64,000 nt of DNA from Fidelibacterota bacterium (GTDB lineage: Bacteria > Fidelibacterota > Marinisomatia > Marinisomatales > Marinisomataceae): the NCBI GenBank assembly GCA_038280095.1, contig JAYPYG010000003.1, positions 5,049-69,048 of the forward strand, written 5' to 3'. A program made the translations under genes and the position numbers. Below the pieces are notes generated by a model that had not been told where the DNA came from, did no database searches, and saw nothing but the letters and a program-made list of their open reading frames with translations. This document shows, in pieces, positions 1 through 64,000 of the stretch (positions within the stretch are counted from its first letter, which is position 1; every line of letters starts with the position of its first letter).

Positions 1-33
1 AAAACTGAAAGTAAAAAGTAAAAGGAATTAACT

Positions 34-288
34 ATGGCTCATAAGAAGGGACAAGGAAGTTCAAGAAATGGTAGAGATTCTAATGCTAAAAGACTAGGCG
101 TTAAAGTTTCTGACGGACAGTCAATTTTAGCTGGTGGAATTATTATAAAACAAAGAGGTACAAAGTATCATCCTGGAAGAAATGTAAAAAGAGGAAATGA
201 TGACACTTTATTTGCTACATCTCATGGCTTAGTCAAGTTTAGCAAAAAAGGTGGTACTACCTTTGTTAGTGTTCAAGAATTAAATTAA
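34..288 (+). CDS. rpmA: 50S ribosomal protein L27
   Basis: 84-aa ORF. The N-terminus [24 protein letters not shown] is the conserved L27 signature. A purine-rich RBS (aaaagga) lies upstream. Confidence 0.95.
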
Positions 289-291
289 GCT

Positions 292-1227
292 ATGACTAGA
301 CCTAAAATATCATTAATTGGTGGCGGTCAAGTTGGTGGAAATATCGCATTGCTTTCTGCACAGAAAGAACTCGGCGATATCGTCATCGTTGATATACCTG
401 AAGCAGAAAATTTAATGAAAGGAAAAGCTTTAGATATTTCACAGCTTCTTCCTCATGATGGCTACGACGCTAAATTATCAGGTACTTCAAAGTTTGAAGA
501 TATTAAAGATTCTGATGTTGTAGTAATAACCGCAGGATTTCCAAGACAGCCTGGAATGGATAGAGAAGATTTACTTCAAAAAAATCTGGATATAATGACT
601 AATGTTGCTAATCAAGTCAAAAATTTTGCTCCAGATGCTTTTGTAATTGTTGTTTCTAATCCTTTAGACGCAATGGTTTATGCTTTTCATAAAATTTCTG
701 GGTTTGCAAAAAATAAAGTGGTGGGAATGGCTGGAGCTTTAGACAGTGCTAGATTTAGATCATTTATAGCTGAAGCAACTAATTTATCATCTCAAGATGT
801 TAATTGTATGGTTTTAGGCGGACATGGTGATACTATGGTACCTGTAAGTAGATTAGCTACTGTAGGAGGAGTGCCTTTATTCTCATTACTTAACAAAGAA
901 GAAATTACTGCTATTGAAGACAGAACCAGATTTGGCGGTGGAGAAATAGTGAAACTTTTTGGAAAAGGTTCAGCATTTTATGCACCAGCTCAATCTGCTG
1001 TTGAAATGATTGAAAGTTTTGTAAGAGATAAAAAAAGAGTTATTCCCTGTGCTTCACTATGTGAAGGAGAATTTGGTATTGATGGATACTTTATAGGAGT
1101 ACCCACAGTCATAGGTTGTGGTGGTGTAGAAAAAATTCTGACCTTTGATTTAAATGAAGAAGAACAGAATGCCTTAAATAATACACTTACTGAAGTTGAA
1201 AAAACTGTTTTAGAAACAAAACTTTAA
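292..1227 (+). CDS. mdh: NAD-dependent malate dehydrogenase (LDH-like type)
   Basis: N-terminal Rossmann motif IGGGQVGG. Substrate loop ITAGFPRQPGMDREDLL with the MDH-type Arg. Catalytic GGHGDTMVP. 311 aa, starting 3 nt after rpmA. Confidence 0.9.
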   Translation: MTRPKISLIGGGQVGGNIALLSAQKELGDIVIVDIPEAENLMKGKALDISQLLPHDGYDAKLSGTSKFEDIKDSDVVVITAGFPRQPGMDREDLLQKNLDIMTNVANQVKNFAPDAFVIVVSNPLDAMVYAFHKISGFAKNKVVGMAGALDSARFRSFIAEATNLSSQDVNCMVLGGHGDTMVPVSRLATVGGVPLFSLLNKEEITAIEDRTRFGGGEIVKLFGKGSAFYAPAQSAVEMIESFVRDKKRVIPCASLCEGEFGIDGYFIGVPTVIGCGGVEKILTFDLNEEEQNALNNTLTEVEKTVLETKL

Positions 1228-1230
1228 TTC

Positions 1231-1971
1231 TTGAATTTTATCAAAACATATTTCTTTGCATTAATACTCTTCTTAACAAATCTTTTATCTCAAGAGAATT
1301 TCTTAGTTGAAACTAAAATAAATGCCTCTTTTAAAATGGGGTCCATGCAATCTGCATCAAAAACTATTTACTCTGAAGATACATTTTTTTCAAATGTTGA
1401 GTTTGCATTTAAGGGTAAAGGTGTTGCACGACTAATGAGTAGAGAAATGCATACTGGAACTATTATTTCATTAAATGATTCTACTGTATCAAATATTGAT
1501 TTCAAGAAGAAAAAATATTCGATAAAAACATTTAATGAAATTCTTAAGGATAAAGAAAACAAAGAAAATCAGAGCGAAAATGATAATCAAGATAATGCTG
1601 ATAATGAAAATATTAACGAAGAATTAAAATTTATTATTTCTGAAGAATCAGAATTAATAAATGGATTTAAATCTTACAAGCTCACAATTGAAAGGGATGG
1701 AACTAATGAAATTTGGTTTTCAAAAACTCTAAGAGAACCTGATTTTGTAATAAAGATTAAAAATGAAATTTCGGAGTTTCAAAATAGTTGGGCAGATATG
1801 TCAATTGATCTAACCGAATACGGAATAGATAAGAATTCTATAATTGTTAAAATGTCTACAGAAAGCGAAGATGGAAATTTTAATTTTGATTTAATTTCTT
1901 TTCAAAAATTTTTAGGGGATGACGAAGAATTAAAAGTACCTGAAGATTATAAAAAAGTTAGAAAAATCTAA
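1231..1971 (+). CDS. hypothetical secreted protein with an acidic N/D/E-rich insert
   Basis: TTG start gives a plausible signal peptide (MNFIKTYFFALILFLTNLLS|QENF). Internal low-complexity stretch ENKENQSENDNQDNADNENINEE. I recognise no family. Confidence 0.5.
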   Translation: MNFIKTYFFALILFLTNLLSQENFLVETKINASFKMGSMQSASKTIYSEDTFFSNVEFAFKGKGVARLMSREMHTGTIISLNDSTVSNIDFKKKKYSIKTFNEILKDKENKENQSENDNQDNADNENINEELKFIISEESELINGFKSYKLTIERDGTNEIWFSKTLREPDFVIKIKNEISEFQNSWADMSIDLTEYGIDKNSIIVKMSTESEDGNFNFDLISFQKFLGDDEELKVPEDYKKVRKI

Positions 1972-2711
1972 TTATTTTTTTTAATAATATTATTCATATC
2001 TTGAAATAATTTCTCTTCTCTCTTGAATGGCCTATCTAATAAAATGCCCCTATTAAATAAATCATATGCTTTTTCTTCGTTGCCTAGTTTTAAATGAGTT
2101 TTTCCAAGCCAGTAATATGTGCCTATATAATCTGGATTTAGCTCTAAACTCTTCTCTAAAAAAAATCTTGCTTGCTCAAAAGAACCTTTTGGAGGTTCTG
2201 AAAAAAGAAATGATGCTATTCTTCGCGATGCTTTACCTAAGCTGGCAAGCTTATAGTGCCATTGTCCCATTATATTATAGCAAAATTCATCATCTGGTAA
2301 TAGCTCAATAACTTTCAATGATAACTCTTCAATGTTCTTTGATTGTTCTATTTGCTCTCTAATACTTTCTTGCTCAACGGTTTTACCTAAAGCAATAACA
2401 TACCATTTTAATACATTTGGATCCTTAGAGTTCAGACTAAACGCACGATCAATGTATTTAAATGCTTTTTGACTATTTTCTTTATCTTCTTTTTGTTGAA
2501 TTGCTTTTTCAGATAAGTAGTGATGAGTAATCGATAATCTCAAGAGAACATTAGTATTTTGAGGATATTTATTATAAAGTTGCTCAAGAAGTTCTTGAGC
2601 TTTATCAAACTCGAGATTAGTAAGCTTAATATCAATATCTTTAAAATCTTGACCGGAAATTAGTGAAAATAAAATGATTCCTATAAATAGATTTTTAAAA
2701 GAAAAAATCAA
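1968..2711 (-). CDS. TPR-like repeat protein, secreted
   Basis: Signal peptide ...FSLISG|QDFKD. Helical-repeat sequence with TPR-like A/Y/L spacing (e.g. PDYIGTYYWLGKTHLKLGNEEKAYDLF). Last gene of the minus-strand sprA run. Confidence 0.6.
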   Translation of the reverse strand: MIFSFKNLFIGIILFSLISGQDFKDIDIKLTNLEFDKAQELLEQLYNKYPQNTNVLLRLSITHHYLSEKAIQQKEDKENSQKAFKYIDRAFSLNSKDPNVLKWYVIALGKTVEQESIREQIEQSKNIEELSLKVIELLPDDEFCYNIMGQWHYKLASLGKASRRIASFLFSEPPKGSFEQARFFLEKSLELNPDYIGTYYWLGKTHLKLGNEEKAYDLFNRGILLDRPFKREEKLFQDMNNIIKKNN

Positions 2712-3736
2712 GGATAAAATCTATAGATTACTGGCTGATGATCAGAAATTCTATTTGATACATTGTTATTGGATGCACCTGTTTGAGCTGGTAAAGCAAT
2801 TACTTCTACCGATGATGTTGCTTGATAAGAAAACAAAGGCTCATTAATAATAATATGATCTAAATGAGATGCAGCATATGAACTTGTCCAACCTTGCCAA
2901 GAATAACCACTAGCAGGCCCTTGAAGAATATTTAAATCTGTTAATCTAAAAGAATCAGCAGAATCAAAAGATTCAGAGTCAGTAAAGGGACTTAAAGTTG
3001 GATTAGTTATACTTTGAGCACCAACATTATTAAAATCTCCAACCAATATCACATTATCATTTTCTCTATTATTTATTAAATAATCTGCTAAAAGAAGGCT
3101 TGCATGATGTCTTCTGGTTGCTTCATTGGTTAAATTAGAAGCATCGTAATTATCATTTCCACAACACTTATAATGAACATTTATGACATAAAGATTCATA
3201 GATTTAGTACCGTCGGTCCAAGTAATATAGCTTTCCATAGGAGGTCTGCTTGCGAATTGATATAATTCGCAATTAAGGTAATCACCATTACAGTCACTTG
3301 ATGAATTTGGGGTATCAGCCCACAATTCATTTTTTGATACATATGTAATATTTTCATTCTTGTATACAAGAGCAAAACCAAGATTGCCCGACTCTTCATC
3401 CAAAACATATGAATAATCTGACATTGAATTAACCATGCTTATTAACTCAGATTCACTAGAAATTTCTTGCAGTAAATAAACATCAGCATTCCATTTTTCA
3501 AGTAAAGATTTAACCTGTTCTTTAGTAGAACTATGCTGAGGAAATTGTCTGATATTCCAAGTAACTACCTCAAACTGATTTGCAACATTATAATTAATTG
3601 CGTTTGGAAATTCATAGGGGTTCGCATTGTCTCCTTCTCCATTATCACCTTCTGAATCTGTTGGAGAATTTCCTCCACCAGAACATGCAAGAATCAAAAC
3701 AATTAGTAATAAATATTTTTTGAATAACTTAATCAT
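2708..3736 (-). CDS. endonuclease/exonuclease/phosphatase (EEP) family lipoprotein
   Basis: Lipobox LILAC|SGGG. N-terminal VVTWNIRQF (EEP Asn/Glu region), GDFN motif (VILVGDFNNV) and C-terminal SDHQPV catalytic His motif. Confidence 0.75.
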   Translation of the reverse strand: MIKLFKKYLLLIVLILACSGGGNSPTDSEGDNGEGDNANPYEFPNAINYNVANQFEVVTWNIRQFPQHSSTKEQVKSLLEKWNADVYLLQEISSESELISMVNSMSDYSYVLDEESGNLGFALVYKNENITYVSKNELWADTPNSSSDCNGDYLNCELYQFASRPPMESYITWTDGTKSMNLYVINVHYKCCGNDNYDASNLTNEATRRHHASLLLADYLINNRENDNVILVGDFNNVGAQSITNPTLSPFTDSESFDSADSFRLTDLNILQGPASGYSWQGWTSSYAASHLDHIIINEPLFSYQATSSVEVIALPAQTGASNNNVSNRISDHQPVIYRFYP

Positions 3737-4631
3737 AGATGTAATTTAATAATAAAGTTCCAACTTGTTCCAAGCTTTGTGGTGAACAATTCTCAACAAT
3801 ATCATTTTGAGTATGCCAGTAATTATAGAAAGGGTTAGGATAATCAAAATCTATAATGTCAATTGCAGGTATTTGAGCATTTTCCCAAAGAGGAACATGA
3901 TCATCATAAATCTCATAACCCAACGTATAGTTAAAAGCTTCTAAATCGAGTTCTTCGGCTAGACTCCAAAGCTCTTTAACTAAATCTGGATTGGTTTTAT
4001 AAGAAAATCTTTCGATTGGTATTTTCAAGTTTTTATCTCCAACCATATCGACAATTATTGCATTTTGAGGTTTCTTGATAGGAAGATTTTTTGAAAAATA
4101 CTCAGAACCCATCGCAAATGTTGTTGGTTGTCCAGAAATACCAACATCTTCAGCATCAAAAAACACTAAATCAATACCAATTGGAGGAGGATTATCTCTA
4201 AATACTAAAGCTAGCTCCATTAATACAGCAGTACCGCTTGCACCATCGTTCGCACCTAAAACTGGAAGTTCTCTTTTATCTAAGTCAGTCTCTTCATCAG
4301 AAATTGACCTAGTATCCCAATGAGCACCGATTAATAGTCGCTCATCTGATTCTTTATTAAACTGAATAATAAAATTTTTTCCATTTTGCATTTTTGAAGT
4401 AATATGCTCTTTATAGTTAAAATTCTGTATAATCATTTTATTATCAATCTCATTCAAAAATTCTTCTAAATATTTTGAAAATTGTTGATGGCCAATAGAC
4501 CCGGGATTTCGAGGTCCAAATTCACATTGTTTTAATAAAAAATCATATGAATGCTTCCCATCAAACTGTGGAATATCATTTTTTTCACAACTGTAAATAA
4601 AAAATATAAAGATTAAAATTAAGATTCTCAT
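3729..4631 (-). CDS. M28-family zinc enzyme, glutaminyl-peptide cyclotransferase-like
   Basis: Lipobox FIYSC. Motifs GPRNPGS, IGAHWDTR, GANDGASGTAVLMELA and FFDAEDVG fit the M28 fold in its glutaminyl-cyclase-like form. 8-nt overlap with the EEP gene, and 9 nt downstream of sprA. Confidence 0.6.
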   Translation of the reverse strand: MRILILIFIFFIYSCEKNDIPQFDGKHSYDFLLKQCEFGPRNPGSIGHQQFSKYLEEFLNEIDNKMIIQNFNYKEHITSKMQNGKNFIIQFNKESDERLLIGAHWDTRSISDEETDLDKRELPVLGANDGASGTAVLMELALVFRDNPPPIGIDLVFFDAEDVGISGQPTTFAMGSEYFSKNLPIKKPQNAIIVDMVGDKNLKIPIERFSYKTNPDLVKELWSLAEELDLEAFNYTLGYEIYDDHVPLWENAQIPAIDIIDFDYPNPFYNYWHTQNDIVENCSPQSLEQVGTLLLNYIYD

Positions 4632-4640
4632 TTGTTACCT

Positions 4641-7600
4641 TTATCTGATTGAAATATTAAGAGTTAATCCAAAATCTCTATCAACTCTTTTACCTGTTAA
4701 TCTTGTCTCGTTAGTTCGATATTCATAAAACATTCCTGCAGTAACATCATTAGTTAAGGAGTATGTTAATCGAATAACTCCTTTTCTAGTTTTTGTATAA
4801 TTTTGTTCCACAAAATTAATTTTATCCTTAGATCCTTTTTCTGAACTATTATTTAAATCAAAATTGAAATTAATATTAAAGTCATTATTCAAGTAAACAT
4901 TTCTATCCGAAAATGGTAAAGAAATCCTTAAACCCTTTGCAAAACTATAAGATAAACTTCCTAGTAAACTATTCTTTTTAACTAAGGTCATTCCAAAAGG
5001 TACCTCTCTTAGACTTAATACTGTATTTGCTCTAATATTAGTTGATATACCGTTTCGAAATGAAGTTGTTAAGCCTACAATTGGAGATAAAGAACTTGTG
5101 AGATTTGAAAATTGTAATGAATCTCCGAATTCATCTTTGAAATCCTCAACTTTCATTAAACTAATGCCTCTTATGCCGCTATCATTGAATTTCCATGATA
5201 GATTTTGCCTTCCTGTATATGAATGCTCAAGACTCATAGACTGAACATAAGGATTTATAATAGCTATATTTTCTAATCCGCTAATCCTTAGAGACCAATT
5301 AATAAATGGCAAACCTTTTGAAAGATTTTTACCATAGGAAAAATAATCTGTTGATGAAGATCTTGTATCAATATTAAATCCATTAATATTTGATGAAATA
5401 TTTTGATTAAAAGAAAAATTTAAGGATGTTCTTTGGTCTATTCTAACTCCAGTTCTAAATGATAAACTTTTCTTTTGATCATCAAAACCAGTATTAAATC
5501 CAACCTCTGAAACTGGATTAATTCCCAAATTATCTTCTAATCCTAATCTGTAGGATAATGGTATTTCTCCGTTAATACCATTTGAAATAATATTACTTAA
5601 ATTTGAAAAATTAATATTTATTGTGTCAATTTTTTTCGATTGATCGTAAAGTTTTTTTAAGATGGATTCACTATTATTTCTTGAATCTTCGTTTATTAAA
5701 TTAAAGTTTGAACGAGATCTTGTGCGTGGATTTTTTTCGCCTTTACTATGCTCGTCGTAAAATATTGATAGAATGTCTTGTGGTGTTATTGATAAACTTA
5801 AAGAAATATTCCTATTTAAATTTAAATTAGCTGCATCGATAATATTATCCCGAGGTTTATTCCATCTAAAATTAGATGAGTAACTAAATCTTGGATTAAT
5901 AATTTTTATCCAATCAGGATTAAAACGGTATACAAAAGACTCAACTGATTGGGTCTTTAATCCTATGGTAAAGTCATTAAAACTTTCATTTGGCTTAGCA
6001 CTAAAAATGGTTTTATCATAAGCAAATTCCGTATCGTTAAAAAGCTTATAGTCAATACTGAAATTTCTTTGGACATCAAAGTTCTCTTCTTTAATTAGTT
6101 CTGCATTTGATCTAGAATCTCTGGTTGTTGAGACTTTATTAATTTTAATTCCAGTTGAAAAATTTGATGGGGAATAGTAGAATTTTTTACTGCTAATTTC
6201 TTTTCCAATCAAAGGGAATTTCTTCATCCATGTAAATGCGTTTATATAGTTACCACTAGGAAATCTCAAATTGTAATCAATATTAGAATTTATATTTTTT
6301 AAATCTACAGATTTCATTATTGTATCTGATCTTTGTTGATCAGAAATACTAAATCCAGCACTTAAATTATCTATTGTATATTTTAATAATGCTTTTTCAG
6401 ATTTAATTTTCTTTGAAATTCTTCCAGAAACATTTACAACAGAAGATTGCACTAAAACAGAATCTGGTGCAGAATTTTCCAATCTTATATCTGATCCAGG
6501 TAAAAATTTTGGAGTATTTTTATTTGAATTGTAACTAATGTTTATAGGGAAAATAATGCCGAAATTTTCTGGTAGCAACTGACCGAAATTAAAATTATTT
6601 GTGTAGGATAAGGTTTCAATAGAGTTATTCGTACCAACTCTCTCTTGCAAAACATGGAAATCTGCATCTCTTTTACTATAATTAATTGAACTTGAACTAA
6701 AATTAGATAAGTTGAATTTCGATTTTATTCTTACAGCAGAACCAGATTCTTTTTTAACTCCACTAAGTCTTAATTCATCAGCCCATATTTCTCCTGATAT
6801 AGGATAATTGGCTGAATTCTCAATACCAATAATAAAATATTGTAATCTTGAAAGTGAAGGATTACCAACAATTTCGACACTTTTGTAATTATGGTTATCA
6901 TCAGATATAAATTCATAATTAATAGATTCGCTAGTTTTGGAAAAAATATCATTTGGATTAATTAAATTAATTGAAGTGTCATCATGTGTCTTAAGACTGG
7001 ATAACCAATTTAAATCTAAATTGATTTCATTTCTTTTTCTTTCTTCATCCCACCCAGAATAAATTGGTTTTGTAAGCTTATAATATTCTTGACCATTCCC
7101 AAATTTAATAAAAATGTTTACATCTGTTTGCTCAGTTGAAGAATATTCACTATTTCCATATACGAACATTTTCATTCTATCATACATCAAGAAGCTTTGG
7201 CCTATATCTTCATTAATTGAAAGTATTTTTTTTGCTGCAGCTTTATAGTTAGAGAGCAAATTATCAAATTTCAATACAATAGATTGTTCTTTTGATCTGA
7301 TTTGGTTAATCCTATCATATTCACCTACAACGCCCTTGGGAGGGATATAATTTGGGTTATCTTCATCGTTAATAACCGAAACTAGAAAAGTGCTATCCTG
7401 TGTAGTATATACCTCTTCTGATTGTAATGAGACTCCTAGCTCTTGCCAATTGTTTCCAACCAACTCAATTCTTGCAATTTCTAAAGTTGATTCCTGTTCA
7501 ACTCCCGAAACTACCAATCTAACATATTTTATTTCACTCAATGAAATATCATTGATTTTTTCAAAATGACTAATTGGAATTCTGATCAGTTTCCATCCTG

Positions 7601-10600
7601 TTTTGATACCACTTATTTCTGTTGAACCAGCAACATAAGTATCATCACTTAAAGAGACAGTTTTTGAAAAATAATTATTTGCTCTATCAAGATATCCCGA
7701 CTTATCTAAATCTTCTGAATCAGGATATTTACCACCAATTTGAATTCTATCTCCGGTACCATTACCTTCAGTACCGTTAACTTTTGTATAATCATCAGAT
7801 CCTTCAAAATAATTCCAATTATCATTATTTGGGTCATTGATATCAACGTCAATCGAATTGTTGATTAATGTTGATTCACCAGATTCTAAATATTGATTAA
7901 AAGTGGGTCCTTGAGAATCTAAACAACCTCCAAAACCATTTTCATAAATATCAAAACAACCGTCAAGACCTGTATCTTCGTTCTCATCAAGAAAACCATT
8001 TCCAAGGGCAAGTCCTGCATCAGGAATATCTTCAGTATTTAAAAAACCATTTCCATCATAATCTTCGCTGATTTTTCCTAAATCAATTGTGAGATTACCG
8101 CTATCTCCTCTTACCCATATTTCAAAAAACCTACTTCTAGTTTGATCATAATCTCCAATGAACATTGGTGAAGTAATCCCGGCCCATAATGAATCTGAAG
8201 GTACAGTAGATTGATAATCTTTAGGAGAGTATTTTAAAACTAAAATATCTGTTGTTAAATTTTGAGCTCTTTGAGAAGTAGAAATGTTAGGCCAAATACT
8301 GTTTGTTAAAACTTGTGAATAGGGGTTATACCAGTACATATTCATTCTGTGATTTTGATTGTAATCTTCAAATGAATTACTATTCAAAGGTGCAGATGAA
8401 ATATTCCAAAATCTTCGTAAAATTGAAGGATTAGTAACTCTTTTTGAACCCTCAAAATCATCAATAAATGCCACACCATTTTTATCGTCAGTTTTTGAGT
8501 TTGATATTGAATTTGGATTTGGAAGTACCTGTGCTAACTCCCCTTCAATAGAAAAATTAGAGATTTTGTTGCTATTCATAAAGCTTAAATCATTAAATCT
8601 TTCTGATAAGTTTTCTAAATCTACTTCATATCTACCATTAATATCCCAAATGAAATTTCTTATTGGCTCATACCCAACCTCAACTTTTTTATTTGCAATT
8701 GATTGATCATAATATAACGCTGTAAAACCAAGGAATGATTTTTCATCAAAATCAATTTGTGCTCTAGAGCCTGCCATAATCTTTCTATCAAAAGTAACTA
8801 AGTCATGCTTATCATACGATATTCTTAAATTATCATCTGGGTTAATATTTTCTGATAAAGTAATAGTACCAGAAAAATAATTTATTTGATAGTCTCGACC
8901 CCTTATTAGTTTATTCCCATTAGAAAAAATCTCTTCGCTTCCTTCAACGAGAGTAAATCCTAAGTTAATAGATTTCTTTGGACTGGAATAATTTACAAAA
9001 ATGGAAAATCTTGAATCACCAGCATATTCAGACAATATTGTGGAAGAGTACATTAAACCTTGCTGTAAAAATGGTTCAAGAGATTCATTATTATTACCTC
9101 CACTAATATCATTTGAAGATACAAATGGTAATAAAGCTGGTAAAAGTATCTCACCTGATTGTAAATCGATAATATTTGGATTATTATAATCAATTAATTC
9201 ATCTGGTGAACTTTCACCATTTTGATTTAGATTATCTAAACCAAAAAGATTTAAAAAAGTTATTCCGTCATTTGAGCGATCACTTTTTGGGGTTGAAAAA
9301 TTATCAATAATTCTTACTTCTAAACTTGATATATCTAAATTTGATGATCCAATGGAGTATACATTTTTAAACATTAAATCCCAGGTAGGATGACTTGGAT
9401 GTGGAGACTGAGATTTAATCATTTTAAGCTCTAACGTATTTTGGTCCAAACTAATATTTTTCCCGATATTTAAAATTGTTTCTCCAGTTTCTCTATTTAT
9501 TAAATCAAAATGAGCAGCAATAATTTCATTTTGTAGAACTTTAGTCATTTTTATAAATCCAAGATCTTCATTTATTATGTAATCGGTTCCACGTTCCAAC
9601 TTTAAAAAATTTCCTTCTTTACTTTCATCCGACTCTTCATTTTTATTAAGGGGGTTGATGTAGGCAGTACCAGGATCTGCTTCTGGATTATTTGATGCAT
9701 CAATTTTATACAATTCAAAGTTTTTTATAGAAATATTTCCTATAGGATGTAAACCATCTACTAAAGGATAAAATGAAGGTACATTGAGCTGGAAGCCACT
9801 ATCTTGAAGTATTTCATTTGAACCATTACGAAACCACTCATGTACAAAAAAGTATAAATTTTTCTTATAACTGTAGTCCTTTATTTCTATTGAATTCAAT
9901 TCAGAACTACCCTTATATAGCTGTGATTCTTTTTCGGTTTTTTCAATGGAAGCAATTGATGTTATGTTAAGTGGACCTAATTGAGAAAGTGCTTTGACTC
10001 CAAAAAGACCATTATTAGTACCAGAAAAAGTTACAAACTCCGTTGAGGGCAATGATAAAGATATATTTCCTACTTCTAAGCGTTTAAGGATATCATCTTC
10101 ACCGCCGCTATATTCAAGTCTAATAGTATTTTCCCAATCGAAATCTCTTTCTGAATTCTGATCTAAAGAAACTGTTATTCTTTCTCCAACACTTCCCTGA
10201 ACGCTAAGTTGCTGCTTTTGATCAAATTTAAAATTGGTTTTTTCTTGCTCCTTATAAGAAGATCGAACTAATTCTTGATCTTGATTTACTAACTTTGCAG
10301 AGAGGTTTATATTCCCAGATATTTGTAAAGACGCTCTTCCTAATGCGCCTAAATCTATTGAGGCAACTTGTAAATATTTATCATCTTTATTATTAGAAAT
10401 ATCATACTGCATCTTAAATGCATTTGCAATATTATACTTTTGATTTTTTGTCAATAAGTCATTTAAATAATTTTCAAAAGTATTTGTATATGGGATTGAA
10501 CGAAAATCGTTCTCTAAGTCTTTATAAATTTTAATGGATGTAAAAGATTGATCTATAAATACAACATTTGTATTTAAATCTAAATCAAAGATACCAATTG

Positions 10601-10733
10601 GATAATTGGAAATATCATTAAATGAAAAATTGATATTTTTCTTTTTAGCAAATGGATCAATGAAATAATTATCAAAATTACCAGCAAGCAATAAAGAATT
10701 GAAAAAAAGAATTGTATATAAAAGAATTCTCAT
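4641..10733 (-). CDS. sprA: type IX secretion system outer-membrane translocon SprA/Sov
   Basis: 2030-aa beta-rich protein with a signal peptide. The N-terminal block LEYSGGEDDILKRLEVGNISLSLPSTEFV...LFGVKALSQLGPLNITSIAS...YKKNLYFFVHEWFRN matches my memory of the conserved SprA N-terminal region. Size and composition fit a giant OM barrel. Confidence 0.8.
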   Translation of the reverse strand: MRILLYTILFFNSLLLAGNFDNYFIDPFAKKKNINFSFNDISNYPIGIFDLDLNTNVVFIDQSFTSIKIYKDLENDFRSIPYTNTFENYLNDLLTKNQKYNIANAFKMQYDISNNKDDKYLQVASIDLGALGRASLQISGNINLSAKLVNQDQELVRSSYKEQEKTNFKFDQKQQLSVQGSVGERITVSLDQNSERDFDWENTIRLEYSGGEDDILKRLEVGNISLSLPSTEFVTFSGTNNGLFGVKALSQLGPLNITSIASIEKTEKESQLYKGSSELNSIEIKDYSYKKNLYFFVHEWFRNGSNEILQDSGFQLNVPSFYPLVDGLHPIGNISIKNFELYKIDASNNPEADPGTAYINPLNKNEESDESKEGNFLKLERGTDYIINEDLGFIKMTKVLQNEIIAAHFDLINRETGETILNIGKNISLDQNTLELKMIKSQSPHPSHPTWDLMFKNVYSIGSSNLDISSLEVRIIDNFSTPKSDRSNDGITFLNLFGLDNLNQNGESSPDELIDYNNPNIIDLQSGEILLPALLPFVSSNDISGGNNNESLEPFLQQGLMYSSTILSEYAGDSRFSIFVNYSSPKKSINLGFTLVEGSEEIFSNGNKLIRGRDYQINYFSGTITLSENINPDDNLRISYDKHDLVTFDRKIMAGSRAQIDFDEKSFLGFTALYYDQSIANKKVEVGYEPIRNFIWDINGRYEVDLENLSERFNDLSFMNSNKISNFSIEGELAQVLPNPNSISNSKTDDKNGVAFIDDFEGSKRVTNPSILRRFWNISSAPLNSNSFEDYNQNHRMNMYWYNPYSQVLTNSIWPNISTSQRAQNLTTDILVLKYSPKDYQSTVPSDSLWAGITSPMFIGDYDQTRSRFFEIWVRGDSGNLTIDLGKISEDYDGNGFLNTEDIPDAGLALGNGFLDENEDTGLDGCFDIYENGFGGCLDSQGPTFNQYLESGESTLINNSIDVDINDPNNDNWNYFEGSDDYTKVNGTEGNGTGDRIQIGGKYPDSEDLDKSGYLDRANNYFSKTVSLSDDTYVAGSTEISGIKTGWKLIRIPISHFEKINDISLSEIKYVRLVVSGVEQESTLEIARIELVGNNWQELGVSLQSEEVYTTQDSTFLVSVINDEDNPNYIPPKGVVGEYDRINQIRSKEQSIVLKFDNLLSNYKAAAKKILSINEDIGQSFLMYDRMKMFVYGNSEYSSTEQTDVNIFIKFGNGQEYYKLTKPIYSGWDEERKRNEINLDLNWLSSLKTHDDTSINLINPNDIFSKTSESINYEFISDDNHNYKSVEIVGNPSLSRLQYFIIGIENSANYPISGEIWADELRLSGVKKESGSAVRIKSKFNLSNFSSSSINYSKRDADFHVLQERVGTNNSIETLSYTNNFNFGQLLPENFGIIFPINISYNSNKNTPKFLPGSDIRLENSAPDSVLVQSSVVNVSGRISKKIKSEKALLKYTIDNLSAGFSISDQQRSDTIMKSVDLKNINSNIDYNLRFPSGNYINAFTWMKKFPLIGKEISSKKFYYSPSNFSTGIKINKVSTTRDSRSNAELIKEENFDVQRNFSIDYKLFNDTEFAYDKTIFSAKPNESFNDFTIGLKTQSVESFVYRFNPDWIKIINPRFSYSSNFRWNKPRDNIIDAANLNLNRNISLSLSITPQDILSIFYDEHSKGEKNPRTRSRSNFNLINEDSRNNSESILKKLYDQSKKIDTININFSNLSNIISNGINGEIPLSYRLGLEDNLGINPVSEVGFNTGFDDQKKSLSFRTGVRIDQRTSLNFSFNQNISSNINGFNIDTRSSSTDYFSYGKNLSKGLPFINWSLRISGLENIAIINPYVQSMSLEHSYTGRQNLSWKFNDSGIRGISLMKVEDFKDEFGDSLQFSNLTSSLSPIVGLTTSFRNGISTNIRANTVLSLREVPFGMTLVKKNSLLGSLSYSFAKGLRISLPFSDRNVYLNNDFNINFNFDLNNSSEKGSKDKINFVEQNYTKTRKGVIRLTYSLTNDVTAGMFYEYRTNETRLTGKRVDRDFGLTLNISIR

Positions 10734-11323
10734 GGATTTAATTCGCTAATTTTTTTGATAAATTTTTGAATTGCTATACCACGGTGACTAACCTGATTTT
10801 TGACATCTGAATCCATTTCAGCTAGTGACAAATCAAATTCTGTAGAATAAAATATAGGATCATATCCAAATCCATTATTACCAACTTTAGACTTTAAAAT
10901 TTTTCCTTCAATAGTACCCTCAACATTAAAGTCATTAATACCATCAACAAAAGAAATTATTGTTCGAAATCTAGCAGTTCTTAGGTCGTCATCAATGCCA
11001 TATAATTTTTTTAAAAGTTTTGTCATATTTTCTTTATATGTTGCATTTTCTCCAGCATAACGAGCTGTATAAAGTCCCGGTGCTCCGTTCAATGCATCTA
11101 CTTCTAAAATTGTATCATCTGCAACAGACGCAATTTTTGTATAATGGAATGAAGCCGTTGATTTTATAATCGAATTTTCTTCAATAGTGTTTCCATCTTC
11201 AACTATTTCTCCAATTCCAGGAAAATCAGCTAAAGATAATATCTCATCAAAAAATGGTTGAATCTTTACAGAAATTTCAGATACTTTGTGTTTATTTGAA
11301 GTAGCAATAACAATTTTTTTCAT
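10730..11323 (-). CDS. rdgB: dITP/XTP pyrophosphatase (RdgB/HAM1 family)
   Basis: KIVIATSNKHKVSEI N-terminus, DDT..EVDALNGAPGLYTARYAG and FGYDPIF motifs. 4-nt overlap with the sprA start. Confidence 0.9.
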   Translation of the reverse strand: MKKIVIATSNKHKVSEISVKIQPFFDEILSLADFPGIGEIVEDGNTIEENSIIKSTASFHYTKIASVADDTILEVDALNGAPGLYTARYAGENATYKENMTKLLKKLYGIDDDLRTARFRTIISFVDGINDFNVEGTIEGKILKSKVGNNGFGYDPIFYSTEFDLSLAEMDSDVKNQVSHRGIAIQKFIKKISELNP

Positions 11324-11393
11324 TTCTAAAACTAAGAAATATTTATGTGTTTATTAAATAACTAATATTGCTTACCTTTTCAGGCATTTTGTT

Positions 11394-11466
<73 letters not shown>

Positions 11467-11476
11467 CTTCTTTATT

Positions 11477-12010
11477 ATGAAACTCAGTAAAAAAAATATA
11501 GCAATTATAGTTGTGACTACACTTCTTGTGGTCTTTATTGGTTCTTTTTTGAGACAACCAAAAGTCTATACATTCTATAAAGAACAATTTGTACCAAGCG
11601 ATATGGATACTGTATTTGAATTTTTTTCAAGACCTGAAAATCTTGAGAAAATAACTCCATCATCAATGGGTTTTAATATTATCACTCCAACGCCGATTGA
11701 AATGAAAGAAGGTGCTATAATTGACTATACTGTAAAAATTTTAGGAGTGCCTGTGCGCTGGAGAACTATGATTACTAGCTATAAAGAAAATGAATATTTT
11801 GTTGATGAGCAGCTTAAAGGTCCTTACAGTTACTGGCATCATAAACATACGTTTAAAGAGGTTGATGGAGGTATATTAATTATTGATGAAATAACTTATG
11901 CTTTACCAATTCAAGCCTTTCGAAGAATTGTTCATCCAATTTTGATAAAACCTCAGTTAAATCAAATCTTTGATTTCAGATTTCAAACAATTAAAGATAA
12001 ATTTAAGTAA
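11477..12010 (+). CDS. SRPBCC (START/cyclase-dehydrase-like) family protein with an N-terminal membrane anchor
   Basis: I start at ATG 11477 (MKLSKKNIAIIVVTTLLVVF), because the tracked ORF start at 11435 lies inside tRNA-Phe. FFSRPENLEKITP...YWHHKHTF resembles COG4276-type SRPBCC proteins. Confidence 0.65.
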   Translation: MKLSKKNIAIIVVTTLLVVFIGSFLRQPKVYTFYKEQFVPSDMDTVFEFFSRPENLEKITPSSMGFNIITPTPIEMKEGAIIDYTVKILGVPVRWRTMITSYKENEYFVDEQLKGPYSYWHHKHTFKEVDGGILIIDEITYALPIQAFRRIVHPILIKPQLNQIFDFRFQTIKDKFK

Positions 12011-12546
12011 TGATTAATTACATTCTTTCTAAGTCAAACATAATGATAAATTATGTCGGTTTTACGATTGTATGGTTTTCCTGTGTCTACAGTGGAGCTA
12101 AAGGAGACCCAATTATTGCTTTAATACCAACTTTTATTTTCTTATTCCTTCATTTTCTAATTGTCACAGACCATTTAAAAGAAGAAATACAACTAATTGT
12201 TATTTCTATTATCTTTGGTTTAATAGTTGACTCTAGTTTCTCTATACTTGGTTTTGTTAAATACAATGGTACATTAGATTTTGCGCCAAATCTAGCACCA
12301 CTTTGGATAGTTTGTATGTGGGCAGGTTTTACAGCTCAGATAAATCATGCTATGAAATTTTTGATCGGTAAATATCCATTAATTTGTTTCTATGGATTAC
12401 TTGCACCATTAGCATATATTGCTGGAGAAGGTATTGGCGCAGCTGTAGTTACAAATACTTATTTATCCTATGGATTTATTAGTATATCGTGGTCAATAAG
12501 TTTATTGTCTTTATTCAAAATTTCAGAATATTTAATGAGCAAATAA
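12010..12546 (+). CDS. DUF2878-like polytopic membrane protein
   Basis: About 5 hydrophobic helices, 178 aa. The family assignment is from memory of DUF2878 proteins that follow SRPBCC genes. The start is ambiguous (MINY occurs at codons 1 and 12). Confidence 0.5.
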   Translation: MINYILSKSNIMINYVGFTIVWFSCVYSGAKGDPIIALIPTFIFLFLHFLIVTDHLKEEIQLIVISIIFGLIVDSSFSILGFVKYNGTLDFAPNLAPLWIVCMWAGFTAQINHAMKFLIGKYPLICFYGLLAPLAYIAGEGIGAAVVTNTYLSYGFISISWSISLLSLFKISEYLMSK

Positions 12547-12547
12547 G

Positions 12548-13969
12548 ATGAAAAAGATTATTTTTTTAATCTCTTTAATATTTTTTGGCTGTGCATCACA
12601 AAAACCTATTGAACCTAATGAAGTTTTGGATTTTGATATTCCTGAGCAATGGGAAGTTAGCATTTCACAAAATTTAGATTTTGATCAAGAGTGGTGGAAA
12701 ATTTTTAATGACGATAATCTAAATTCTTATTTGGTTGAATTTATGGATGAAAATATAAATCTTGAAAAAGCGATGCTAAATACAAGAAAAGCCAAACAAG
12801 CATCAGTAATAGCAACTGGTAGTTTATTCCCATCAATTTCAGTAAATAGTAGTGCCGTTGAATCTGAGCAGAACACTGCAGGATTTCCTCCATTTTTTTC
12901 AACCTTATTTGGTCAATCATCTGATGAAGTAACCGTATTCACGCAAGAAAATTACAATCTATCACTTGGAACGCAATGGGAAATTGATTTGTGGGGCAAG
13001 CTTCGCCAAGGAAGAATTGCTACTAAACAACAATATCTATCTGCAATGTATTATGAAGATTTTCTTAAGCTTTCGCTGACTGCTGAGGCATCTAAGCTTT
13101 ATTTTTCAATAATTGAAGCAGAACAAGTTTTAAACAATGCATCAAAAAAACTTAAAAATGCAGAAACTATTTTTGAGCTATATTCACTTCGCTACAACAA
13201 AGGGAGTATTTCCTTACAAGCGTACCAACAATCAGAAATAATATTTAATGCAACAAAATCTGATTATAATAATAAACTTCTGATTGTTAATTCTCTTAAA
13301 AGAGAAGCAAAGTTGCTTGTAAAAGACTACCCTTCAACAGAATTTGTAGTTAACAATAACTTTCCTAAAAAATTACCAAGCATTCCAAGTACTCTACCAG
13401 CAGATATTGTCAAAAGAAGGCCAGATTTAATTGCTCAACAATATAATTTACTCGCTAATAAAGCTTTAGATAGGCAAGCTCTTCTAACTTTATTTCCAAC
13501 TTTTAGTCTTACTGGAAGTTATGGAAGCTCATCAAATGATTTAGAAGATTTAACTAATGAAGACTTTTCAGTATGGAATAAAGGATTAAACGTTTTTGTT
13601 CCAGTATTTAATGCAGGAAAACTAATTGCAAATAAAAAACTTGCTAAGACTAATAGAGAAATTGCAATGCTTGATTTTGTAAATACTTTGCTAAATGCAT
13701 ATAAGGAAGTAGAAAGTGGATTTGAATCTGATTTAATATCAGATCAAGCTTTAGAAATAATTAATCAAAATATTATTTTATCGGAAAGTATCTACGATAC
13801 AACCTTTGAAGGATTTATTAAAGGATCTTCAACCTTCGAGGATGCTATTAATGCGAATAATGCACTTTATGACAATCTAGATTTAAAAGCTCGATTAGAA
13901 AAGGTTCGCATAGAACAGAGAATAAATTTAATTTTAGCTCTTGGCGGAGGATTTAAAACAAATGATTAA
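12548..13969 (+). CDS. efflux outer-membrane factor lipoprotein (TolC/NodT family)
   Basis: Lipobox IFFGC|ASQ. Two OEP-type repeats, 473 aa. First gene of the OMF-MFP-RND trio. Confidence 0.85.
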   Translation: MKKIIFLISLIFFGCASQKPIEPNEVLDFDIPEQWEVSISQNLDFDQEWWKIFNDDNLNSYLVEFMDENINLEKAMLNTRKAKQASVIATGSLFPSISVNSSAVESEQNTAGFPPFFSTLFGQSSDEVTVFTQENYNLSLGTQWEIDLWGKLRQGRIATKQQYLSAMYYEDFLKLSLTAEASKLYFSIIEAEQVLNNASKKLKNAETIFELYSLRYNKGSISLQAYQQSEIIFNATKSDYNNKLLIVNSLKREAKLLVKDYPSTEFVVNNNFPKKLPSIPSTLPADIVKRRPDLIAQQYNLLANKALDRQALLTLFPTFSLTGSYGSSSNDLEDLTNEDFSVWNKGLNVFVPVFNAGKLIANKKLAKTNREIAMLDFVNTLLNAYKEVESGFESDLISDQALEIINQNIILSESIYDTTFEGFIKGSSTFEDAINANNALYDNLDLKARLEKVRIEQRINLILALGGGFKTND

Positions 13970-15104
13970 AAAATTAAAACCATTATTTATCTTATTAGGC
14001 GCATTTGCTATATCATATTTGTTATGGCTGCTAGGCCAGGTGCAACCTGACCCGGTAGAAGAAGCGCCAGCGCCGGACGTTATTGTTAAAATTTTAACCC
14101 CTAAAGATTTTCAAATTCAAATAAGTTCTAACGGTACAACAACGCCTCTCACCCAGACAGTATTGACTGCAGAAGTTGGTGGTGAAGTTATCTATCGTTC
14201 AAAAAAGTTTTCTGAAGGTTCATCAGTTATGGAAGGTGAAATTTTGGCAAAAATTGATGATACAGACTTACAACTACAGTACAAAAATGCTTTATTACAA
14301 TTGGCAAATGCTGAAGTACAGCATTCATTGCAATTGGCAGAAGCAGAAGTTGCCAAAGAAGCCTGGGAAAAAATAGGTGATGGTGTTGCTAGCGATTTGA
14401 CACTGAAAAAACCTCAGCTAAAGCAGGCTGAAGCATTATTGGAAGTGGCTAAAGCTCAGGTTAGTTCAGCCAAAAACAAATTAAACAAAACAGAAATCGT
14501 AGCACCTTATGCTGGCAGAATTCAAAGTGTAAATATTGATTTAGGTACAACAATTATTCCTGGACAGCCAGTTGGAGCTCTATACACTTCAAGCGAGATT
14601 GAAGTTACTTTAGCTGTAAAGGATAACGACTTGCAATTCTTGAGCATACCAATGGATGGAAGAAAGTTAGATCCAAGTGAACAAGCATTAGTTGAAATTA
14701 GAAGTTTTTATAAAGGTAAGAATCAAACTTGGATTGGGAGACTTGAAAGAGTAGACGGAGTTATAGACCCAGTTACAAGAATGATTAATCTTATTGCAGT
14801 CTTCAAAAACGATTTTATTGAAACTGATAAACCGAATCTTCCTATCGGACTATTTGTTGAAGCACAAATTGATGGTATTATATTAAAAGATATTTATTCA
14901 ATACCTATAAACGCAATTTCTGAAAATAATGAAGTATATATTGTAAATAATGATAATGAATTAGAATCAAGACAACTATCGATTCTGAAAAAATATAGTG
15001 ATTTTGTGATTGTTAAAGATGGACTGAAAGCTGGAGAAAGAATTGTCATATCTAAACTTTCAACTGCATCTAATGGAATAAAAGTTAACCCAGTATACAA
15101 ATAA
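13962..15104 (+). CDS. efflux RND periplasmic adaptor (membrane fusion protein)
   Basis: N-terminal anchor, coiled-coil hairpin (LQLANAEVQHSLQLAEAEVAKEAW...), and VAPYAGRIQSVNIDLGTTIIPGQPVGALY lipoyl/beta-barrel motif. ATG 13962 is preferred over the TTG at 13941. Confidence 0.85.
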   Translation: MIKKLKPLFILLGAFAISYLLWLLGQVQPDPVEEAPAPDVIVKILTPKDFQIQISSNGTTTPLTQTVLTAEVGGEVIYRSKKFSEGSSVMEGEILAKIDDTDLQLQYKNALLQLANAEVQHSLQLAEAEVAKEAWEKIGDGVASDLTLKKPQLKQAEALLEVAKAQVSSAKNKLNKTEIVAPYAGRIQSVNIDLGTTIIPGQPVGALYTSSEIEVTLAVKDNDLQFLSIPMDGRKLDPSEQALVEIRSFYKGKNQTWIGRLERVDGVIDPVTRMINLIAVFKNDFIETDKPNLPIGLFVEAQIDGIILKDIYSIPINAISENNEVYIVNNDNELESRQLSILKKYSDFVIVKDGLKAGERIVISKLSTASNGIKVNPVYK

Positions 15105-18100
15105 TGCGCGGAATTGTTACTTGGTTTGTAAATAATAGTGTTCCTTCTAACCTATTTATGTTTTTCTTAATAGTTGGAGGATTTTTTATATCTTATCCAT
15201 CGATAAAAGCAGAATTTTTCCCCACACCAGATCCAAAAGTAGTAACCATTGGGGTTCCTTATCCTGGTGCCTCTGCATCTGAAGTTGAAGCTTCCATTTC
15301 TTCAAAAATAGAGGATCGTCTTGAAGGCGTTGCTGGAATTAAAAAGATAAATTCAAGATCACTCGAAGGGTATGGCTATGTTGGTATTAGGGTTTTTCCT
15401 AGCGCAGATTTTGATAATACAGTTGAAGAAATAAAAACTATTATTGATGGTATTACCACTTTCCCTGAAAATAGTGAAGAACCAATCGTCAAAAAACTTG
15501 AGATTGTTGAAAAAGTTCTTGATGTAGTAATTCATGGGGATGTAGATGAAAATACTCTTTTGAGTGTTACTAAAAGTATTAACGAAGAAATAAAAAATCT
15601 TAGTGAAGTATCATTTACTGAAATTTATGGTAATAGAAATAGAGAAATATCTATAGAAATTTCTGAAAATAGTTTAGAAAAATATAACTTAACATTTGAT
15701 GAAATTGCCTTTGCAATAAACATGGGTTCGATTGATCTTCCAGGAGGGGTCATCTCAAGCACTAAAGGTGATTTACTTATTCGTACAGTTGGACAATCTT
15801 ATAAAGGATCTGAATTTGAGAATATAGTAATCAGGGCTAATCAGAATGGTAGCAAGCTCCTCTTGAAAGACATTGCTACAATTAAAGATACATTCGAAGA
15901 GGTAGATAAATTTATAAAATGGGACGGTGCTAATGCTATGTTCATTAGTGCAAATCTTGTTGGTGATCAAGACGTACTTACCGCAGCTAATCAATTAAGA
16001 AATTTTGTAAAAAATAAGAAAAATGATATGCCAAAAAATATCCAAATTGACTATTGGTATGATCAAGCAAGATTTTTAGAAGACAGAATAAATATATTAT
16101 ACAAAAATTTTGCTGTTGGAATGATTCTAGTGCTGATTCTTTTAACTATGTTTTTGAGACCATCTGTTGCATTCTGGGTTGCTATGGGAATTCCAATTTC
16201 ATTTGGAGGTGCTTTAATTTTACTTCCAATGCTTGGAGTTACAATAAATGTATTGTCAACATTTATGTTTATTGTAGTTCTTGGAATTGTAGTTGATGAT
16301 GCAATCATTGTTGGAGAAAATGTTTTCAGAAGAAGAATAAAGCTCAATGAAGACAATTTTACTTCGACTGTTAAAGGTACTATGGAAGTAATGCTTCCGG
16401 TATTTTTTGGTATTCTAACTACGATAGTTGTTTTTGCTCCCATGCTTGATTTAGCTGGAGATACCGGTCCTATTTGGAGAACTTTTCCATTAACTGCTAT
16501 ACCAATTCTTGTATTTTCTTTAATTGAATCCACAACAATTCTGCCTGCTCATTTAAATCATGCTGGAGAATGGTTTCAACATAGATTTGTAAAATTTGGT
16601 AAAGCCCTGAGTGCTGCAAGAAATTACTTTTCAGAAAAATTATATACATTCATTGACAATAAGTGGCTTCCATTGGTTAAAAAATCTATCAAGAACCGCT
16701 ATCAAACTATTTCAATTTTTGTTGGAGTACTTTTAATATCTTTTTCCTTGCTTGCTGGAGGCTGGGTAAAGTGGCAATTTTTTCCTGTTTTAGAAGCTGA
16801 AGAAATAGCAATCGTAGTTGATCTTCCTGAAGGAACGCCTATAACCACTACTGAACAGGTAACAAGAATAATTGAAGAAGAAGCTCTTAAACTCAAAAGA
16901 GAATTGAATACTGAAAATGATAAAAAAATTATTTCTCATGTTTTGACAGCTGTTGGTGACCAATATTTTAGCAACCAAGAAGCTCAGAATAGCCCTACTG
17001 GACCAACAATTCAAGCTGCTTCAACACCTCATGTTGGAGAAGTGGTGGTAATTCTTACACCTGCTGACAGTAGATGGGGTTTAACCGGAGCATACGATAT
17101 TATTAATATTTTAAGAAATAGGATTGGTATTATACCTGGTGTTGAGAGGCTAAACTTTAGTGCAAATATTTTCAGCGCTGGAAAACCAATTCATTTTGAA
17201 TTTTCAGGTAACGATTTTGATGACTTGAATCGAGTGGTCAGTCAAACTAAATCTTTATTAAGTAATTATGCTGGTGTTTATGATTTAACAGATTCAGATA
17301 AGATTGGTAAAAGTGAACTTCAAATTGAACTTCTTCCTGCAGCAGAGTCATATGGACTTACTACTGCAATGATAGCAAAACAAGTTAGGCAGGCATTTTA
17401 TGGTGAAGAAGTGCAACGAATTCAACGTCAAGATGATGATATAAGAGTTATGTTAAAGCTTACTAAAAGCGAGAGAGATAATGCTAGAACACTTGAAAAT
17501 TTGAGAATTAGGACAAATACTGGTATTAAAATTCCATTGTACGCTGTTGCAAAAGTTAAAGAAATACCAGGTAAATCTGCGATTCAAAGAATTGATGGAA
17601 AACGAGTAGTTGAAATAACTTCGGATGTAGATATTAGCAAAAATACATCCTCAATGATTCTATCTTCCATGCTTGGTCCTGAAGGAAATCCAATTAGAGA
17701 CTTTAAAAATATTTTAAGTAAAGAACAGAATGTATCATTTGCACTTGCAGGAGAAGCAGCGGAGCAGGCGGAGCAGCTTCAAGATATATTTGTAAAATTT
17801 GGTTTAGCAATTTTTACTATTTTTGTTTTATTGGCAATTCCACTTAAATCCTATTTTAAACCATTGATTATTCTATCAGCTATTCCATTTGGAATGGTTG
17901 GTGCTATTTTAGGACACCTAATGCTCTTTCAACCAATGTCTGTTTTATCATTATTAGGAGTTGTAGCTCTTTCTGGAGTTGTGGTAAATGACAGCTTACT
18001 ACTCGTAGTTTTCGTTAATAGAGCTAAAGAAAAAGGCGATAGTACATTAAAGGCTGTAACAGATGCAGTTAGATCAAGATTTAGACCAGTAATATTAACC

Positions 18101-18301
18101 TCACTTACAACTTTTCTAGGGATTGCTCCTCTACTCTTTAATCAATCAACTCAAGTACTGTTCTTAAAGCCAATGGCAATTTCATTAGGAATTGGAATTT
18201 TATTTGCAACATTTGTCATTCTACTATTAGTGCCAGTATCATATGTGATTATTGATGATTTTATCAATTTGATATCAGGAAATAAAAAGAAAAGCGCCTA
18301 A
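15104..18301 (+). CDS. RND efflux transporter permease (AcrB/HAE family)
   Basis: 1065 aa with a 12-TM pattern. TM4 motif GIVVDDAIIVGENV and pseudo-repeat GVVVNDSLLLVVF. 1-nt overlap with the adaptor gene. Confidence 0.9.
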   Translation: MRGIVTWFVNNSVPSNLFMFFLIVGGFFISYPSIKAEFFPTPDPKVVTIGVPYPGASASEVEASISSKIEDRLEGVAGIKKINSRSLEGYGYVGIRVFPSADFDNTVEEIKTIIDGITTFPENSEEPIVKKLEIVEKVLDVVIHGDVDENTLLSVTKSINEEIKNLSEVSFTEIYGNRNREISIEISENSLEKYNLTFDEIAFAINMGSIDLPGGVISSTKGDLLIRTVGQSYKGSEFENIVIRANQNGSKLLLKDIATIKDTFEEVDKFIKWDGANAMFISANLVGDQDVLTAANQLRNFVKNKKNDMPKNIQIDYWYDQARFLEDRINILYKNFAVGMILVLILLTMFLRPSVAFWVAMGIPISFGGALILLPMLGVTINVLSTFMFIVVLGIVVDDAIIVGENVFRRRIKLNEDNFTSTVKGTMEVMLPVFFGILTTIVVFAPMLDLAGDTGPIWRTFPLTAIPILVFSLIESTTILPAHLNHAGEWFQHRFVKFGKALSAARNYFSEKLYTFIDNKWLPLVKKSIKNRYQTISIFVGVLLISFSLLAGGWVKWQFFPVLEAEEIAIVVDLPEGTPITTTEQVTRIIEEEALKLKRELNTENDKKIISHVLTAVGDQYFSNQEAQNSPTGPTIQAASTPHVGEVVVILTPADSRWGLTGAYDIINILRNRIGIIPGVERLNFSANIFSAGKPIHFEFSGNDFDDLNRVVSQTKSLLSNYAGVYDLTDSDKIGKSELQIELLPAAESYGLTTAMIAKQVRQAFYGEEVQRIQRQDDDIRVMLKLTKSERDNARTLENLRIRTNTGIKIPLYAVAKVKEIPGKSAIQRIDGKRVVEITSDVDISKNTSSMILSSMLGPEGNPIRDFKNILSKEQNVSFALAGEAAEQAEQLQDIFVKFGLAIFTIFVLLAIPLKSYFKPLIILSAIPFGMVGAILGHLMLFQPMSVLSLLGVVALSGVVVNDSLLLVVFVNRAKEKGDSTLKAVTDAVRSRFRPVILTSLTTFLGIAPLLFNQSTQVLFLKPMAISLGIGILFATFVILLLVPVSYVIIDDFINLISGNKKKSA

Positions 18302-18912
18302 GCTTCAAACTGTGAGTAGTTATGATATCTAACTTTTGCAGGATCATCATAATCAATTTTGACAATGGCTTTCTTTAAGATTCTTTTAAGAATAATAAGT
18401 CTATCCTTTTCTGATTGACTTTTTAACAACATTTTTTTTGCGCGCTTATCTATATCAAGCATAGATGCAATTTCAAATGCAGCTTTAGGCATGCTTATCT
18501 GAGCAATTTTTGCAGAGGCTCCTAATTTCATCAGTACTTCATATAAGAATACATTGGTTTCTTGGAGTAAAGTTTCATCTATTGAATCATCAATATCCTG
18601 CCAAGTTTTCACGTAAGCTTGTTTATAGTCTTTCGAATAGTTATAACTCTTAACAATAAATCGTTCAACTCCAGTTACAAGAATATCATACTCTCCTGTA
18701 TCTCCTTCAGCTGCCGTGATTTGAGTAATTTCAGCTGTACACCCAATAGATAGTGTATCGTTATTTCTAGAATTAACAATACCAAATTTTTGATTATGCT
18801 TTAAGCAATATTCAACCATCTTTTTGTACTTTGCTTCAAAGATATGCAGCGGGAGTTTTTCTCCTGGAAGCAAAACTAAAGGGAGTGGGAAAATTGGAAT
18901 TTTATCATTCAT
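18298..18912 (-). CDS. stand-alone Lon N-terminal (LON substrate-binding) domain protein
   Basis: IPIFPLPLVLLPGEKLPLHIFEAKYKKM is the typical start of the Lon N-domain. At 204 aa, it has no AAA+ or protease domain. Confidence 0.7.
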   Translation of the reverse strand: MNDKIPIFPLPLVLLPGEKLPLHIFEAKYKKMVEYCLKHNQKFGIVNSRNNDTLSIGCTAEITQITAAEGDTGEYDILVTGVERFIVKSYNYSKDYKQAYVKTWQDIDDSIDETLLQETNVFLYEVLMKLGASAKIAQISMPKAAFEIASMLDIDKRAKKMLLKSQSEKDRLIILKRILKKAIVKIDYDDPAKVRYHNYSQFEA

Positions 18913-18986
18913 TGTATTATCAAAATACGTATTGTTTTATTAATTTTCACTATCAAAATTTTAAAAATTCTATTAAAAGGGTAAAA

Positions 18987-19283
18987 ATGAAAAAAGATAT
19001 TTTAGATCACGTAGCCATTTGTACTGATGATATAAATAAATCAGTTGAGTGGTATACTGAAAATTTTAAATGTGATATTTTATATCAAGATAGTTCTTGG
19101 GCAATGCTTGAATTTGATAACGTTAAGTTAGCTTTAGTTTTACCTGAACAACATCCATTCCACTTTGCTATACTAAAAGATAATGTAGAAGATTATGGTA
19201 AGCCCGTAACTCATCGAGATGGATCTGTATCAGTGTATATAAAAGATAGATCTGGCAACAACATAGAAATTCTGAGGTACTAA
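18987..19283 (+). CDS. VOC/glyoxalase-family small protein
   Basis: MKKDILDHVAICTDDINKSVEWY...HFAIL fits a single glyoxalase/bleomycin-resistance module. The start is moved from 18831 to ATG 18987, which has an RBS (aaaagggtaaaa) and avoids overlapping the divergent gene. Confidence 0.65.
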   Translation: MKKDILDHVAICTDDINKSVEWYTENFKCDILYQDSSWAMLEFDNVKLALVLPEQHPFHFAILKDNVEDYGKPVTHRDGSVSVYIKDRSGNNIEILRY

Positions 19284-19284
19284 A

Positions 19285-20148
19285 ATGAAAAGAATCGTTA
19301 TTATGAACTGTATTACAATTTCTCTCATTGTGATTTTGTCATACATTTCTACACCAAATAATCAAATCCTTACTAATCATCATTTAATAACTGGATTTGG
19401 ATCAGTAATTGCATTTATGAGTGTTTTATGGATTGTGAGTTTACTTGTTAAAGATGCAAGCATTGTTGATATTTTTTGGGGGCCTGCGTTTATAGTTCTT
19501 GGGTCCTCGTTACTTGTATCAATGGACCAAGTTTACTCTGAAAGATCGTTGTTCATTCTATTCCTAGTATCACTATGGGCAATAAGACTGGCGTCACATA
19601 TTGGATTTAGAAACATTGGTCATGGTGAAGATTTTCGATATGTTGAATGGAGAAAAGAAAGCGGTAAAAACTATTGGTGGCATAGTTTCATAAGAGTTTT
19701 TCTACTTCAAGGAGGTTTATGTACCTTAGTAGGCGTATCAATTTACTTTGGGTATCTAAATGAAAAACCTTTATCATTCATTGAGACTATGTTTGCATCA
19801 ACAATATTTTTTATTGGTCTAGCTTGGGAGTCAATTAGTGATTTGCAATTAAAAGCTTTTAGAAAAGATCCCAAAAATAAAGGTAAAATTTGTAAAAGCG
19901 GATTATGGAAGTATTCAAGACATCCTAATTATTTTGGCGATCTTGTTGTTTGGATAAGCATTTTTACTTTTAGTATTTCTAGTGAAAATCTTTTATTTAT
20001 TGCAGGTTCATTTTTAAGTCCATTGATTATGGGGTCCATTTTTTATTATATTACGGGCCCTATTATGGATCAAGCAATGATGCAAAGTAGGCCAGATTAC
20101 AAAAGATATATGAAAAATAGTAATTCACTAATTCCAAAATTCAAATAA
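19285..20148 (+). CDS. DUF1295 / steroid-5-alpha-reductase-like membrane protein
   Basis: Polytopic membrane protein. The C-terminal GLWKYSRHPNYFGD motif is typical of the DUF1295/ICMT-like superfamily. Confidence 0.7.
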   Translation: MKRIVIMNCITISLIVILSYISTPNNQILTNHHLITGFGSVIAFMSVLWIVSLLVKDASIVDIFWGPAFIVLGSSLLVSMDQVYSERSLFILFLVSLWAIRLASHIGFRNIGHGEDFRYVEWRKESGKNYWWHSFIRVFLLQGGLCTLVGVSIYFGYLNEKPLSFIETMFASTIFFIGLAWESISDLQLKAFRKDPKNKGKICKSGLWKYSRHPNYFGDLVVWISIFTFSISSENLLFIAGSFLSPLIMGSIFYYITGPIMDQAMMQSRPDYKRYMKNSNSLIPKFK

Positions 20149-20160
20149 AAGAGGGAAAAA

Positions 20161-20607
20161 ATGTATAATAAGTTATTGTTAACACTTTCAATATTCGTAT
20201 TTATAGCATGTGGTGGTGGAGCTCCACAAGAAGCACAAGTTGTAAATATTGGATCTTTAGGTTCTGAAATGAAATATGATGTTGAAGAATTCACAGTTAA
20301 AGCAGGTTCGAAGGTTAAAATTGTTTTAAAAAATAATACTCCTTTAGAGTTTATGGGTGAAATGCAACACAATATTGTCATTTTCAAAGATGAATCTGCT
20401 GCTCCAGAAATCATCAAGCTAGCTGAAAGCTACTTTGGTGGTGATGCTCCAGATGATAATAGAATTCTTGCGAAATCTATATTAATAGATAAGCAAGAAG
20501 AAACTACTATTGAATTTGACGCGCCTAAAAAGCCAGGTAGATATTTGTACGTCTGTACATATATTGCCCATGCAGGTTCTATGCGTGGTTATATGATCGT
20601 AGAGTAA
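20161..20607 (+). CDS. azurin-like type-1 copper (cupredoxin) lipoprotein
   Basis: Lipobox VFIAC|GGG. N-terminal ligand region MGEMQHNIV (compare azurin MGHNWV). C-terminal CTYIAHAGSMRG has azurin spacing Cys-x4-His-x3-Met. Confidence 0.75.
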   Translation: MYNKLLLTLSIFVFIACGGGAPQEAQVVNIGSLGSEMKYDVEEFTVKAGSKVKIVLKNNTPLEFMGEMQHNIVIFKDESAAPEIIKLAESYFGGDAPDDNRILAKSILIDKQEETTIEFDAPKKPGRYLYVCTYIAHAGSMRGYMIVE

Positions 20608-20631
20608 TTCCTTTTTAGAGCATTAACACGC

Positions 20632-20689
20632 TTGGATGAATTTATAAATCTGCATATATTACGATTCTAATATTGAGATTATATCTCAA
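20632..20689 (+). promoter_or_regulatory. candidate promoter (TTGGAT-17-TATATT) followed by a 7-3-7 perfect palindrome TTGAGAT-tat-ATCTCAA
   Basis: Hexamers at 20632-20637 and 20655-20660, palindrome at 20673-20689, and RBS aaaggga before ATG 20701. The site lies in the 93-nt gap between the cupredoxin and FTR1 genes. Confidence 0.35.
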
Positions 20690-20700
20690 AAGGGAAAAAT

Positions 20701-21564
20701 ATGAGTGAATTTTTAATTATGTTTAGAGAAGTGCTTGAAGGAGTGCTTGTTGTAGGAATACTTTATACTTTTATCGTTAAAACAGGTAGAGAACATTTAA
20801 AGAAAAGTATAATTAATGGTGTTATTGCATCATTTGTGGCTACTGGAATCTTTGCTGTTATATTTCAAATTTTGTATGGAGGCTTCGAAGGAAAGCAGGC
20901 TGCTCTTTTTGAAGGGACAACCATGTTAATTGCTGCCTTTTTGCTTTCAACAATGATTATTTGGATGGGTAGAAATAAGAATGTTGCTGCAAGTTTAGAA
21001 AAAGAAGCTTCAGATATAATTGAAAAAGATAAGAATGTTTCTTTAGGTCTTTTTGCATTAACATTTTTTGCAATTTTCAGAGAAGGTGTTGAAGTAGTAC
21101 TTTTCATGTATGCTATTGTAATCCAATCAAATGGTCTTTCTATTGGTGGCTCAGTTTTAGGATCTATTGTTGCGCTAATGATTGGTTACGCAATCTTTGT
21201 ACAAGGTAAAAGAGTTCCTTTAAAACAGTTCTTTAATGTGACATCTATATTACTCATTTTTGTATGTGCTGGATTAGTTGCATATGGCGTTCATGAATTC
21301 GAAGAAGCATTTTATACTAAAGATGAAATGAAGCAAATGGAGATATGGAATGTTAATGACAAAGGTCCCGTTTTTGGATTTAATATCGATAATAATGGAA
21401 CTCCAAAACCACTATTGAGCGATAAAGGTGCAATAGGACAGTTGTTCAAAGGCTTTTTCGGATATAATGGTAACCCAACTTCTACAGAGCTGGTCAGTTG
21501 GCTACTTACTTTAACCCTTGTATCATTTCTTTGGAAAAGAGCATCTAATCCTAACAAGACATAA
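20701..21564 (+). CDS. FTR1/EfeU-family high-affinity iron permease
   Basis: Two REXXE motifs in TM helices (FREVLEG at the N-terminus, FREGVEVVLF mid-protein). 7-TM pattern, 287 aa. Confidence 0.85.
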   Translation: MSEFLIMFREVLEGVLVVGILYTFIVKTGREHLKKSIINGVIASFVATGIFAVIFQILYGGFEGKQAALFEGTTMLIAAFLLSTMIIWMGRNKNVAASLEKEASDIIEKDKNVSLGLFALTFFAIFREGVEVVLFMYAIVIQSNGLSIGGSVLGSIVALMIGYAIFVQGKRVPLKQFFNVTSILLIFVCAGLVAYGVHEFEEAFYTKDEMKQMEIWNVNDKGPVFGFNIDNNGTPKPLLSDKGAIGQLFKGFFGYNGNPTSTELVSWLLTLTLVSFLWKRASNPNKT

Positions 21565-22200
21565 TTAAGATTCATTAATGATATCTTTAAGCTCTGTAAT
21601 TATCATTGCAGTTGCTCCCCAACAAATACATTCATTGAAATGATAGGCGGGAACATTGATTTTAAAACCTGACTTATTGATTGGAGTGTTTAACACTAAA
21701 TTATTATCAATTAATTCATCGAGACTAACCTTATAAACCTGATCAACTTCGCTATCATTAATTTTAATTTGAGGATGAGTCTCTGAATACCATAAAAAAA
21801 CATGAATATTAAAATACGATACTGGTGTATAAAGACTAGAAAGTTGTCCAAGGCTTTTTAAGGTTGAAGAATCAATCCCAATTTCTTCTTTTGTCTCTCT
21901 AAGTGAAGCATTTTGTGCAGTTTCATTTTTATCAATAGCTCCCCCAGGTAAAGATACTTGGCCTTTATGATGCTCAACATTATCAGTTCTTTTTGTTAGC
22001 AAAAAAAATAATTGATTATTTTCTTCAAATAAAATGATGCTTACGCTAGCCTGCTTAGCATCTTTTGGAGGAATGAATGCTTTTTCTGTGATACTATTTA
22101 TTGGAATTACAGCCATTTTTTTATGACTCTTCCATCCAGGTAATTCAGAATTACTGCCAACTCTTTCCTTTATTAATGCAATTATTTTGTCTACTTTCAT
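21565..22200 (-). CDS. NUDIX hydrolase, CoA pyrophosphatase-like
   Basis: LLTKRTDNVEHHKGQVSLPGG followed by the Nudix box GGAIDKNETAQNASLRETKEEIGI. The start is either M8 (22200) or M1 (22221). Confidence 0.8.
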   Translation of the reverse strand: MKVDKIIALIKERVGSNSELPGWKSHKKMAVIPINSITEKAFIPPKDAKQASVSIILFEENNQLFFLLTKRTDNVEHHKGQVSLPGGAIDKNETAQNASLRETKEEIGIDSSTLKSLGQLSSLYTPVSYFNIHVFLWYSETHPQIKINDSEVDQVYKVSLDELIDNNLVLNTPINKSGFKINVPAYHFNECICWGATAMIITELKDIINES

Positions 22201-22849
22201 ATCCGTGAAATATAAGCACATAATTTGGGATTGGAATGGAACTTTGCTTAATGATTTAACCTTATGCGTTGATCTACTTAATGTATCTTTAGAAAAAAGA
22301 AAGCTTCCCGAAATGACTGAAGAAAAATATAGAAAGAAATTTCTTTTCCCAATTAAAACTTTCTATGAGTCTATTGGATTTGATTTTTCAAAAGAAGAGT
22401 TTACAATTGCTAACGACGAATTCCATCTAGGCTTTGAACAAAACTTTAAAAAACTAGCTTTACAACCTTATGCTCAAGATACCATTGCTCGTTTCCAGAA
22501 ATTGGGAGTAACACAAAGCATATTATCTGCAACAGTTCAAAGCCGACTTGAAGAGCAAGTAGATTTTTTTGGCATTACACATCTACTTGATAATGTTGTT
22601 GGCATAAGCAATACACCATCAGGCTATGGAAAAGAATTTGAAGGAAAGGAATTATTAAACAACACTGATATACCGCTTGAACAAACAATTATTGTTGGTG
22701 ATAGCATGCTAGACTTTACTGTTTCAACAGCACTTAGCATTGATTGTGCACTACTTTCCAATGGCCATAACAATTTAGAAAGACTTCAAGCCACAGGTTC
22801 AAAAACTTTTGCTAATATTCAATCGTTTTCAAATTGGATCTTAGATTGA
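22187..22849 (+). CDS. HAD-superfamily hydrolase (phosphoglycolate-phosphatase-like)
   Basis: Motif I is IIWDWNGTLLND (D-x-N instead of D-x-D). Motif IV is IIVGDSMLD. An alternative GTG start lies at 22205. Confidence 0.7.
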   Translation: MSTFISVKYKHIIWDWNGTLLNDLTLCVDLLNVSLEKRKLPEMTEEKYRKKFLFPIKTFYESIGFDFSKEEFTIANDEFHLGFEQNFKKLALQPYAQDTIARFQKLGVTQSILSATVQSRLEEQVDFFGITHLLDNVVGISNTPSGYGKEFEGKELLNNTDIPLEQTIIVGDSMLDFTVSTALSIDCALLSNGHNNLERLQATGSKTFANIQSFSNWILD

Positions 22850-22850
22850 C

Positions 22851-23603
22851 TTAGGTTGTTATCCCACCATCAACCGTAAAAATTGACCCTGTCACAAAAT
22901 CTGATGCTTCAGATGCAAGATAAAGCGCCATTCCCGATATATCATCTGGCGATCCCATTTTACCCTGTGGAATTGATTTAATAATTTTGTTATGTGTATC
23001 TTCGTTCTCCCATAACGCTTTACTGAAATCAGTTTTAATGAGCCCAGGAGCTAATGTATTGACATTAATATTGTATTCACCAAGCTCTTTAGCTAAGACT
23101 TTTGTAAGCATTACTACAGCAGCCTTACTTATGTTATAAACCCCTAAACCTTCGAGGGGTGTTTTAGCAGCTATGGAAGCTACATTAATAATTTTACCAG
23201 AATTATTATCAATCATCGTCTTACTACATGCTTTTGCAAAATTAAAATAGCCTTTGACATTAACATCAAAAATTTTATCCCAATGAGAATCTTCAGAATT
23301 CAAAATCGGTCCATAGTAAGGATTTGCCGCCGCGTTATTTACTAGAATATCGACTCCATTAAATTTTTCTAATGTATGATCTACAACGGATTGAATGGAT
23401 TCTTTATCGCTTGTATTGCATTCAATAGGAATCAGGTTGAGTCCATTTGATATTGCTTCATTAACCGCAGAATCAAGATTTTCTTTTTTTCTGCTGCAAA
23501 TCACAACATTTGCACCCGCTTGTGCAAGTTTCGTAGCAATAGCTTTACCTATTCCTTTTGATCCACCAGAAACTATTGCGTTTTTGTTGTTTAAATCGAG
23601 CAT
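22851..23603 (-). CDS. short-chain dehydrogenase/reductase (FabG-like)
   Basis: VSGGSKGIGKA cofactor motif, NNAA, and Y-x3-K (YNISKAA). 250 aa. Confidence 0.85.
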   Translation of the reverse strand: MLDLNNKNAIVSGGSKGIGKAIATKLAQAGANVVICSRKKENLDSAVNEAISNGLNLIPIECNTSDKESIQSVVDHTLEKFNGVDILVNNAAANPYYGPILNSEDSHWDKIFDVNVKGYFNFAKACSKTMIDNNSGKIINVASIAAKTPLEGLGVYNISKAAVVMLTKVLAKELGEYNINVNTLAPGLIKTDFSKALWENEDTHNKIIKSIPQGKMGSPDDISGMALYLASEASDFVTGSIFTVDGGITT

Positions 23604-24452
23604 TTATTTTTTCTTTCTACTTTCAGCCATTGCTTTCCACATTGATTCAGGCAATTTAGTTAAATCGGAAAATTCTCCTGCTCCTGCTATCCATTCTCCG
23701 CCATCAATAGTAACAACTTCTCCGTTAATGTATGCAGAACCATCGCTCATTAAATAAGATGCTAGATTTTCTAATTCATGTCTTTCCCCAAAACGTTTCA
23801 TGGGAATTTTATTCTTCATATCATCTTCAAAATCATCAAATCCTGGAGGCATTAATCTTGACCATGCTCCTTTTGTAGGAAAAGGTCCCGGTGCTATTGC
23901 ATTAAATCGAATATTATATTTACCCCACTCTACAGCTAATGATCTTGTCATTGCCAAAACACCAGCTTTTGCAGCTGCAGACGGTACCACAAAGGGTGAG
24001 CCAGTCCAAGCATATGTGGTTACAATACTTAGAATATTACCTTTTTTATTTTTGATCATTTCTTTCCCAAGCACACTTGTGCAATTCCATGTACCCATAA
24101 GCACGATGTCAATTACAGCTTTAAAAGCATTTTGACTAAGCATCTCAGTTGGAGAAATAAAATTACCAGCAGCATTATTCAACAGTGCATCAACTGTTCC
24201 AAATTTATCTAATGCCTGTTTTGACATAGTTTCAACATCTTCAATTTTTCGAACATCACCAGGGCAAGTTAACACATCGATATTTTTTTCTGAAAACTCG
24301 TGTGCTGCCTCTTCAAGTACTTCTTTTCTTCTTCCGCTAATGACTAAATTGGCACCAAGCTCACCAAATCTTCTTGCCATACTTTTGCCTAAACCAGAAC
24401 CACCTCCGGTAACAACAATAGTTTTGTTTTTTAATAAGTTGTCTTTAAACAT
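23604..24452 (-). CDS. short-chain dehydrogenase/reductase, 2,4-dienoyl-CoA-reductase-like
   Basis: VTGGGSGLGKS motif and NNAAGNF. Overall layout resembles DECR-type SDRs. Its stop abuts the start of the next SDR gene (0-nt gap). Confidence 0.75.
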   Translation of the reverse strand: MFKDNLLKNKTIVVTGGGSGLGKSMARRFGELGANLVISGRRKEVLEEAAHEFSEKNIDVLTCPGDVRKIEDVETMSKQALDKFGTVDALLNNAAGNFISPTEMLSQNAFKAVIDIVLMGTWNCTSVLGKEMIKNKKGNILSIVTTYAWTGSPFVVPSAAAKAGVLAMTRSLAVEWGKYNIRFNAIAPGPFPTKGAWSRLMPPGFDDFEDDMKNKIPMKRFGERHELENLASYLMSDGSAYINGEVVTIDGGEWIAGAGEFSDLTKLPESMWKAMAESRKKK

Positions 24453-24470
24453 ATTGTATTCTCCCCTTTA

Positions 24471-24782
24471 TTACTTTAATGCGTCTAAATTATTTTTTAT
24501 TGTCTCGGTTTTTTCTTTGAGTGGATCTAACACAGAATCCTCAATGACATCACCTATTTTTTCTTCACTATTTTCAAGCTGTGTCTTGATTTCATCCATG
24601 TTGGGCAAAGGTTGATTTGTGAAAAGTAAATAAGCACAGTACAAAATAAATAAGGTTACCCCAAGTGTAACAATTTTAAATAGTTTTTTAATTACACTAA
24701 AGGTTATCATAGTAATTAAAACTATTGCTACAGCAAGATAAGCAGGATTATCCGAAATGCTATTTAACAGATTTTCTAACAT
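24471..24782 (-). CDS. hypothetical small membrane protein (2 TM)
   Basis: 103-aa ORF with two hydrophobic helices and an acidic coiled C-terminus. No family recognised. Confidence 0.45.
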   Translation of the reverse strand: MLENLLNSISDNPAYLAVAIVLITMITFSVIKKLFKIVTLGVTLFILYCAYLLFTNQPLPNMDEIKTQLENSEEKIGDVIEDSVLDPLKEKTETIKNNLDALK

Positions 24783-24819
24783 TATATCAATTTATACATT
24801 ACATTTCTACTTTACAAAG

Positions 24820-27800
24820 ATGAAACATAAATCAACAAAAAACGTTAATAATAATGTGATTAAAAAAGTATGTGTTTTATTCTTTTTGCTAAATCTTGTT
24901 TTTGCTCAAGATAAAATTGAGCTGAAACAAGCTGATTCTTTATCATCCATTCAAACTAATAATGAAACCCTTACTTCATTAAAAGGTAACATTATTTTCA
25001 AAAAAGGGGATCAACTACTTTATGGTGACAGAGCTATACAGTCAAGTAACAATGACATAGTAAAACTTTACGATAATGTGAAAATTGAAGATGGAAATAA
25101 AACAATATTTTGCGATTCTTTATTCTTCGATACTGAAAAAGATAAAATAGAACTACTCGGACGAGTCAGTATAAATAACGGCAATCAAATAATTACTTCT
25201 ACCAAAGGAAGGTTGGATAATAAAAATGAAAAAATTACACTCTTAAGTAATTCAACTGTTGAGGATAAAAACCAAAAAATTGAGGGTGATTTAATTGAAA
25301 TTATTTTTGAAAAAAGTGAAATTATATCATTAGAAGTTTTAGAAAATGGTTCCATTTTTTCTAAAAACTTTGGGTATGAAAAAGATAATAATAACCAAAA
25401 TCAATCTATTGAAAATCAAGATATACTTACTGGTAATATTATTAGTATAAGTATGAAAGATAATCAAGTCGATGAAATTGAGCTTAAAGGAATGGCTTCA
25501 AGCTTTATACACCTATATGAAGATTCACTTTATCAAGGTACAAATGAAATTTCGGGCGATAAAATTGTCTTACAATTAAAAAATAATAATGCTACCGAAT
25601 TAGTATCTAATGGAGGTGTAATAGGTAAATTTATTCCTTCTTCTTCAAATTCATCAGGGCAGGAAAAAGTAGATTATAGTGGAGATAGAGTAGAATTTGA
25701 TACTAATTCAAGATCCTCAAAAATGTATGGGAATGCTAAGATCGTTCAAGTTGGAATGGATTTAACAGCTGCTCAAATAAATCTTGACTGGAAAAGCAAC
25801 ATTCTAGAAGCATTTAGCACTAATGCTTTTAATGAAGATGAAAATTTAGAACCTACTTTAATTGAAAATGGTCGCGAACCAGTTTCAGGAAAATCTATGG
25901 TTTATAATATTAAAAATAGAAAAGGGAAAGTAATTGCTGGTAAAACTAAAGTACAAAATAATACTTATATCGGCACACAAATTACTACTGTTTCCGATAG
26001 CACTTTTTACATTGATGATTGCATTTTCACGTCCTGCGATCCATCAAAATTTTATATTGGAAGTAAACAGGCAAAAATTATTTATGGAGATAAAATTATA
26101 CTAAAGCCATTAAACATCGTTGTCGGAGGTGTACCAATTTTTGGTATACCAAAAGCTATCTTTCCTCATTCCAATGAAGAAAGAAGGTCCGGTTGGATCA
26201 TGCCATCTTTCGGGTCATCAGATAATCGAGGAAACTACTTAGATGGGCTTGGATATTATTTTGCTCCAAATGATTATTTTGGTTCTGAAAATTCAATTAT
26301 TTTTGCTGATAGACAGGGCTTAATTCTTAAATCAAAAAACCAATACAAAAATCGTTACAAATTTAGCGGTGGATTCAACTTTGAAATTCGTAAATATTTG
26401 AGCTCCTCAGAACAGGATATTGCAAAACTAAATGAAAATAACAAGACAGATTTTTCTTTAAATTGGAATCATAATCAAATTCTTCGTAACGACCAAACAC
26501 TAAGATCGAATGTAAGCTATTACAGTAATGGTGAATACAATCGTGAGACAAGCATTGATCCAATCAAAAGATTAAATCAGCAAGCAATTTCTAATGCTAC
26601 ATACTCAAAAAGATGGAAAGATAAAAATATCTCAATGAGCGTCAATGTATCCAACAAACAAGACTTAATGTCCAAAAATAAGGTTAATAGCTCATCTTCT
26701 TTTTATCAAAATCCTACTAGTCTTTCTTCTTCAATCACAGAGAACACAAGCACGCTTCCTTCATTAAATTTTCGAGTTGGAAGAAGAAACTTATTTCGCA
26801 ATTCAAAAGAATCTTTTTTGAATAATATTCAATGGGATTTTAATTCAAGAATTTTAAATAATTCTAAAAACTATTATCGCTCTCAAGAGTTGATTGATGA
26901 AGAAGGAATGAGCAGCTTTCAATGGGAACAGGATGATGATGGAAATGCTATTACTTTTAATCAAAGTGATATGATGTTAAAAAATAAATTTAGCATTAAT
27001 GCTCCATTTACTGCTTTTAAGTATGTTGCAATAAACCCAAATATTAATATCAGTTCTGACTTTGTAAATAGATTTCAAGAAGCGTCCATTAATGAAGAAA
27101 ATGAAGTAGAATTGAATACGATTGACCGCTTTAAAAATAGGACTACCTCAAATTTGGCTTTATCAATATCTACCAAAGTGTACGGCATTCTACCATTTAA
27201 GGTGGGAAATTTTCAAGCTATAAGACATGTAATGACACCAAGGATTGGATTTTCATATTCCCCTAATTATCTCAAAAATGATAATTATTTTCAGGAATTT
27301 AATGATGAATACTATGATTATTTTTCTGGAACCCTTATAGGCTCTACTCCAAGAACAAGTAGTAAAAAAATTAACTTATCTCTTGGAAATGTATTTCAAG
27401 CAAAGAGAAGTATAAATAATGAAGAAGAAAAAATAGATCTTTTTTCTTTACGTATGAATACTGGGTATGATGTAAACAAAGAAGAATTCAAATTATCTAC
27501 TTTAAATTCTTCTTTAAGAAGCAGCTTAAAAAATGGAACAAATATTGATATGAATTTTACTCATGATTTTTATGAGTTTAACAAAGAAGAAAGTGTAAGA
27601 ATAAATGAACTCCGATCAGTTCCTAGGCTTACTGGTATCAGACTTTCAACAAATTTTACATTAAAGGGTAAAAAGAATGATATTCAAAATGATAATGAAT
27701 TATCAGAAGAAACAAAAAATTTCCTAAATGATTTTTCCTCGAATGTTTGGCAAAGCAGAATTGGAGTAAGTTATACATTAAACAAAATTAATCCGGACAA

Positions 27801-28080
27801 TAAAATTGAGAATTTTTGGCTTAATTCTAATACAAGTATAAATGTAACAAACAATTGGAAGTTAAATTATAATGCGAGATTTAATCTTATTGATAAAAAT
27901 ATAGTTCGACACAATTTGACACTTTATCGAGAAATTGATTGTTGGGAATTATTTGTTGATTGGACTCCTAATGGATATGCTAGAGGATTATATTTTAGAT
28001 TAAACTTAAAATCAGATATGCTTCAAGATCTAAAAGTTGAACAAAAAACAGGAATCTATACTACTAGACCAAGTTTTTAG
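24820..28080 (+). CDS. lptD: LptD/OstA-like LPS-assembly outer-membrane protein
   Basis: Starts at ATG 24820 with signal peptide ...LNLVFA|QDKIEL. Repeated OstA-N-like segments, the FTSCDPSKFYIGSKQAKII...VPIFGIPKAIFPH block typical of LptD, and a long beta-barrel C-terminus ending in F. Confidence 0.75.
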   Translation: MKHKSTKNVNNNVIKKVCVLFFLLNLVFAQDKIELKQADSLSSIQTNNETLTSLKGNIIFKKGDQLLYGDRAIQSSNNDIVKLYDNVKIEDGNKTIFCDSLFFDTEKDKIELLGRVSINNGNQIITSTKGRLDNKNEKITLLSNSTVEDKNQKIEGDLIEIIFEKSEIISLEVLENGSIFSKNFGYEKDNNNQNQSIENQDILTGNIISISMKDNQVDEIELKGMASSFIHLYEDSLYQGTNEISGDKIVLQLKNNNATELVSNGGVIGKFIPSSSNSSGQEKVDYSGDRVEFDTNSRSSKMYGNAKIVQVGMDLTAAQINLDWKSNILEAFSTNAFNEDENLEPTLIENGREPVSGKSMVYNIKNRKGKVIAGKTKVQNNTYIGTQITTVSDSTFYIDDCIFTSCDPSKFYIGSKQAKIIYGDKIILKPLNIVVGGVPIFGIPKAIFPHSNEERRSGWIMPSFGSSDNRGNYLDGLGYYFAPNDYFGSENSIIFADRQGLILKSKNQYKNRYKFSGGFNFEIRKYLSSSEQDIAKLNENNKTDFSLNWNHNQILRNDQTLRSNVSYYSNGEYNRETSIDPIKRLNQQAISNATYSKRWKDKNISMSVNVSNKQDLMSKNKVNSSSSFYQNPTSLSSSITENTSTLPSLNFRVGRRNLFRNSKESFLNNIQWDFNSRILNNSKNYYRSQELIDEEGMSSFQWEQDDDGNAITFNQSDMMLKNKFSINAPFTAFKYVAINPNINISSDFVNRFQEASINEENEVELNTIDRFKNRTTSNLALSISTKVYGILPFKVGNFQAIRHVMTPRIGFSYSPNYLKNDNYFQEFNDEYYDYFSGTLIGSTPRTSSKKINLSLGNVFQAKRSINNEEEKIDLFSLRMNTGYDVNKEEFKLSTLNSSLRSSLKNGTNIDMNFTHDFYEFNKEESVRINELRSVPRLTGIRLSTNFTLKGKKNDIQNDNELSEETKNFLNDFSSNVWQSRIGVSYTLNKINPDNKIENFWLNSNTSINVTNNWKLNYNARFNLIDKNIVRHNLTLYREIDCWELFVDWTPNGYARGLYFRLNLKSDMLQDLKVEQKTGIYTTRPSF

Positions 28081-28115
28081 GTGTTATTACTTAAAAAAAT
28101 TATTAAAGTTGTTTT

Positions 28116-29339
28116 GTGAAATCAAAATTCCAGAAAATTAAAGGAACTTATGATATACTTCCGCCGGAAAGTAAAAAATGGAATACAGCTATTTCAATTC
28201 TTCAATCATTAAGCGAACAATTTGGATATGAAGAAATCAAAACTCCAACAATTGAAAATATTGATTTATTTAAACAAAATATTGGATATGAAACTGATGT
28301 TTCAAAGGAAATGTTTTCTTGGGAAGATCCTTCTGGCAATCAATTAGTTTTAAAGCCTGAAATGACTGCTCCTGTTGTTAGAGCGTACATCGAATCAGGA
28401 TTTTTTAGAAGCAAACCTTTGTGCAAACTATTTTATATTGATGCTTTATTTCGTAGAGAAAAACCGCAAAAAGGAAGGCAAAGACAATTTCATCAATTCG
28501 GGATAGAAGCACTTGGATCTTCTGAGGTTGAACAAGATGTAGAGGTTATTCTTTTGGCAACAAAAATATTATGTCATTTAGGCATTTCAAATACAACTCT
28601 TCAAATAAATGATATTGGTAATTATGAAACTAGAAAAAAATATCAGGAAAAATTGAATGAATACTTTTCAGATTATAAATCTAGTCTATCAAAATTATCT
28701 CAAAATAGATTAGGAAATAACTCTTTACGCATTCTTGACAGTAAAGAAGAGGAAGACATCGAAATCATTAAAAATGCTCCATTGATAAAAGAATTTTTAA
28801 CAAAGGATGAATTAAATAACTATTCATCACTTTTAACTCACTTAGACGCATTAGAAATACCTTACAAAGAAAATGGTCATTTAGTGAGAGGGCTTGACTA
28901 CTATAATGGAACTACGTTCGAAATTTCAAATATGTCATCAAAATCACAAAATGCGCTACTTGGTGGTGGAAGATATGACAATTTGGTTGAAAGCATGGGT
29001 GGTCCATCTACACCTGCTGTCGGGTTTGCTGCAGGTATTGAAAGACTTTTAATTGAATCATCAACGGAAGATAAAAATGAAACAATAGATTTTTTCATTG
29101 GTTTTGAATCTCACGCTGAAAGCGCTATTAAGATAGCAAATCAATTAATTGATGAAGGTTATTCCCTTTATATTGATACTTTAAAAAAATCTGAAAAGAA
29201 TCAGTTAAAAAATGCAATTAAAATGAATGCAAGTTTTTACTTAAGATGTGATGAATCAATTAAGCTAAAAAACTTGACTTCAAAAGAAGAATTAGTTGTA
29301 AATAATATTTCAGAGCTCAAAAAATTTATAAAATTGTAA
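28116..29339 (+). CDS. hisS: histidyl-tRNA synthetase
   Basis: GTG start. KGTYDILP, motif 2 FRREKPQKGRQRQFHQFGIE, and motif 3 GGGRYDNL...PAVGFAAGIERL. Confidence 0.9.
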   Translation: MKSKFQKIKGTYDILPPESKKWNTAISILQSLSEQFGYEEIKTPTIENIDLFKQNIGYETDVSKEMFSWEDPSGNQLVLKPEMTAPVVRAYIESGFFRSKPLCKLFYIDALFRREKPQKGRQRQFHQFGIEALGSSEVEQDVEVILLATKILCHLGISNTTLQINDIGNYETRKKYQEKLNEYFSDYKSSLSKLSQNRLGNNSLRILDSKEEEDIEIIKNAPLIKEFLTKDELNNYSSLLTHLDALEIPYKENGHLVRGLDYYNGTTFEISNMSSKSQNALLGGGRYDNLVESMGGPSTPAVGFAAGIERLLIESSTEDKNETIDFFIGFESHAESAIKIANQLIDEGYSLYIDTLKKSEKNQLKNAIKMNASFYLRCDESIKLKNLTSKEELVVNNISELKKFIKL

Positions 29340-29345
29340 CCCAAT

Positions 29346-29373
29346 AATTTATATTTATATATAAATATAAATT
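29346..29373. repeat. perfect 28-nt all-A/T palindrome (AATTTATATTTATA|TATAAATATAAATT)
   Basis: Verified base by base as self-complementary. It begins 7 nt after the hisS stop and ends 1 nt before a TTGACA hexamer. Confidence 0.9.
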
Positions 29374-29374
29374 T

Positions 29375-29404
29375 TTGACAAATACTCTTCGATTTGTGTA
29401 AGTT
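29375..29404 (+). promoter_or_regulatory. candidate topA promoter TTGACA-18-TAAGTT
   Basis: Hexamers at 29375-29380 and 29399-29404, 10 nt upstream of ATG 29415. An alternative reading is a Bacteroidota-type TTTG element. Not verifiable here. Confidence 0.3.
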
Positions 29405-29414
29405 GCCAACCAAT

Positions 29415-31847
29415 ATGTCAAAAAATGAAAAACTATTAATTATTGTAGAGTCTCCATCAAAGACCAAAACAATATCAAAATATGTAGATAATGCATCAGT
29501 TATTGCTAGCGTAGGTCACTTCAAAGATCTTCCAAAAAAAGATATGGGAATAGATATTGATAATGATTTTGCTATGCAAATAGAAAGTATGCCTGATAAG
29601 AAAAAGTTTCTATCTCAATTAAAAAAAGAGGTGAAAATCGCTGATCGTATTTTAATTGCCACTGACCCAGACCGTGAAGGTGAAGCAATTGCAGCAGATA
29701 TTGCATCTGAAATCAAAGGAGATATTGAAAGAGTTGAATTCACTGAAATAACAAAACAAGCTGTGTTAGAAGCAGTTAATAATTCTCGAAAAATAAATTA
29801 TGATTTGGTAGATGCTCAACGTGCCAGAAGAGCTATTGACCGTATTGTTGGTTTTTCATTTTCTCCAGTACTTTGGAAAACATTAAGATCTTTAAAAAAT
29901 AAAGGATTATCAGCTGGTCGTGTACAATCAGTTGCTCTAAAACTATTGGTTGATCGTGAAAAGCTTAGAAATAAGTTTATTGAAAATAAATTTTATGCTA
30001 TTGATGCAAATATTTCGGAAGAAAAAAGCGGTGAAATTTTTAAGGCATCATTAGTTTCATATAACGGAAAACCTGTTGCTAAAAGCGATGACTTTGGAAA
30101 ATATGATTTTGGTTTAAAAAATGATAATATTATTCAAGTAGATCAAAAATTAGCAGAACAAATAAAAGAAGAATGCAATGCTAATGATTGGTTAGTTAAT
30201 AATATTGAAAGTAAACCAACTTCCAGCTCTCCAGCGCCGCCGTTCACCACAAGCACGCTACAACAAGATGCTTCAAGAAGATTTGGATTTTCTCCAAAAA
30301 GAACAATGGTAGTTGCACAAAAACTTTATGAACAAGGATTTATTACATACATGAGGACTGATTCTACCCATCTTTCGTCTGAAGCATTAAATGCTTCCAA
30401 GAAATTTATAGAAAGCAGTTTTGGGAATGATTTTTTATCTGAAAAAACGAATATCTATAAAAATAAAGTTGCCAATGCTCAAGAAGCTCATGAAGCTATT
30501 CGTCCAGCAGGTACAGCATTTAGGAAAGTTGAAGATGTTCAAAAAATAGGTGCTGATGAAGCAAAGCTATATGAATTAATTTTAAATAGAACAGTTGCTT
30601 CTCAAATGAAACCTGCACAATATATTCGAACAAACGTTGAAATTCATAATGGAACATCTATCTTTAAAGCAAGTGGGAATGTTACAGTATTTAAAGGTTA
30701 CACTTTAGCTTATGAACAAGCTTTGACAAGAAAAGATAAAGGCAGACCTGATAGCCTACCAGCTTTAGATAAACAATCCAAAATTCAAAGCAAGGAAGTA
30801 TTGCTTGAAGAAAAAACAACATCTCCTCCTAGAAGATTTTCAGAGGCTATGTTAGTTAAAGAAATGGAAACAAGAGGAATTGGAAGACCTTCTACTTACT
30901 CTGCAATTATAGAAAAATTGTCACAAAAAGAATATGTTGTGAAAAAAAATAAAACTCTAATACCAACTTTTGTTGGAATAGCTGTATCACAACTATTAGA
31001 AAACCATTATAATTCATTATTCAATGAAAGATTTACAGCTGATATGGAAAATCGTTTGGATGCTATATCCAGATCTGAAAATTCATACTTAGAAGTATTA
31101 AAAGAATTTTATTATGGTAATAATGACTACAAAGGAGTAGCAAAATTATTAGACGAAGAAGTAGATATTGCAAAGGCATGTACTGTAAATGTAGAAAAAG
31201 ATTTAGATATTAGAATCGGCAAGTTTGGTCCATATGTACAAAAAGATGGTAATAATACAACTATTCCTGAAGATTTATTTTTTGGAGAGCTAAACAAAAA
31301 GAAATTAGACGATCTTGATAGTATGCAGAAAGAGAATAATATTATTGGAGTACATACTAATGGAGAAAATATTTTATTAAAAATTGGTAGATACGGACCA
31401 TATGTCGAACTTGAAGAAAGTAAAAAAAGAAAGTCTGTTTTAAAAAGCATTGGCATAGAAAATGTCACACAAGAGATAGCTATCGAATTATTAAGTCTTC
31501 CAAAAAAATTAGGTACTCATCCAGAGACAGATGAAGATGTTTTAGCTGATTTTGGACCATATGGTCCTTACGTTAAGTGTGGTAAAATAAATGCATCAAT
31601 GAAATCAGATGAGAGCCCATTAACAATAACATTAGAAAATGCTGTAAAGTTAATTAAAGATAGAAAGCTAAAATTTGAGCCAAAAGTACTTGGTGAACAT
31701 CCCAAAACTAAAATTGAGATATCAATCAAAAGAGGGCGATTTGGACCATACGTTACCGATGGAAAGAAAAATGCGTCTTTAAAAGGATATGTAGTTGATG
31801 AAGTCACTTTGGATCAAGCAGTACAATTAATTGACGAAAAATCATGA
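29415..31847 (+). CDS. topA: DNA topoisomerase I
   Basis: TOPRIM LIIVESPSKTKTISKY, DPDREGEAIA, and active-site region ITYMRTDS. The C-terminus has repeated GRFGPYV/GKFGPYV/GRYGPYV elements that lack the zinc-finger Cys residues. Confidence 0.93.
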   Translation: MSKNEKLLIIVESPSKTKTISKYVDNASVIASVGHFKDLPKKDMGIDIDNDFAMQIESMPDKKKFLSQLKKEVKIADRILIATDPDREGEAIAADIASEIKGDIERVEFTEITKQAVLEAVNNSRKINYDLVDAQRARRAIDRIVGFSFSPVLWKTLRSLKNKGLSAGRVQSVALKLLVDREKLRNKFIENKFYAIDANISEEKSGEIFKASLVSYNGKPVAKSDDFGKYDFGLKNDNIIQVDQKLAEQIKEECNANDWLVNNIESKPTSSSPAPPFTTSTLQQDASRRFGFSPKRTMVVAQKLYEQGFITYMRTDSTHLSSEALNASKKFIESSFGNDFLSEKTNIYKNKVANAQEAHEAIRPAGTAFRKVEDVQKIGADEAKLYELILNRTVASQMKPAQYIRTNVEIHNGTSIFKASGNVTVFKGYTLAYEQALTRKDKGRPDSLPALDKQSKIQSKEVLLEEKTTSPPRRFSEAMLVKEMETRGIGRPSTYSAIIEKLSQKEYVVKKNKTLIPTFVGIAVSQLLENHYNSLFNERFTADMENRLDAISRSENSYLEVLKEFYYGNNDYKGVAKLLDEEVDIAKACTVNVEKDLDIRIGKFGPYVQKDGNNTTIPEDLFFGELNKKKLDDLDSMQKENNIIGVHTNGENILLKIGRYGPYVELEESKKRKSVLKSIGIENVTQEIAIELLSLPKKLGTHPETDEDVLADFGPYGPYVKCGKINASMKSDESPLTITLENAVKLIKDRKLKFEPKVLGEHPKTKIEISIKRGRFGPYVTDGKKNASLKGYVVDEVTLDQAVQLIDEKS

Positions 31848-32197
31848 CAAAAAATTTATATTTATTGTTTTTAAGTACAGTTTTATTGCTTGGATTTCAA
31901 TCTTCTATTGAAGAACGCTTATATACACTTAATAGAGATCTTATGTGTCCAGTCTGTGATGGGCTGACCTTAGAGCAATCTCAAGCTGCGCCCGCCCTAG
32001 AAATGAAAGACGAAATTAAAAAAATGGTGATTCAAGGAATGTCTGATGAAGAAATTAAAGAACATTTTGTACAAAAATATGGTATTGAAATACTCGCTAA
32101 CCCTCCAAAAAAAGGTTTTGATACTCTAGTTTGGCTCGCACCTCTATTTTTTGGTTTTTTTGGAATAGTTTTTCTGTACAGATATATTTTTTCTTAA
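31844..32197 (+). CDS. ccmH: cytochrome c maturation protein CcmH/NrfF family
   Basis: Signal/anchor, then LMCPVCDGLTLEQSQAAPA (the CXXC motif of CcmH), ...YG..ILANPP, and a C-terminal TM helix. ATGA overlap with the topA stop. Confidence 0.8.
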   Translation: MTKNLYLLFLSTVLLLGFQSSIEERLYTLNRDLMCPVCDGLTLEQSQAAPALEMKDEIKKMVIQGMSDEEIKEHFVQKYGIEILANPPKKGFDTLVWLAPLFFGFFGIVFLYRYIFS

Positions 32198-32209
32198 ACT
32201 CTATACGAA

Positions 32210-33646
32210 ATGAGTGTAAAACATTTAGATAAAATTGTTTCTCTTTGTAAACGTAAAGGCTTTGTCTTCCCAAACTCTGAGATTTATGGAGGATTAAAAG
32301 CGTCTTACGACTATGGACCTCTTGGTGTGGAATTAAAAAAAGCTATATCTGAAAAATGGTGGAAAGCTATGACGTACAATTCAAACATTGTTGGGCTTGA
32401 TAGTTCTATTATGGTTCACCCAGATGTATGGGAAGCAAGTGGACATATCGCCAACTTTAATGATCCTATGACGGATAATAAGGACTCCAAAAAACGTTAT
32501 AGAATTGACGATTTGTTATCCCAGCAAAAAAGTAAAGTTATTGATGCCCTATGTGAAATACTGTCTATTGAAAATAAAAATGATAATGACACTCTTGATA
32601 AAATCAGTCACACTTTACTTCAAGAATCAGATAAATATAGTATTGCTTTAGAATCAGCAGGAGTTATTGATCCATTTTCAGGAAATATCGGAAAATGGAC
32701 CCCAGCTACTCAGTTTAACCTGATGTTTCAGACAAATTCAGGTCCATCAGAAAAATCTGGTAAAAGTATTTATTTGCGTCCTGAAACAGCTCAAGGGATT
32801 TATATTAATTATTTATTAGTTCAAAATTCTATGAGATTAAAAGTTCCATTTGGTATTGCTCAAATTGGAAAAGCCTTTAGAAATGAAATTATTGCAAGAA
32901 ATTTTATTTTTAGAACAAGAGAATTTGAACAAATGGAAATGCAATATTTTGTTCACCCATCAGAAGATGAATCATCAATGGAGCATTGGAAAGATAAAAG
33001 AATTAGCTTTTATTCTGAAGAATTAGGAATCAGCAAAGATAATTTAAAATTTCATCAACATTCGGAAGATGCCCTTGCTCATTATGCAAAAGATGCTTTT
33101 GATATTGAATATAATTTCCCATTTGGTTGGGGTGAAGTTGAAGGTATTCATAATAGAACAGATTTTGATTTAAAAGAGCATGAAAAATTATCTGGGAAAA
33201 ATATGATGTATTTTGATGCACTTAAAAATGAAAAATATCACCCTTTTATCATTGAAACATCTACTGGCTTAAATCGACTATTTTTAATGACTCTTTGTGA
33301 ATCTTATTATGAAGATAATGAAAATAATAGGACTGTATTAAAACTGCCTTTTGATTTGGCTCCAAATAAAATTGTAATTTGTCCTTTGCTTAAAAAAGAT
33401 GGTCTTCCTGAAAAAGCCAAAGAAATATATGATTCAATAAACGCGACACATAAATGTGTGTATGATCAACAAGGTTCTATTGGAAAAAGATACTATAGAC
33501 AAGATGAAGCAGGAACTCCTTTTGGAATTACCATTGATCACGAAACCTTAGAAGATAATTCTATTACAATTAGAGAAAGGGATTCAATGGAACAACATAG
33601 AATACCAGTTGATAACATTTTAAAATTCATTTCAGAAAATAAATAG
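32210..33646 (+). CDS. glyQS: glycyl-tRNA synthetase (homodimeric GlyQS type)
   Basis: KRKGFVFPNSEIYGGLKASYDYGPLG N-terminus, LRPETAQGIY, and FRNEI..R.FIFRTREFEQMEMQYF. Confidence 0.92.
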   Translation: MSVKHLDKIVSLCKRKGFVFPNSEIYGGLKASYDYGPLGVELKKAISEKWWKAMTYNSNIVGLDSSIMVHPDVWEASGHIANFNDPMTDNKDSKKRYRIDDLLSQQKSKVIDALCEILSIENKNDNDTLDKISHTLLQESDKYSIALESAGVIDPFSGNIGKWTPATQFNLMFQTNSGPSEKSGKSIYLRPETAQGIYINYLLVQNSMRLKVPFGIAQIGKAFRNEIIARNFIFRTREFEQMEMQYFVHPSEDESSMEHWKDKRISFYSEELGISKDNLKFHQHSEDALAHYAKDAFDIEYNFPFGWGEVEGIHNRTDFDLKEHEKLSGKNMMYFDALKNEKYHPFIIETSTGLNRLFLMTLCESYYEDNENNRTVLKLPFDLAPNKIVICPLLKKDGLPEKAKEIYDSINATHKCVYDQQGSIGKRYYRQDEAGTPFGITIDHETLEDNSITIRERDSMEQHRIPVDNILKFISENK

Positions 33647-33660
33647 TACAGGAGAAAAGT

Positions 33661-34389
33661 ATGCGCTCTGCTAATCCAGCATTAAATAATAACACTTTTA
33701 GAAATACAAGACGAGTTAGCGGTGAGCAAGCTATGTCTATAGACGGTACAGTAAATAAAACTGCATTAAGTCTACTTTTGGTCATGACATCTGCGATCTA
33801 CACATGGAATAATCCTGAAGTTGGATTGGCTTTATTTTGGCCTGTTACTATATTTACTTTTGTTTTATTAATGATTACAATTTTTAATAAGAAATCTGCC
33901 CCAATTACAGTCCCATTATATTGTTTAGCTGAAGGACTGGTTTTAGGTGGAATCTCCGCCTATGCTAATGCATTATATCCTGGGATTGCTAATCAAGCAA
34001 TCGCATTAACATTTGGAATTTTGGCAGCTCTATTATTTTTATATAAAAGTAGGCTAATTGCTGCTACAGAGAATTTTAAATTAGGAGTTTTTTCTGCTAC
34101 TTTTGGTATACTCATTGTATATTTATTAAATCTTATTCTATCCTTGTTTGGCTTCTCTTTCATGGGGCCATTATTTGGCAACGGATTAACAGGAATTTTA
34201 TTTTCTCTCTTTGTTATTGCAATAGCTTCTTTAAATCTTGTATTAGATTTTGATTTTATTGAAAATGGAGCTGAACAGGGCGCTCCAAAATATATGGAGT
34301 GGTATGCTGCATTCGGACTGATGATTACTCTGATCTGGCTTTATATCGAAATACTCAATCTTCTAATGAAACTTAGAAGTAGAAGGTAA
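33661..34389 (+). CDS. Bax-inhibitor-1/YccA-like membrane protein
   Basis: MRSANPAL N-terminus, seven hydrophobic helices, 242 aa. RBS caggag upstream. Confidence 0.7.
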   Translation: MRSANPALNNNTFRNTRRVSGEQAMSIDGTVNKTALSLLLVMTSAIYTWNNPEVGLALFWPVTIFTFVLLMITIFNKKSAPITVPLYCLAEGLVLGGISAYANALYPGIANQAIALTFGILAALLFLYKSRLIAATENFKLGVFSATFGILIVYLLNLILSLFGFSFMGPLFGNGLTGILFSLFVIAIASLNLVLDFDFIENGAEQGAPKYMEWYAAFGLMITLIWLYIEILNLLMKLRSRR

Positions 34390-34410
34390 TTATTCTCTCT
34401 CTTTAAATTA

Positions 34411-34439
34411 TTGACATATACACCACTTTAAACTAAGTT
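34411..34439 (+). promoter_or_regulatory. candidate promoter TTGACA-17-TAAGTT for the TonB-dependent receptor
   Basis: Uses the same two hexamers as the topA candidate. It would leave a leader of about 80 nt containing a 6-bp hairpin GCACTT-aaaatg-AAGTGC (34460-34477). Confidence 0.3.
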
Positions 34440-34526
34440 ATATCCACTAAGGGTATATTGCACTTAAAATGAAGTGCGTACCGAACGATTTATATTAATA
34501 ATATGTACATAAACAAAGGAAATAAA

Positions 34527-37316
34527 ATGAGAAAGCTATATAACATGCTAGCATTAGTAGTTGCTATCTCCGGCTTTATGTTTGCACAAGGTTCAGTTTC
34601 AGGTACAGTTACTGATGGAAATGGGAATGCCCTATTTGGTGCTAACGTAACAGTTGAAGGTACAGCGTCTGGTGCTGCAACAGGAGCTGATGGTTCTTAT
34701 TCAGTCGACGGTGTTACAAGTGGAACATATACTGTTACTGCTTCATACATTGGATACGAATCCGCCAGTATTTCTGTAAATGTAGATGGTGCTTCTACTG
34801 CTAATTTTTCTTTAGCATCTAGCGCTGTGGCTGGGAACGCTGTTTCTGTCCTTGGTTCTAGATTTTCAAGAAATGTTGATGAACAAGCTGTTCCAGTTGA
34901 AGTAATTACTGAGCTTGAAATTCGTGCATCTGGTTTCACAGAGACCAATGAACTTTTGCAAGCCTTAGTTCCATCCTATAATTCTCCGAAAGGTTATATT
35001 ACTGATGGTTCTGACCACATGAGACCAGCAACCCTAAGAGGTATGGCTCCTAATCAGACTCTTGTACTTGTAAATGGTAAAAGACGTCACCAAGGTGCTT
35101 TAGTTCACGTTAATGGTTCTGTTGGTAGAGGATCTACACAAGTAGATTTAAACGCTATTCCTGCGAGTGCAATTGAAAAGATTGAAGTACTTCGCGATGG
35201 TGCTGCCGCACAATATGGTTCAGATGCAGTAGCGGGTGTTATAAATCTTGTACTTAAAGAAACAGGTGGATCAGATGTAAGTGTAACTTTTGGACAAAAC
35301 TTATCTTACTTTGAAAGAGGATACAATGCTGGAGAGGGCTTTATTGATGGTCAAGATGACACTACTTACGGTTGGGATGTTAACGAAAACGATGGTATTG
35401 GTTATCAACCGTATACAGCTGATAGAGGCTGGGCACGTCCAGGTGTTGAAAAGGTTCTAAAGAAAGATGGTAAAAATTTAATAGTTCATGGTGGAACTGG
35501 TCTAAATGTATTAGGTGGAAATTTATACGTTAGTGGTCAATTCCGTGATGGTGGAAGAACAAATCGTGCTGGTCTTGATCCAAGAAGGCAATATTTTGCT
35601 GGAATGGATGAAGAGGAACGTGCATTTAACAGAGAAAATCACCGAATTGGTGCAGGTGCTTTTGAACAAGTTAGTTTAATGTTCAATGGTAGTTTTCCAA
35701 TGGAAAGAGGTACTTTATATGCCTTTGGTGGAATGAATACACGTGATGGTGAAAGTGGATGTTATTACAGAAGAGCCCAAGATAATAGAACTCTTCGTGC
35801 ATGGTATCCAGATGGATTCTTACCGCTAATTAGCCCAACTCTAACAGATACATCTGTGGCTGTGGGTATGAAGGGCTTAATGAGCAATGGAATGGCTTAC
35901 GATGTTAGTGTTAATACTGGTAGTAATGAATTTGCATGGGGCATGGTAAATAGTCACAATGCAACTGCTGGTACCGGTCCTAATCAACAATCAGAATTTG
36001 ATTTAGGTACACTAGGCTACAGCCAAACGACTGTGAATGTTGACATGAGCACTCAGAGAGATATGGCAGGTTTTGTTGGTCCTGTAAGTTTAGCATTTGG
36101 TGCAGAATTAAGAATGGAAAACTATGAAATCGAAGCTGGTGAAGAAGCTGGTTATACAGACTATGGCTATGATGTCTTAGATGGTCCTAATGCTGGTGCT
36201 TCAGCTGCTGTTGGTTGTCAATGTCTTCCTGGTTTAGCACCTACTAATGAGCAAGATCGTGATAGAGAAGCTGTTAGTATTTATGCTGAAATGAGTGGTA
36301 ATGTTATGGAGGAATTACAATTAGATGTTGCTCTAAGAACTGAAAATTACAGTGACTTTGGCTCAACAACTAATGGTAAAGTTGCGATGAGATATGAATT
36401 AGCTGATGGAGTTGCAGCTAGAGGTTCCTTTAGTACAGGATTTAGAGCTCCAGCACTTCAAGAAGCATACTTCTCATCAATAGCCACAAACTTTATTGAT
36501 GGGGTACCTCTAGAAGTAGGTACTTTCCCTGTTGATACTGAAGCTGCAAGAGCACTTGGATCAAAAGATCTAGAGCCAGAAACTTCAACAAATATCTCAG
36601 CAGGAATGACTTATAAAGATGAACAGTTCTCACTCTCAGTTGATGCTTATCAAATCAATGTTGATGACCGCATTAGCATGAGTGAAACTTTCAGAGGAAG
36701 TGGTGCTACATCTGATATGGTTACATTCTTTGAAGAAAGAGGTGTTCCAGCTTCAGGTGGAAGATATTTCTTTAATGGTATCAACACCGAAACAAAAGGA
36801 CTTGATATCGTTGCAACTATGAGACAAGATGTTGCTATGGGTTCATTAACGCTGAAAGCGGCAATGAACTTTAACGATACTGAAGTTACAAACAAAGATG
36901 ATCTTGTTACTCCAGATGAACTTGCTGCATACACAACCAGTCAGTTATTAGGTAGACAAAATACAGTCAGATATGAAAGTTCATCTCCAAAAGAAAACTT
37001 CCAATTTTCTGCGATGTTGCAAAAACCGACATCAACATTAATGGCGAAGTTAAATCGTTGGGGTGAAGTAACTATCCCTGCATCTTCAGTTGAAAGAGAG
37101 CAATTTCTAAGTTCAAAATGGACTGTAGATATGGAATATTCTTTCCAATTAAATAGTCAAGTTAGAATGGCACTAGGTGTAAATAACTTGCTAGACGAAT
37201 ATCCTGACAAAACTGTGAAAATAAACAGTTTTAATGGAATTTTCCAACATTCAGGATATAGTCCATTTGGATTTAGTGGTAGATACATCTACACTCGTTT
37301 AGATATGAATTTGTAA
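34527..37316 (+). CDS. TonB-dependent outer-membrane receptor with N-terminal carboxypeptidase-regulatory-like domain
   Basis: Starts at ATG 34527 (RBS aaagga) with signal peptide ...GFMFA|QGSVSG. CarboxypepD_reg-like GTVTDGNGNALFGANVTVEG...YTVTASYIGYES. Plug motifs NQTLVLVNGKRRH and IEKIEVLRDGAAAQYGSDAVAGVINLVLK. Long barrel. Confidence 0.88.
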   Translation: MRKLYNMLALVVAISGFMFAQGSVSGTVTDGNGNALFGANVTVEGTASGAATGADGSYSVDGVTSGTYTVTASYIGYESASISVNVDGASTANFSLASSAVAGNAVSVLGSRFSRNVDEQAVPVEVITELEIRASGFTETNELLQALVPSYNSPKGYITDGSDHMRPATLRGMAPNQTLVLVNGKRRHQGALVHVNGSVGRGSTQVDLNAIPASAIEKIEVLRDGAAAQYGSDAVAGVINLVLKETGGSDVSVTFGQNLSYFERGYNAGEGFIDGQDDTTYGWDVNENDGIGYQPYTADRGWARPGVEKVLKKDGKNLIVHGGTGLNVLGGNLYVSGQFRDGGRTNRAGLDPRRQYFAGMDEEERAFNRENHRIGAGAFEQVSLMFNGSFPMERGTLYAFGGMNTRDGESGCYYRRAQDNRTLRAWYPDGFLPLISPTLTDTSVAVGMKGLMSNGMAYDVSVNTGSNEFAWGMVNSHNATAGTGPNQQSEFDLGTLGYSQTTVNVDMSTQRDMAGFVGPVSLAFGAELRMENYEIEAGEEAGYTDYGYDVLDGPNAGASAAVGCQCLPGLAPTNEQDRDREAVSIYAEMSGNVMEELQLDVALRTENYSDFGSTTNGKVAMRYELADGVAARGSFSTGFRAPALQEAYFSSIATNFIDGVPLEVGTFPVDTEAARALGSKDLEPETSTNISAGMTYKDEQFSLSVDAYQINVDDRISMSETFRGSGATSDMVTFFEERGVPASGGRYFFNGINTETKGLDIVATMRQDVAMGSLTLKAAMNFNDTEVTNKDDLVTPDELAAYTTSQLLGRQNTVRYESSSPKENFQFSAMLQKPTSTLMAKLNRWGEVTIPASSVEREQFLSSKWTVDMEYSFQLNSQVRMALGVNNLLDEYPDKTVKINSFNGIFQHSGYSPFGFSGRYIYTRLDMNL

Positions 37317-37342
37317 TTTCATAAAAACGATTAAAAAAAAAT

Positions 37343-37372
37343 AAAAAGCCTCTATTTTTTTAGAGGCTTTTT
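37343..37372. terminator. bidirectional rho-independent terminator
   Basis: Perfect 12-bp stem AAAAAGCCTCTA / TAGAGGCTTTTT with a TTTTTT loop, flanked by an A-run and a T-run. It lies 27 nt after the receptor stop. Confidence 0.85.
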
Positions 37373-37389
37373 ATTTATCTTATTGAGAT

Positions 37390-39237
37390 ATGAAGACATT
37401 AAAATTAGCTAAAACTTTCAAAATTTTATTTCAGTGGATTTTGGTTGCCGCAATAATCACATCATGCAATGAAAAGAAAGTTAAAAGTAGTAATAAAAAT
37501 GGTGCAGTTTCATCAACATCTAGCATTGCTTCTCAAGTTGGTGTAGATTTTTTAAAAAAAGGTGGAAATGCATTCGATGCTGTTGTAGCAACAGGATTTA
37601 CATTAGCAGTTACATCTCCTGCAAATGGTAATATAGGTGGTGGTGGTTTTCTGGTCGCACAAACAAGTGATGGCGAAGTAGTTAGTTTAGATTTCCGAGA
37701 AAAGGCCCCCGCAAAATCATATGAAACTATGTTTCTAGATGAAAATAATGAATATAGCAGAGAATTGGCTTTAATGTCTCATAAATCATCTGGGGTTCCA
37801 GGAACTGTAAATGGACTTATAAAAATTTTTGAGGATTATGGTTCTGGAAAATTTACTTTAGAAGAAATTTTGGCACCTGCTATATACTATGCTGAGCATG
37901 GTCACAAAATTAATAGAAATTCATCAAACGGATTTAATATGTATAAAGCAGATTTTTTGCAAGATAATGGTTCGCGAGCAATTTTTATTAAAAATTATGA
38001 CTTAGAAATTCAGCAACTTGAAAAAGACTACAAAGATGGTACAATACCTCAAGATGAATATTTGAAAAAGTTAAGATCTATCGATCAGTGGAAAGAAGGA
38101 GACATTTTAGTACAAAATGATCTCGCGGAAACCCTTAAGAGAATTGCAAATAATGGAATTGATGGTTTCTACAGTGGTAAGACTGCAGAATTAATCGTAT
38201 CAGAAATGAATGAGAATAACGGATTAATTTCAATTGAAGATTTAAAAAATTATGACTCTGTTTATAGAAAACCTCTAATGGGTACTTATAGGGATAAAAA
38301 GATAATTTCAATGGGTCCTCCTAGTTCTGGTGGAGCTCTTTTAATTCAAATGCTCAATATGCTTGAAAATTATGATATTGAAAGTATGAGCAGGAATTCT
38401 GTAGAATTTGTTCATTTAATGACAGAGGTTCAAAGGTTGGCTTATGCAGATAGAGCCATTCACCTGGGAGATCCTGACTTCTATCCAAGTCCCATTCCAA
38501 TGTTAATTTCAAAAAAATATGCAAATGAAAGATTAAAACTTGTGAATATGGATAAAGCAACTCCAAGTGCTAATATTGCTGCTGGTGTTATAGTAAATGA
38601 GACTATGGAAACAACGCATTATTCTGCAATGGATAAGTATGGTAATGCTGTAGGAATCACTACAACAATTAATTTATCTTTTGGTAATAAAAAAATAGTT
38701 GATGGTGCAGGATTTTTTCTGAATAATGAAATGGATGATTTTTCTTCAAAACCAGGACAATTAAATGCTTTTGGACTAATTGGTGATAAAGCAAATGCTA
38801 TAGAGCCATTTAAAAGACCGTTAAGTTCAATGACGCCCACACTTGTTTTAGATAAAGATAACAAACCTATAATGACAATTGGAGCTGCAGGAGGATCTAG
38901 GATTATCACTGCAGTACTTCAAGTGATTCTTAGCACAATTGATCATCAAATTGGCATTCAGGAAGCTATTAATTTAGGTAGAACTCATTCTCAATGGATA
39001 CCAGATGTTATAAGATATGAAGGTGGTATAAATTCTGAATATAATCTTCCAAGCTTAACAAAAAAAGAAATTGAATCACTTAAAAAGCTTGATCATCAAT
39101 TTGAAGAAGATGGTAATGTAGAGAATGGGAAATATTATCTAGCAAGAGTGCACGGTGTTCAATATAAAGATGGTAGTTTTTACGCTGGCGTTGATTGGCG
39201 TGGTAATGGTAATTCCAACGACGGTATTACTTATTAA
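37390..39237 (+). CDS. ggt: gamma-glutamyltranspeptidase (lipoprotein)
   Basis: Lipobox IITSC. GGNAFDA, GGGGF, autoprocessing site ...ETTHYSAMDKYGNAV (Thr nucleophile), and GGSRII. Confidence 0.9.
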   Translation: MKTLKLAKTFKILFQWILVAAIITSCNEKKVKSSNKNGAVSSTSSIASQVGVDFLKKGGNAFDAVVATGFTLAVTSPANGNIGGGGFLVAQTSDGEVVSLDFREKAPAKSYETMFLDENNEYSRELALMSHKSSGVPGTVNGLIKIFEDYGSGKFTLEEILAPAIYYAEHGHKINRNSSNGFNMYKADFLQDNGSRAIFIKNYDLEIQQLEKDYKDGTIPQDEYLKKLRSIDQWKEGDILVQNDLAETLKRIANNGIDGFYSGKTAELIVSEMNENNGLISIEDLKNYDSVYRKPLMGTYRDKKIISMGPPSSGGALLIQMLNMLENYDIESMSRNSVEFVHLMTEVQRLAYADRAIHLGDPDFYPSPIPMLISKKYANERLKLVNMDKATPSANIAAGVIVNETMETTHYSAMDKYGNAVGITTTINLSFGNKKIVDGAGFFLNNEMDDFSSKPGQLNAFGLIGDKANAIEPFKRPLSSMTPTLVLDKDNKPIMTIGAAGGSRIITAVLQVILSTIDHQIGIQEAINLGRTHSQWIPDVIRYEGGINSEYNLPSLTKKEIESLKKLDHQFEEDGNVENGKYYLARVHGVQYKDGSFYAGVDWRGNGNSNDGITY

Positions 39238-39246
39238 AATTAAGTT

Positions 39247-40344
39247 TTATTTATTTAAGGCATTAGCCTGATTTAAATATTGTTGAGCATCCTCTAATCT
39301 CCCCTCTTCAAAATATGTTCTATAAACGCCGTAATAATACTGAGGGTTTTCTGGACTCTGAGCGATAAGCTCTAAATAATAATTTCTAGCCTTTCTCCAT
39401 CTTTCTGCTTCTTCAAGAGCTTTAGCTAAACCATAAAGTGCTTCTAAATCATCAGGAGCTAAAAAATAAGCTTCTTCAAAGTTGTATTCAGCTTCTTCAA
39501 AATTTTTCATTTTTAAATATACTAAACCTCTATTATAAAAAAGATCGACCATTTTTTTATCATCCTGTGTTAATTCAATTGCCTGATTTAAATATTTTAA
39601 AGATAAATCAAAATTTTCTTGAGATAAATAAAGTGAACCTAAACTTTCTAGCACTGACACGTCTTTCTCGTTAACTTGCAAAGCTTTATTGAACAAATTT
39701 AGAGCTAAATCAAATTCCCCCAATCTAATATAACTTTGTCCACCACTTGTCAATACGGCTATTCTAGTTTGATCAGGTAAATTTGGTATCGCCAATCCAG
39801 AATTAAGATATTTTTCAGTGGTTTCTTTATCGCCCTTAACTGATGCATAAATTGACATTAAAGCATAGCCTCCTGGTTGTGAGGGGTTTAAATCTATTCC
39901 TATTTGGCATGTTTCCATTGCCTCATCAATCAACATAGATCTTTCATCTGAAGACAATGTTTGATTAATTAAGCCAAGATAATTAGATGCCTTAACATAT
40001 ATCTTATTATAAGATTTTAATAATGACTCCGAAACTGCTTCGGTCATCAGAATTTTTCTAGAATTTCTTGTAGGCCTTATTTTAAAATTTTTTGGAGCTG
40101 TTAATGCAATATCCATATTTTCTCGAACTAAATTCCACTTCTCTTGTTCTGGATAAACTTTATCTGCAAGATGAAATGCTGCTTCCCATTTATCTTTTGG
40201 ATGATTTAAAGCTTTAACTAAAAATGTTTCTGCTTCATCAAAATTTTTTTCATTTATTCTAATTTTTGCTGAAGCAAGATCTTGTGCAAATACAAAAAAG
40301 GACGTAAAAATTGTTATTGTTAGTAAATATTTTAAGATTTTCAT
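39247..40344 (-). CDS. TPR repeat protein, secreted
   Basis: Starts at ATG 40344, preceded by AGGAGAAATA, with signal peptide MKILKYLLTITIFTSFFVFA|QDLA. Multiple TPR units (e.g. YNRGLVYLKMKNFEEAEYNFEEAYFLAPDD). Confidence 0.75.
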   Translation of the reverse strand: MKILKYLLTITIFTSFFVFAQDLASAKIRINEKNFDEAETFLVKALNHPKDKWEAAFHLADKVYPEQEKWNLVRENMDIALTAPKNFKIRPTRNSRKILMTEAVSESLLKSYNKIYVKASNYLGLINQTLSSDERSMLIDEAMETCQIGIDLNPSQPGGYALMSIYASVKGDKETTEKYLNSGLAIPNLPDQTRIAVLTSGGQSYIRLGEFDLALNLFNKALQVNEKDVSVLESLGSLYLSQENFDLSLKYLNQAIELTQDDKKMVDLFYNRGLVYLKMKNFEEAEYNFEEAYFLAPDDLEALYGLAKALEEAERWRKARNYYLELIAQSPENPQYYYGVYRTYFEEGRLEDAQQYLNQANALNK

Positions 40345-40391
40345 TATTTCTCCTACTGTTAAGTTCAAGTTAGTATTATTAGACAGAGTTT

Positions 40392-41309
40392 TCAAGAAGT
40401 ATGGTTAATGTGCATCCAATTAAGGCGGTTATCAAATTCTGTTTGCGAAATATCATTCAAACCATTAACACCTATACCTTCAATACAAAAAGATGCTGTA
40501 ACTGCGCCATGCTTCATTGATTCAAAAATATCTAAACCCTGCATCATCCCCATTAAAATACCGCCAATATATGCATCTCCAGCACCGGTAGTATCTATAA
40601 CTTCTTTTACAGGTACAGCTTTCATCGAAAAATGATTTTTAGAATCAAAATAGTGTGAACCATGCTCCCCATCTTTGATTATTAGACTATTTGGTCCAAG
40701 TTCTAAAATTGCTTTGGACATACTTCTTAAATCTGATCCATCCATTCCAGATATTGCGCGAGCCTCATTAAAATTTATACAAAATAAATCAACTCGCTTA
40801 ACTAGATTTTTAAGTTCTTTGTTTGCAATATCTATGTAAAGTTTAAACGTATCTAATAGAACAAATGGCTTGTTTTGCATTTGATTTAAAAGCTGAGTTT
40901 GTAAATGTGGCGCAGTATTTCCCAATAGAAGAAAAGGGCAATTTTTAGAATGTTCAGACAAGTCAGGAATATAAGATTCAGATACTCCGGGATTGACATA
41001 CAAAGTCTCTCTTGATGAAAAATCATCTTTATACTCACCTCCCCAGCAAAAAGTATTCCCATCTAGCTGTGTTAATGATTTTGTTGTTATAGAATGATCA
41101 GAAAGTAAATTAAAATGTTTCTCTTGAAAGTCATCGCCAACAACTCCAACTAATTCACAAGTATTTTTTTTATTAGCAAGAAGAGCATACGCAGCTGATC
41201 CACCTAAAACGTTCGAAAATGCACCGTATTTATTGACAATTTTGTCAATACTAATTGATCCAAATACAACTGCTTTGTGTGATTGATTTGAAGTCATAAT
41301 TTTTTTCAT
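40392..41309 (-). CDS. PfkB-family carbohydrate kinase
   Basis: GGSAAYA N-terminal motif and C-terminal DTTGAGDAYIGG anion-hole motif. 305 aa. Confidence 0.8.
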   Translation of the reverse strand: MKKIMTSNQSHKAVVFGSISIDKIVNKYGAFSNVLGGSAAYALLANKKNTCELVGVVGDDFQEKHFNLLSDHSITTKSLTQLDGNTFCWGGEYKDDFSSRETLYVNPGVSESYIPDLSEHSKNCPFLLLGNTAPHLQTQLLNQMQNKPFVLLDTFKLYIDIANKELKNLVKRVDLFCINFNEARAISGMDGSDLRSMSKAILELGPNSLIIKDGEHGSHYFDSKNHFSMKAVPVKEVIDTTGAGDAYIGGILMGMMQGLDIFESMKHGAVTASFCIEGIGVNGLNDISQTEFDNRLNWMHINHTS

Positions 41310-41330
41310 TAAGATAGGTATGTAATTGTA

Positions 41331-42443
41331 ATGAAAAAAGAAAAAATAGTTCTAGGAATGAGCGGAGGAGTTGATAGTTCCGTAGCAGCGGTTTTACTTC
41401 AAAATAAAGGTTTCGAAGTACATGGTGTTTTTATGAAAAATTGGGATGATAAAAATGCGATATGTAGTGCAGAGGATGATTATGCAGACGCTGTAAGTGT
41501 ATGCAATCAACTAAATATTCCCTTAACAAAAATAAATTACACAAAAGAATATAAAGAACGTGTTTTTTCTCAATTTTTAGATGACCATCAAAATGGGTTT
41601 ACCCCTAATCCTGATGTTTTATGCAACAAAGAAATAAAATTTGATGTTTTTCAAAAATATGCACAGGAAATTGGTGCTATCAAAATTGCCTCAGGTCATT
41701 ATGCAAAAATTGTTAACGAAGATGATAAATTTTTTATCGGCAAAGCTAGTGACAGATCCAAAGATCAATCCTATTTTCTATACCAATTAAAAAGTTCTTT
41801 GTTAATGAATATTGAATTGCCACTTGGTGAATTATTAAAAAAAGATATTAGAAAAATTGCCGAAGAACACAACTTAATTAATGCATCTAAAAAAGATAGT
41901 ACAGGTATATGCTTTATTGGCGATAGAAAGTATAATGATTTTGTTGGACAATTTTTAAAAGATAAAAAGGGTAAAATTATTACTGTAGATGGTGAAAATA
42001 TTGGTGAACATAATGGGCATATGTATTTTACTGTCGGGCAAAGAAAAGGCTTAGGTATTGGAGCCAGAAGTTCTGCTTATGATGAGCCTTGGTATGTTGT
42101 TAATAAAGATATTAACAATAATATTGTATTTGTTGCTCAGGGAGCTGAAAATCGTGCTTTATTCTCCAATAAATTATTAGCTGATAAAATGCATTGGAAT
42201 CTAGATATTTCTAAATCACTTCCATTAAAATGCAAAGCTAAAGTGAGGTATCGAGACGTTGATCATTCATGTCAAATATTATCATCAAATGAAGATGAAT
42301 GTTATATTAAATTTGACCATGCAATTAAAGCAATAACTACTGGCCAATCAATTGTTTTATATAATGAAAATGATATTTGTATCGGCGGAGGTATAATTAG
42401 AAAAAGAAACATGCCTTATTTAGGTGAGGAAATAAATGAGTAA
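41331..42443 (+). CDS. mnmA: tRNA 2-thiouridine(34) synthase
   Basis: PP-loop VLGMSGGVDSSVAA, NPDVLCNKEIKF, DQSYFL, and CFIG motifs. Confidence 0.92.
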   Translation: MKKEKIVLGMSGGVDSSVAAVLLQNKGFEVHGVFMKNWDDKNAICSAEDDYADAVSVCNQLNIPLTKINYTKEYKERVFSQFLDDHQNGFTPNPDVLCNKEIKFDVFQKYAQEIGAIKIASGHYAKIVNEDDKFFIGKASDRSKDQSYFLYQLKSSLLMNIELPLGELLKKDIRKIAEEHNLINASKKDSTGICFIGDRKYNDFVGQFLKDKKGKIITVDGENIGEHNGHMYFTVGQRKGLGIGARSSAYDEPWYVVNKDINNNIVFVAQGAENRALFSNKLLADKMHWNLDISKSLPLKCKAKVRYRDVDHSCQILSSNEDECYIKFDHAIKAITTGQSIVLYNENDICIGGGIIRKRNMPYLGEEINE

Positions 42444-43161
42444 AGAACTAAGAATTATTATTTTGGCTGCAGGAAAAGGAACTCGAATGAATTCCGATTT
42501 ACCGAAAGTGTTACACAAATTAAATGGTAAGGCTCTCTTAGATTTTGTGCTTGATGAAAGTGAACTTCTGAATCCTAAAGAAACAATACTAGTAGTAGGA
42601 TTTAAAAAAGAGCAAGTTATCTCACATACTGAACATAGGGCTAATCTTAAATATGCAACTCAAATGGAACAACTAGGTACAGGGCATGCTGTTTTACAAA
42701 CAAGTGATTTATTAAAAAATAAAGAGGGGCATATTTTAATTTTATATGGAGATGTTCCAAACATCAAAGAATCAACGCTAAGACCTATAATTGATGACCA
42801 TCTCATAAGCAATCGCGACTTAACTTTAATTACTGCTGAAATTGATGATCCTTCAGGCTATGGTCGAATCATAAGAGATAAAAATGATAACCTATTAAAA
42901 ATAGTTGAAGAAAAAGATTGTACTAATGATGAGAGAAACATTAAAGAGTGGAATCCAGGTATATATATTTTCAAAATTCCAAAGGTATTTAAAATTTTAA
43001 ATGATATAAAGACAAATAATGCTTCTAAGGAATATTATCTAACGGACGCAATTGGATTAGCTCAACAATCCAATATGGAAATAAAGGCTATTAAAATTGC
43101 AAATTCTAAGGAAGTAATAGGTGTCAATACAGCTGATCAACTGGAAGAGCTTGAATCTTGA
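42436..43161 (+). CDS. GlmU-like sugar-1-phosphate nucleotidyltransferase, N-terminal domain only
   Basis: IILAAGKGTRMNSDLPKVLHKL, QLGTGHAV, and YGDVP match the GlmU pyrophosphorylase domain. The ORF stops at 241 aa, where the left-handed beta-helix acetyltransferase domain would begin. Confidence 0.75.
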   Translation: MSKELRIIILAAGKGTRMNSDLPKVLHKLNGKALLDFVLDESELLNPKETILVVGFKKEQVISHTEHRANLKYATQMEQLGTGHAVLQTSDLLKNKEGHILILYGDVPNIKESTLRPIIDDHLISNRDLTLITAEIDDPSGYGRIIRDKNDNLLKIVEEKDCTNDERNIKEWNPGIYIFKIPKVFKILNDIKTNNASKEYYLTDAIGLAQQSNMEIKAIKIANSKEVIGVNTADQLEELES

Positions 43162-43634
43162 ACCACTTTTTAAATATAGTTATCAGTTCTTTAATCTTGA
43201 TTATTTTAGCATTTGTCTGGTCGTTTAATACATATCTTAAACAAGAAACTCCAACAAAAAACTATGCTCGCATAAATACATCAGAATCAACGAATAAAAT
43301 TAAATTATTCGAAAATTATTCATCACAAACTTTGAAGGTAGCCGTATTAAATGGTTGTGGCGTGAGTGGTGTTGGTAATTCATATGGAAATATTTTAACA
43401 AATAGATATGGACTACAAGTGACTAGAATTGAAAATGCAGATAACTTTAATTATGAATTCACAACTATTGTTATTTTAAGCAAGGAAAATCCAAACATTG
43501 AAAATTTGCTTACAATTTTAGGAACAAACATAAATGCAGGCAACGTTGAATTTGATGCAACAGTAAATCCTAATGAAGATATTCAAATAATTATTGGTAA
43601 AGACTATCAAGAGTTTCTAAACTTGAATCAATGA
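43158..43634 (+). CDS. LytR_C-domain membrane-anchored protein
   Basis: TTG start overlapping the preceding stop. N-terminal TM helix. KVAVLNGCGVSGVGNSYGNIL...TTIVIL resembles the LytR C-terminal domain. Confidence 0.55.
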   Translation: MNHFLNIVISSLILIILAFVWSFNTYLKQETPTKNYARINTSESTNKIKLFENYSSQTLKVAVLNGCGVSGVGNSYGNILTNRYGLQVTRIENADNFNYEFTTIVILSKENPNIENLLTILGTNINAGNVEFDATVNPNEDIQIIIGKDYQEFLNLNQ

Positions 43635-43960
43635 GCTCAAAACCACTACTAAAAAAAATTGTTTCATTAGCAGACGATAAAAAAGCTGAAAATATTGTGG
43701 CGCTAGATGTTTCTAATATTACTTCACTCTCAGAATATTTTGTTGTGTGCTCTGCCTCAAATCTTATTCAAGTCAAAGCAATTGCAGATAATATAAAAGA
43801 AAATATTTCTGAAAATCCTTGGAAAACAGAAGGCTATGAAAATGGTACATGGATTATATTAGATTATGTTGATATAGTGGTGCATGTCTTTTTTGAAGAA
43901 ATGAGATCATACTATGATTTGGAAAGAATTTGGTTTGATGCAAAGGTAGTTAAAGTATGA
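43631..43960 (+). CDS. rsfS: ribosome silencing factor RsfS (iojap)
   Basis: 109 aa. DKKAENIVALDV..., YFVVCSA, and DIVVHVFFEEMRSYYDLERIW. Confidence 0.9.
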   Translation: MSSKPLLKKIVSLADDKKAENIVALDVSNITSLSEYFVVCSASNLIQVKAIADNIKENISENPWKTEGYENGTWIILDYVDIVVHVFFEEMRSYYDLERIWFDAKVVKV

Positions 43961-45579
43961 AGCTGAAAAAACTCATGCATGATTTTTTACAGGATTATTT
44001 AGATCAAAATAAAATTGAATTTTCAGAATGGAGTGTAAATTTTAACAATCAAGAAGGGTTTGGAGATTATTCTTCTAATATTGCGCTTAAGCTAGCAAAG
44101 ATATTAAAAAAAGCACCTATTGAAATCGCAAAAAATATTGCTATTCATCCAAACGCATCAGAAAATGTTTTCACTTTAAGTGCTTCTCAACCTGGCTTTG
44201 TGAACTTTCATATTTCCAATGATTATTATCTTAAAATTTTAAAGCTAATTATTAATGAATCAGAAAATTTTGGCAAAAAGAAAAAATTAAATAAATCAGC
44301 CAATGTAGAATTTGTAAGCTGCAACCCTACCGGACCTCTTACAGTGGGTCACGGAAGACAAGCAATCCTTGGTGATATGGTTTCTAATATATTAACATGG
44401 AATGGGTATGATGTTACAAGAGAATATTACTATAATGATGCTGGAAAGCAAATGAGGGTGCTTGCAGAATCTTGCTATGCTAAATATGCCAAACAGGTTG
44501 GTAAAAATGTCGAAATGCCTGAGAATGGATATGTTGGAACATATTTAGATGAAATTGCTGAGAAAATTATCAATGAACATGGAAAAGATTTAGAATCTGA
44601 TAATCCAATTTTTAGAGACTTTACAGAAAAAGAGATTTTTGCCAACATTGAAAATACACTTGAGAACCTTGGCATCAAATTTGATGTTTTTACCAAAGAA
44701 GGAACTTTTTATAAAAACGGTGCGATTAACAGTGTTCTGAAAATCTTAAAAGAAAAAAATCTTTCTTATGAAAAAGATGGTGCAGTATGGTTTAAAACAT
44801 CTAGCCTAAATAAAGAAGAAGATAAAGTATTGGTAAAGAGTTCAGGAGAACCAACATATAGATTGCCTGATATTGCATATCATGCAGATAAAGTTGATAG
44901 GGGTTTCGATTTAATTGTAGATATTTTTGGTGCTGATCATATTGATACATATCCAGATGTAATTTTAGGGCTTAAATGCTTGGATAAAAAAACTGAACAC
45001 ATAAAAGTTGTTATTCACCAATTTGTAACAATTAAAAAAGGTGGAGAAATTGTAAAAATGTCTACTAGAAAAGCAAACTTTATAACTCTTGATGAACTGA
45101 AAGATGAGCTTAGCTCAGATATTATAAGATATTTCTTTATCATGAGAGGTGCAAACAGTCACCTCGATTTTGACTTAGATTTGGCAAAAGATGAATCTGA
45201 AAAAAATCCTGTCTATTATTTACAATATGCTAACGCAAGAATTTCAAATCTACTAAAAAGATATGATAAAGAAATTTCTATAGACAGTAAAATTGATTAC
45301 TCGCTATTAAAAGAAAAGGATGAAATTGCCCTAGTAAAGCTATTATCAGAATTCCCTATCAAAATGGAAGATGTTTTACATTCACTAGAGCCAAGAAAGA
45401 TTGCAACATATTTAGAAGAAGTCGCTGCAGCATATCACAAATTTTATGGTAACCATAAAGTGATTAATCCACAAAACACTGATTTATCTTCAGCTAGAAA
45501 AAAATTATGTGAAGCAACAAAAATCATTTTAACAAATGGATTGTCAATTCTTGGGATAAGTGCCCCTGAAAGAATGTGA
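43957..45579 (+). CDS. argS: arginyl-tRNA synthetase
   Basis: SCNPTGPLTVGHGR (HIGH-type), KMSTRK, and C-terminal DALR-type anticodon-binding region. 540 aa. Confidence 0.92.
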   Translation: MKLKKLMHDFLQDYLDQNKIEFSEWSVNFNNQEGFGDYSSNIALKLAKILKKAPIEIAKNIAIHPNASENVFTLSASQPGFVNFHISNDYYLKILKLIINESENFGKKKKLNKSANVEFVSCNPTGPLTVGHGRQAILGDMVSNILTWNGYDVTREYYYNDAGKQMRVLAESCYAKYAKQVGKNVEMPENGYVGTYLDEIAEKIINEHGKDLESDNPIFRDFTEKEIFANIENTLENLGIKFDVFTKEGTFYKNGAINSVLKILKEKNLSYEKDGAVWFKTSSLNKEEDKVLVKSSGEPTYRLPDIAYHADKVDRGFDLIVDIFGADHIDTYPDVILGLKCLDKKTEHIKVVIHQFVTIKKGGEIVKMSTRKANFITLDELKDELSSDIIRYFFIMRGANSHLDFDLDLAKDESEKNPVYYLQYANARISNLLKRYDKEISIDSKIDYSLLKEKDEIALVKLLSEFPIKMEDVLHSLEPRKIATYLEEVAAAYHKFYGNHKVINPQNTDLSSARKKLCEATKIILTNGLSILGISAPERM

Positions 45580-46271
45580 ATATGAACGTATTGAGAATCG
45601 GCCACCGAGGCTCAAAAGGCTATATTGCAGAAAATACTCTTGAATCGATTAATCATGCTATTTTATTAGGAGTAGACGGCATTGAGATTGATATTTTTAA
45701 ATGCTTGAGCGGAGAATTAGTTCTATCACATGAAAATGATCTAAAGCGATTAACTGGTAAATCTGCTCAATTGGAAAAGTTAACTCTAAATGAACTAAAC
45801 AAATTTTTGGTAGTTGGAAAGTATAAAATTCCTACATTAAAAGATGTTTTAACAATGATTGAGACGCCACTTTTTGTAAACATAGAGCTAAAAGGATTAA
45901 ATACAGCACAAGCCACATCTAAAATTATTTCAGATATATCTACAAGAACTTTATGGAGCTTAGAACACTTTATTGTTTCAAGTTTTAATTGGGATGAGCT
46001 TGAACTATTTAGAGCCATAGATAAAAATACGCCAGTGGGAGTACTAGTAAGTAAGTCGATGAGTGTAAATGAAGCTATTGAATTTGGTAAAAAAATTAAT
46101 GCGCAGGCTATACATCCTAATTTTAAACTACTTAATAACAAAGCCGTTAAAAAAATTAAAAATAATGGTTTTAAAATTTATACTTGGACTGTGAATAATG
46201 AAGATGATATTAATTTTATGAAAAAATTAAAAGTGGATGGAATTATATCAGATTATCCTGACAGAATTTAA
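45576..46271 (+). CDS. ugpQ: glycerophosphodiester phosphodiesterase
   Basis: IGHRGSKGYIAENTLES and GIEIDI GDPD motifs. Start is GTG 45576 or ATG 45582. The stop lies 2 nt from the tmRNA 3' end on the opposite strand. Confidence 0.85.
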   Translation: MNMNVLRIGHRGSKGYIAENTLESINHAILLGVDGIEIDIFKCLSGELVLSHENDLKRLTGKSAQLEKLTLNELNKFLVVGKYKIPTLKDVLTMIETPLFVNIELKGLNTAQATSKIISDISTRTLWSLEHFIVSSFNWDELELFRAIDKNTPVGVLVSKSMSVNEAIEFGKKINAQAIHPNFKLLNNKAVKKIKNNGFKIYTWTVNNEDDINFMKKLKVDGIISDYPDRI

Positions 46272-46273
46272 AG

Positions 46274-46618
46274 TGGAGGCGGGGAGATTCGAACTCCCGT
46301 CCAAAGTAGAGAAAAAGTAGACATCTACATGTTTAGTTTCTTGATCATATTTCACTGTATAGCTGTACAAGAACAAACAGGTATATAGCAATCTTCTAAA
46401 GGTTCACTTATTTAACCGAAGCAGGTAAATAGGCTATCTCATTTTTATGACACCATTCAGCGAACGATGAGAAACGTCTACTGATGATGGGCTTTAGCAA
46501 TTAAGCGAAAGCCATTTGGCCATTATCGGCACTTAATATAGGTTAGAAGTTTTAAGAGGTACTAAGCTCTACATGCAATCTAAGATTCCATTCTAAAATG
46601 TCGAAACCTGTCGCCCCC
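46274..46618 (-). ncRNA. ssrA: tmRNA (SsrA), one-piece
   Basis: The reverse complement starts GGGGGCGACAGGTTTCGAC and ends GGACGGGAGTTCGAATCTCCCCGCCTCCA (tRNA-Ala-like acceptor and T-arm, CCA not encoded). The candidate tag frame GCC GAT AAT GGC CAA ATG GCT TTC GCT TAA (46530-46501) encodes ADNGQMAFA*. A TACTATTTG motif lies 6 nt upstream of the 5' end. Confidence 0.9.
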
Positions 46619-46661
46619 AATTGTCAAATAGTATCGAAGATACAATATATTTTTGAAACAA

Positions 46662-46695
46662 AAAAGGCTCTGTAGCGCCAACCCCAGAGCCTTTT
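46662..46695. terminator. terminator-like GC hairpin with flanking A and T runs (orphan)
   Basis: AAAAGGCTCTG - 12-nt loop - CAGAGCCTTTT. It sits between the divergent tmRNA and tRNA-Lys genes, so it has no obvious transcript to terminate. Confidence 0.4.
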
Positions 46696-46863
46696 CGATT
46701 GCTTGTATTTGCTTACAATAATCTAATTTTAGACTCCTTCAAACTAATATTAATTTTTATAATTGGTCAATATTTTTTATTTCAAATTTGAAAAAAATTT
46801 TAAAAAATGACTTTTTAAGAGTATTAATTTAAATTTTCATAGCTTATATTTTAGCCTAGTTTT

Positions 46864-46935
46864 GCCTCCGTAGCTCAATGGTAGAGCAGGGGCCTTTTAA
46901 GCCCTTGGTTGTAGGTTCGAGTCCTTCCGGGGGTA
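46864..46935 (+). tRNA. tRNA-Lys (UUU)
   Basis: Acceptor GCCTCCG/CGGGGGT (two G-U pairs), D-arm GCTCAATGGTAGAGC, anticodon loop CTTTTAA, T-loop TTCGAGT (one T-T mismatch in the T-stem), discriminator A. Confidence 0.85.
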
Positions 46936-46961
46936 CTATTTTTGAGAAATATCTCTTAATT

Positions 46962-49781
46962 ATGTCTGAATTTCACAATAAACATATCGGTCCTTCTCAG
47001 AAAGAAATCGAAGAAATGTTGCAATATCTTAATTGCGACAACCTCAATGATCTTCTTGAGAAGATTGTGCCTAAAAATATTCTTGATATAGATGACATGT
47101 CTATTGGAAATGAAGTATTCTCAGAAAATGATATTTTAAATCACGTTAAAAATATTGGTACTAATAATAAAGTCCATAGATCCTTAATTGGCCAAGGGTA
47201 TTATGATACCATTACTCCGAACGTTATTTTAAGAAATATACTTGAGAATCCAGGATGGTATACACAGTATACCCCATATCAACCTGAAATCTCACAAGGT
47301 AGATTGGAAGCTCTTTTGAATTATCAAACAATGATTACTCAAATTACTGCTTTACCAATTGCTAATGCATCCCTTTTAGATGAAGGAACTGCAGCTAGTG
47401 AAGCAATGTTAATGCTTTATCGCAAAAATAAATCTGAAAAAACGCAATTTTTAGTTGATAGAGAATGTTTTCAACAAACTATAGACGTCATTATTTCAAG
47501 AGCTGAGCCATTAAATATTGAAATCATTGTAACAGACTTTAACAATTTTGATTTTACCAATGCTTTTGGTTGTATTGTCCAATATCCAAATAAATATGGA
47601 CACATCTCCTCAGACAAAGATTATAAACGCGTCGTATCTGATGCACATAATTCAAATTGTAAGGTCATCTTTGCGAGTGATCTAATGTGCCTCCAGCTTT
47701 TTGAAGCTCCGGGTAATTTAGGAGCTGACATAGCTGTTGGTAATAGTCAACGATTTGGTGTACCACTTGGCTACGGCGGACCTCATGCGGCATTTATGTC
47801 TACAAGCGAAGAATTTAAAAGAGATATCCCAGGAAGAATTGTCGGCGTATCGCAAGACCGTAGGGGAAATCAAGCTTATAGACTTACACTCCAAACCAGG
47901 GAACAGCATATTAGAAGAGAAAAAGCAACATCAAATATTTGTACAGCTCAAGTATTGCTTGCTATCATTTCAGGAATGTATGCATTATTTCATGGTCCAG
48001 ATGATTTAAAAAATATTGCAAGAAGAATTCATAGTCACACAAAAGAACTTGCAGATAAAATTGCAAAGCTAGGTCATGAGATTGTAACTAATGATAATTC
48101 ATTTTTTGATACAATAGTAATCAAATTGTCGAACATGAGTATAGATAGTTTAAAAGATAGGGCGTTAAAGCGTAATTTTAATTTAATGTATCACGATAAT
48201 GGACTTATTGGTATCTCTTTAGATGAGAAAACAGATTTTGGTGAAGTTGAGGCGCTTGCAAATCTATTTGATGTGCATAATGATTCTAAAAATTCTTATA
48301 ATATTTTTAAACCAAATAGAGCAGGAGATATCTTAACTCATCCTATTTTTCATAGCATTAATTCTGAAACAGAAATGCTTAGATATATCAATAAGTTAGA
48401 AAAAAGAGATCTTTCCTTGAACTATAGTATGATACCATTAGGGTCTTGTACTATGAAACTTAATGCGACTGTTGAAATGATTCCAATTAGTTGGCCAGAA
48501 TTCAATTCTATCCACCCTTTTGCACCATTAAGTCAGGCTAAGGGTTATGAAAAAATCATTAATGAGCTAGAGGAAATGCTATATAAAGTTACTGGATTCG
48601 ATGCCGTATCATTTCAACCAAATTCTGGTGCTCAAGGAGAATATGCTGGATTATTAAGCATTAGAGAATATCATAAAGCAAATAATTCAAAAAGAGATAT
48701 TTGTCTAATACCTGAATCAGCCCATGGGACAAATCCTGCAAGTGCAATAATGGCTGGACTTAAAGTTGTGATTGTAAAATGTGATGACCATGGGAATATA
48801 GATTTTCAAGATTTAAGCGCAAAAGTTGATGAGGCTGGTGACAAGTTGTCATCATTAATGGTTACTTACCCCTCTACCCATGGTGTATTTGAACATAACA
48901 TTGATGAAATATGTAATTTAATTCACGAAAATGGTGGCTTAGTCTATATGGATGGAGCCAACTTGAACGCCATGGTTGGTGTATGTAAACCAGGTAAATT
49001 TGGTGCTGATGTTATGCACATTAATCTTCATAAAACTTTTTGTATACCGCATGGAGGAGGGGGTCCAGGTATGGGTCCAATTTGTGTTAATGAAAAATTA
49101 AAGCCTCATCTTCCAAAACATAGTTTCACTGATGAAGATTTTTCTTACTCTGTATCGTCATCACCATTTGGTAGTGCAAGTATTCTATTAATTTCTTATA
49201 TCTATATGAAATTAATGGCAGCAAACGGTTTATTAAAAGCATCCCAAGTTGCAATTTTATCTGCCAACTATATGGCTAAGAGACTTGAAAATGATTATAG
49301 CATTCTATATCGCGGTAAGAGCGGATTAAATGCGCATGAGTTCATTGTTGATTGTAGATCATTTAAATCCACTGCGAATATTACTAATGAAGATATTGCT
49401 AAAAGATTAATTGATTATGGGTTTCATGCTCCTACTATGTCTTGGCCTATTCCAGGAACACTAATGATTGAACCAACCGAGAGCGAAACAAAATCTGAGC
49501 TTGATAAATTTTGTGATGCTATGATTGCAATTAAAAATGAAATTATTGAAATAGAATCAGGTAAAATGCCTCAAGAAGACAATGTTTTAGTTAATGCTCC
49601 ACATACTGTACACGATATTTGCGATGATTGGAAACACCCTTATTCAAAAGAAAGTGCAGTTTTCCCTACCCAATGGAATAAAGAAAATAAGTTTTGGCCA
49701 TACGTTTCTAGAATAGATAATGCCTTTGGGGATAGAAATTTTTTCTGTGTATGTCCGGATATTGATTCTTATAAAGAATAA
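46962..49781 (+). CDS. gcvP: glycine dehydrogenase (decarboxylating), single-chain P-protein
   Basis: Starts at ATG 46962 (MSEFHNKHIGPSQ), because the tracked start at 46878 lies inside tRNA-Lys. YTPYQPEISQGRLEALLNYQTM, and PLP-Lys region NLHKTFCIPHGGGGPG. Confidence 0.92.
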   Translation: MSEFHNKHIGPSQKEIEEMLQYLNCDNLNDLLEKIVPKNILDIDDMSIGNEVFSENDILNHVKNIGTNNKVHRSLIGQGYYDTITPNVILRNILENPGWYTQYTPYQPEISQGRLEALLNYQTMITQITALPIANASLLDEGTAASEAMLMLYRKNKSEKTQFLVDRECFQQTIDVIISRAEPLNIEIIVTDFNNFDFTNAFGCIVQYPNKYGHISSDKDYKRVVSDAHNSNCKVIFASDLMCLQLFEAPGNLGADIAVGNSQRFGVPLGYGGPHAAFMSTSEEFKRDIPGRIVGVSQDRRGNQAYRLTLQTREQHIRREKATSNICTAQVLLAIISGMYALFHGPDDLKNIARRIHSHTKELADKIAKLGHEIVTNDNSFFDTIVIKLSNMSIDSLKDRALKRNFNLMYHDNGLIGISLDEKTDFGEVEALANLFDVHNDSKNSYNIFKPNRAGDILTHPIFHSINSETEMLRYINKLEKRDLSLNYSMIPLGSCTMKLNATVEMIPISWPEFNSIHPFAPLSQAKGYEKIINELEEMLYKVTGFDAVSFQPNSGAQGEYAGLLSIREYHKANNSKRDICLIPESAHGTNPASAIMAGLKVVIVKCDDHGNIDFQDLSAKVDEAGDKLSSLMVTYPSTHGVFEHNIDEICNLIHENGGLVYMDGANLNAMVGVCKPGKFGADVMHINLHKTFCIPHGGGGPGMGPICVNEKLKPHLPKHSFTDEDFSYSVSSSPFGSASILLISYIYMKLMAANGLLKASQVAILSANYMAKRLENDYSILYRGKSGLNAHEFIVDCRSFKSTANITNEDIAKRLIDYGFHAPTMSWPIPGTLMIEPTESETKSELDKFCDAMIAIKNEIIEIESGKMPQEDNVLVNAPHTVHDICDDWKHPYSKESAVFPTQWNKENKFWPYVSRIDNAFGDRNFFCVCPDIDSYKE

Positions 49782-49786
49782 AAATT

Positions 49787-52700
49787 CTATTTAAAATATT
49801 CTTGAAGTGCTTTCACGCTAATTTTGTTTAAATGTTTCATAGAATCAATAGCGGCTCTTGCCCCTGGAAGCGTAGTAATAGTTAAAATATTTTTCATGAC
49901 TGACGTTTTTCCAATCGCTTCTTCGTCAAATCTTGATTGTGGTCCTTCAGGTGTATTGATTACTAATTGAATATTATCATTTAAAATTTCATCAACAACA
50001 TTCGGTCTTCCTTCACCAACTTTAAACATATCATCGCACAAAATACCTTGTTCTTTTAGAAACCTGCATGTTCCCTTTGTAGCAACCAGGTTAAAGCCTA
50101 ATCCAATTAAATTTCTTGCTATTGGAACAAGGCCTGCTCTATCTGTTTTATTAACTGATAAAAAAGCTGTTCCTTGTTTTGGAACATTATAACCATCTGA
50201 CTTCATCGCTTTTAAGAAAGCACTGCCTGTATTCATATCAATGCCCATTACCTCACCAGTAGATTTCATTTCAGGACCTAAAAAGACTTTTTCATCTTTA
50301 AACTTTTTAAATGGTAAGACTGCTTTCTTTACAGCATAATGTTCAAAATTATTTTCTTTCAATTTGAAATCATTTAATGATTTACCAACTGAAATTTGTG
50401 CGGCTATATTTGCCAATGGAACGTTGCTATATTTGCTGACAAAAGGCACTGTGCGGCTTGATCTTGGGTTTACCTCTAAAACATAGACTTTATCATCTTT
50501 TACAGCAAATTGAAGGTTAATCAAACCTACAACTTTAAGCTCAAGTGCTAATTTAGCTGTAATAGTTTCAATTTCTTTTTTAACTGCATCACTTACTTCG
50601 TATGGCGGAATAACACATGACGAATCTCCAGAATGAACACCAGCTTCTTCTATATGTTGCATAATTCCTCCAATAAAAACCTTTTCTCCATCGCAAAGTG
50701 CATCTACATCAAACTCAAATGCATTTTCAATAAATTGATCAATTAAAATTGGGTGATCATTTGTAGCTTCAGCTGATCTAAATACGTAATCCACCAATTG
50801 TTCTTTTGAATAGACAATTTGCATTGCCCTTCCACCTAATACAAAACTTGGTCTTACTAATACTGGAAAATTTGCTGTTTCAGCATAACTATAAATATCA
50901 TCATAATTTTTGGCTATACAATACTCAGGAGTTAATATGTTTAGCTTATCAATTACCTTAGCAAACTCTTCTCTGTTTTCAGCAAGATTAATACTGTCGG
51001 ATGATGTACCATAAATTTTGACTCCAGCTGAGGCAAGTTGATTAGCAATTTTTAAAGGTGTTTGTCCTCCAAATTGTACTAATACACCATCAGGCTTTTC
51101 GAAATTTATAATATTCATAATATCTTCAAATGTTATTGGTTCAAAATAAAGTCTATCAGCTAAATCAAAATCAGTTGAGACAGTTTCGGGATTACAATTA
51201 ACCATTATTGATTTATAACCAGCTTCTCTCAAACCAAACACCGCTTGTACACAACAATAATCAAATTCAATACCTTGACCAATCCTATTTGGCCCACCTC
51301 CTAAAATCATAATTTTTTTACCTTCAAGAGGTTGTAAGTCATTTTCTGATTCATATGTGGAATATGAATAAGGGGTTTCAGCTTCAAATTCCCCAGCACA
51401 AGTATCTACTAATTTGTAGACTGGTTTAATTCCTTGATCTATTCTCATTTGCTGAACTTCATTTTCGGATAAATTGTTTAAGCGAGCTATTTGTAAATCT
51501 GAAAATCCATTCTTTTTTAAAAATTCTAAATTTTCTATTGAAGAATACTCTTTTTCAATATTAACTATTTCTTGAATTTCTGTTAAGAACCATGGATCTA
51601 TGCCAGTATTTTTATGAATTTCTTCAATTGAAAATTCCTGCTTAATAGCTTCTTTGACTTTTAACATCCTAAATGCACTACCATCATTTAAAGATTTAAT
51701 ATCCAACTCTCTAAATCTTTTAATATCTAAATCTTCATCTCGAGGATCTTTTGTTTCAAATCCTGGTAAATTAAGCTCTAGAGAGCGGAAAGCTTTTTGA
51801 AATGATTCCCTAAATGTCCTTCCAATAGCCATAGCTTCCCCAACAGACTGCATTTGTACGCCAAGTTTTCCAGAAGCTGATGAAAATTTTTCAAAATCAA
51901 ATCTTGGCAGTTTTGTCACTATGTAATCAATTGTTGGTTCAAAGGCCGCCAATGTTCTGTTGGTTATATCATTTTTTAATTCATCTAGAGAATATCCAAC
52001 AGCAAGCTTAGCAGCAATTTTTGCTATAGGAAATCCTGTAGCTTTTGATGCTAATGCAGAAGACCTACTCACTCTTGGATTCATTTCAATAATCACCATT
52101 CTTCCATCGACTGGGTTAACAGCAAATTGAACATTTGAACCTCCGGTATCCACACCTATTTTTCTAATGCATTTTATAGCTGCATTTCGCATTAATTGAA
52201 ACTCTTTATCGCTTAATGTCATTGCTGGTGCTATTGTAATAGAATCACCAGTATGTATACCCATTGGATCAATATTTTCAATTGAGCAGATAATAATTAC
52301 ATTATCATTTAAGTCTCGTATGAGCTCTAATTCATATTCTTTCCAACCATTTAAGTATTCCTCAACAAGAACTTGACCGGTAGGGCTTTCTTTCAAACCT
52401 TTATTTACTGATGCTTCAAATTCTTCTTCATTGTATGCAACAGAACCGCCTGAACCCCCTAAAGTAAATGAAGGTCTGATAATAGCTGGTAAGGAGATTT
52501 TATTTAATAACTTTTTAGCTCCATCTAAGGATTTAACGGTATATCCGTATGGTAAATCAAGACCAATTTCTAACATTGCTTGCTTAAACATTTCTCTGCT
52601 TTCAGCAGTTTCAATTGCTTTCCTGTTAGCTCCAATGAGTTCAACATTATACTTTTTAAGAATCCCTTCTTCTTCTAGCTTCATGGCAACATTTAAAGCT

Positions 52701-52981
52701 GTTTGTCCCCCAACTGTAGGCAAAATAGCATCAGGTTTTTCTTTTTTTATTATTGCTTCAACGTATTCTGCAGAAATAGGCTCAATATAGGTTTTATCAG
52801 AAAATTGAGGATCTGTCATGATTGTAGCAGGGTTAGAATTAATTAATACAACTCGATAGCCTTCTTCTTTTAAAGCTTTTATAGCTTGTGTCCCAGAATA
52901 ATCAAATTCACACCCCTGGCCAATAACAATGGGTCCAGCACCTATTACTAAAATAGTGTTTATATCTTTACGTTTTGGCAT
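49787..52981 (-). CDS. carB: carbamoyl-phosphate synthase large subunit
   Basis: 1064 aa with duplicated ATP-grasp halves ([24 protein letters not shown] / [24 protein letters not shown]) and a C-terminal MGS-like domain. Confidence 0.95.
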
Positions 52982-54068
52982 CGTTCTTCATCATATTAAA
53001 AAATTCTTTGAAAACATATCTTGAATCATGCGGTCCTGGACTGGCTTCAGGATGATATTGAACTGAATATGCTGAAATATCATTGCAGCTTATCCCTGCA
53101 ACAGTATCATCATTTAAATGTTTATGCGTAACAGTTACATTTGATGGAAGAGAATCTTCGTTAACAGCAAATCCATGATTTTGGGATGTAATTTCAACTT
53201 TGTTTGTAATTAGGTTTTTAACTGGCTGATTAATACCTCTATGACCAAACTTCATTTTAAACGTATTAGCACCTAATGCTAAAGCTAGAATTTGATGCCC
53301 AAGACATATTCCAAATATAGGTTTTTTACCCAACAAATTTTTTACCGTTTCTATTCCATATGTTACAGCAGCAGGGTCTCCGGGTCCATTCGACAAAAAC
53401 ACACCATCTGGATTAGAAGCAAGTATTTCATCGTGGGATACATTTGCTGGAAAGATTTCAACTTCGGCATCGCATTCAAGCATAATGTCATATATATTAC
53501 TTTTCATGCCAAAATCAATTGCCGCTATTTTAAAAATAGGATTATCAGTGTTTGATAAAACCGCTTTTTTCTTTCTGGCAACTTTAATTGCTAAGTCCTG
53601 ACCTTCCATTTTAGGAATATTCTTAATTTTGCTGGCCAGATTATGAACGTCAAAATCCTCCGTTGAAATAATTCCTCTCATTGCACCTTTTTTTCTTATG
53701 TGTATAGTTAATGCTCTTGTATCAATATCTTGAATGCCAACTATATTATGTTTTATTAAAAAAGATGATAGAGATTCTTCAGACCTCCAATTTGAAGGTT
53801 GTATAGATTCGCTCTTAATTATAAAGCCTGTAGCATAAACTCTTTCAGATTCGGTATCGCTATTATTGGTCCCATAATTTCCTATATGTGGACTACTCAT
53901 TGCAATCATCTGATTAGAATATGAAGGATCGGTTAATATTTCCTGATACCCAGTCATTCCAGTATTGAAGCAAACTTCACCGAAAGTTTCTCCACTTTTA
54001 CCAAGACTTTTTCCGATAAAAAAAAAGCCATCCTCTAGAAACAGGATAGCCTTTTTTAATTTTTGCAT
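52968..54068 (-). CDS. carA: carbamoyl-phosphate synthase small (glutaminase) subunit
   Basis: [14 protein letters not shown], GATase triad region [10 protein letters not shown], and ...[13 protein letters not shown]. 14-nt overlap with carB. Confidence 0.93.
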
Positions 54069-54096
54069 GGCCTATTTTAAATCAATTAAACAAAAA

Positions 54097-54861
54097 TTAA
54101 AACCTAATTTTTTTTCCTGTTGACATAAGTACAACTGCCATCACTGTTGTTGCAATAGTAAATAGAACTAAAAAGATAGATGCTGCCAGAAATGAAGCAT
54201 CTGAAACACCAAGCGTTGCTTCTCGTAATGCGCTAATTGCATAATAGATTGGATTTACTTGACTTAAAGTCATAGCCCAACCAGGGAGCATTTTAATGGA
54301 ATAAAATATTCCTCCAAGGAAACTAAACGGTGTAATAACAAAATTTTGTATGAGCGCAAGCTGATCCCAGGAATCAGATAGCTGTCCAACAAAAAGACCT
54401 AGACTTGAAAATGACCATGATACTAAAAGAATAAAAAATAATGTAAGGGGTAGGTTTAAAATAGGCATTCCTGCTAGCCAACAAATCAAAAGAATTAAAA
54501 TTCCATTAACAAATCCTCTTATAGTGCCTCCAATTATAAATGATAATGATAATTCTAGGCTGGAAAGTGGAGTAATCAAAAGCTCAGGAAGAGTTTGAAG
54601 CAATTTCATTTGCAACATTGATGAGGCAGAATTTGCAACTGCGTTGGTAATAACGTTCATCATTAACAAGCCTGGCAAGATATATATTTTGTATGAAACA
54701 CCACCTATCTCACTAATTCTATTTTCTAGAGCTACTCCAAAAACAAAAATATATAATAAAGTAGTAACTATTCCTGGAATTATAGTTTGCCTCCAAACAG
54801 AGAAAAAACGCATAATTTCTCTTGAGGAGAGAGTATAAAAACCAACCCAATTTTTAATCAT
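54097..54861 (-). CDS. ABC-2 type exporter permease
   Basis: 254 aa, six hydrophobic helices, N-terminal YTLSSREIMRFFSVWRQT typical of ABC-2 permeases. 8-nt overlap with the ATPase gene. Confidence 0.8.
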   Translation of the reverse strand: MIKNWVGFYTLSSREIMRFFSVWRQTIIPGIVTTLLYIFVFGVALENRISEIGGVSYKIYILPGLLMMNVITNAVANSASSMLQMKLLQTLPELLITPLSSLELSLSFIIGGTIRGFVNGILILLICWLAGMPILNLPLTLFFILLVSWSFSSLGLFVGQLSDSWDQLALIQNFVITPFSFLGGIFYSIKMLPGWAMTLSQVNPIYYAISALREATLGVSDASFLAASIFLVLFTIATTVMAVVLMSTGKKIRF

Positions 54862-55783
54862 TAATTTTCCTCCCCGTTAAATCTAAAAAAACATCCTCTA
54901 AAGATGTTTGAGGAATATGGATGTCTTCAATTTTAATATCTTTTTCAGAAAATTTTAAAATTATTGAAGGTAATTCAAGATTGGGTTTATCTGTAAAAAT
55001 TTTCAAAGAGTTATTATCAATTTTATAATCATATTCATCTAAAAAACTTAAATCATTATTATCATTATCTTTTAATTGTATTTCAATGGAAGAGTTTTTG
55101 ACCATTTTTTTTAAATTAGAAACTGTGTCTTCAATAATTAACTTTCCTTTATCTATAATCCCGACTCTCTCACATAAAAGCTCTGCTTCATCTATGTAGT
55201 GAGTTGTTAACAATATTGTTTTCCCATCTTTATGCAGTTCTTGTAAATAAAGCCATAGATCATGCCTTAATTCAACATCAACGCCAGCAGTAGGCTCATC
55301 AAGAATGATTATTTCAGGGTCATGTACCAAAGCTTTTGCTATTTGCAGCCTTCGCTTCATTCCTCCTGAAAGCTCTCGCATTTTTTTTGTTCGATGCTTG
55401 GATAAACCTAATTTTTCTAGCAAATATTCAATTCTTTCTTTTGCATGAGATCTTGATACTCCATAAAAACCAGCCTGAAAATACAATAATTGTTCTAAAG
55501 GGAAAAACCAGTCCGTGCTAACTTCCTGTTGCGCAATTCCAACTTGCGATCTAGCAAATCTAAAGTGATTTTCTATGTTTTTTCCAAAAATTTCGATATC
55601 TCCATCTGACGGCTTAACTAGACTTGTAATTGAATTGATAGTAGTGGATTTTCCAGCTCCATTTGGACCTAGTAAGCCATAAAACTCGCCTTTATTAATT
55701 TCCAAATCAATACCTCGTACTGCTTTTACATCATCATATGATTTAAAAAGCTTATTAATTTTTATTGCTAGATTTTTACTCAT
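54854..55783 (-). CDS. ABC transporter ATP-binding protein (DrrA-like)
   Basis: Walker A GPNGAGKST, signature LSGGMKRRL, and Walker B IIILDEPTAGVD. Confidence 0.9.
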   Translation of the reverse strand: MSKNLAIKINKLFKSYDDVKAVRGIDLEINKGEFYGLLGPNGAGKSTTINSITSLVKPSDGDIEIFGKNIENHFRFARSQVGIAQQEVSTDWFFPLEQLLYFQAGFYGVSRSHAKERIEYLLEKLGLSKHRTKKMRELSGGMKRRLQIAKALVHDPEIIILDEPTAGVDVELRHDLWLYLQELHKDGKTILLTTHYIDEAELLCERVGIIDKGKLIIEDTVSNLKKMVKNSSIEIQLKDNDNNDLSFLDEYDYKIDNNSLKIFTDKPNLELPSIILKFSEKDIKIEDIHIPQTSLEDVFLDLTGRKIND

Positions 55784-56945
55784 TTGAAGGTACTATTTTA
55801 TAAATACTTCCTGAGAATTCCACTATATATAATTCACCATATATGTCTTCACCAAAAGATGATATCATACTTTTTTTATTTCCTAATAATTGAGGAGTTA
55901 AATCACTGGTCGCGCCTTTTGCTGGGTCAAGAGACCAGATTTTTCCTGTGCAAAAGTCTGAAAATAAATAGAACCCACTTAGGTCATTAATTTTATTCCC
56001 ATGATAAACGTATCCTCCTGTAACAGAACATCCGTATACATTTTTTTGATTTATATTCATGAGGCTAAATGCATAAGATGCGTCGCTTGGATATTCAAAT
56101 ATAGGTTTTGTTAAACCATCTTGATTACATACTTCTGTTTCATAACAATGGTTTCCTTCCATAATCTTCCATCCAAAATTAATATTAGATTCATTAAAAC
56201 TAATTTTATTTATTTCTTCCCACAGGTATTGTCCAACGTCTCCGATGTAAAGATCGCCATTAAATTTATCAAAACTAAATCTCCATGGATTCCTTAAACC
56301 ATAAGCCCAAATTTCGTCTAATTTATCCTGTTCGTTTTTATAAGGATTAGAATCAGGTATTTTATAACCACTTTCTGTATTTATATCTATTCTTAAAATT
56401 TTTCCCATAAAATTACTCAAATCTTGTGCATTATTTTGTGGATCCCCTGATGAACCACCATCTCCAAATCCTAAATATAGATAATTATCTTTGGGGCTAA
56501 ATTCAATATGCCCCCCGTTATGATTGCTATAAGGTTGTTCGAAATGAAACAGTTTTCTTTCTGACATGAGATCTACTTTTTGTTTTTTATTATCGTAAAA
56601 ATAACGAGCTACCACAGAAAAATTATCTTTATCTACATATGAAACATAAAAAAGTCCATTTGTAACGAAATTCGGGTGAAGTGCCATCCCCAATAATCCT
56701 CTTTCGTCCGGAATGGGTCCAGTCATAACTGACTCTGATAGATCTATAAAGGTAGTAGTTTTATTTTTTTCAATTAATTTTATTTTACCGGTTTGTTCAA
56801 CCACAAACATAGCATTTGTTTCTGGATGAAACCTTACAAGCAATGGTTGAGAAAACCCATCAGACATTAATTGTGTTTTAAATGATGGACCATTCTCAGC
56901 AAAAAGAAAAGCGGTTATTAAAAGCAGTACTAAATTAATCTTCAT
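55776..56945 (-). CDS. PQQ-dependent (soluble) sugar dehydrogenase, beta-propeller
   Basis: Signal peptide, ERGLLGMALHPNF, and SNHNGGHIEFSPKDNYLYLGFGDGG motifs of the sGDH/sorbosone dehydrogenase family. Confidence 0.75.
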   Translation of the reverse strand: MKINLVLLLITAFLFAENGPSFKTQLMSDGFSQPLLVRFHPETNAMFVVEQTGKIKLIEKNKTTTFIDLSESVMTGPIPDERGLLGMALHPNFVTNGLFYVSYVDKDNFSVVARYFYDNKKQKVDLMSERKLFHFEQPYSNHNGGHIEFSPKDNYLYLGFGDGGSSGDPQNNAQDLSNFMGKILRIDINTESGYKIPDSNPYKNEQDKLDEIWAYGLRNPWRFSFDKFNGDLYIGDVGQYLWEEINKISFNESNINFGWKIMEGNHCYETEVCNQDGLTKPIFEYPSDASYAFSLMNINQKNVYGCSVTGGYVYHGNKINDLSGFYLFSDFCTGKIWSLDPAKGATSDLTPQLLGNKKSMISSFGEDIYGELYIVEFSGSIYKIVPSNE

Positions 56946-58947
56946 CTAAAAACTCTAATAAATCTTTTTCTTCAACAATCCTAATACTCAAATCTTGTGC
57001 TTTTGATAATTTTGATCCTGGATTTTTTCCTACAATAACAGCACTAGTTTTAGAAGAGACAGAAGAGCTAACTGTAGCTCCTAACTTTTCTAATCGAAGT
57101 TTTAGATCACTACGTGACAAACTTTCAAAAGATCCAGTTATAACAACTTTATGATTCAACATCGTCATTTTTGAGGTATCATAAGTAGTAGGTATTATCT
57201 CAATACCTAATTGCAGACAACTTTCAACAATATTTTTATTGTTATTATCGTTAAAATACTCTTTTATAGCTATAGCAACTGTTTCACCAATTCCATCTAT
57301 TTCTATCATTTCTTCAATTGTTAATTCAGTTAATTTTTCTAAAGATGAATTACAGTATTTATCCATTATCTTGGATATATGTTGACCTACATTTGGGATA
57401 CCAAGTCCAAATAAAAATCTAGGAAAAGTTGTTTTCTTAGATTGATTTATTGAATCAATTAAATTCATTGCAGATTTATTCTTAAAACGATCTAAGTTAA
57501 TTAAATCTTCATATTTTATTTTGTAAATATCATCAAAACTATTTAATAAATCTGCTTCAAATAATTGTTTAACAATTTGGGGGCCCATACCTTCAATGTT
57601 CATCGCATTTTTTGAACAAAAATGTTCGAGTATACCCATAACTCTTGATTTACAATTTGGGTTTATACATCTGTATGCGGCTTCTCCATCAACACGCTCA
57701 ATTTTGCATTCTGGATGATGGCATTTGAAATCGCTAATTATAAATTTTTGTGTATTTTTGGGTCTTTTATTTTTGAGAACCTGCGTAATCTTAGGAATAA
57801 CATCTCCAGATCTTTCGATTAATACAAAATCATTAATTCTAATATCTTTCCTATCGATTTCATCTTGATTATGAAGAGTAGCACTGGATATCATAACACC
57901 CGATAAATCAACTTCTTTAATTTTTGCAACTGGCGTAATAACTCCTGTTCTACCAACTTGCAAGTCAATTCCTATGATCTGGGATTCTGCTTGCTTTGCT
58001 TTAAATTTTGCTGCAATAGCCCATCTTGGAGAACGTGATCTTAACCCCAATCTCTCTCTTTTTTTGTAATTATTTACTTTTATAACAGAGCCATCAATCT
58101 CATAATCTATATGCTTACGATTTGATTCTAGTGTGTGATGATATGCGATCATTTCACTAGCTGATGTAATTTTTTTGGATAGTGGATTTACAGGTAGTCC
58201 AACTGACTTTAAGTAGTCAAGCATTTCAACTTGATTATTAAACTCAATATCTTCACTACCTCCAATTTCGTAACAAAAAATTGAGAGATTTCTTGAGGCA
58301 GTAATTTTAGGATCGAGTTGTCTTACGCTTCCAGCTGCTGCATTCCTGGCATTTGCGAAAAGCTTTTCTTCCAATAATTCTCTAGATTGATTTAATTTGT
58401 TAAAATCTGAGATGTTCATAAAAATTTCCCCTCTAACTTCCATAAAAGTTGGGGTTTCTATAGATTTTCTTAGCTGCAATGGAATAGCATTGATAGTTTT
58501 GACATTATGAGTGATATCTTCCCCTTTAAATCCGTCACCCCTTGTTAAAGCTCTTTCTAGTATTCCATTTTTATATATTAATGAAACACCTAAGCCATCA
58601 ATTTTTGGCTCTGCTACAAAATCAACTTCAGAGTTGTTTAGCCACTTTTTTATGCGTTTATAAAAATCAGTAATTTCTTCATCATTTATGGCATTGGATA
58701 ATGAAAGCATGGGAACAGCATGATCATAACTTTGTAATCCACTACTTACAGGATGACCAACTCTTTGTGTTGGTGATAAATCAGTAACTAAAGAAGGGTG
58801 TTCGTTTTCAAGCTCTTCAAGTTCTCTAAAAAGACTATCATATTCCTTATCAGACAACTTAGGGTCGTCTAAAACATAATAAGCATGATTATGATTATTA
58901 ATTTCTGATATTAAGCTATCTATTCTTTTTTTAATCTTATCTTCCAT
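56935..58947 (-). CDS. ligA: NAD-dependent DNA ligase
   Basis: YYVLDDPKLSDKEYD, adenylation Lys motif EPKIDG, Zn-finger cysteines (CHHPEC...C..PNC), HhH repeats, and C-terminal BRCT. Confidence 0.93.
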   Translation of the reverse strand: MEDKIKKRIDSLISEINNHNHAYYVLDDPKLSDKEYDSLFRELEELENEHPSLVTDLSPTQRVGHPVSSGLQSYDHAVPMLSLSNAINDEEITDFYKRIKKWLNNSEVDFVAEPKIDGLGVSLIYKNGILERALTRGDGFKGEDITHNVKTINAIPLQLRKSIETPTFMEVRGEIFMNISDFNKLNQSRELLEEKLFANARNAAAGSVRQLDPKITASRNLSIFCYEIGGSEDIEFNNQVEMLDYLKSVGLPVNPLSKKITSASEMIAYHHTLESNRKHIDYEIDGSVIKVNNYKKRERLGLRSRSPRWAIAAKFKAKQAESQIIGIDLQVGRTGVITPVAKIKEVDLSGVMISSATLHNQDEIDRKDIRINDFVLIERSGDVIPKITQVLKNKRPKNTQKFIISDFKCHHPECKIERVDGEAAYRCINPNCKSRVMGILEHFCSKNAMNIEGMGPQIVKQLFEADLLNSFDDIYKIKYEDLINLDRFKNKSAMNLIDSINQSKKTTFPRFLFGLGIPNVGQHISKIMDKYCNSSLEKLTELTIEEMIEIDGIGETVAIAIKEYFNDNNNKNIVESCLQLGIEIIPTTYDTSKMTMLNHKVVITGSFESLSRSDLKLRLEKLGATVSSSVSSKTSAVIVGKNPGSKLSKAQDLSIRIVEEKDLLEFLDED

Positions 58948-59885
58948 ATAAGTCCTATAAAAACTAGTAAAATTATTAGTAACAATAATTGTAATGATAA
59001 GTTATTAATAACAATTGAATGTGCATACATATTGAAGTGGCGAGTTGCTATATCATTAAAGTCAAACTCCCAATAAATAGTGTTATCGAGTTCACTTATA
59101 AATGTAGCATTGGTGTTTCTCAAATCTCCTGGAATCGCAACACTAAAAGTGAAACCGTCTAACATTAAATTGGTATTTTTTTCAAATTCTTTTTCTAAAT
59201 CATCTATAATTAATGTCATATCTGAAAAAAAGTTTTTTGGTAGTCGACGCTTCATTGGTGACAAGGCATCAATAAATATTTCAGAAGATTTTCTGCTAAA
59301 TTCTTTTTCGTAATCTTTTTCTTCTATATATGAGATATATGAATCAATTTGATTATCTATTCTATCAAAAATAATTTTATCAATCGTGTTTTTTTCTTGG
59401 AATACTTTTATGCTTTCAGAAAAAATATATCTCTTTGCGGGTACTAACCACGATAAATCATCTTCATCTATATCTAAATAGTTTACTATTTCTGGATATT
59501 TTAAATCAATTTCTAGATCTTTGATATTTGATTGAAATGTATACGAATCCCAAAAAAAATATGAATTTCTGGACACGTCTATATCATATTGAAGGTTAGA
59601 AGAATTAGTAAAAGTTAATTTTGTTCTAGTTGGTGAGGATAAAATGGTTTCTTTTTCCCATATATTCTCTGTACCACTTTCATTTGTTTGACGTAATGAA
59701 GTTATCCAGTTATGTTTATCATTACTTGTAGGGTGTATAAAGTCACTATCAAGCAAATCATTCTTATGGCCTATAGAGTTATATTTTACTGAAAAGCTTC
59801 CATTATCAAAAATTTGTATATGGACTAAGTTTTCAACACAAGAGACCAAAAAAAATCCTAGAAAAAATAAAATTTTTCTAGGCAT
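58920..59885 (-). CDS. hypothetical protein with N-terminal lipobox and C-terminal TM helix
   Basis: FFLVSC|VEN lipobox and C-terminal LSLQLLLLIILLVFIGLIW KIRLKKE. No family recognised. It overlaps ligA by 28 nt and pepP by 1 nt. Confidence 0.5.
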   Translation of the reverse strand: MPRKILFFLGFFLVSCVENLVHIQIFDNGSFSVKYNSIGHKNDLLDSDFIHPTSNDKHNWITSLRQTNESGTENIWEKETILSSPTRTKLTFTNSSNLQYDIDVSRNSYFFWDSYTFQSNIKDLEIDLKYPEIVNYLDIDEDDLSWLVPAKRYIFSESIKVFQEKNTIDKIIFDRIDNQIDSYISYIEEKDYEKEFSRKSSEIFIDALSPMKRRLPKNFFSDMTLIIDDLEKEFEKNTNLMLDGFTFSVAIPGDLRNTNATFISELDNTIYWEFDFNDIATRHFNMYAHSIVINNLSLQLLLLIILLVFIGLIWKIRLKKE

Positions 59886-60973
59886 TATGAAATTACTTGA
59901 AATTCTTTAGAAGTTTTATTGAGGATTTCAGCTCCATTTTTTGTAACGATAATGTCATCTTCAATTCTTACACCACCAATATCTGGTACATAAATTCCCG
60001 GCTCAACTGTCATTACGTAGTTTTCTTCAAGAACATCTTCACTTACTTTGCTAAACCTTGGGTCTTCGTGAATTTCCAACCCTAAAGAATGTCCTAGGCC
60101 ATGATCAAAAAATTTACTATATCCTGCATTTGCTATATGATCTCTTGCAATAGAATCAATAGACTTACAAGACATTCCAGATTTTATTCCTTCAATACTT
60201 TTAACTTGGGCATTTAAAACAATATCATAAATTGATTTTTGCTCATCTGAATATCCTTTTGTTGCGAATGATCTAGTCATATCAGCGTGATATCCTGCAA
60301 ACTTTGCACCTGAATCAATAACTAACAATTCACCTGGTCCAATTTTTCTATCTGTCGGTTTATGGTGAGGCTTAGCTGAATTTGGCCCTGTACCCACTAT
60401 AGCGGCAAATGCGTCGGAATCAGAATCTCCATACTTTCTATATAAAAATGATAATTGATTTGCTATGACCTTTTCTTCAACTCCAATTTTTACCATTGGC
60501 AACACTTCAGCAAACGCCTTATCTGTAATTTCAACAGCCGTTCTAATTGCTTCTAACTCTTTTTCATCCTTTGACATAGCCATTTTTTCTATAATTCCAG
60601 TAATATTTTTCAGATTTATATCAGACAAAGCTTTTGACAATTGCTGGTAGCCCTGGTGACTTACATTATTTCCATCAAAACCTATACTTTGACCGCTATT
60701 TAATAGATTTTGTTTTTTAATAACCTCATAGTGAGGGATACTGTCTATGATAACTTTTGCTCCCTTGACTTCTTTTTCTGATTGCACAACGTATCTTCCA
60801 TCCGTAATAAAATGTACTTGATCTACTGTAATTAATAATGTTGCGCTTGATCCAGTAAAACCACATAAATACCTAATGTGCGTTAAATTAGTTACAATCA
60901 TTCCATCAAGATTTTTCGTTGCAAGCTTATCAATTAATATATGTTGTCTTCTTTGAAAATATTCAATGCTCAT
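59885..60973 (-). CDS. pepP: Xaa-Pro aminopeptidase/dipeptidase (M24B)
   Basis: Creatinase-like N-domain. Metal ligands in DSGAKFAGYHADMTR, HGLGHSLGLEIHE, and EPGIY...GVRIED. Confidence 0.88.
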   Translation of the reverse strand: MSIEYFQRRQHILIDKLATKNLDGMIVTNLTHIRYLCGFTGSSATLLITVDQVHFITDGRYVVQSEKEVKGAKVIIDSIPHYEVIKKQNLLNSGQSIGFDGNNVSHQGYQQLSKALSDINLKNITGIIEKMAMSKDEKELEAIRTAVEITDKAFAEVLPMVKIGVEEKVIANQLSFLYRKYGDSDSDAFAAIVGTGPNSAKPHHKPTDRKIGPGELLVIDSGAKFAGYHADMTRSFATKGYSDEQKSIYDIVLNAQVKSIEGIKSGMSCKSIDSIARDHIANAGYSKFFDHGLGHSLGLEIHEDPRFSKVSEDVLEENYVMTVEPGIYVPDIGGVRIEDDIIVTKNGAEILNKTSKEFQVIS

Positions 60974-60981
60974 TTTAACCC

Positions 60982-61392
60982 CTACAAATTGTCTAGTATG
61001 TTTTGTGCTTTATTTTGCTCATTCTTATTTTTTGAATGACTAATTATCAAACGAAGGTTTTTCATTGCCTGCGTTTTTTTCCCTTGAGAAATCATAAGCT
61101 TGATTAGAGAAAGTGTGACTAATTCTGGTTTTTTAGAAACTCTTTTTTTAGCACTTACTACAGGCTTATGCTTTATTGATAAATCTGGATCAAGCCTTTT
61201 TAATTCTTTATAAATGATATTTTTCTTTTTTGAATTTGTCTTATCATAGATTTCATAAAGCATCAAGTACGCAGATAAAAAATCTTTATCATGTTTTATA
61301 ACTTCGTTAAGTAGATTTTTAGATTCTGTGAATTGTGAAATATCAAAAGCTTTTTTTGCTTTAATAAATGTATTGGTAATGTTTGATATCAT
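60982..61392 (-). CDS. hypothetical basic helical protein
   Basis: 136 aa, Lys-rich, with an N-terminal TPR-like helix pair. 4-nt overlap with the upstream B12-domain gene. No family recognised. Confidence 0.4.
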   Translation of the reverse strand: MISNITNTFIKAKKAFDISQFTESKNLLNEVIKHDKDFLSAYLMLYEIYDKTNSKKKNIIYKELKRLDPDLSIKHKPVVSAKKRVSKKPELVTLSLIKLMISQGKKTQAMKNLRLIISHSKNKNEQNKAQNILDNL

Positions 61393-61799
61393 CTTCTATG
61401 CTCTTTGACCCAACTTTCAATATAGTCAAGTGACTCTTTTACCGGAGTACCTGGACCGAAGAGCTTCCCAACTCCTAAACTAGATAATTCCTCAGCATCT
61501 TCCTCTGGTATAATTCCACCACCTGTTACTAGAACGTTATTCAAATTATTTTCTTTTATAAGCTCCATCACTTTTGAAAAAATTGTCATATGTGCACCTG
61601 AAAGTATTGAAAGAGCAATTACATCAACACCTTCTTGAATTGCAACTTTGACAACGCTTTCTGGTGTTTGTCTAAGTCCTAGATAGATGACATCCATACC
61701 TGCATCTCTGTAAGCAGCCGCAAGGACTTTAATTCCGCGGTCATGACCATCTAGTCCTGGTTTTGCCATTAATATTCTAATTGGTGGATTTATTTTCAT
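61389..61799 (-). CDS. cobalamin-binding domain protein (methylmalonyl-CoA-mutase small subunit type)
   Basis: RILMAKPGLDGHDRGIKVLAAAYRDAGMDVIYLG contains the DxHxxG B12-binding motif, plus the SILSGAH and GGGIIP motifs of mutase B12 domains. 136 aa. Confidence 0.85.
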   Translation of the reverse strand: MKINPPIRILMAKPGLDGHDRGIKVLAAAYRDAGMDVIYLGLRQTPESVVKVAIQEGVDVIALSILSGAHMTIFSKVMELIKENNLNNVLVTGGGIIPEEDAEELSSLGVGKLFGPGTPVKESLDYIESWVKEHRR

Positions 61800-61809
61800 A
61801 CCTTACAAT

Positions 61810-64000
61810 TTAATCAATCCAAACGTTTGATTCCCCTAATAAATCTCTTAATAAAATTAAAAATTGATTGTTATTTGATACCTTAATCTTCTTTGAAATA
61901 ATTTTTCTTTCCTGGCCGTTTTCTCCTGGAATATGCACTACAAAAGAATGATCTCCCTTATTTTGATTTGCTAACTCAACAATATCGTTCATTAAATCTT
62001 TTGATGAATTTTTTGGCAATCTGATATTTACCTCATTTAATTTTAAAACCTTCATGGCGTGATTGATGGGAACGACTTCATCGACAATTAATTTTAGATC
62101 GGCAAAGTCGTTTTGCGTAGAAGTGTGACCTACTAAAAATACTATGTTATTATCTTTAATAATTTCTTTAAACTTATCAAAAGCATCATGAAATATAATT
62201 GCCTCAGCTTGTCCTCCTAGACAATCTAAATTAAAAAAGGCCATCTGCTGATTTTTTTTATCAAAGTGTAGTTTAAAGTTTGTTATAGCACCACCAATTT
62301 TTACAACAGAATTCTCTTTTAATATTCTTTCTTCTGAAAAGTCGTAATTGCTTAATTCTTCAATGGTATCTGCGTATTTAATTAATGGGTTTCCTGAAAC
62401 ATAAATTCCAAGCACTTCTTTTTCTTTTGATAGCTTCTCCTGATTCTCCCAATCTTCAATGATTGGCAAATCAGGTACTTTAATTAATTCTTCTTGATCG
62501 CCAAATAAATTAATTTGGTTTTTATTAGATTGTTTATCTACTTGGTTCCCATAGTTTATTGCTAAATCTACTGCTTCAAATAATTGTGCACGATTTTTGT
62601 TCAACGAATCAAATGCCCCAGCAAGAATTAAGCTTTCTAATACTTTTTTATTTACAAGCCTTTGGTCTACCTTAGAAATAAAATCAAAAATAGATTTAAA
62701 TTTCCCATGCTTACTTCTCACTTCGATACACTGCTCTAGGGCTTTTACTCCAACATTTTTTACTGCATTTAATCCGAATGAGATTTCTTTATCATTTAAT
62801 GGTTCAAAATTAATTCCAGATTTGTTGATATCAGGCGCATGAACCTTAATATTTAATTTTCGGCACTCATTGATTAAGACAACGACTTTATTTGTGTTAT
62901 TCATCTCACTTGTTAAGTTTGCTGACATAAATTCTGCAGTATAGTGTGTTTTCAGCCATCCTGTTTGATAGGCTATGTATGAATATGCTACAGAATGGCT
63001 TTTGTTAAAACCGTATTGAGCAAATTTATCTATTAATTCAAAAATCTGTTTTGCTTTTGCTTTTGATAAACCATTTTTTATAGCACCTTTAACAAACTTA
63101 TCTGCCATTTTATCCATTAATGAACGAATCTTTTTACCAATTGCACGCCTCATTTCATCCGCTTCAGACAACGTAAATCCTGCGATAATATTCGCAATCT
63201 GCATTACCTGCTCTTGATAAACTATAATTCCATATGTTTCTTTTAATGCTTCCTCTAATAATGGATGAACATATTCAACTTTTTCTTTTCCATGTGCGCG
63301 TTTAATATATCGATCAATGTTTTGCATTGGACCTGGTCTATACAATGCATTCATTGCAATTAAACCATCTATACTTTTTGGTTGTAGTTTCTTAAGAAAT
63401 TCTCTCATACCTGCTGATTCAAATTGAAAAATTCCTACTGTAAGACCTTTTGCGAATAGCTTATAGACTTTCGGATCTTCCATATCAATTTTGTCTATAT
63501 CTATATCTTCGTTAAATCTTTTTTTGATTAAATCTATTGTTTTATCAATTACTGTTAAATTTCTTAGGCCAAGAAAATCCATTTTTAGCAACCCAATTGA
63601 TTCAAGCTCCTTCATATCATACTGAGTGGTTACATCGCCCTGAGAAGATCTGTAAAGGGGAACAAAGTCCGTTAAATCCCCAGGTGCAACTACAACACCA
63701 GCAGCGTGGATAGAGGCATGTCTTGTCATACCTTCTAAAACTTTAGCATTATCAATTAATTCTTTATAATTGGTTTGTGAAACAGTTCTTAAATCCGAAT
63801 TTTGTTTTAGTGCTTGATCTAGAGTTACTTTTGGACCTTCAGGAATCATCTTAGCTATCTTATCAACTTCTGAATATGAATAGCTCATAACTCTTCCTAC
63901 ATCTCTTATTACTGCACGAGCATTCATTTTCCCAAAAGTAATAATTTGAGTTACAGAGTCTTCGCCATAAATACTTTTTAAATAATCTATAACCTGTCCT
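61810..64000 (-). CDS. dnaE: DNA polymerase III alpha subunit (C-terminal ~730 aa; 5' end outside the window)
   Basis: The frame stays open to the window edge (...VTQIITFGKMNARAVIRDVGRV). HASIHAAGVVV, FLGLRNLT, and KSHSVAYSYIAYQTAW-like motifs, with an OB-fold region near the C-terminus. Confidence 0.92.
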   Translation of the reverse strand, partial: GQVIDYLKSIYGEDSVTQIITFGKMNARAVIRDVGRVMSYSYSEVDKIAKMIPEGPKVTLDQALKQNSDLRTVSQTNYKELIDNAKVLEGMTRHASIHAAGVVVAPGDLTDFVPLYRSSQGDVTTQYDMKELESIGLLKMDFLGLRNLTVIDKTIDLIKKRFNEDIDIDKIDMEDPKVYKLFAKGLTVGIFQFESAGMREFLKKLQPKSIDGLIAMNALYRPGPMQNIDRYIKRAHGKEKVEYVHPLLEEALKETYGIIVYQEQVMQIANIIAGFTLSEADEMRRAIGKKIRSLMDKMADKFVKGAIKNGLSKAKAKQIFELIDKFAQYGFNKSHSVAYSYIAYQTGWLKTHYTAEFMSANLTSEMNNTNKVVVLINECRKLNIKVHAPDINKSGINFEPLNDKEISFGLNAVKNVGVKALEQCIEVRSKHGKFKSIFDFISKVDQRLVNKKVLESLILAGAFDSLNKNRAQLFEAVDLAINYGNQVDKQSNKNQINLFGDQEELIKVPDLPIIEDWENQEKLSKEKEVLGIYVSGNPLIKYADTIEELSNYDFSEERILKENSVVKIGGAITNFKLHFDKKNQQMAFFNLDCLGGQAEAIIFHDAFDKFKEIIKDNNIVFLVGHTSTQNDFADLKLIVDEVVPINHAMKVLKLNEVNIRLPKNSSKDLMNDIVELANQNKGDHSFVVHIPGENGQERKIISKKIKVSNNNQFLILLRDLLGESNVWID

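What the first reader, a model, noticed from the sequence alone, without database searches (positions are those of the whole stretch)
1968..11323. T9SS translocon sprA sits in one tight operon with a glutaminyl-cyclase-like M28 enzyme, and Gln(+1) signal peptides recur across the window
Five minus-strand genes run rdgB / sprA / M28 / EEP lipoprotein / TPR with junctions of -4, +9, -8 and -4 nt, so they are almost certainly co-transcribed. The M28 protein (GAHWDTR...GANDGASG...FFDAED) looks like the glutaminyl-cyclase-type M28 branch. Of the 7 non-lipoprotein signal peptides I can read in this window, 5 would expose Gln after cleavage: LLS|QENF (1231), ISG|QDFK (2711), VFA|QDKI (24820), MFA|QGSV (34527) and VFA|QDLA (40344). 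This matches the Bacteroidota 'Q-rule' (N-terminal pyroglutamate made by QC on exported proteins). I do not know of a described operonic link between the cyclase and the secretion pore itself. The Shine-Dalgarno usage also suggests a lineage outside Bacteroidota proper.
Basis: partly seen in the sequence, partly recalled or inferred. Interest (0 to 1): 0.6.

Follow-up and report, generated by a model that had tools for sequence, protein, structure and literature searches.

The report
Secretion pore and glutaminyl cyclase operon
In this marine SAR406 (Marinimicrobia) genome, the gene for the type IX secretion pore SprA sits directly next to the enzyme that caps exported proteins with pyroglutamate, and this pairing recurs in several related phyla but not in the Bacteroidales where both systems were studied.

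Summary
Five minus-strand genes (rdgB, sprA, M28, EEP lipoprotein, TPR) have junctions of -4, +9, -8 and -4 nt. The 2030-aa protein is a bona fide SprA/Sov translocon. The 300-aa M28 protein is a bacteroidal-type (type II) glutaminyl cyclase (QC), not an aminopeptidase: its best solved relatives are QCs, and it keeps the QC-specific D-G, E-D and W-H motifs and a lipobox. Five of seven type-I signal peptides in the window expose Gln.

The organism is SAR406/Marinimicrobia. The new result is that sprA sits directly upstream of the QC gene, on the same strand, in 47 of 76 testable QC loci. These cover all Marinimicrobia-like loci, Fidelibacterota, KSB1, Calditrichota, Zixibacteria, Eisenbacteria and one Ignavibacteria clade, and PorV/PorQ genes often follow. 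None of 80 Bacteroidales-type QC loci has sprA nearby. Genes flanking the pair differ between phyla. I found no paper describing this link.

The most likely mechanism is a general envelope QC co-expressed with the T9SS pore; T9SS parts and cargo are among its clients. Co-transcription, enzyme activity and pyroglutamate formation are all inferred, and Gln(+1) enrichment is only semi-quantitative. The components are known, but the conserved pairing appears to be new.

The parts
10730..11323 (-). rdgB/Ham1 non-canonical NTP pyrophosphatase, first gene of the cluster. Its stop overlaps the sprA start by 4 nt.
   Evidence: PF01725 5.5e-55; TIGR00042 160 bits against a cutoff of 145. rdgB lies directly upstream of sprA in 22 Marinimicrobia/Fidelibacterota-like loci.
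4641..10733 (-). [quoted passage not shown]
   Evidence: TIGR04189 equivalog 1.3e-206, 689 bits against a cutoff of 200; PF14349 SprA_N 1.8e-33. dN/dS 0.10 against L002.
4632..4643 (-). sprA stop codon (TAA, 4643-4641), the 9-nt spacer and an SD-like AAGGT (4641-4637) that spans the stop, 5 nt before the QC start ATG at 4631.
   Evidence: Sequence read directly. Consistent with translational coupling (inference).
3729..4631 (-). Type II (bacteroidal-type) glutaminyl cyclase, M28 fold, predicted lipoprotein (Cys15). Proposed Zn ligands are D129, D162 and H273; catalytic E161; also D195 and D243.
   Evidence: Cys15 is invariant in 23 orthologues.
2708..3736 (-). Endonuclease/exonuclease/phosphatase-family lipoprotein (342 aa). 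It overlaps the QC stop by 8 nt.
   Evidence: PF03372 1.3e-12. Conserved downstream of QC only in close relatives L002-L010. No T9SS C-terminal sorting domain was detected.
1968..2711 (-). [quoted passage not shown] Last gene of the cluster.
   Evidence: TPR_19 7e-12 and RMD1-3 1e-9. Gln(+1) is kept in all 5 orthologues shown, despite divergent signal peptides.
11324..11393 (-). 70-nt region between the rdgB start and tRNA-Phe. It is the only room for a promoter serving the cluster (inferred).
   Evidence: tRNA-Phe at 11394-11467 (+); sequence. No terminator-like site on the minus strand between 1968 and 11323.
1231..1290 (+). Signal peptide MNFIKTYFFALILFLTNLLS|QENF of a DUF4412-like protein.
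   Evidence: Gln is kept in 6 of 6 orthologues.
24820..24906 (+). Signal peptide ...LLNLVFA|QDKI of a large protein with LptA and LptC domains.
34527..34586 (+). Signal peptide MRKLYNMLALVVAISGFMFA|QGSV of a TonB-dependent receptor.
40285..40344 (-). Signal peptide MKILKYLLTITIFTSFFVFA|QDLA of a TPR protein.

Best explanation
The window comes from a SAR406/Marinimicrobia genome that follows the 'Q-rule'. Most proteins exported by Sec and cut by signal peptidase I start with Gln. A membrane-anchored, mono-zinc type II glutaminyl cyclase (the 300-aa M28 lipoprotein) converts that Gln to pyroglutamate, which protects the N-terminus from aminopeptidases.

The cyclase gene lies immediately downstream of sprA, which encodes the T9SS outer-membrane translocon, inside a tightly packed five-gene unit that is probably transcribed from the 70-nt region upstream of rdgB. 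The sprA-QC adjacency is not a local accident. It is an old, selectively kept gene pair in the non-Bacteroidia part of the FCB (Fibrobacterota-Chlorobiota-Bacteroidota) radiation, often extended by PorV/PorQ genes and by genes for proteins carrying the T9SS C-terminal sorting domain (CTD). It has been lost in Bacteroidales.

Functionally, the pairing co-expresses the N-terminal capping enzyme with the secretion pore. T9SS components and cargo (SprA itself in deeper lineages, PorV/Q and CTD proteins) are among the cyclase's Gln(+1) clients.

Shown here: gene identities, hallmark residues, adjacency and its phyletic spread, and recurrence of Gln(+1). Inferred: co-transcription, enzyme activity, metal stoichiometry, pyroglutamate formation, and the selective reason for the linkage.
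For: SprA identity: TIGR04189, 689 bits.

QC identity: PDB phmmer 5e-50 to 9e-43 against BvQC, TfQC, PdQC and PgQC, versus 1e-6 or weaker (up to 2e-11 for YwaD) against aminopeptidases. The AlphaFold2 model has pLDDT 80.6, and all 50 top Foldseek PDB hits are QCs with TM 0.83-0.87. The residues D129-G130, E161-D162, D195, D243 and H273 are invariant in 75 homologues and W272 is kept in 70 of 75, matching the criteria in PMC7948796. There is a lipobox with invariant Cys15, as in PgQC.

Adjacency: 47 of 76 testable QC loci from GTDB species genomes have SprA directly upstream on the same strand. The SprA stop lies -115 to +314 nt from the start of the QC alignment. The upstream ORFs in KSB1, Caldithrix, Eisenbacteria and Ignavibacteria score 576-792 bits on TIGR04189. 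Upstream flanks differ by phylum (rdgB, lptF/G, murB-like and others), while the pair persists. In deep Marinimicrobia, Fidelibacterota, Calditrichota and one KSB1 locus the order is sprA-QC-(prmA)-c7-c6-PorV/Q-PorV/Q, with CTD cargo nearby.

Contrast: none of 80 Bacteroidales-type QC loci has a SprA hit or an ORF of 2000 aa or more. PgQC lies in the PG2157-2159 operon (PMC10653852).

Gln(+1): 5 of 7 signal peptides in the window. Gln is kept in orthologous signal peptides of the TPR protein, the DUF4412-like protein, c6, CTD cargo, PorV/Q and SprA. Gln is the commonest residue compatible with the -3/-1 cleavage rule: 20 of 70 in Marinimicrobia-like loci versus 2 of 27 in E. coli (p = 0.02).

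Purifying selection acts on all five genes. In P. gingivalis, T9SS components and cargo are 86% Gln(+1), and QC stabilises exported proteins (PMC10653852).
Against: There is no transcript evidence. Co-transcription rests only on overlaps and spacing. In some other phyla the gap between the sprA stop and the QC start is about 100-200 nt, which could hold a promoter.

The window's own SprA does not start with Gln, and none of the five Gln(+1) proteins in the window is a CTD cargo. The cyclase is therefore a general envelope enzyme here, not T9SS-specific.

QC homologues also occur without sprA nearby in lineages with no known T9SS (Acidobacteriota, Poribacteria, Armatimonadota).

My SignalP-free Gln(+1) metrics are insensitive. 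The Bacteroidales positive control scores only 17-36% and E. coli 7-22%. The 'other phyla with sprA-QC' set scores low, at 8-14%.

Experiments in P. gingivalis argued against a role of pyroglutamate in T9SS targeting (PMC5837995).

The sampling was centred on QC and limited to the 80 loci most similar to the query, so the fraction of sprA genes followed by QC is unknown.
Confidence: 0.7

Rival explanations
1. The adjacency is neutral, inherited synteny. sprA and QC were neighbours in an ancestor and have simply not yet been separated in some lineages. The cyclase is a housekeeping envelope enzyme with no special relation to the T9SS.
For: QC acts on all signal peptidase I substrates in P. gingivalis. 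The Gln(+1) proteins in the window are not T9SS cargo. Bacteroidales separated the genes without apparent harm. QC is as persistently paired with prmA, an unrelated ribosomal methyltransferase, so conserved adjacency alone does not prove shared function.
Against: The pair survives at about 40% QC identity and 25-30% SprA identity across at least six phylum-level lineages whose other flanking genes have all changed. Spacing is tight or overlapping (-20 to +72 nt) in most Marinimicrobia. In several phyla QC sits between sprA and PorV/PorQ plus CTD genes, that is, inside a T9SS cluster.
Confidence: 0.22
2. The cyclase is a dedicated T9SS accessory or maturation factor in these lineages. Pyroglutamate N-termini would then be needed for stability or handling of SprA, PorV/Q or cargo, and the Q-rule arose as part of the T9SS module before it generalised.
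For: Conserved sprA-QC-(...)-PorV/Q clusters. SprA, PorV/Q, c6 and CTD cargo carry Gln(+1) in deep Marinimicrobia. T9SS and high Q-values co-occur phylogenetically, as noted in PMC5837995. EEP-QC-sprA is exchanged as one allelic cassette among close SAR406 relatives.
Against: P. gingivalis experiments found no targeting role. QC exists in phyla without T9SS. Gln(+1) in the window is found on periplasmic and outer-membrane proteins unrelated to T9SS.
Confidence: 0.15
3. The M28 protein is a co-catalytic di-zinc aminopeptidase that trims or processes exported or T9SS-secreted proteins.
For: It belongs to Pfam Peptidase_M28. The residues that bind the second zinc in aminopeptidases (H104, D195) are retained. 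Several close PDB relatives were first deposited as 'aminopeptidase'.
Against: Those depositions were reclassified as QCs (PMC7948796). Here the motif is E-D rather than the aminopeptidase E-E, D-G rather than D-N/D, and W272 rather than Tyr. True aminopeptidases score 30-40 orders of magnitude worse. All 50 top fold matches are QCs.
Confidence: 0.03

Closest known systems
Bacteroidal type II glutaminyl cyclases (PgQC PG2157, TfQC, BtQC, PdQC; PDB 6qql, 6qro, 4fuu/7d1d, 3tc8)
   Same: M28 alpha/beta fold; 33-35% identity; Zn ligands Asp/Asp/His with the QC-specific Glu-to-Asp swap; the D-G pair linked to loss of the second zinc site; catalytic Glu; the aromatic W next to the His ligand; an N-terminal lipobox.
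   Different: The phylum is Marinimicrobia. The gene sits in an sprA operon rather than the PG2157-PG2158-hemG operon. PgTrp193 is replaced by Phe172 (Phe or Tyr in most sprA-linked QCs). There is no insertion loop after the ED motif, as also in PgQC. Some deep relatives are not lipoproteins but have type-I signal peptides that themselves expose Gln.
The Bacteroidetes Q-rule (Bochtler et al. 2018, PMC5837995; Mizgalska et al. 2023, PMC10653852)
   Same: Gln immediately after type-I signal peptides on periplasmic, outer-membrane and secreted proteins, together with a QC gene.
   Different: Those papers describe it as typical of Bacteroidetes and scattered elsewhere in the FCB group; they do not mention Marinimicrobia. 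Here it is only inferred from sequence, without proteomics. The papers note phylogenetic co-occurrence with T9SS but no gene linkage.
T9SS translocon SprA/Sov of Flavobacterium johnsoniae and P. gingivalis
   Same: Equivalog-level match to TIGR04189; a giant outer-membrane protein of more than 2000 aa with a signal peptide. In related loci it is followed by PorV/PorQ-family genes and CTD proteins.
   Different: It lies outside Bacteroidota. It is shorter (2030 aa against a 2319-position profile), and the best profile match covers residues 366-1574. It is operonic with rdgB and QC. No other T9SS gene occurs in the 64-kb window.
Co-catalytic di-zinc M28 aminopeptidases (Vibrio/Aeromonas AAP, Streptomyces SgAP, Bacillus YwaD)
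   Same: Same fold, and the five positions equivalent to metal ligands are conserved.
   Different: E-D instead of E-E, D-G instead of D-N/D, Trp instead of Tyr before the His ligand. Sequence scores are far weaker.

Membership tests
Type II (animal/bacteroidal-type) glutaminyl cyclase | M28 alpha/beta-hydrolase-like fold, with solved QCs as the nearest relatives | tested here: met
   PF04389 8e-31. phmmer 5e-50 to 9e-43 against BvQC, TfQC, PdQC and PgQC. Foldseek TM 0.83-0.87, with all top 50 hits being QCs.
Type II (animal/bacteroidal-type) glutaminyl cyclase | Single-zinc ligand triad Asp / Asp (Glu in animals) / His: PgD149, PgD183, PgH299 | tested here: met
   D129, D162 and H273 align to these positions and are invariant in 75 homologues.
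Type II (animal/bacteroidal-type) glutaminyl cyclase | Catalytic Glu before the ligand (HsE201/PgE182), plus the acidic partners HsD248 and HsD305 | tested here: met
   E161, D195 and D243 are invariant. The mapping of HsD305 to D243 relies on my own recollection of the human sequence.
Type II (animal/bacteroidal-type) glutaminyl cyclase | Asp-Gly after the first ligand (bacteroidal QCs) rather than Asp-Asn/Asp (aminopeptidases), linked to loss of the second zinc site | tested here: met
   D129-G130; Gly is present in 74 of 75 homologues. Criterion from PMC7948796.
Type II (animal/bacteroidal-type) glutaminyl cyclase | Aromatic pocket residues PgTrp298, PgPhe294 and PgTrp193 | tested here: inconclusive
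   W272 and F268 are present in the window protein. The PgTrp193 position is Phe172 (Phe, Tyr or Trp across homologues). The F268 column is unstable in the alignment.
Type II (animal/bacteroidal-type) glutaminyl cyclase | One Zn per molecule, and cyclisation of N-terminal Gln | not testable with these tools
   Needs an enzyme assay and metal analysis.
T9SS translocon SprA/Sov | Match to the curated equivalog model above its cutoff, and the size of a giant outer-membrane barrel | tested here: met
   TIGR04189, 689 bits against a cutoff of 200; 2030 aa; PF14349.
T9SS translocon SprA/Sov | Presence of the other core T9SS genes (PorV, GldK/L/M/N, PorU and others) and of CTD cargo in the same genome | tested here: inconclusive
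   None in the 64-kb window. PorV/PorQ-family and CTD genes follow sprA-QC in deeper relatives. CTD proteins have been reported in SAR406 bins (PMC5596340).
Q-rule organism (Gln at +1 of most signal peptidase I substrates) | A majority of type-I signal peptides expose Gln | tested here: inconclusive
   5 of 7 in the window. By eye, about 13 of 17 families in Marinimicrobia-like loci. Automated metrics give 20-32% against 12-22% in E. coli and 17-36% in the Bacteroidales positive control, so they are insensitive. SignalP is not available.
Q-rule organism (Gln at +1 of most signal peptidase I substrates) | N-terminal pyroglutamate on mature exported proteins | not testable with these tools
   Needs N-terminal proteomics.
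Co-catalytic di-zinc M28 aminopeptidase | Glu-Glu pair (general base plus ligand), Asp-Asn/Asp cis-peptide, and Tyr before the His ligand | tested here: not met
   The window protein has E161-D162, D129-G130 and W272.

The most novel reading that the evidence does not exclude
[quoted passage not shown] Under this reading the Q-rule arose to protect or license T9SS machinery and cargo. Marinimicrobia, Fidelibacterota, KSB1, Calditrichota, Zixibacteria and Eisenbacteria still keep this arrangement, while Bacteroidia secondarily uncoupled the genes. In SAR406 the sprA-QC-EEP block is additionally swapped as one co-adapted, hypervariable surface cassette.
Probability: 0.2. Interest if true: 0.8.

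Novelty: new variant of a known kind. Interest (0 to 1): 0.6.

Why it matters
T9SS and the Q-rule are treated as two hallmark, separately studied peculiarities of Bacteroidota. Their phylogenetic co-occurrence was noticed in 2018, but a functional link was set aside after negative targeting experiments in one species.

A gene pair kept across several phyla, often embedded among PorV/PorQ and cargo genes, is independent genomic evidence that the two are functionally tied, at least through co-expression. It reopens that question in a testable form: whether the stability of SprA, PorV or cargo depends on pyroglutamate.

The finding also extends both systems to SAR406, one of the most abundant uncultured lineages of the dark ocean, where protection of secreted hydrolases against aminopeptidases could matter for organic-matter turnover. 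Finally, bacteroidal QCs are drug targets in periodontitis, so knowledge of their ancestral context and natural sequence diversity is useful.

Tried and rejected
1. Automated Gln(+1) statistics without SignalP. I tried four home-made schemes: rule-based cleavage prediction, the 'first polar residue after the hydrophobic run', and 'Gln compatible with the -3/-1 rule'. All are noisy. They pick sites inside the hydrophobic region, accept cytoplasmic or membrane proteins, and confuse the E. coli A-Q-A| motif (Gln at -2) with Gln at +1. The Bacteroidales positive control reached only 17-36% (literature value about 70%). I therefore use these numbers only as weak support.

2. Sigma-70 promoter and terminator scans. 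Promoter-like hits were no more frequent than in shuffled sequence, and FCB promoters differ from the consensus, so the scan is uninformative apart from the absence of a minus-strand terminator-like site inside the cluster.

3. A search for PorV/Q, c6, c7, polysaccharide deacetylase, CTD nuclease or prmA homologues in the window found nothing.

4. Shine-Dalgarno usage as a phylum marker gave a weak signal (27% versus 12.5%), so I did not rely on it.

5. Literature searches for a described sprA/sov-QC or sprA-M28 linkage returned only unrelated co-mentions. The paper on the carboxylic-acid hydrogen-bond network (CAHBN) in QCs is not in the library.

6. The neighbour-joining tree of QCs is rough and midpoint-rooted. 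I use it only to say that linked QCs occupy a broad part of the tree, not to infer the ancestral state.

7. I rejected the aminopeptidase reading (see rival explanations). I also rejected the idea that the EEP lipoprotein is a CTD cargo, because no CTD was detected.

Full report
**1. What is in the sequence.**

Window 1968-11323 carries five co-directional minus-strand ORFs:
- rdgB, 10730-11323
- sprA, 4641-10733 (2030 aa)
- an M28 protein, 3729-4631 (300 aa)
- an EEP-family lipoprotein, 2708-3736
- a TPR protein, 1968-2711

Family searches give Ham1/RdgB, SprA (TIGR04189 equivalog, 689 bits against a cutoff of 200; PF14349), Peptidase_M28, Exo_endo_phos and TPR.

The 9-nt sprA-M28 spacer reads TAA-AGGTAACAA-ATG, with an SD-like AAGGT spanning the stop codon. 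Upstream of rdgB there are only 70 nt before a tRNA-Phe gene at 11394-11467 on the plus strand. No terminator-like site lies on the minus strand inside the cluster. Co-transcription is therefore a reasonable inference, but it is not shown. All five genes are under purifying selection relative to the closest relative (dN/dS 0.10-0.23).

**2. The M28 protein is a glutaminyl cyclase (QC).**

Against all PDB sequences the best matches are the bacteroidal type II QCs and their reclassified relatives: 3gux 5e-50, TfQC 6qro 8e-49, 3tc8 6e-47 and PgQC 6qql 9e-43. True aminopeptidases score only 2e-11 to 1e-4. An AlphaFold2 model (pLDDT 80.6) gives Foldseek TM-scores of 0.83-0.87 to PdQC, BtQC, TfQC and PgQC, and all 50 best PDB hits are QCs.

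Taudte et al. 2021 (PMC7948796) list what separates bacteroidal QCs from di-zinc aminopeptidases. These are the ligands PgD149, PgD183 and PgH299, with the third ligand an Asp in an E-D pair rather than E-E. There is also a D-G rather than D-N/D after the first ligand, which is linked to loss of the second zinc site. Finally, Trp and Phe replace Tyr and a small residue near the His ligand.

The window protein has D129-G130, E161-D162, F268, W272 and H273. D129, E161, D162, D195, D243 and H273 are invariant, G130 is present in 74 and W272 in 70, of the 75 homologues collected. PgTrp193 is Phe172 here. The positions that bind the second zinc in aminopeptidases (H104, D195) are kept, as in every type II QC, so ligand counting cannot decide metal stoichiometry. 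The N-terminus MRILILIFIFFIYSC has a lipobox, and Cys15 is invariant in 23 orthologues. This matches the lipid-anchored PgQC.

**3. Gln(+1) signal peptides.**

They belong to a DUF4412-like protein, the operon's TPR protein, a large LptA/LptC-domain protein, a TonB-dependent receptor and a second TPR protein. None is a T9SS cargo. The two other type-I signal peptides expose Asn or Gly (SprA) and Glu. Five of seven against a background of at most 9% gives p of about 1e-4.

In related Marinimicrobia loci the Gln is kept while the signal peptide changes. It is kept in 5 of 5 TPR orthologues, 6 of 6 DUF4412-like orthologues, most c6 proteins, proteins with the T9SS C-terminal sorting domain (CTD), PorV/Q proteins, and SprA itself in deeper lineages (for example PAYG|QGEP and SASA|QEAD).

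SignalP is not available. My four substitute metrics put Marinimicrobia in the range of a Bacteroidales positive control and above an E. coli negative control, but they are insensitive, and only one comparison reaches p = 0.02. The set of other phyla that carry the pair scores low. I therefore regard the Q-rule in Marinimicrobia as likely but not quantified. Bochtler et al. 2018 reported a continuum of Q-values outside Bacteroidetes (up to 77% in Ignavibacterium) and did not mention Marinimicrobia.

**4. Organism.**

The QC protein is 92-96% identical to Tara Oceans and other marine metagenome proteins. The locus is 92% identical in DNA to the single-cell genome 'Candidatus Marinimicrobia AH-287-F08' (L002). 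The Shine-Dalgarno argument itself is weak: 14 of 51 genes have an SD-like motif, against 12.5% at random positions.

**5. The sprA-QC pair is conserved across phyla.**

A scan of one genome per GTDB species with a QC alignment returned 80 loci. Using tblastn, ORF calling and clustering, 47 of the 76 loci with at least 1 kb upstream have an SprA ORF of about 1950-2500 aa directly upstream of QC on the same strand. The SprA stop lies -115 to +314 nt from the start of the QC alignment.

The pair is present in all testable Marinimicrobia-like loci (QC identity from 95% down to 39%), in a complete Fidelibacterota chromosome, in KSB1, Calditrichota, Zixibacteria, Eisenbacteria and 'Zhuqueibacter', and in one Ignavibacteria clade. 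Representative upstream ORFs from KSB1, Caldithrix, Eisenbacteria and Ignavibacteria score 576-792 bits on TIGR04189.

Genes upstream of sprA differ by phylum: rdgB in Marinimicrobia and Fidelibacterota, divergent lptF/G in KSB1 and Eisenbacteria, and a murB-like gene in Ignavibacteria. Only the pair is common to all. In deep Marinimicrobia, Fidelibacterota, Calditrichota and one KSB1 genome the order is sprA-QC-(prmA)-c7-c6-PorV/Q-PorV/Q. Nucleases bearing a CTD lie nearby. c2 is the PorV/PorQ family (NF033709, 2e-21); c4 carries TIGR04183; c6 ends in a FlgD-Ig-like domain. In these lineages QC sits inside a T9SS cluster.

The pair is absent from loci labelled Bacteroidota or Chitinophagaceae, and from most Ignavibacteria, Kryptonia and Kapaibacteria loci. 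There QC is instead followed by prmA and ppx. It is also absent from Gemmatimonadota, Poribacteria, Armatimonadota and Acidobacteriota.

A second scan with Bacteroidales QCs returned 80 metagenome loci, 62 of them with at least 1 kb upstream. None has an SprA hit with eight diverse SprA queries, and none has an ORF of 2000 aa or more. In P. gingivalis, QC is the first gene of PG2157-PG2158-hemG (PMC10653852).

A rough neighbour-joining tree places the linked QCs over a broad part of the tree that includes several phyla. This is compatible with an old arrangement lost in Bacteroidota in the GTDB sense, but it does not prove it.

**6. Literature.**

Bochtler et al. 2018 noted a 'striking phylogenetic coincidence' between T9SS and high Q-values. 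They concluded from gingipain mutants that cyclisation does not control T9SS targeting. Mizgalska et al. 2023 showed that pyroglutamate stabilises exported proteins, and that T9SS components and cargo are 86% Gln(+1). Full-text searches combining SprA/Sov/T9SS with glutaminyl cyclase or M28 found no description of a gene-order link. CTD proteins in SAR406 bins have been reported (PMC5596340).

**7. Interpretation.**

The best-supported reading is a general envelope QC that is co-expressed with the T9SS pore, where the pairing is ancient and selectively kept outside Bacteroidia. Its clients include, but are not limited to, T9SS parts and cargo.

There are three rivals. Neutral inherited synteny gains some weight from the equally persistent QC-prmA pair. 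A dedicated T9SS maturation role is more novel and is not excluded. An aminopeptidase function is essentially excluded. Activity, metal content, pyroglutamate formation and co-transcription all remain inferred.

**8. By-product.**

The window is a mosaic relative to close relatives. Positions 1-2500 and about 11000-14500 are 93-99% identical in DNA to the single-cell genomes L003 and L004. The block from about 2500 to 11000 (5' end of the TPR gene, EEP, QC, sprA and the 3' part of rdgB) is only 51-81% identical to them and 91-95% identical to L002, whose flanks are more distant. L003 and L004 also differ from each other in this block alone. Among near-identical SAR406 genomes, EEP-QC-sprA thus behaves as an exchangeable, highly divergent allelic cassette, as surface-structure islands do in other marine bacteria. 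A chimeric assembly of the window cannot be excluded, but it would not explain the difference between L003 and L004.

**9. Verdict.**

The components are known. The conserved sprA-QC operon, its restriction to non-Bacteroidia FCB lineages and its embedding in T9SS clusters appear to be undescribed, and they make the T9SS/Q-rule relationship directly testable.

Noticed in passing
window ~2500-11000 versus flanks 1-2500 and ~11000-14500; loci L002, L003, L004: The window is a mosaic. Its flanks are 93-99% identical in DNA to the single-cell genomes L003 and L004, but the EEP-QC-sprA block is only 51-81% identical to them and 91-95% identical to L002. L003 and L004 also differ from each other only in this block. 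It looks like an exchangeable hypervariable cassette (possibly selection on surface-exposed SprA), or the window contig is chimeric.
   Followed up: partly
L019, L020, L024, L031, L036, L038, L048, L050, L056, L077 (QC N-termini): In several deep Marinimicrobia-like, Fidelibacterota and KSB1 genomes the QC is not a lipoprotein. It has a type-I signal peptide that itself exposes Gln (for example LFG|QSVPFFDG and ILCG|QQIPHFNG), so the cyclase would be its own substrate.
   Followed up: partly
L029, L032, L039, L040, L047, L053, L057, L058, L065, L067, L071 and others: QC is followed by prmA (ribosomal protein L11 methyltransferase), and often ppx, in Bacteroidota/Ignavibacteria-type loci without sprA. 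prmA also follows QC in many sprA-QC loci. This is a second deeply conserved adjacency with no obvious functional logic.
   Followed up: partly
L011-L018, L028, L036, L048, L051, L054, L056, L077: Downstream of sprA-QC lies a conserved set: a c7 lipoprotein (weak match to choice-of-anchor X), c6 (about 546 aa with a FlgD-Ig/CTD-like end), two tandem PorV/PorQ-family genes, and a divergent polysaccharide deacetylase (PF04748). None of these is in the 64-kb window.
   Followed up: partly
window 11394-11467 (+) and ORF 11435-12010 (+): The tRNA-Phe(GAA) gene overlaps the 5' extension of the listed ORF. The true start of that membrane-anchored SRPBCC-like protein is probably the internal Met (MKLSKKN..., about 11477).
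   Followed up: partly
window 46273-46936: A tmRNA gene (tag ADNGQMAFA) on the minus strand is followed by tRNA-Lys(TTT). The listed ORF 46878-49781 starts inside the tRNA, so its start is over-called.
   Followed up: no
window 1968-1971: The TPR gene (minus strand) and the DUF4412-like gene (plus strand) converge, and their 3' ends overlap by 4 nt. This leaves no intergenic space for a terminator for either transcript.
   Followed up: no
window 24757-28080 (+): A 1107-aa exported protein (Gln at +1) combines LptC-like (residues 67-167) and LptA-like (258-356) segments below the curated cutoffs. This is an unusually large OstA/Lpt-type protein.
   Followed up: no
L026:~14000-16100: One Ignavibacteria locus carries a second SprA-like ORF about 4 kb downstream of the sprA-QC pair, possibly a paralogue.
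   Followed up: no

Follow-up and report, generated by a model that had tools for sequence, protein, structure and literature searches.

In the ocean interior, SAR406 ranks among the most abundant uncultured bacterial groups, and much ocean productivity is limited by iron. The locus described here raises the question of whether a gene for a small blue-copper lipoprotein and the gene for an FTR1-type iron permease, which follows it after a gap of 93 nt, work together. An earlier note on the window, i.e., the whole stretch of 64 kb analysed here, from a SAR406 genome, took the two for a stripped-down two-component module for Fe(II) oxidation and uptake. Comparison with 35 species-level SAR406 (Marinimicrobia / Neomarinimicrobiota) genomes, using flanks of up to ~10 kb, favours instead two adjacent, separately controlled units, a copper electron carrier and an iron-uptake cassette under a putative iron-repressor operator, a reading to which we assign a probability of roughly two in three (0.68). 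The open reading frames and the palindrome lie where the earlier note had placed them (Table 1).

Table 1. Features of the copper lipoprotein-iron permease locus, in window coordinates.
Feature	Position	Strand	Details
DUF2878 gene	12010-12546		
Small VOC/glyoxalase-fold gene	18984..19283	+	99 aa; Pfam Glyoxalase E 2e-7
DUF1295 membrane protein gene (steroid-reductase/ICMT-like)	19285..20148	+	287 aa; Pfam DUF1295 E 5.8e-59
Type-1 copper lipoprotein gene, auracyanin-like	20161-20607	+	148 aa; PF00127, structure matches
Gap between copper lipoprotein gene and FTR1	20608-20700		93 nt
Promoter-like element of the iron-transporter gene	20632..20660	+	TTGGAT 20632-20637, 17 nt, TATATT 20655-20660
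Operator-like inverted repeat TTGAGAT-TAT-ATCTCAA	20673-20689	.	conserved core TGAGA-N5-TCTCA at 20674-20688
Ribosome-binding site	20692-20694		GGG
FTR1/EfeU-family iron permease gene	20701-21564	+	287 aa; Pfam FTR1 (PF03239) E 3.5e-45

The lipoprotein passes the cutoff of the Pfam profile Copper-bind (PF00127) with 40.2 bits against 21.2 (E 4.7e-10) and carries the ligand pattern MQH70N ... C132-x4-H137-x3-M141, the C-x4-H-x3-M part of which has the azurin spacing that the earlier note had recognized. His70, Cys132, His137 and Met141 are invariant among 13 homologues sharing 56-100% identity (alignment A1). The same alignment places two acidic residues, E63 and E67, ahead of the His70 ligand. 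The AF2 model (pLDDT 76) has eight strands, and a Foldseek search with it retrieved auracyanins as the best matches (E 1e-9, 34% identity) and azurins next, both with a probability of 1.0, consistent with the Greek-key beta-sandwich of cupredoxins. Judged by profile score, ligand set and spacing, and modelled fold, the lipoprotein is a genuine type-1 (blue) copper protein of the azurin/auracyanin kind; its score for the azurin equivalog TIGR02695 (33.6 bits) does not reach the cutoff of 105.1. A signal peptide with a lipobox-like end, ...VFIAC17GGG, makes Cys17 the predicted site of lipidation.

Auracyanins also provide the best sequence matches among solved structures (6kol and 2aan, E 1e-13). 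Those of Chloroflexus (A and B) and Roseiflexus (PDB 2aan, 1qhq, 6kol) share with the window protein a single type-1 copper domain and the pattern QHN...C-x4-H-x3-M, and the N-terminal Cys/Gly-rich tether region of auracyanin A aligns with its own. The likeness has its limits, since identity is only ~34%, the window comes from a non-phototrophic bacterium of the FCB group and, unlike auracyanins, the window protein is encoded behind VOC and DUF1295 genes; for auracyanins, which act with Alternative Complex III (ACIII), the agreement seen is in the top sequence and fold matches and the lipobox-like signal. Fold and ligand spacing are equally those of azurin and of the azurin Laz of Neisseria (PDB 2n0m, 3ay2), the latter being lipid-modified according to its depositors' name as the window protein is predicted to be at Cys17, whereas the residue before the first His ligand is Gln in the window protein and Gly in azurin. 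The best reading is that of a predicted membrane-anchored, auracyanin-like type-1 copper electron carrier.

The permease scores 155 bits on the FTR1 profile PF03239 (cutoff 25.3) and has both REXXE motifs ascribed to it by the earlier note, REVLE (residue 9) and REGVE (residue 127), both kept in 17 orthologues. It is a short form devoid of the C-terminal Cys4 tail of many orthologues (alignment A4), and its 177 bits stay below the cutoff of the EfeU equivalog NF041756 (255). Family and motifs are shared with FtrABCD of Brucella and Bordetella, EfeUOB and Fet3p-Ftr1p; unlike in these systems, no gene for P19/FtrA, polyferredoxin/FtrD, EfeO, EfeB or a multicopper oxidase lies nearby. Pfam scans covering about 45 window ORFs revealed no EfeO, EfeB, P19, polyferredoxin, Fur or respiratory genes, and EfeO (M75), EfeB (DyP), P19 and polyferredoxin were also absent from the ~10-kb flanks in the 35 related species, which bears out over a larger territory the earlier observation that only the copper lipoprotein is adjacent. 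The sub-cutoff score and the lack of efeO and efeB nearby set the permease apart from EfeUOB, as the lack of nearby genes for FtrA, the Cup-II protein FtrB and FtrD does from FtrABCD. FtrB is devoid of a His-His-Cys site and uses Asp118/His121 (PMC11966278), unlike the adjacent window protein with its canonical His-Cys-His-Met site, and the FtrB structure 8VUK is not among the top 50 Foldseek matches of the copper protein. FTR1 permeases characterised so far act with an oxidase (PMC11966278), and an orphan FTR1 without a nearby EfeO, EfeB or P19 gene poses a mechanistic question. The best 120 homologues of the permease are all SAR406 proteins from the same synteny, and the FTR1 contexts gathered through this homologue search are those of the SAR406 clade only. 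One of these 120 proteins is labelled Hyphomicrobiales, yet it sits in a SAR406 context.

Across the 35 SAR406 species the region is collinear and comprises, in order, genes for an RND pump, LON_N, VOC, DUF1295 (missing in some lineages), the copper protein, the transporter, NUDIX, HAD, SDRs and LptD. Since the whole region is collinear, the adjacency of the copper protein and the transporter gives no specific signal, and adjacency in streamlined, highly collinear genomes would more generally be poor ground for inferring functional pairs. The identity of the transporter varies. In six species (L016, L021, L022, L026, L041 and L042), FTR1 is replaced by an SBP, a fused permease and an ATPase. 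This SBP is homologous to FutA/IdiA (E 1e-100 against 6g7n, the FutA of Trichodesmium, and 2e-97 against 2pt1), so that the SAR406 slot holds a counterpart of the cyanobacterial FutABC/IdiA system with a FutA homologue, a fused two-domain permease and an ATPase; the cassette is not found in the window itself, and its SAR406 version is preceded by the TGAGA-N5-TCTCA repeat. The swaps occur inside clusters defined by the flanks, with L041 among the close relatives of the window and L026 beside L023-25. FTR1 alleles have also been exchanged across lineages, as in L027 and L029, the flanks of which share 67-68% identity with the window and the FTR1 proteins 87%. If the two-unit reading is right, the slot beside the copper protein gene would be a recombination hotspot occupied by either the FTR1 permease or the FutABC transporter, and switching between them would probably be one way in which lineages adapt to the iron supply of their niche.

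The two genes are, moreover, physically separated in part of the clade. An opposite-strand NAD(P)HX-dehydratase gene lies between the copper protein gene and FTR1 in ~9 species, and a hairpin of -17.2 kcal/mol (z -4.8) is found 3' of the copper protein gene in L023-type genomes (5 species). This hairpin was seen by folding and missed by the terminator scan, its loop exceeding 8 nt. No terminator was detected by the scan in the 93-nt gap of the window, where read-through co-transcription is therefore possible. Upstream, the copper protein gene has closer companions. The VOC gene heads a co-oriented VOC-DUF1295-copper protein string, in which 1 nt separates VOC from DUF1295 and 12 nt separate DUF1295 from the copper protein gene, while DUF1295 overlaps its neighbours by 8 nt or sits 2 nt away in L044/L047; in almost every related locus, VOC lies 5' of the copper protein gene and shares its strand. 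Because of this operon-like packing, the copper protein gene is probably co-transcribed with VOC and DUF1295. The earlier note had itself named co-conservation with these upstream genes as an argument against its module, and it is with them that the copper protein gene is conserved and tightly packed.

The transporter gene appears to have a promoter of its own. In DNA of 31% GC, a consensus promoter scan of the window was uninformative (25 promoter-like matches vs 18 expected), and for this reason we relied on phylogenetic footprinting (A2), which revealed that TATATT is invariant and that a -35 box of the TTGA(A/C)(T/G) type is conserved across diverged intergenic regions. The promoter of L023, TTGACG-17-TATATT, scores 10/12. 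The TTGGAT-17-TATATT element pointed out earlier is present in the window; its TTGGAT matches the -35 consensus at only 3/6 positions and the window version falls below the threshold of the promoter scan.

The inverted repeat begins 12 nt after the -10 box and ends 2 nt before the ribosome-binding site. Taken alone, the window contains 10 perfect inverted repeats of the 7-3-7 type, where Markov-1 simulations give 11.4 +/- 3.5, so that the palindrome is not above chance there and owes its significance entirely to conservation. Chance alone would yield 0.57 occurrences of TTGAGA-N5-TCTCAA with at most one mismatch. Each of the 50 sources (49 related loci and the window) has a single copy of the core TGAGA-N5-TCTCA, in the orthologous position and always 5' of FTR1 or FutA, even where the copper protein gene is not directly adjacent; the repeat overlaps the iron-uptake promoter upstream of two non-homologous importers. 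Across 16 diverged sequences, six arm pairs are invariant and the spacer varies, with 17 spacer variants and no covariation in the arms; both outer bases are changed symmetrically in L041 (ATGAGA...TCTCAT). In the window, no further copy with at most one mismatch occupies an intergenic or promoter position, no second site was found in the 64 kb plus flanks of up to ~10 kb, and Pfam scans of the window detected no Fur-like gene. The palindrome travels with the transporter and belongs to that gene, not to the copper protein-FTR1 pair. On the strength of its conservation in relatives, the lack of which the earlier note had named as an argument against its proposal, it is a real, conserved and operator-like element. 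If the two-unit reading holds, the 15-bp TGAGA-N5-TCTCA would mark iron-regulated promoters in the SAR406 clade, and it could serve to define the iron regulon of these bacteria straight from metagenomes.

Several families of iron-responsive operators resemble this repeat in part. The ICE box of Irr reads TTTAGAA-N3-TTCTAAA and the IRO box of RirA TGA-N9-TCA, while Fur-family boxes have a 7-1-7 layout. With the Fur-family and RirA operators, the SAR406 repeat has in common a 15-17-bp inverted repeat over an iron-uptake promoter and the outer bases TGA-N9-TCA. Each of its half-sites matches the half-site of the Irr ICE box at 5/6 positions. Compared with the canonical Fur box (GATAATGATAATCATTATC / TGATAATnATTATCA), the repeat agrees with TGATAATnATTATCA at 9/14 positions in a hand alignment, TGA-N9-TCA being shared; it is probably not a canonical Fur box, and its inner positions are unconstrained.

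How the copper protein relates to iron uptake can be viewed in other ways. Spelled out, the module proposed earlier would have the lipoprotein serve the orphan FTR1 as a one-electron oxidase, taking an electron from Fe(II) at the periplasmic face and handing it to the respiratory chain, and FTR1 import the Fe(III). Such a partnership would fit with the fact that in each of the 35 SAR406 species at most one gene separates the copper protein from an iron importer, with the use of an oxidase by characterised FTR1 permeases (PMC11966278) when no other candidate partner (EfeO, EfeB, P19, FtrD) is encoded in the window or flanks, with a membrane tether that would put the protein in the right compartment, and with the acidic residues E63 and E67 that precede His70. 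We nonetheless hold it to be quite improbable. The entire neighbourhood is collinear, the copper protein is kept unchanged where FutABC replaces FTR1, the promoter and putative operator of FTR1 are its own, many species have a hairpin or an opposite-strand gene between the two genes, and the tight packing of the copper protein gene is with VOC/DUF1295 instead. In addition, the copper protein is not FtrB-like, and an FTR1 HMM run on 75 loci of sister copper proteins outside the clade (475 kb in total) found FTR1 in 0/75. At least one FTR1, that of Rhizophagus, is also reported to do without a ferroxidase (PMC11836134). Neither the co-transcription nor the co-inheritance, in and beyond the clade, expected of a dedicated two-gene module was observed, and the comparison indicates that FTR1 merely neighbours the copper protein and does not form a dedicated pair with it; the stripped-down module is not supported. 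A broader version, to which we give still less credit, would make the lipoprotein a minimal single-copper ferroxidase or electron sink for any adjacent importer, with Fe(II) oxidised at the membrane surface for FTR1, Fe(III) supplied to FutA in the swapped genomes and the electron passed to the respiratory chain. If true, a streamlined ocean bacterium would have a ferroxidase-permease system made of no more than two small proteins.

Outside the clade, one sister copper protein is encoded after a cox operon (L054) and four beside two-domain copper oxidases (L052, L072, L073, L075), and other loci hold photolyase/DPRP/SDR/PNPOx/GSHPx clusters. The redox partner of the window protein is more likely respiratory, or tied to the DUF1295/photo-oxidative-stress gene set, than specific to FTR1. 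It is conceivable, if rather doubtful, that the copper protein forms with VOC, DUF1295 and the nearby SDR, NUDIX and DUF2878 a light/oxidative-stress membrane redox unit and is not a general respiratory carrier. The nearest sister families (~40-50% mutual identity) are marine, including Marinamargulisbacteria, and occur in at least 15 loci with DUF429, PNPOx-like, photolyase/DPRP, SDR, GSHPx, NmrA-DUF2867 and HamA_HO-like genes, to which L050 adds DUF1295 and L055 adds DUF2878 and NUDIX; the copper protein gene of the window is surrounded by DUF2878, VOC, DUF1295, NUDIX and two SDR genes. However, the window has no photolyase gene, the families encoded nearby are common, the loci with cox or copper oxidase genes fit a conventional carrier, and a search of the literature for a biochemical precedent found none. 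As for the palindrome, it may act as RNA and not as a DNA operator, either as a 5'-UTR hairpin governing mRNA stability or translation, which the earlier note had also suggested, or as the site of an RNA-binding protein or sRNA. In most species the repeat comes after the inferred -10 box and before the ribosome-binding site and hence would be transcribed, and folding of the 43-nt leader gives -7.5 kcal/mol (z -2.4). We consider this unlikely, since the hairpin by itself is weak, at -3.9 to -5.0 kcal/mol, the 17 variants display no compensatory or wobble changes, no Rfam family matches positions 20100-20800, and in L031 and L034 the repeat is found ~33 nt upstream, not downstream, of the sole TATATT box. 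Six invariant pairs around a free loop indicate readout of sequence rather than structure, although a sequence-specific RNA element would be compatible with invariant arms.

Under the two-unit reading, the first unit would be the auracyanin-like copper carrier, anchored in the membrane and expressed with VOC and DUF1295. The second would be an interchangeable iron-uptake cassette, here the orphan FTR1-type permease, transcribed from its own sigma-70-like promoter TTGGAT-17-TATATT, with TGAGA-N5-TCTCA, which lies past the -10 box and ahead of the ribosome-binding site, as a putative operator. With iron in sufficient supply, a dimeric repressor that senses iron would occupy the repeat and block transcription initiation or early elongation; under iron limitation, the repeat would be left unoccupied and the permease made. 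Such a system would be of an ordinary kind. Neither the motif nor the swapping of cassettes appears to have been described in SAR406; for Marinimicrobia, literature searches on auracyanins, cupredoxins, FTR1, Fur boxes and ACIII returned nothing relevant. The location of the repeat upstream of TATATT in L031 and L034 runs counter to a simple roadblock model.

The FTR1 permease is an orphan permease carried in an interchangeable, separately promoted iron-uptake cassette, of which TGAGA-N5-TCTCA, the core of the palindrome lying 5' of FTR1, is a putative control site. The two open reading frames agree exactly with the earlier note's description, and the identities proposed there for their products, a type-1 copper lipoprotein and an FTR1 permease, are supported by Pfam models and motifs. 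The copper protein passes the PF00127 plastocyanin/azurin model (40 bits, cutoff 21) but with 33.6 bits is far under the cutoff of 105 set for azurin equivalogs; its lipoprotein-like signal peptide ends in ...SIFVFIAC17GGG, and it carries MQH70N and C132-TYIA-H137-AGS-M141. The permease matches Pfam FTR1 (E 3.5e-45), remains under the EfeU equivalog model (177 vs cutoff 255), and has REXXE motifs at residues 9 (REVLE) and 127 (REGVE). GC content of the window is 31%.

Coordinates of features in the window and in related genomic loci (L numbers)
Feature	Position	Strand	Remarks
Copper lipoprotein gene	20161-20607	+	148 aa; Pfam PF00127
FTR1 permease gene	20701-21564	+	287 aa; Pfam FTR1; short form without Cys4 tail
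Copper protein/FTR1 intergenic gap	93 nt		-35-like box, TATATT, palindrome, then ribosome-binding site
TTGGAT	20632-37		17-nt spacer to TATATT
TATATT	20655-60		5' of palindrome
Palindrome TTGAGAT-TAT-ATCTCAA	20673-89		directly before ribosome-binding site
SRPBCC/polyketide-cyclase-like + DUF2878 genes	11435-12546	+	just 5' of RND efflux operon
Giant ORF	4641-10733	-	2030 aa
TonB-dependent receptor	34503-37316	+	SusC-like; N-terminal carboxypeptidase-regulatory-like domain
Hairpin	L023:10462-10493		13-bp stem; A-run and U-run flanks; also L024, L025, L028, L030
FTR1 orthologue	L005:7406-8350		Cys4 tail
FTR1 orthologue	L023:10584-11516		Cys4 tail
FTR1 orthologue	L031:10503-11417		Cys4 tail
FTR1 orthologue	L032:10464-11549		Cys4 tail; ~38-aa insertion
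FTR1 orthologue	L035:11402-12343		Cys4 tail
FTR1 orthologue	L037:3054-4031		Cys4 tail
FTR1 orthologue	L036:3217-4182		no Cys4 tail; ~38-aa insertion
Insert between FTR1 and NUDIX	L044:6975-7727		also L045, L046

The earlier note had proposed that the copper lipoprotein and FTR1 form a stripped-down, two-component module for Fe(II) oxidation and uptake, a dedicated pairing that we now consider improbable because FTR1 is swapped for another transporter, an opposite-strand gene or a hairpin intervenes, and the copper protein gene is packed behind VOC/DUF1295. In six species (L016, L021, L022, L026, L041, and L042), FTR1 is replaced by an ABC transporter closely related in its binding protein to cyanobacterial FutA/IdiA (E 1e-100 to 6g7n), and all six retain the copper protein. 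The replacements prove independent when loci are clustered on flanking proteins, which places one FutABC locus (L041) inside the window's own cluster with 89% flank identity and another (L026) beside the FTR1-bearing L023-25. Lineages have exchanged FTR1 alleles as well: in L027 and L029, FTR1 is 87% identical to that of the window and the flanks only 67-68%. In about nine species, the copper protein gene and FTR1 are separated by an opposite-strand NAD(P)HX-dehydratase gene. Five species have a hairpin (-17.2 kcal/mol, z -4.8) 3' of the copper protein gene and before the FTR1 promoter, which was missed by a simple terminator scan because of its loop length, was revealed by folding, and is probably a terminator. 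Upstream, only 1 nt separates VOC from DUF1295 and 12 nt DUF1295 from the copper protein gene in the window, and these genes overlap or lie 2 nt apart in L044/L047; FTR1 has its own conserved promoter within the intergenic gap.

Taken alone, the window makes the palindrome unremarkable, with 10 perfect 7-3-7 palindromes observed vs 11.4 +/- 3.5 in Markov-1 simulations. Comparison with 49 related loci supports the view of the earlier note that it is a regulatory element: each locus, like the window, has exactly one copy of the core, always 5' of the transporter gene, FTR1 or futA, whichever gene precedes it, that of the copper protein or that of the opposite-strand dehydratase. The 10 core bases are identical in all 17 distinct versions of the repeat, the five central bases vary freely, and the outer T/A pair is altered in three FutA promoters only, symmetrically on both arms in L041; the seventh pair, to which the window copy owes its "perfect" 7-3-7 symmetry, is unconserved. 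When 16 diverged intergenic regions are aligned (63% mean column identity), three islands stay conserved, a TTGA(A/C)(T/G) -35 box, TATATT, and the repeat, and the promoter scan of L023 returned TTGACG-17-TATATT (10/12). In L031 and L034, the repeat directly follows the copper protein stop codon, ~33 nt 5' of TATATT; where it sits with respect to the promoter can therefore vary.

Invariant half-sites, a free spacer, and placement over the transcription start make up the pattern expected of a dimeric DNA-binding repressor. The palindrome could instead act at the RNA level, since folding of the 43-nt leader gives -7.5 kcal/mol (z -2.4), but the six arm pairs show zero variation and zero covariation in the 16 diverged sequences, the isolated hairpin is weak (-3.9 to -5.0 kcal/mol), and Rfam returned no family match for the palindrome region. 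Regarding the operator reading, that two unrelated iron importers share the repeat suggests a candidate regulator responsive to iron. As a lead only, the TGA-N9-TCA geometry is apparently akin to that of Fur-family 7-1-7 boxes, the Irr ICE box, and the RirA IRO box. The 64-kb window holds no Fur-like gene, no second copy of the core, including 5' of the TonB receptor, which thus gives no sign of a shared control element, and no EfeO, EfeB, P19, or multicopper oxidase partner gene. A literature search on Marinimicrobia found nothing on such partners, ACIII or cox, regulator families, or motif recurrence; in SAR406, the putative operator motif and the swapping of FTR1 and FutABC are of modest novelty.

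By sequence and model comparisons, the copper protein is probably a carrier of a conventional, auracyanin-like type. Among solved structures, its sequence is closest to Roseiflexus (6kol) and Chloroflexus (2aan) auracyanins (E ~1e-13), followed by azurins and Neisseria Laz (~1e-6); in fold comparison of the AF2 model (pLDDT 76), those auracyanin structures, three in all, come first (34% identity) and azurins next. An FtrB-type identity was ruled out: in FtrB the His-His-Cys site is missing and Asp118/His121 serve instead (PMC11966278), whereas the window protein has four copper ligands, unchanged in 13 orthologues, and the FtrB structure 8VUK is absent from the best 50 fold matches of the model.

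An identical copper protein (100%) occurs in the Candidatus Neomarinimicrobiota (SAR406) single-cell genome AH-736-N04, and orthologues (56-100% identity) occur in 35 species-level genomes, all Marinimicrobia. The whole region is collinear in 35/35 species and in further metagenome contigs (RND efflux pump, LON_N (-), VOC, optional DUF1295, copper protein, transporter, NUDIX (-), HAD, two SDRs, LptD), and therefore the copper protein/FTR1 adjacency is no more telling than that of any other gene pair there. One FTR1 source, P0206 (L044-L046), is labelled 'Hyphomicrobiales bacterium' yet has unmistakable SAR406 synteny, and its bin assignment is probably mistaken.

In a profile search over 1.8 billion representative proteins, the SAR406 family stands apart (280 bits; next matches 145, then ~120 bits), the next matches being other lipoprotein copper proteins. 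Among these sister proteins, one lies directly 3' of a SCO1-COX2-COX1-COX3-COX4-CtaA operon (L054), and four adjoin a two-domain copper oxidase (L052, L072, L073, L075). At least 15 sister proteins have a cluster context of DUF429, PNPOx-like, photolyase/DPRP, SDR, GSHPx, NmrA-DUF2867, and HamA_HO-like genes; DUF1295 is also present in one case, and DUF2878 with NUDIX in one. An FTR1 HMM derived from eight SAR406 members matched 0/75 sister loci (475 kb total; 33 loci of at least 5 kb); this is the pattern that the earlier note had named in advance as contradicting its proposal, co-conservation of the copper protein with VOC/DUF1295 or respiratory genes instead of FTR1. The light/oxidative-stress gene clusters recur in Marinamargulisbacteria and other marine bacteria (L050-L064, L066, L076-L077), and DUF2878, near the sister protein in L055, is also encoded in the window.

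Many SAR406 FTR1 orthologues have an extra C-terminal, presumably cytoplasmic Cys4 tail (CPxC-x10-12-CxNC), similar in appearance to a zinc ribbon or rubredoxin knuckle, with Pfam DZR and HypA matches under threshold; the tail may give the permease a metal-binding or redox extension. The charged-rich insertion in L032 and L036 (also L039 and L047) follows a conserved HEF(D/E) motif in the loop ahead of the last transmembrane helix. In one SAR406 lineage, the L044-type insert encodes an HxlR-family regulator (-) and a zf-CDGSH iron-sulfur protein (+), further variable, iron-related cargo of the transporter slot.
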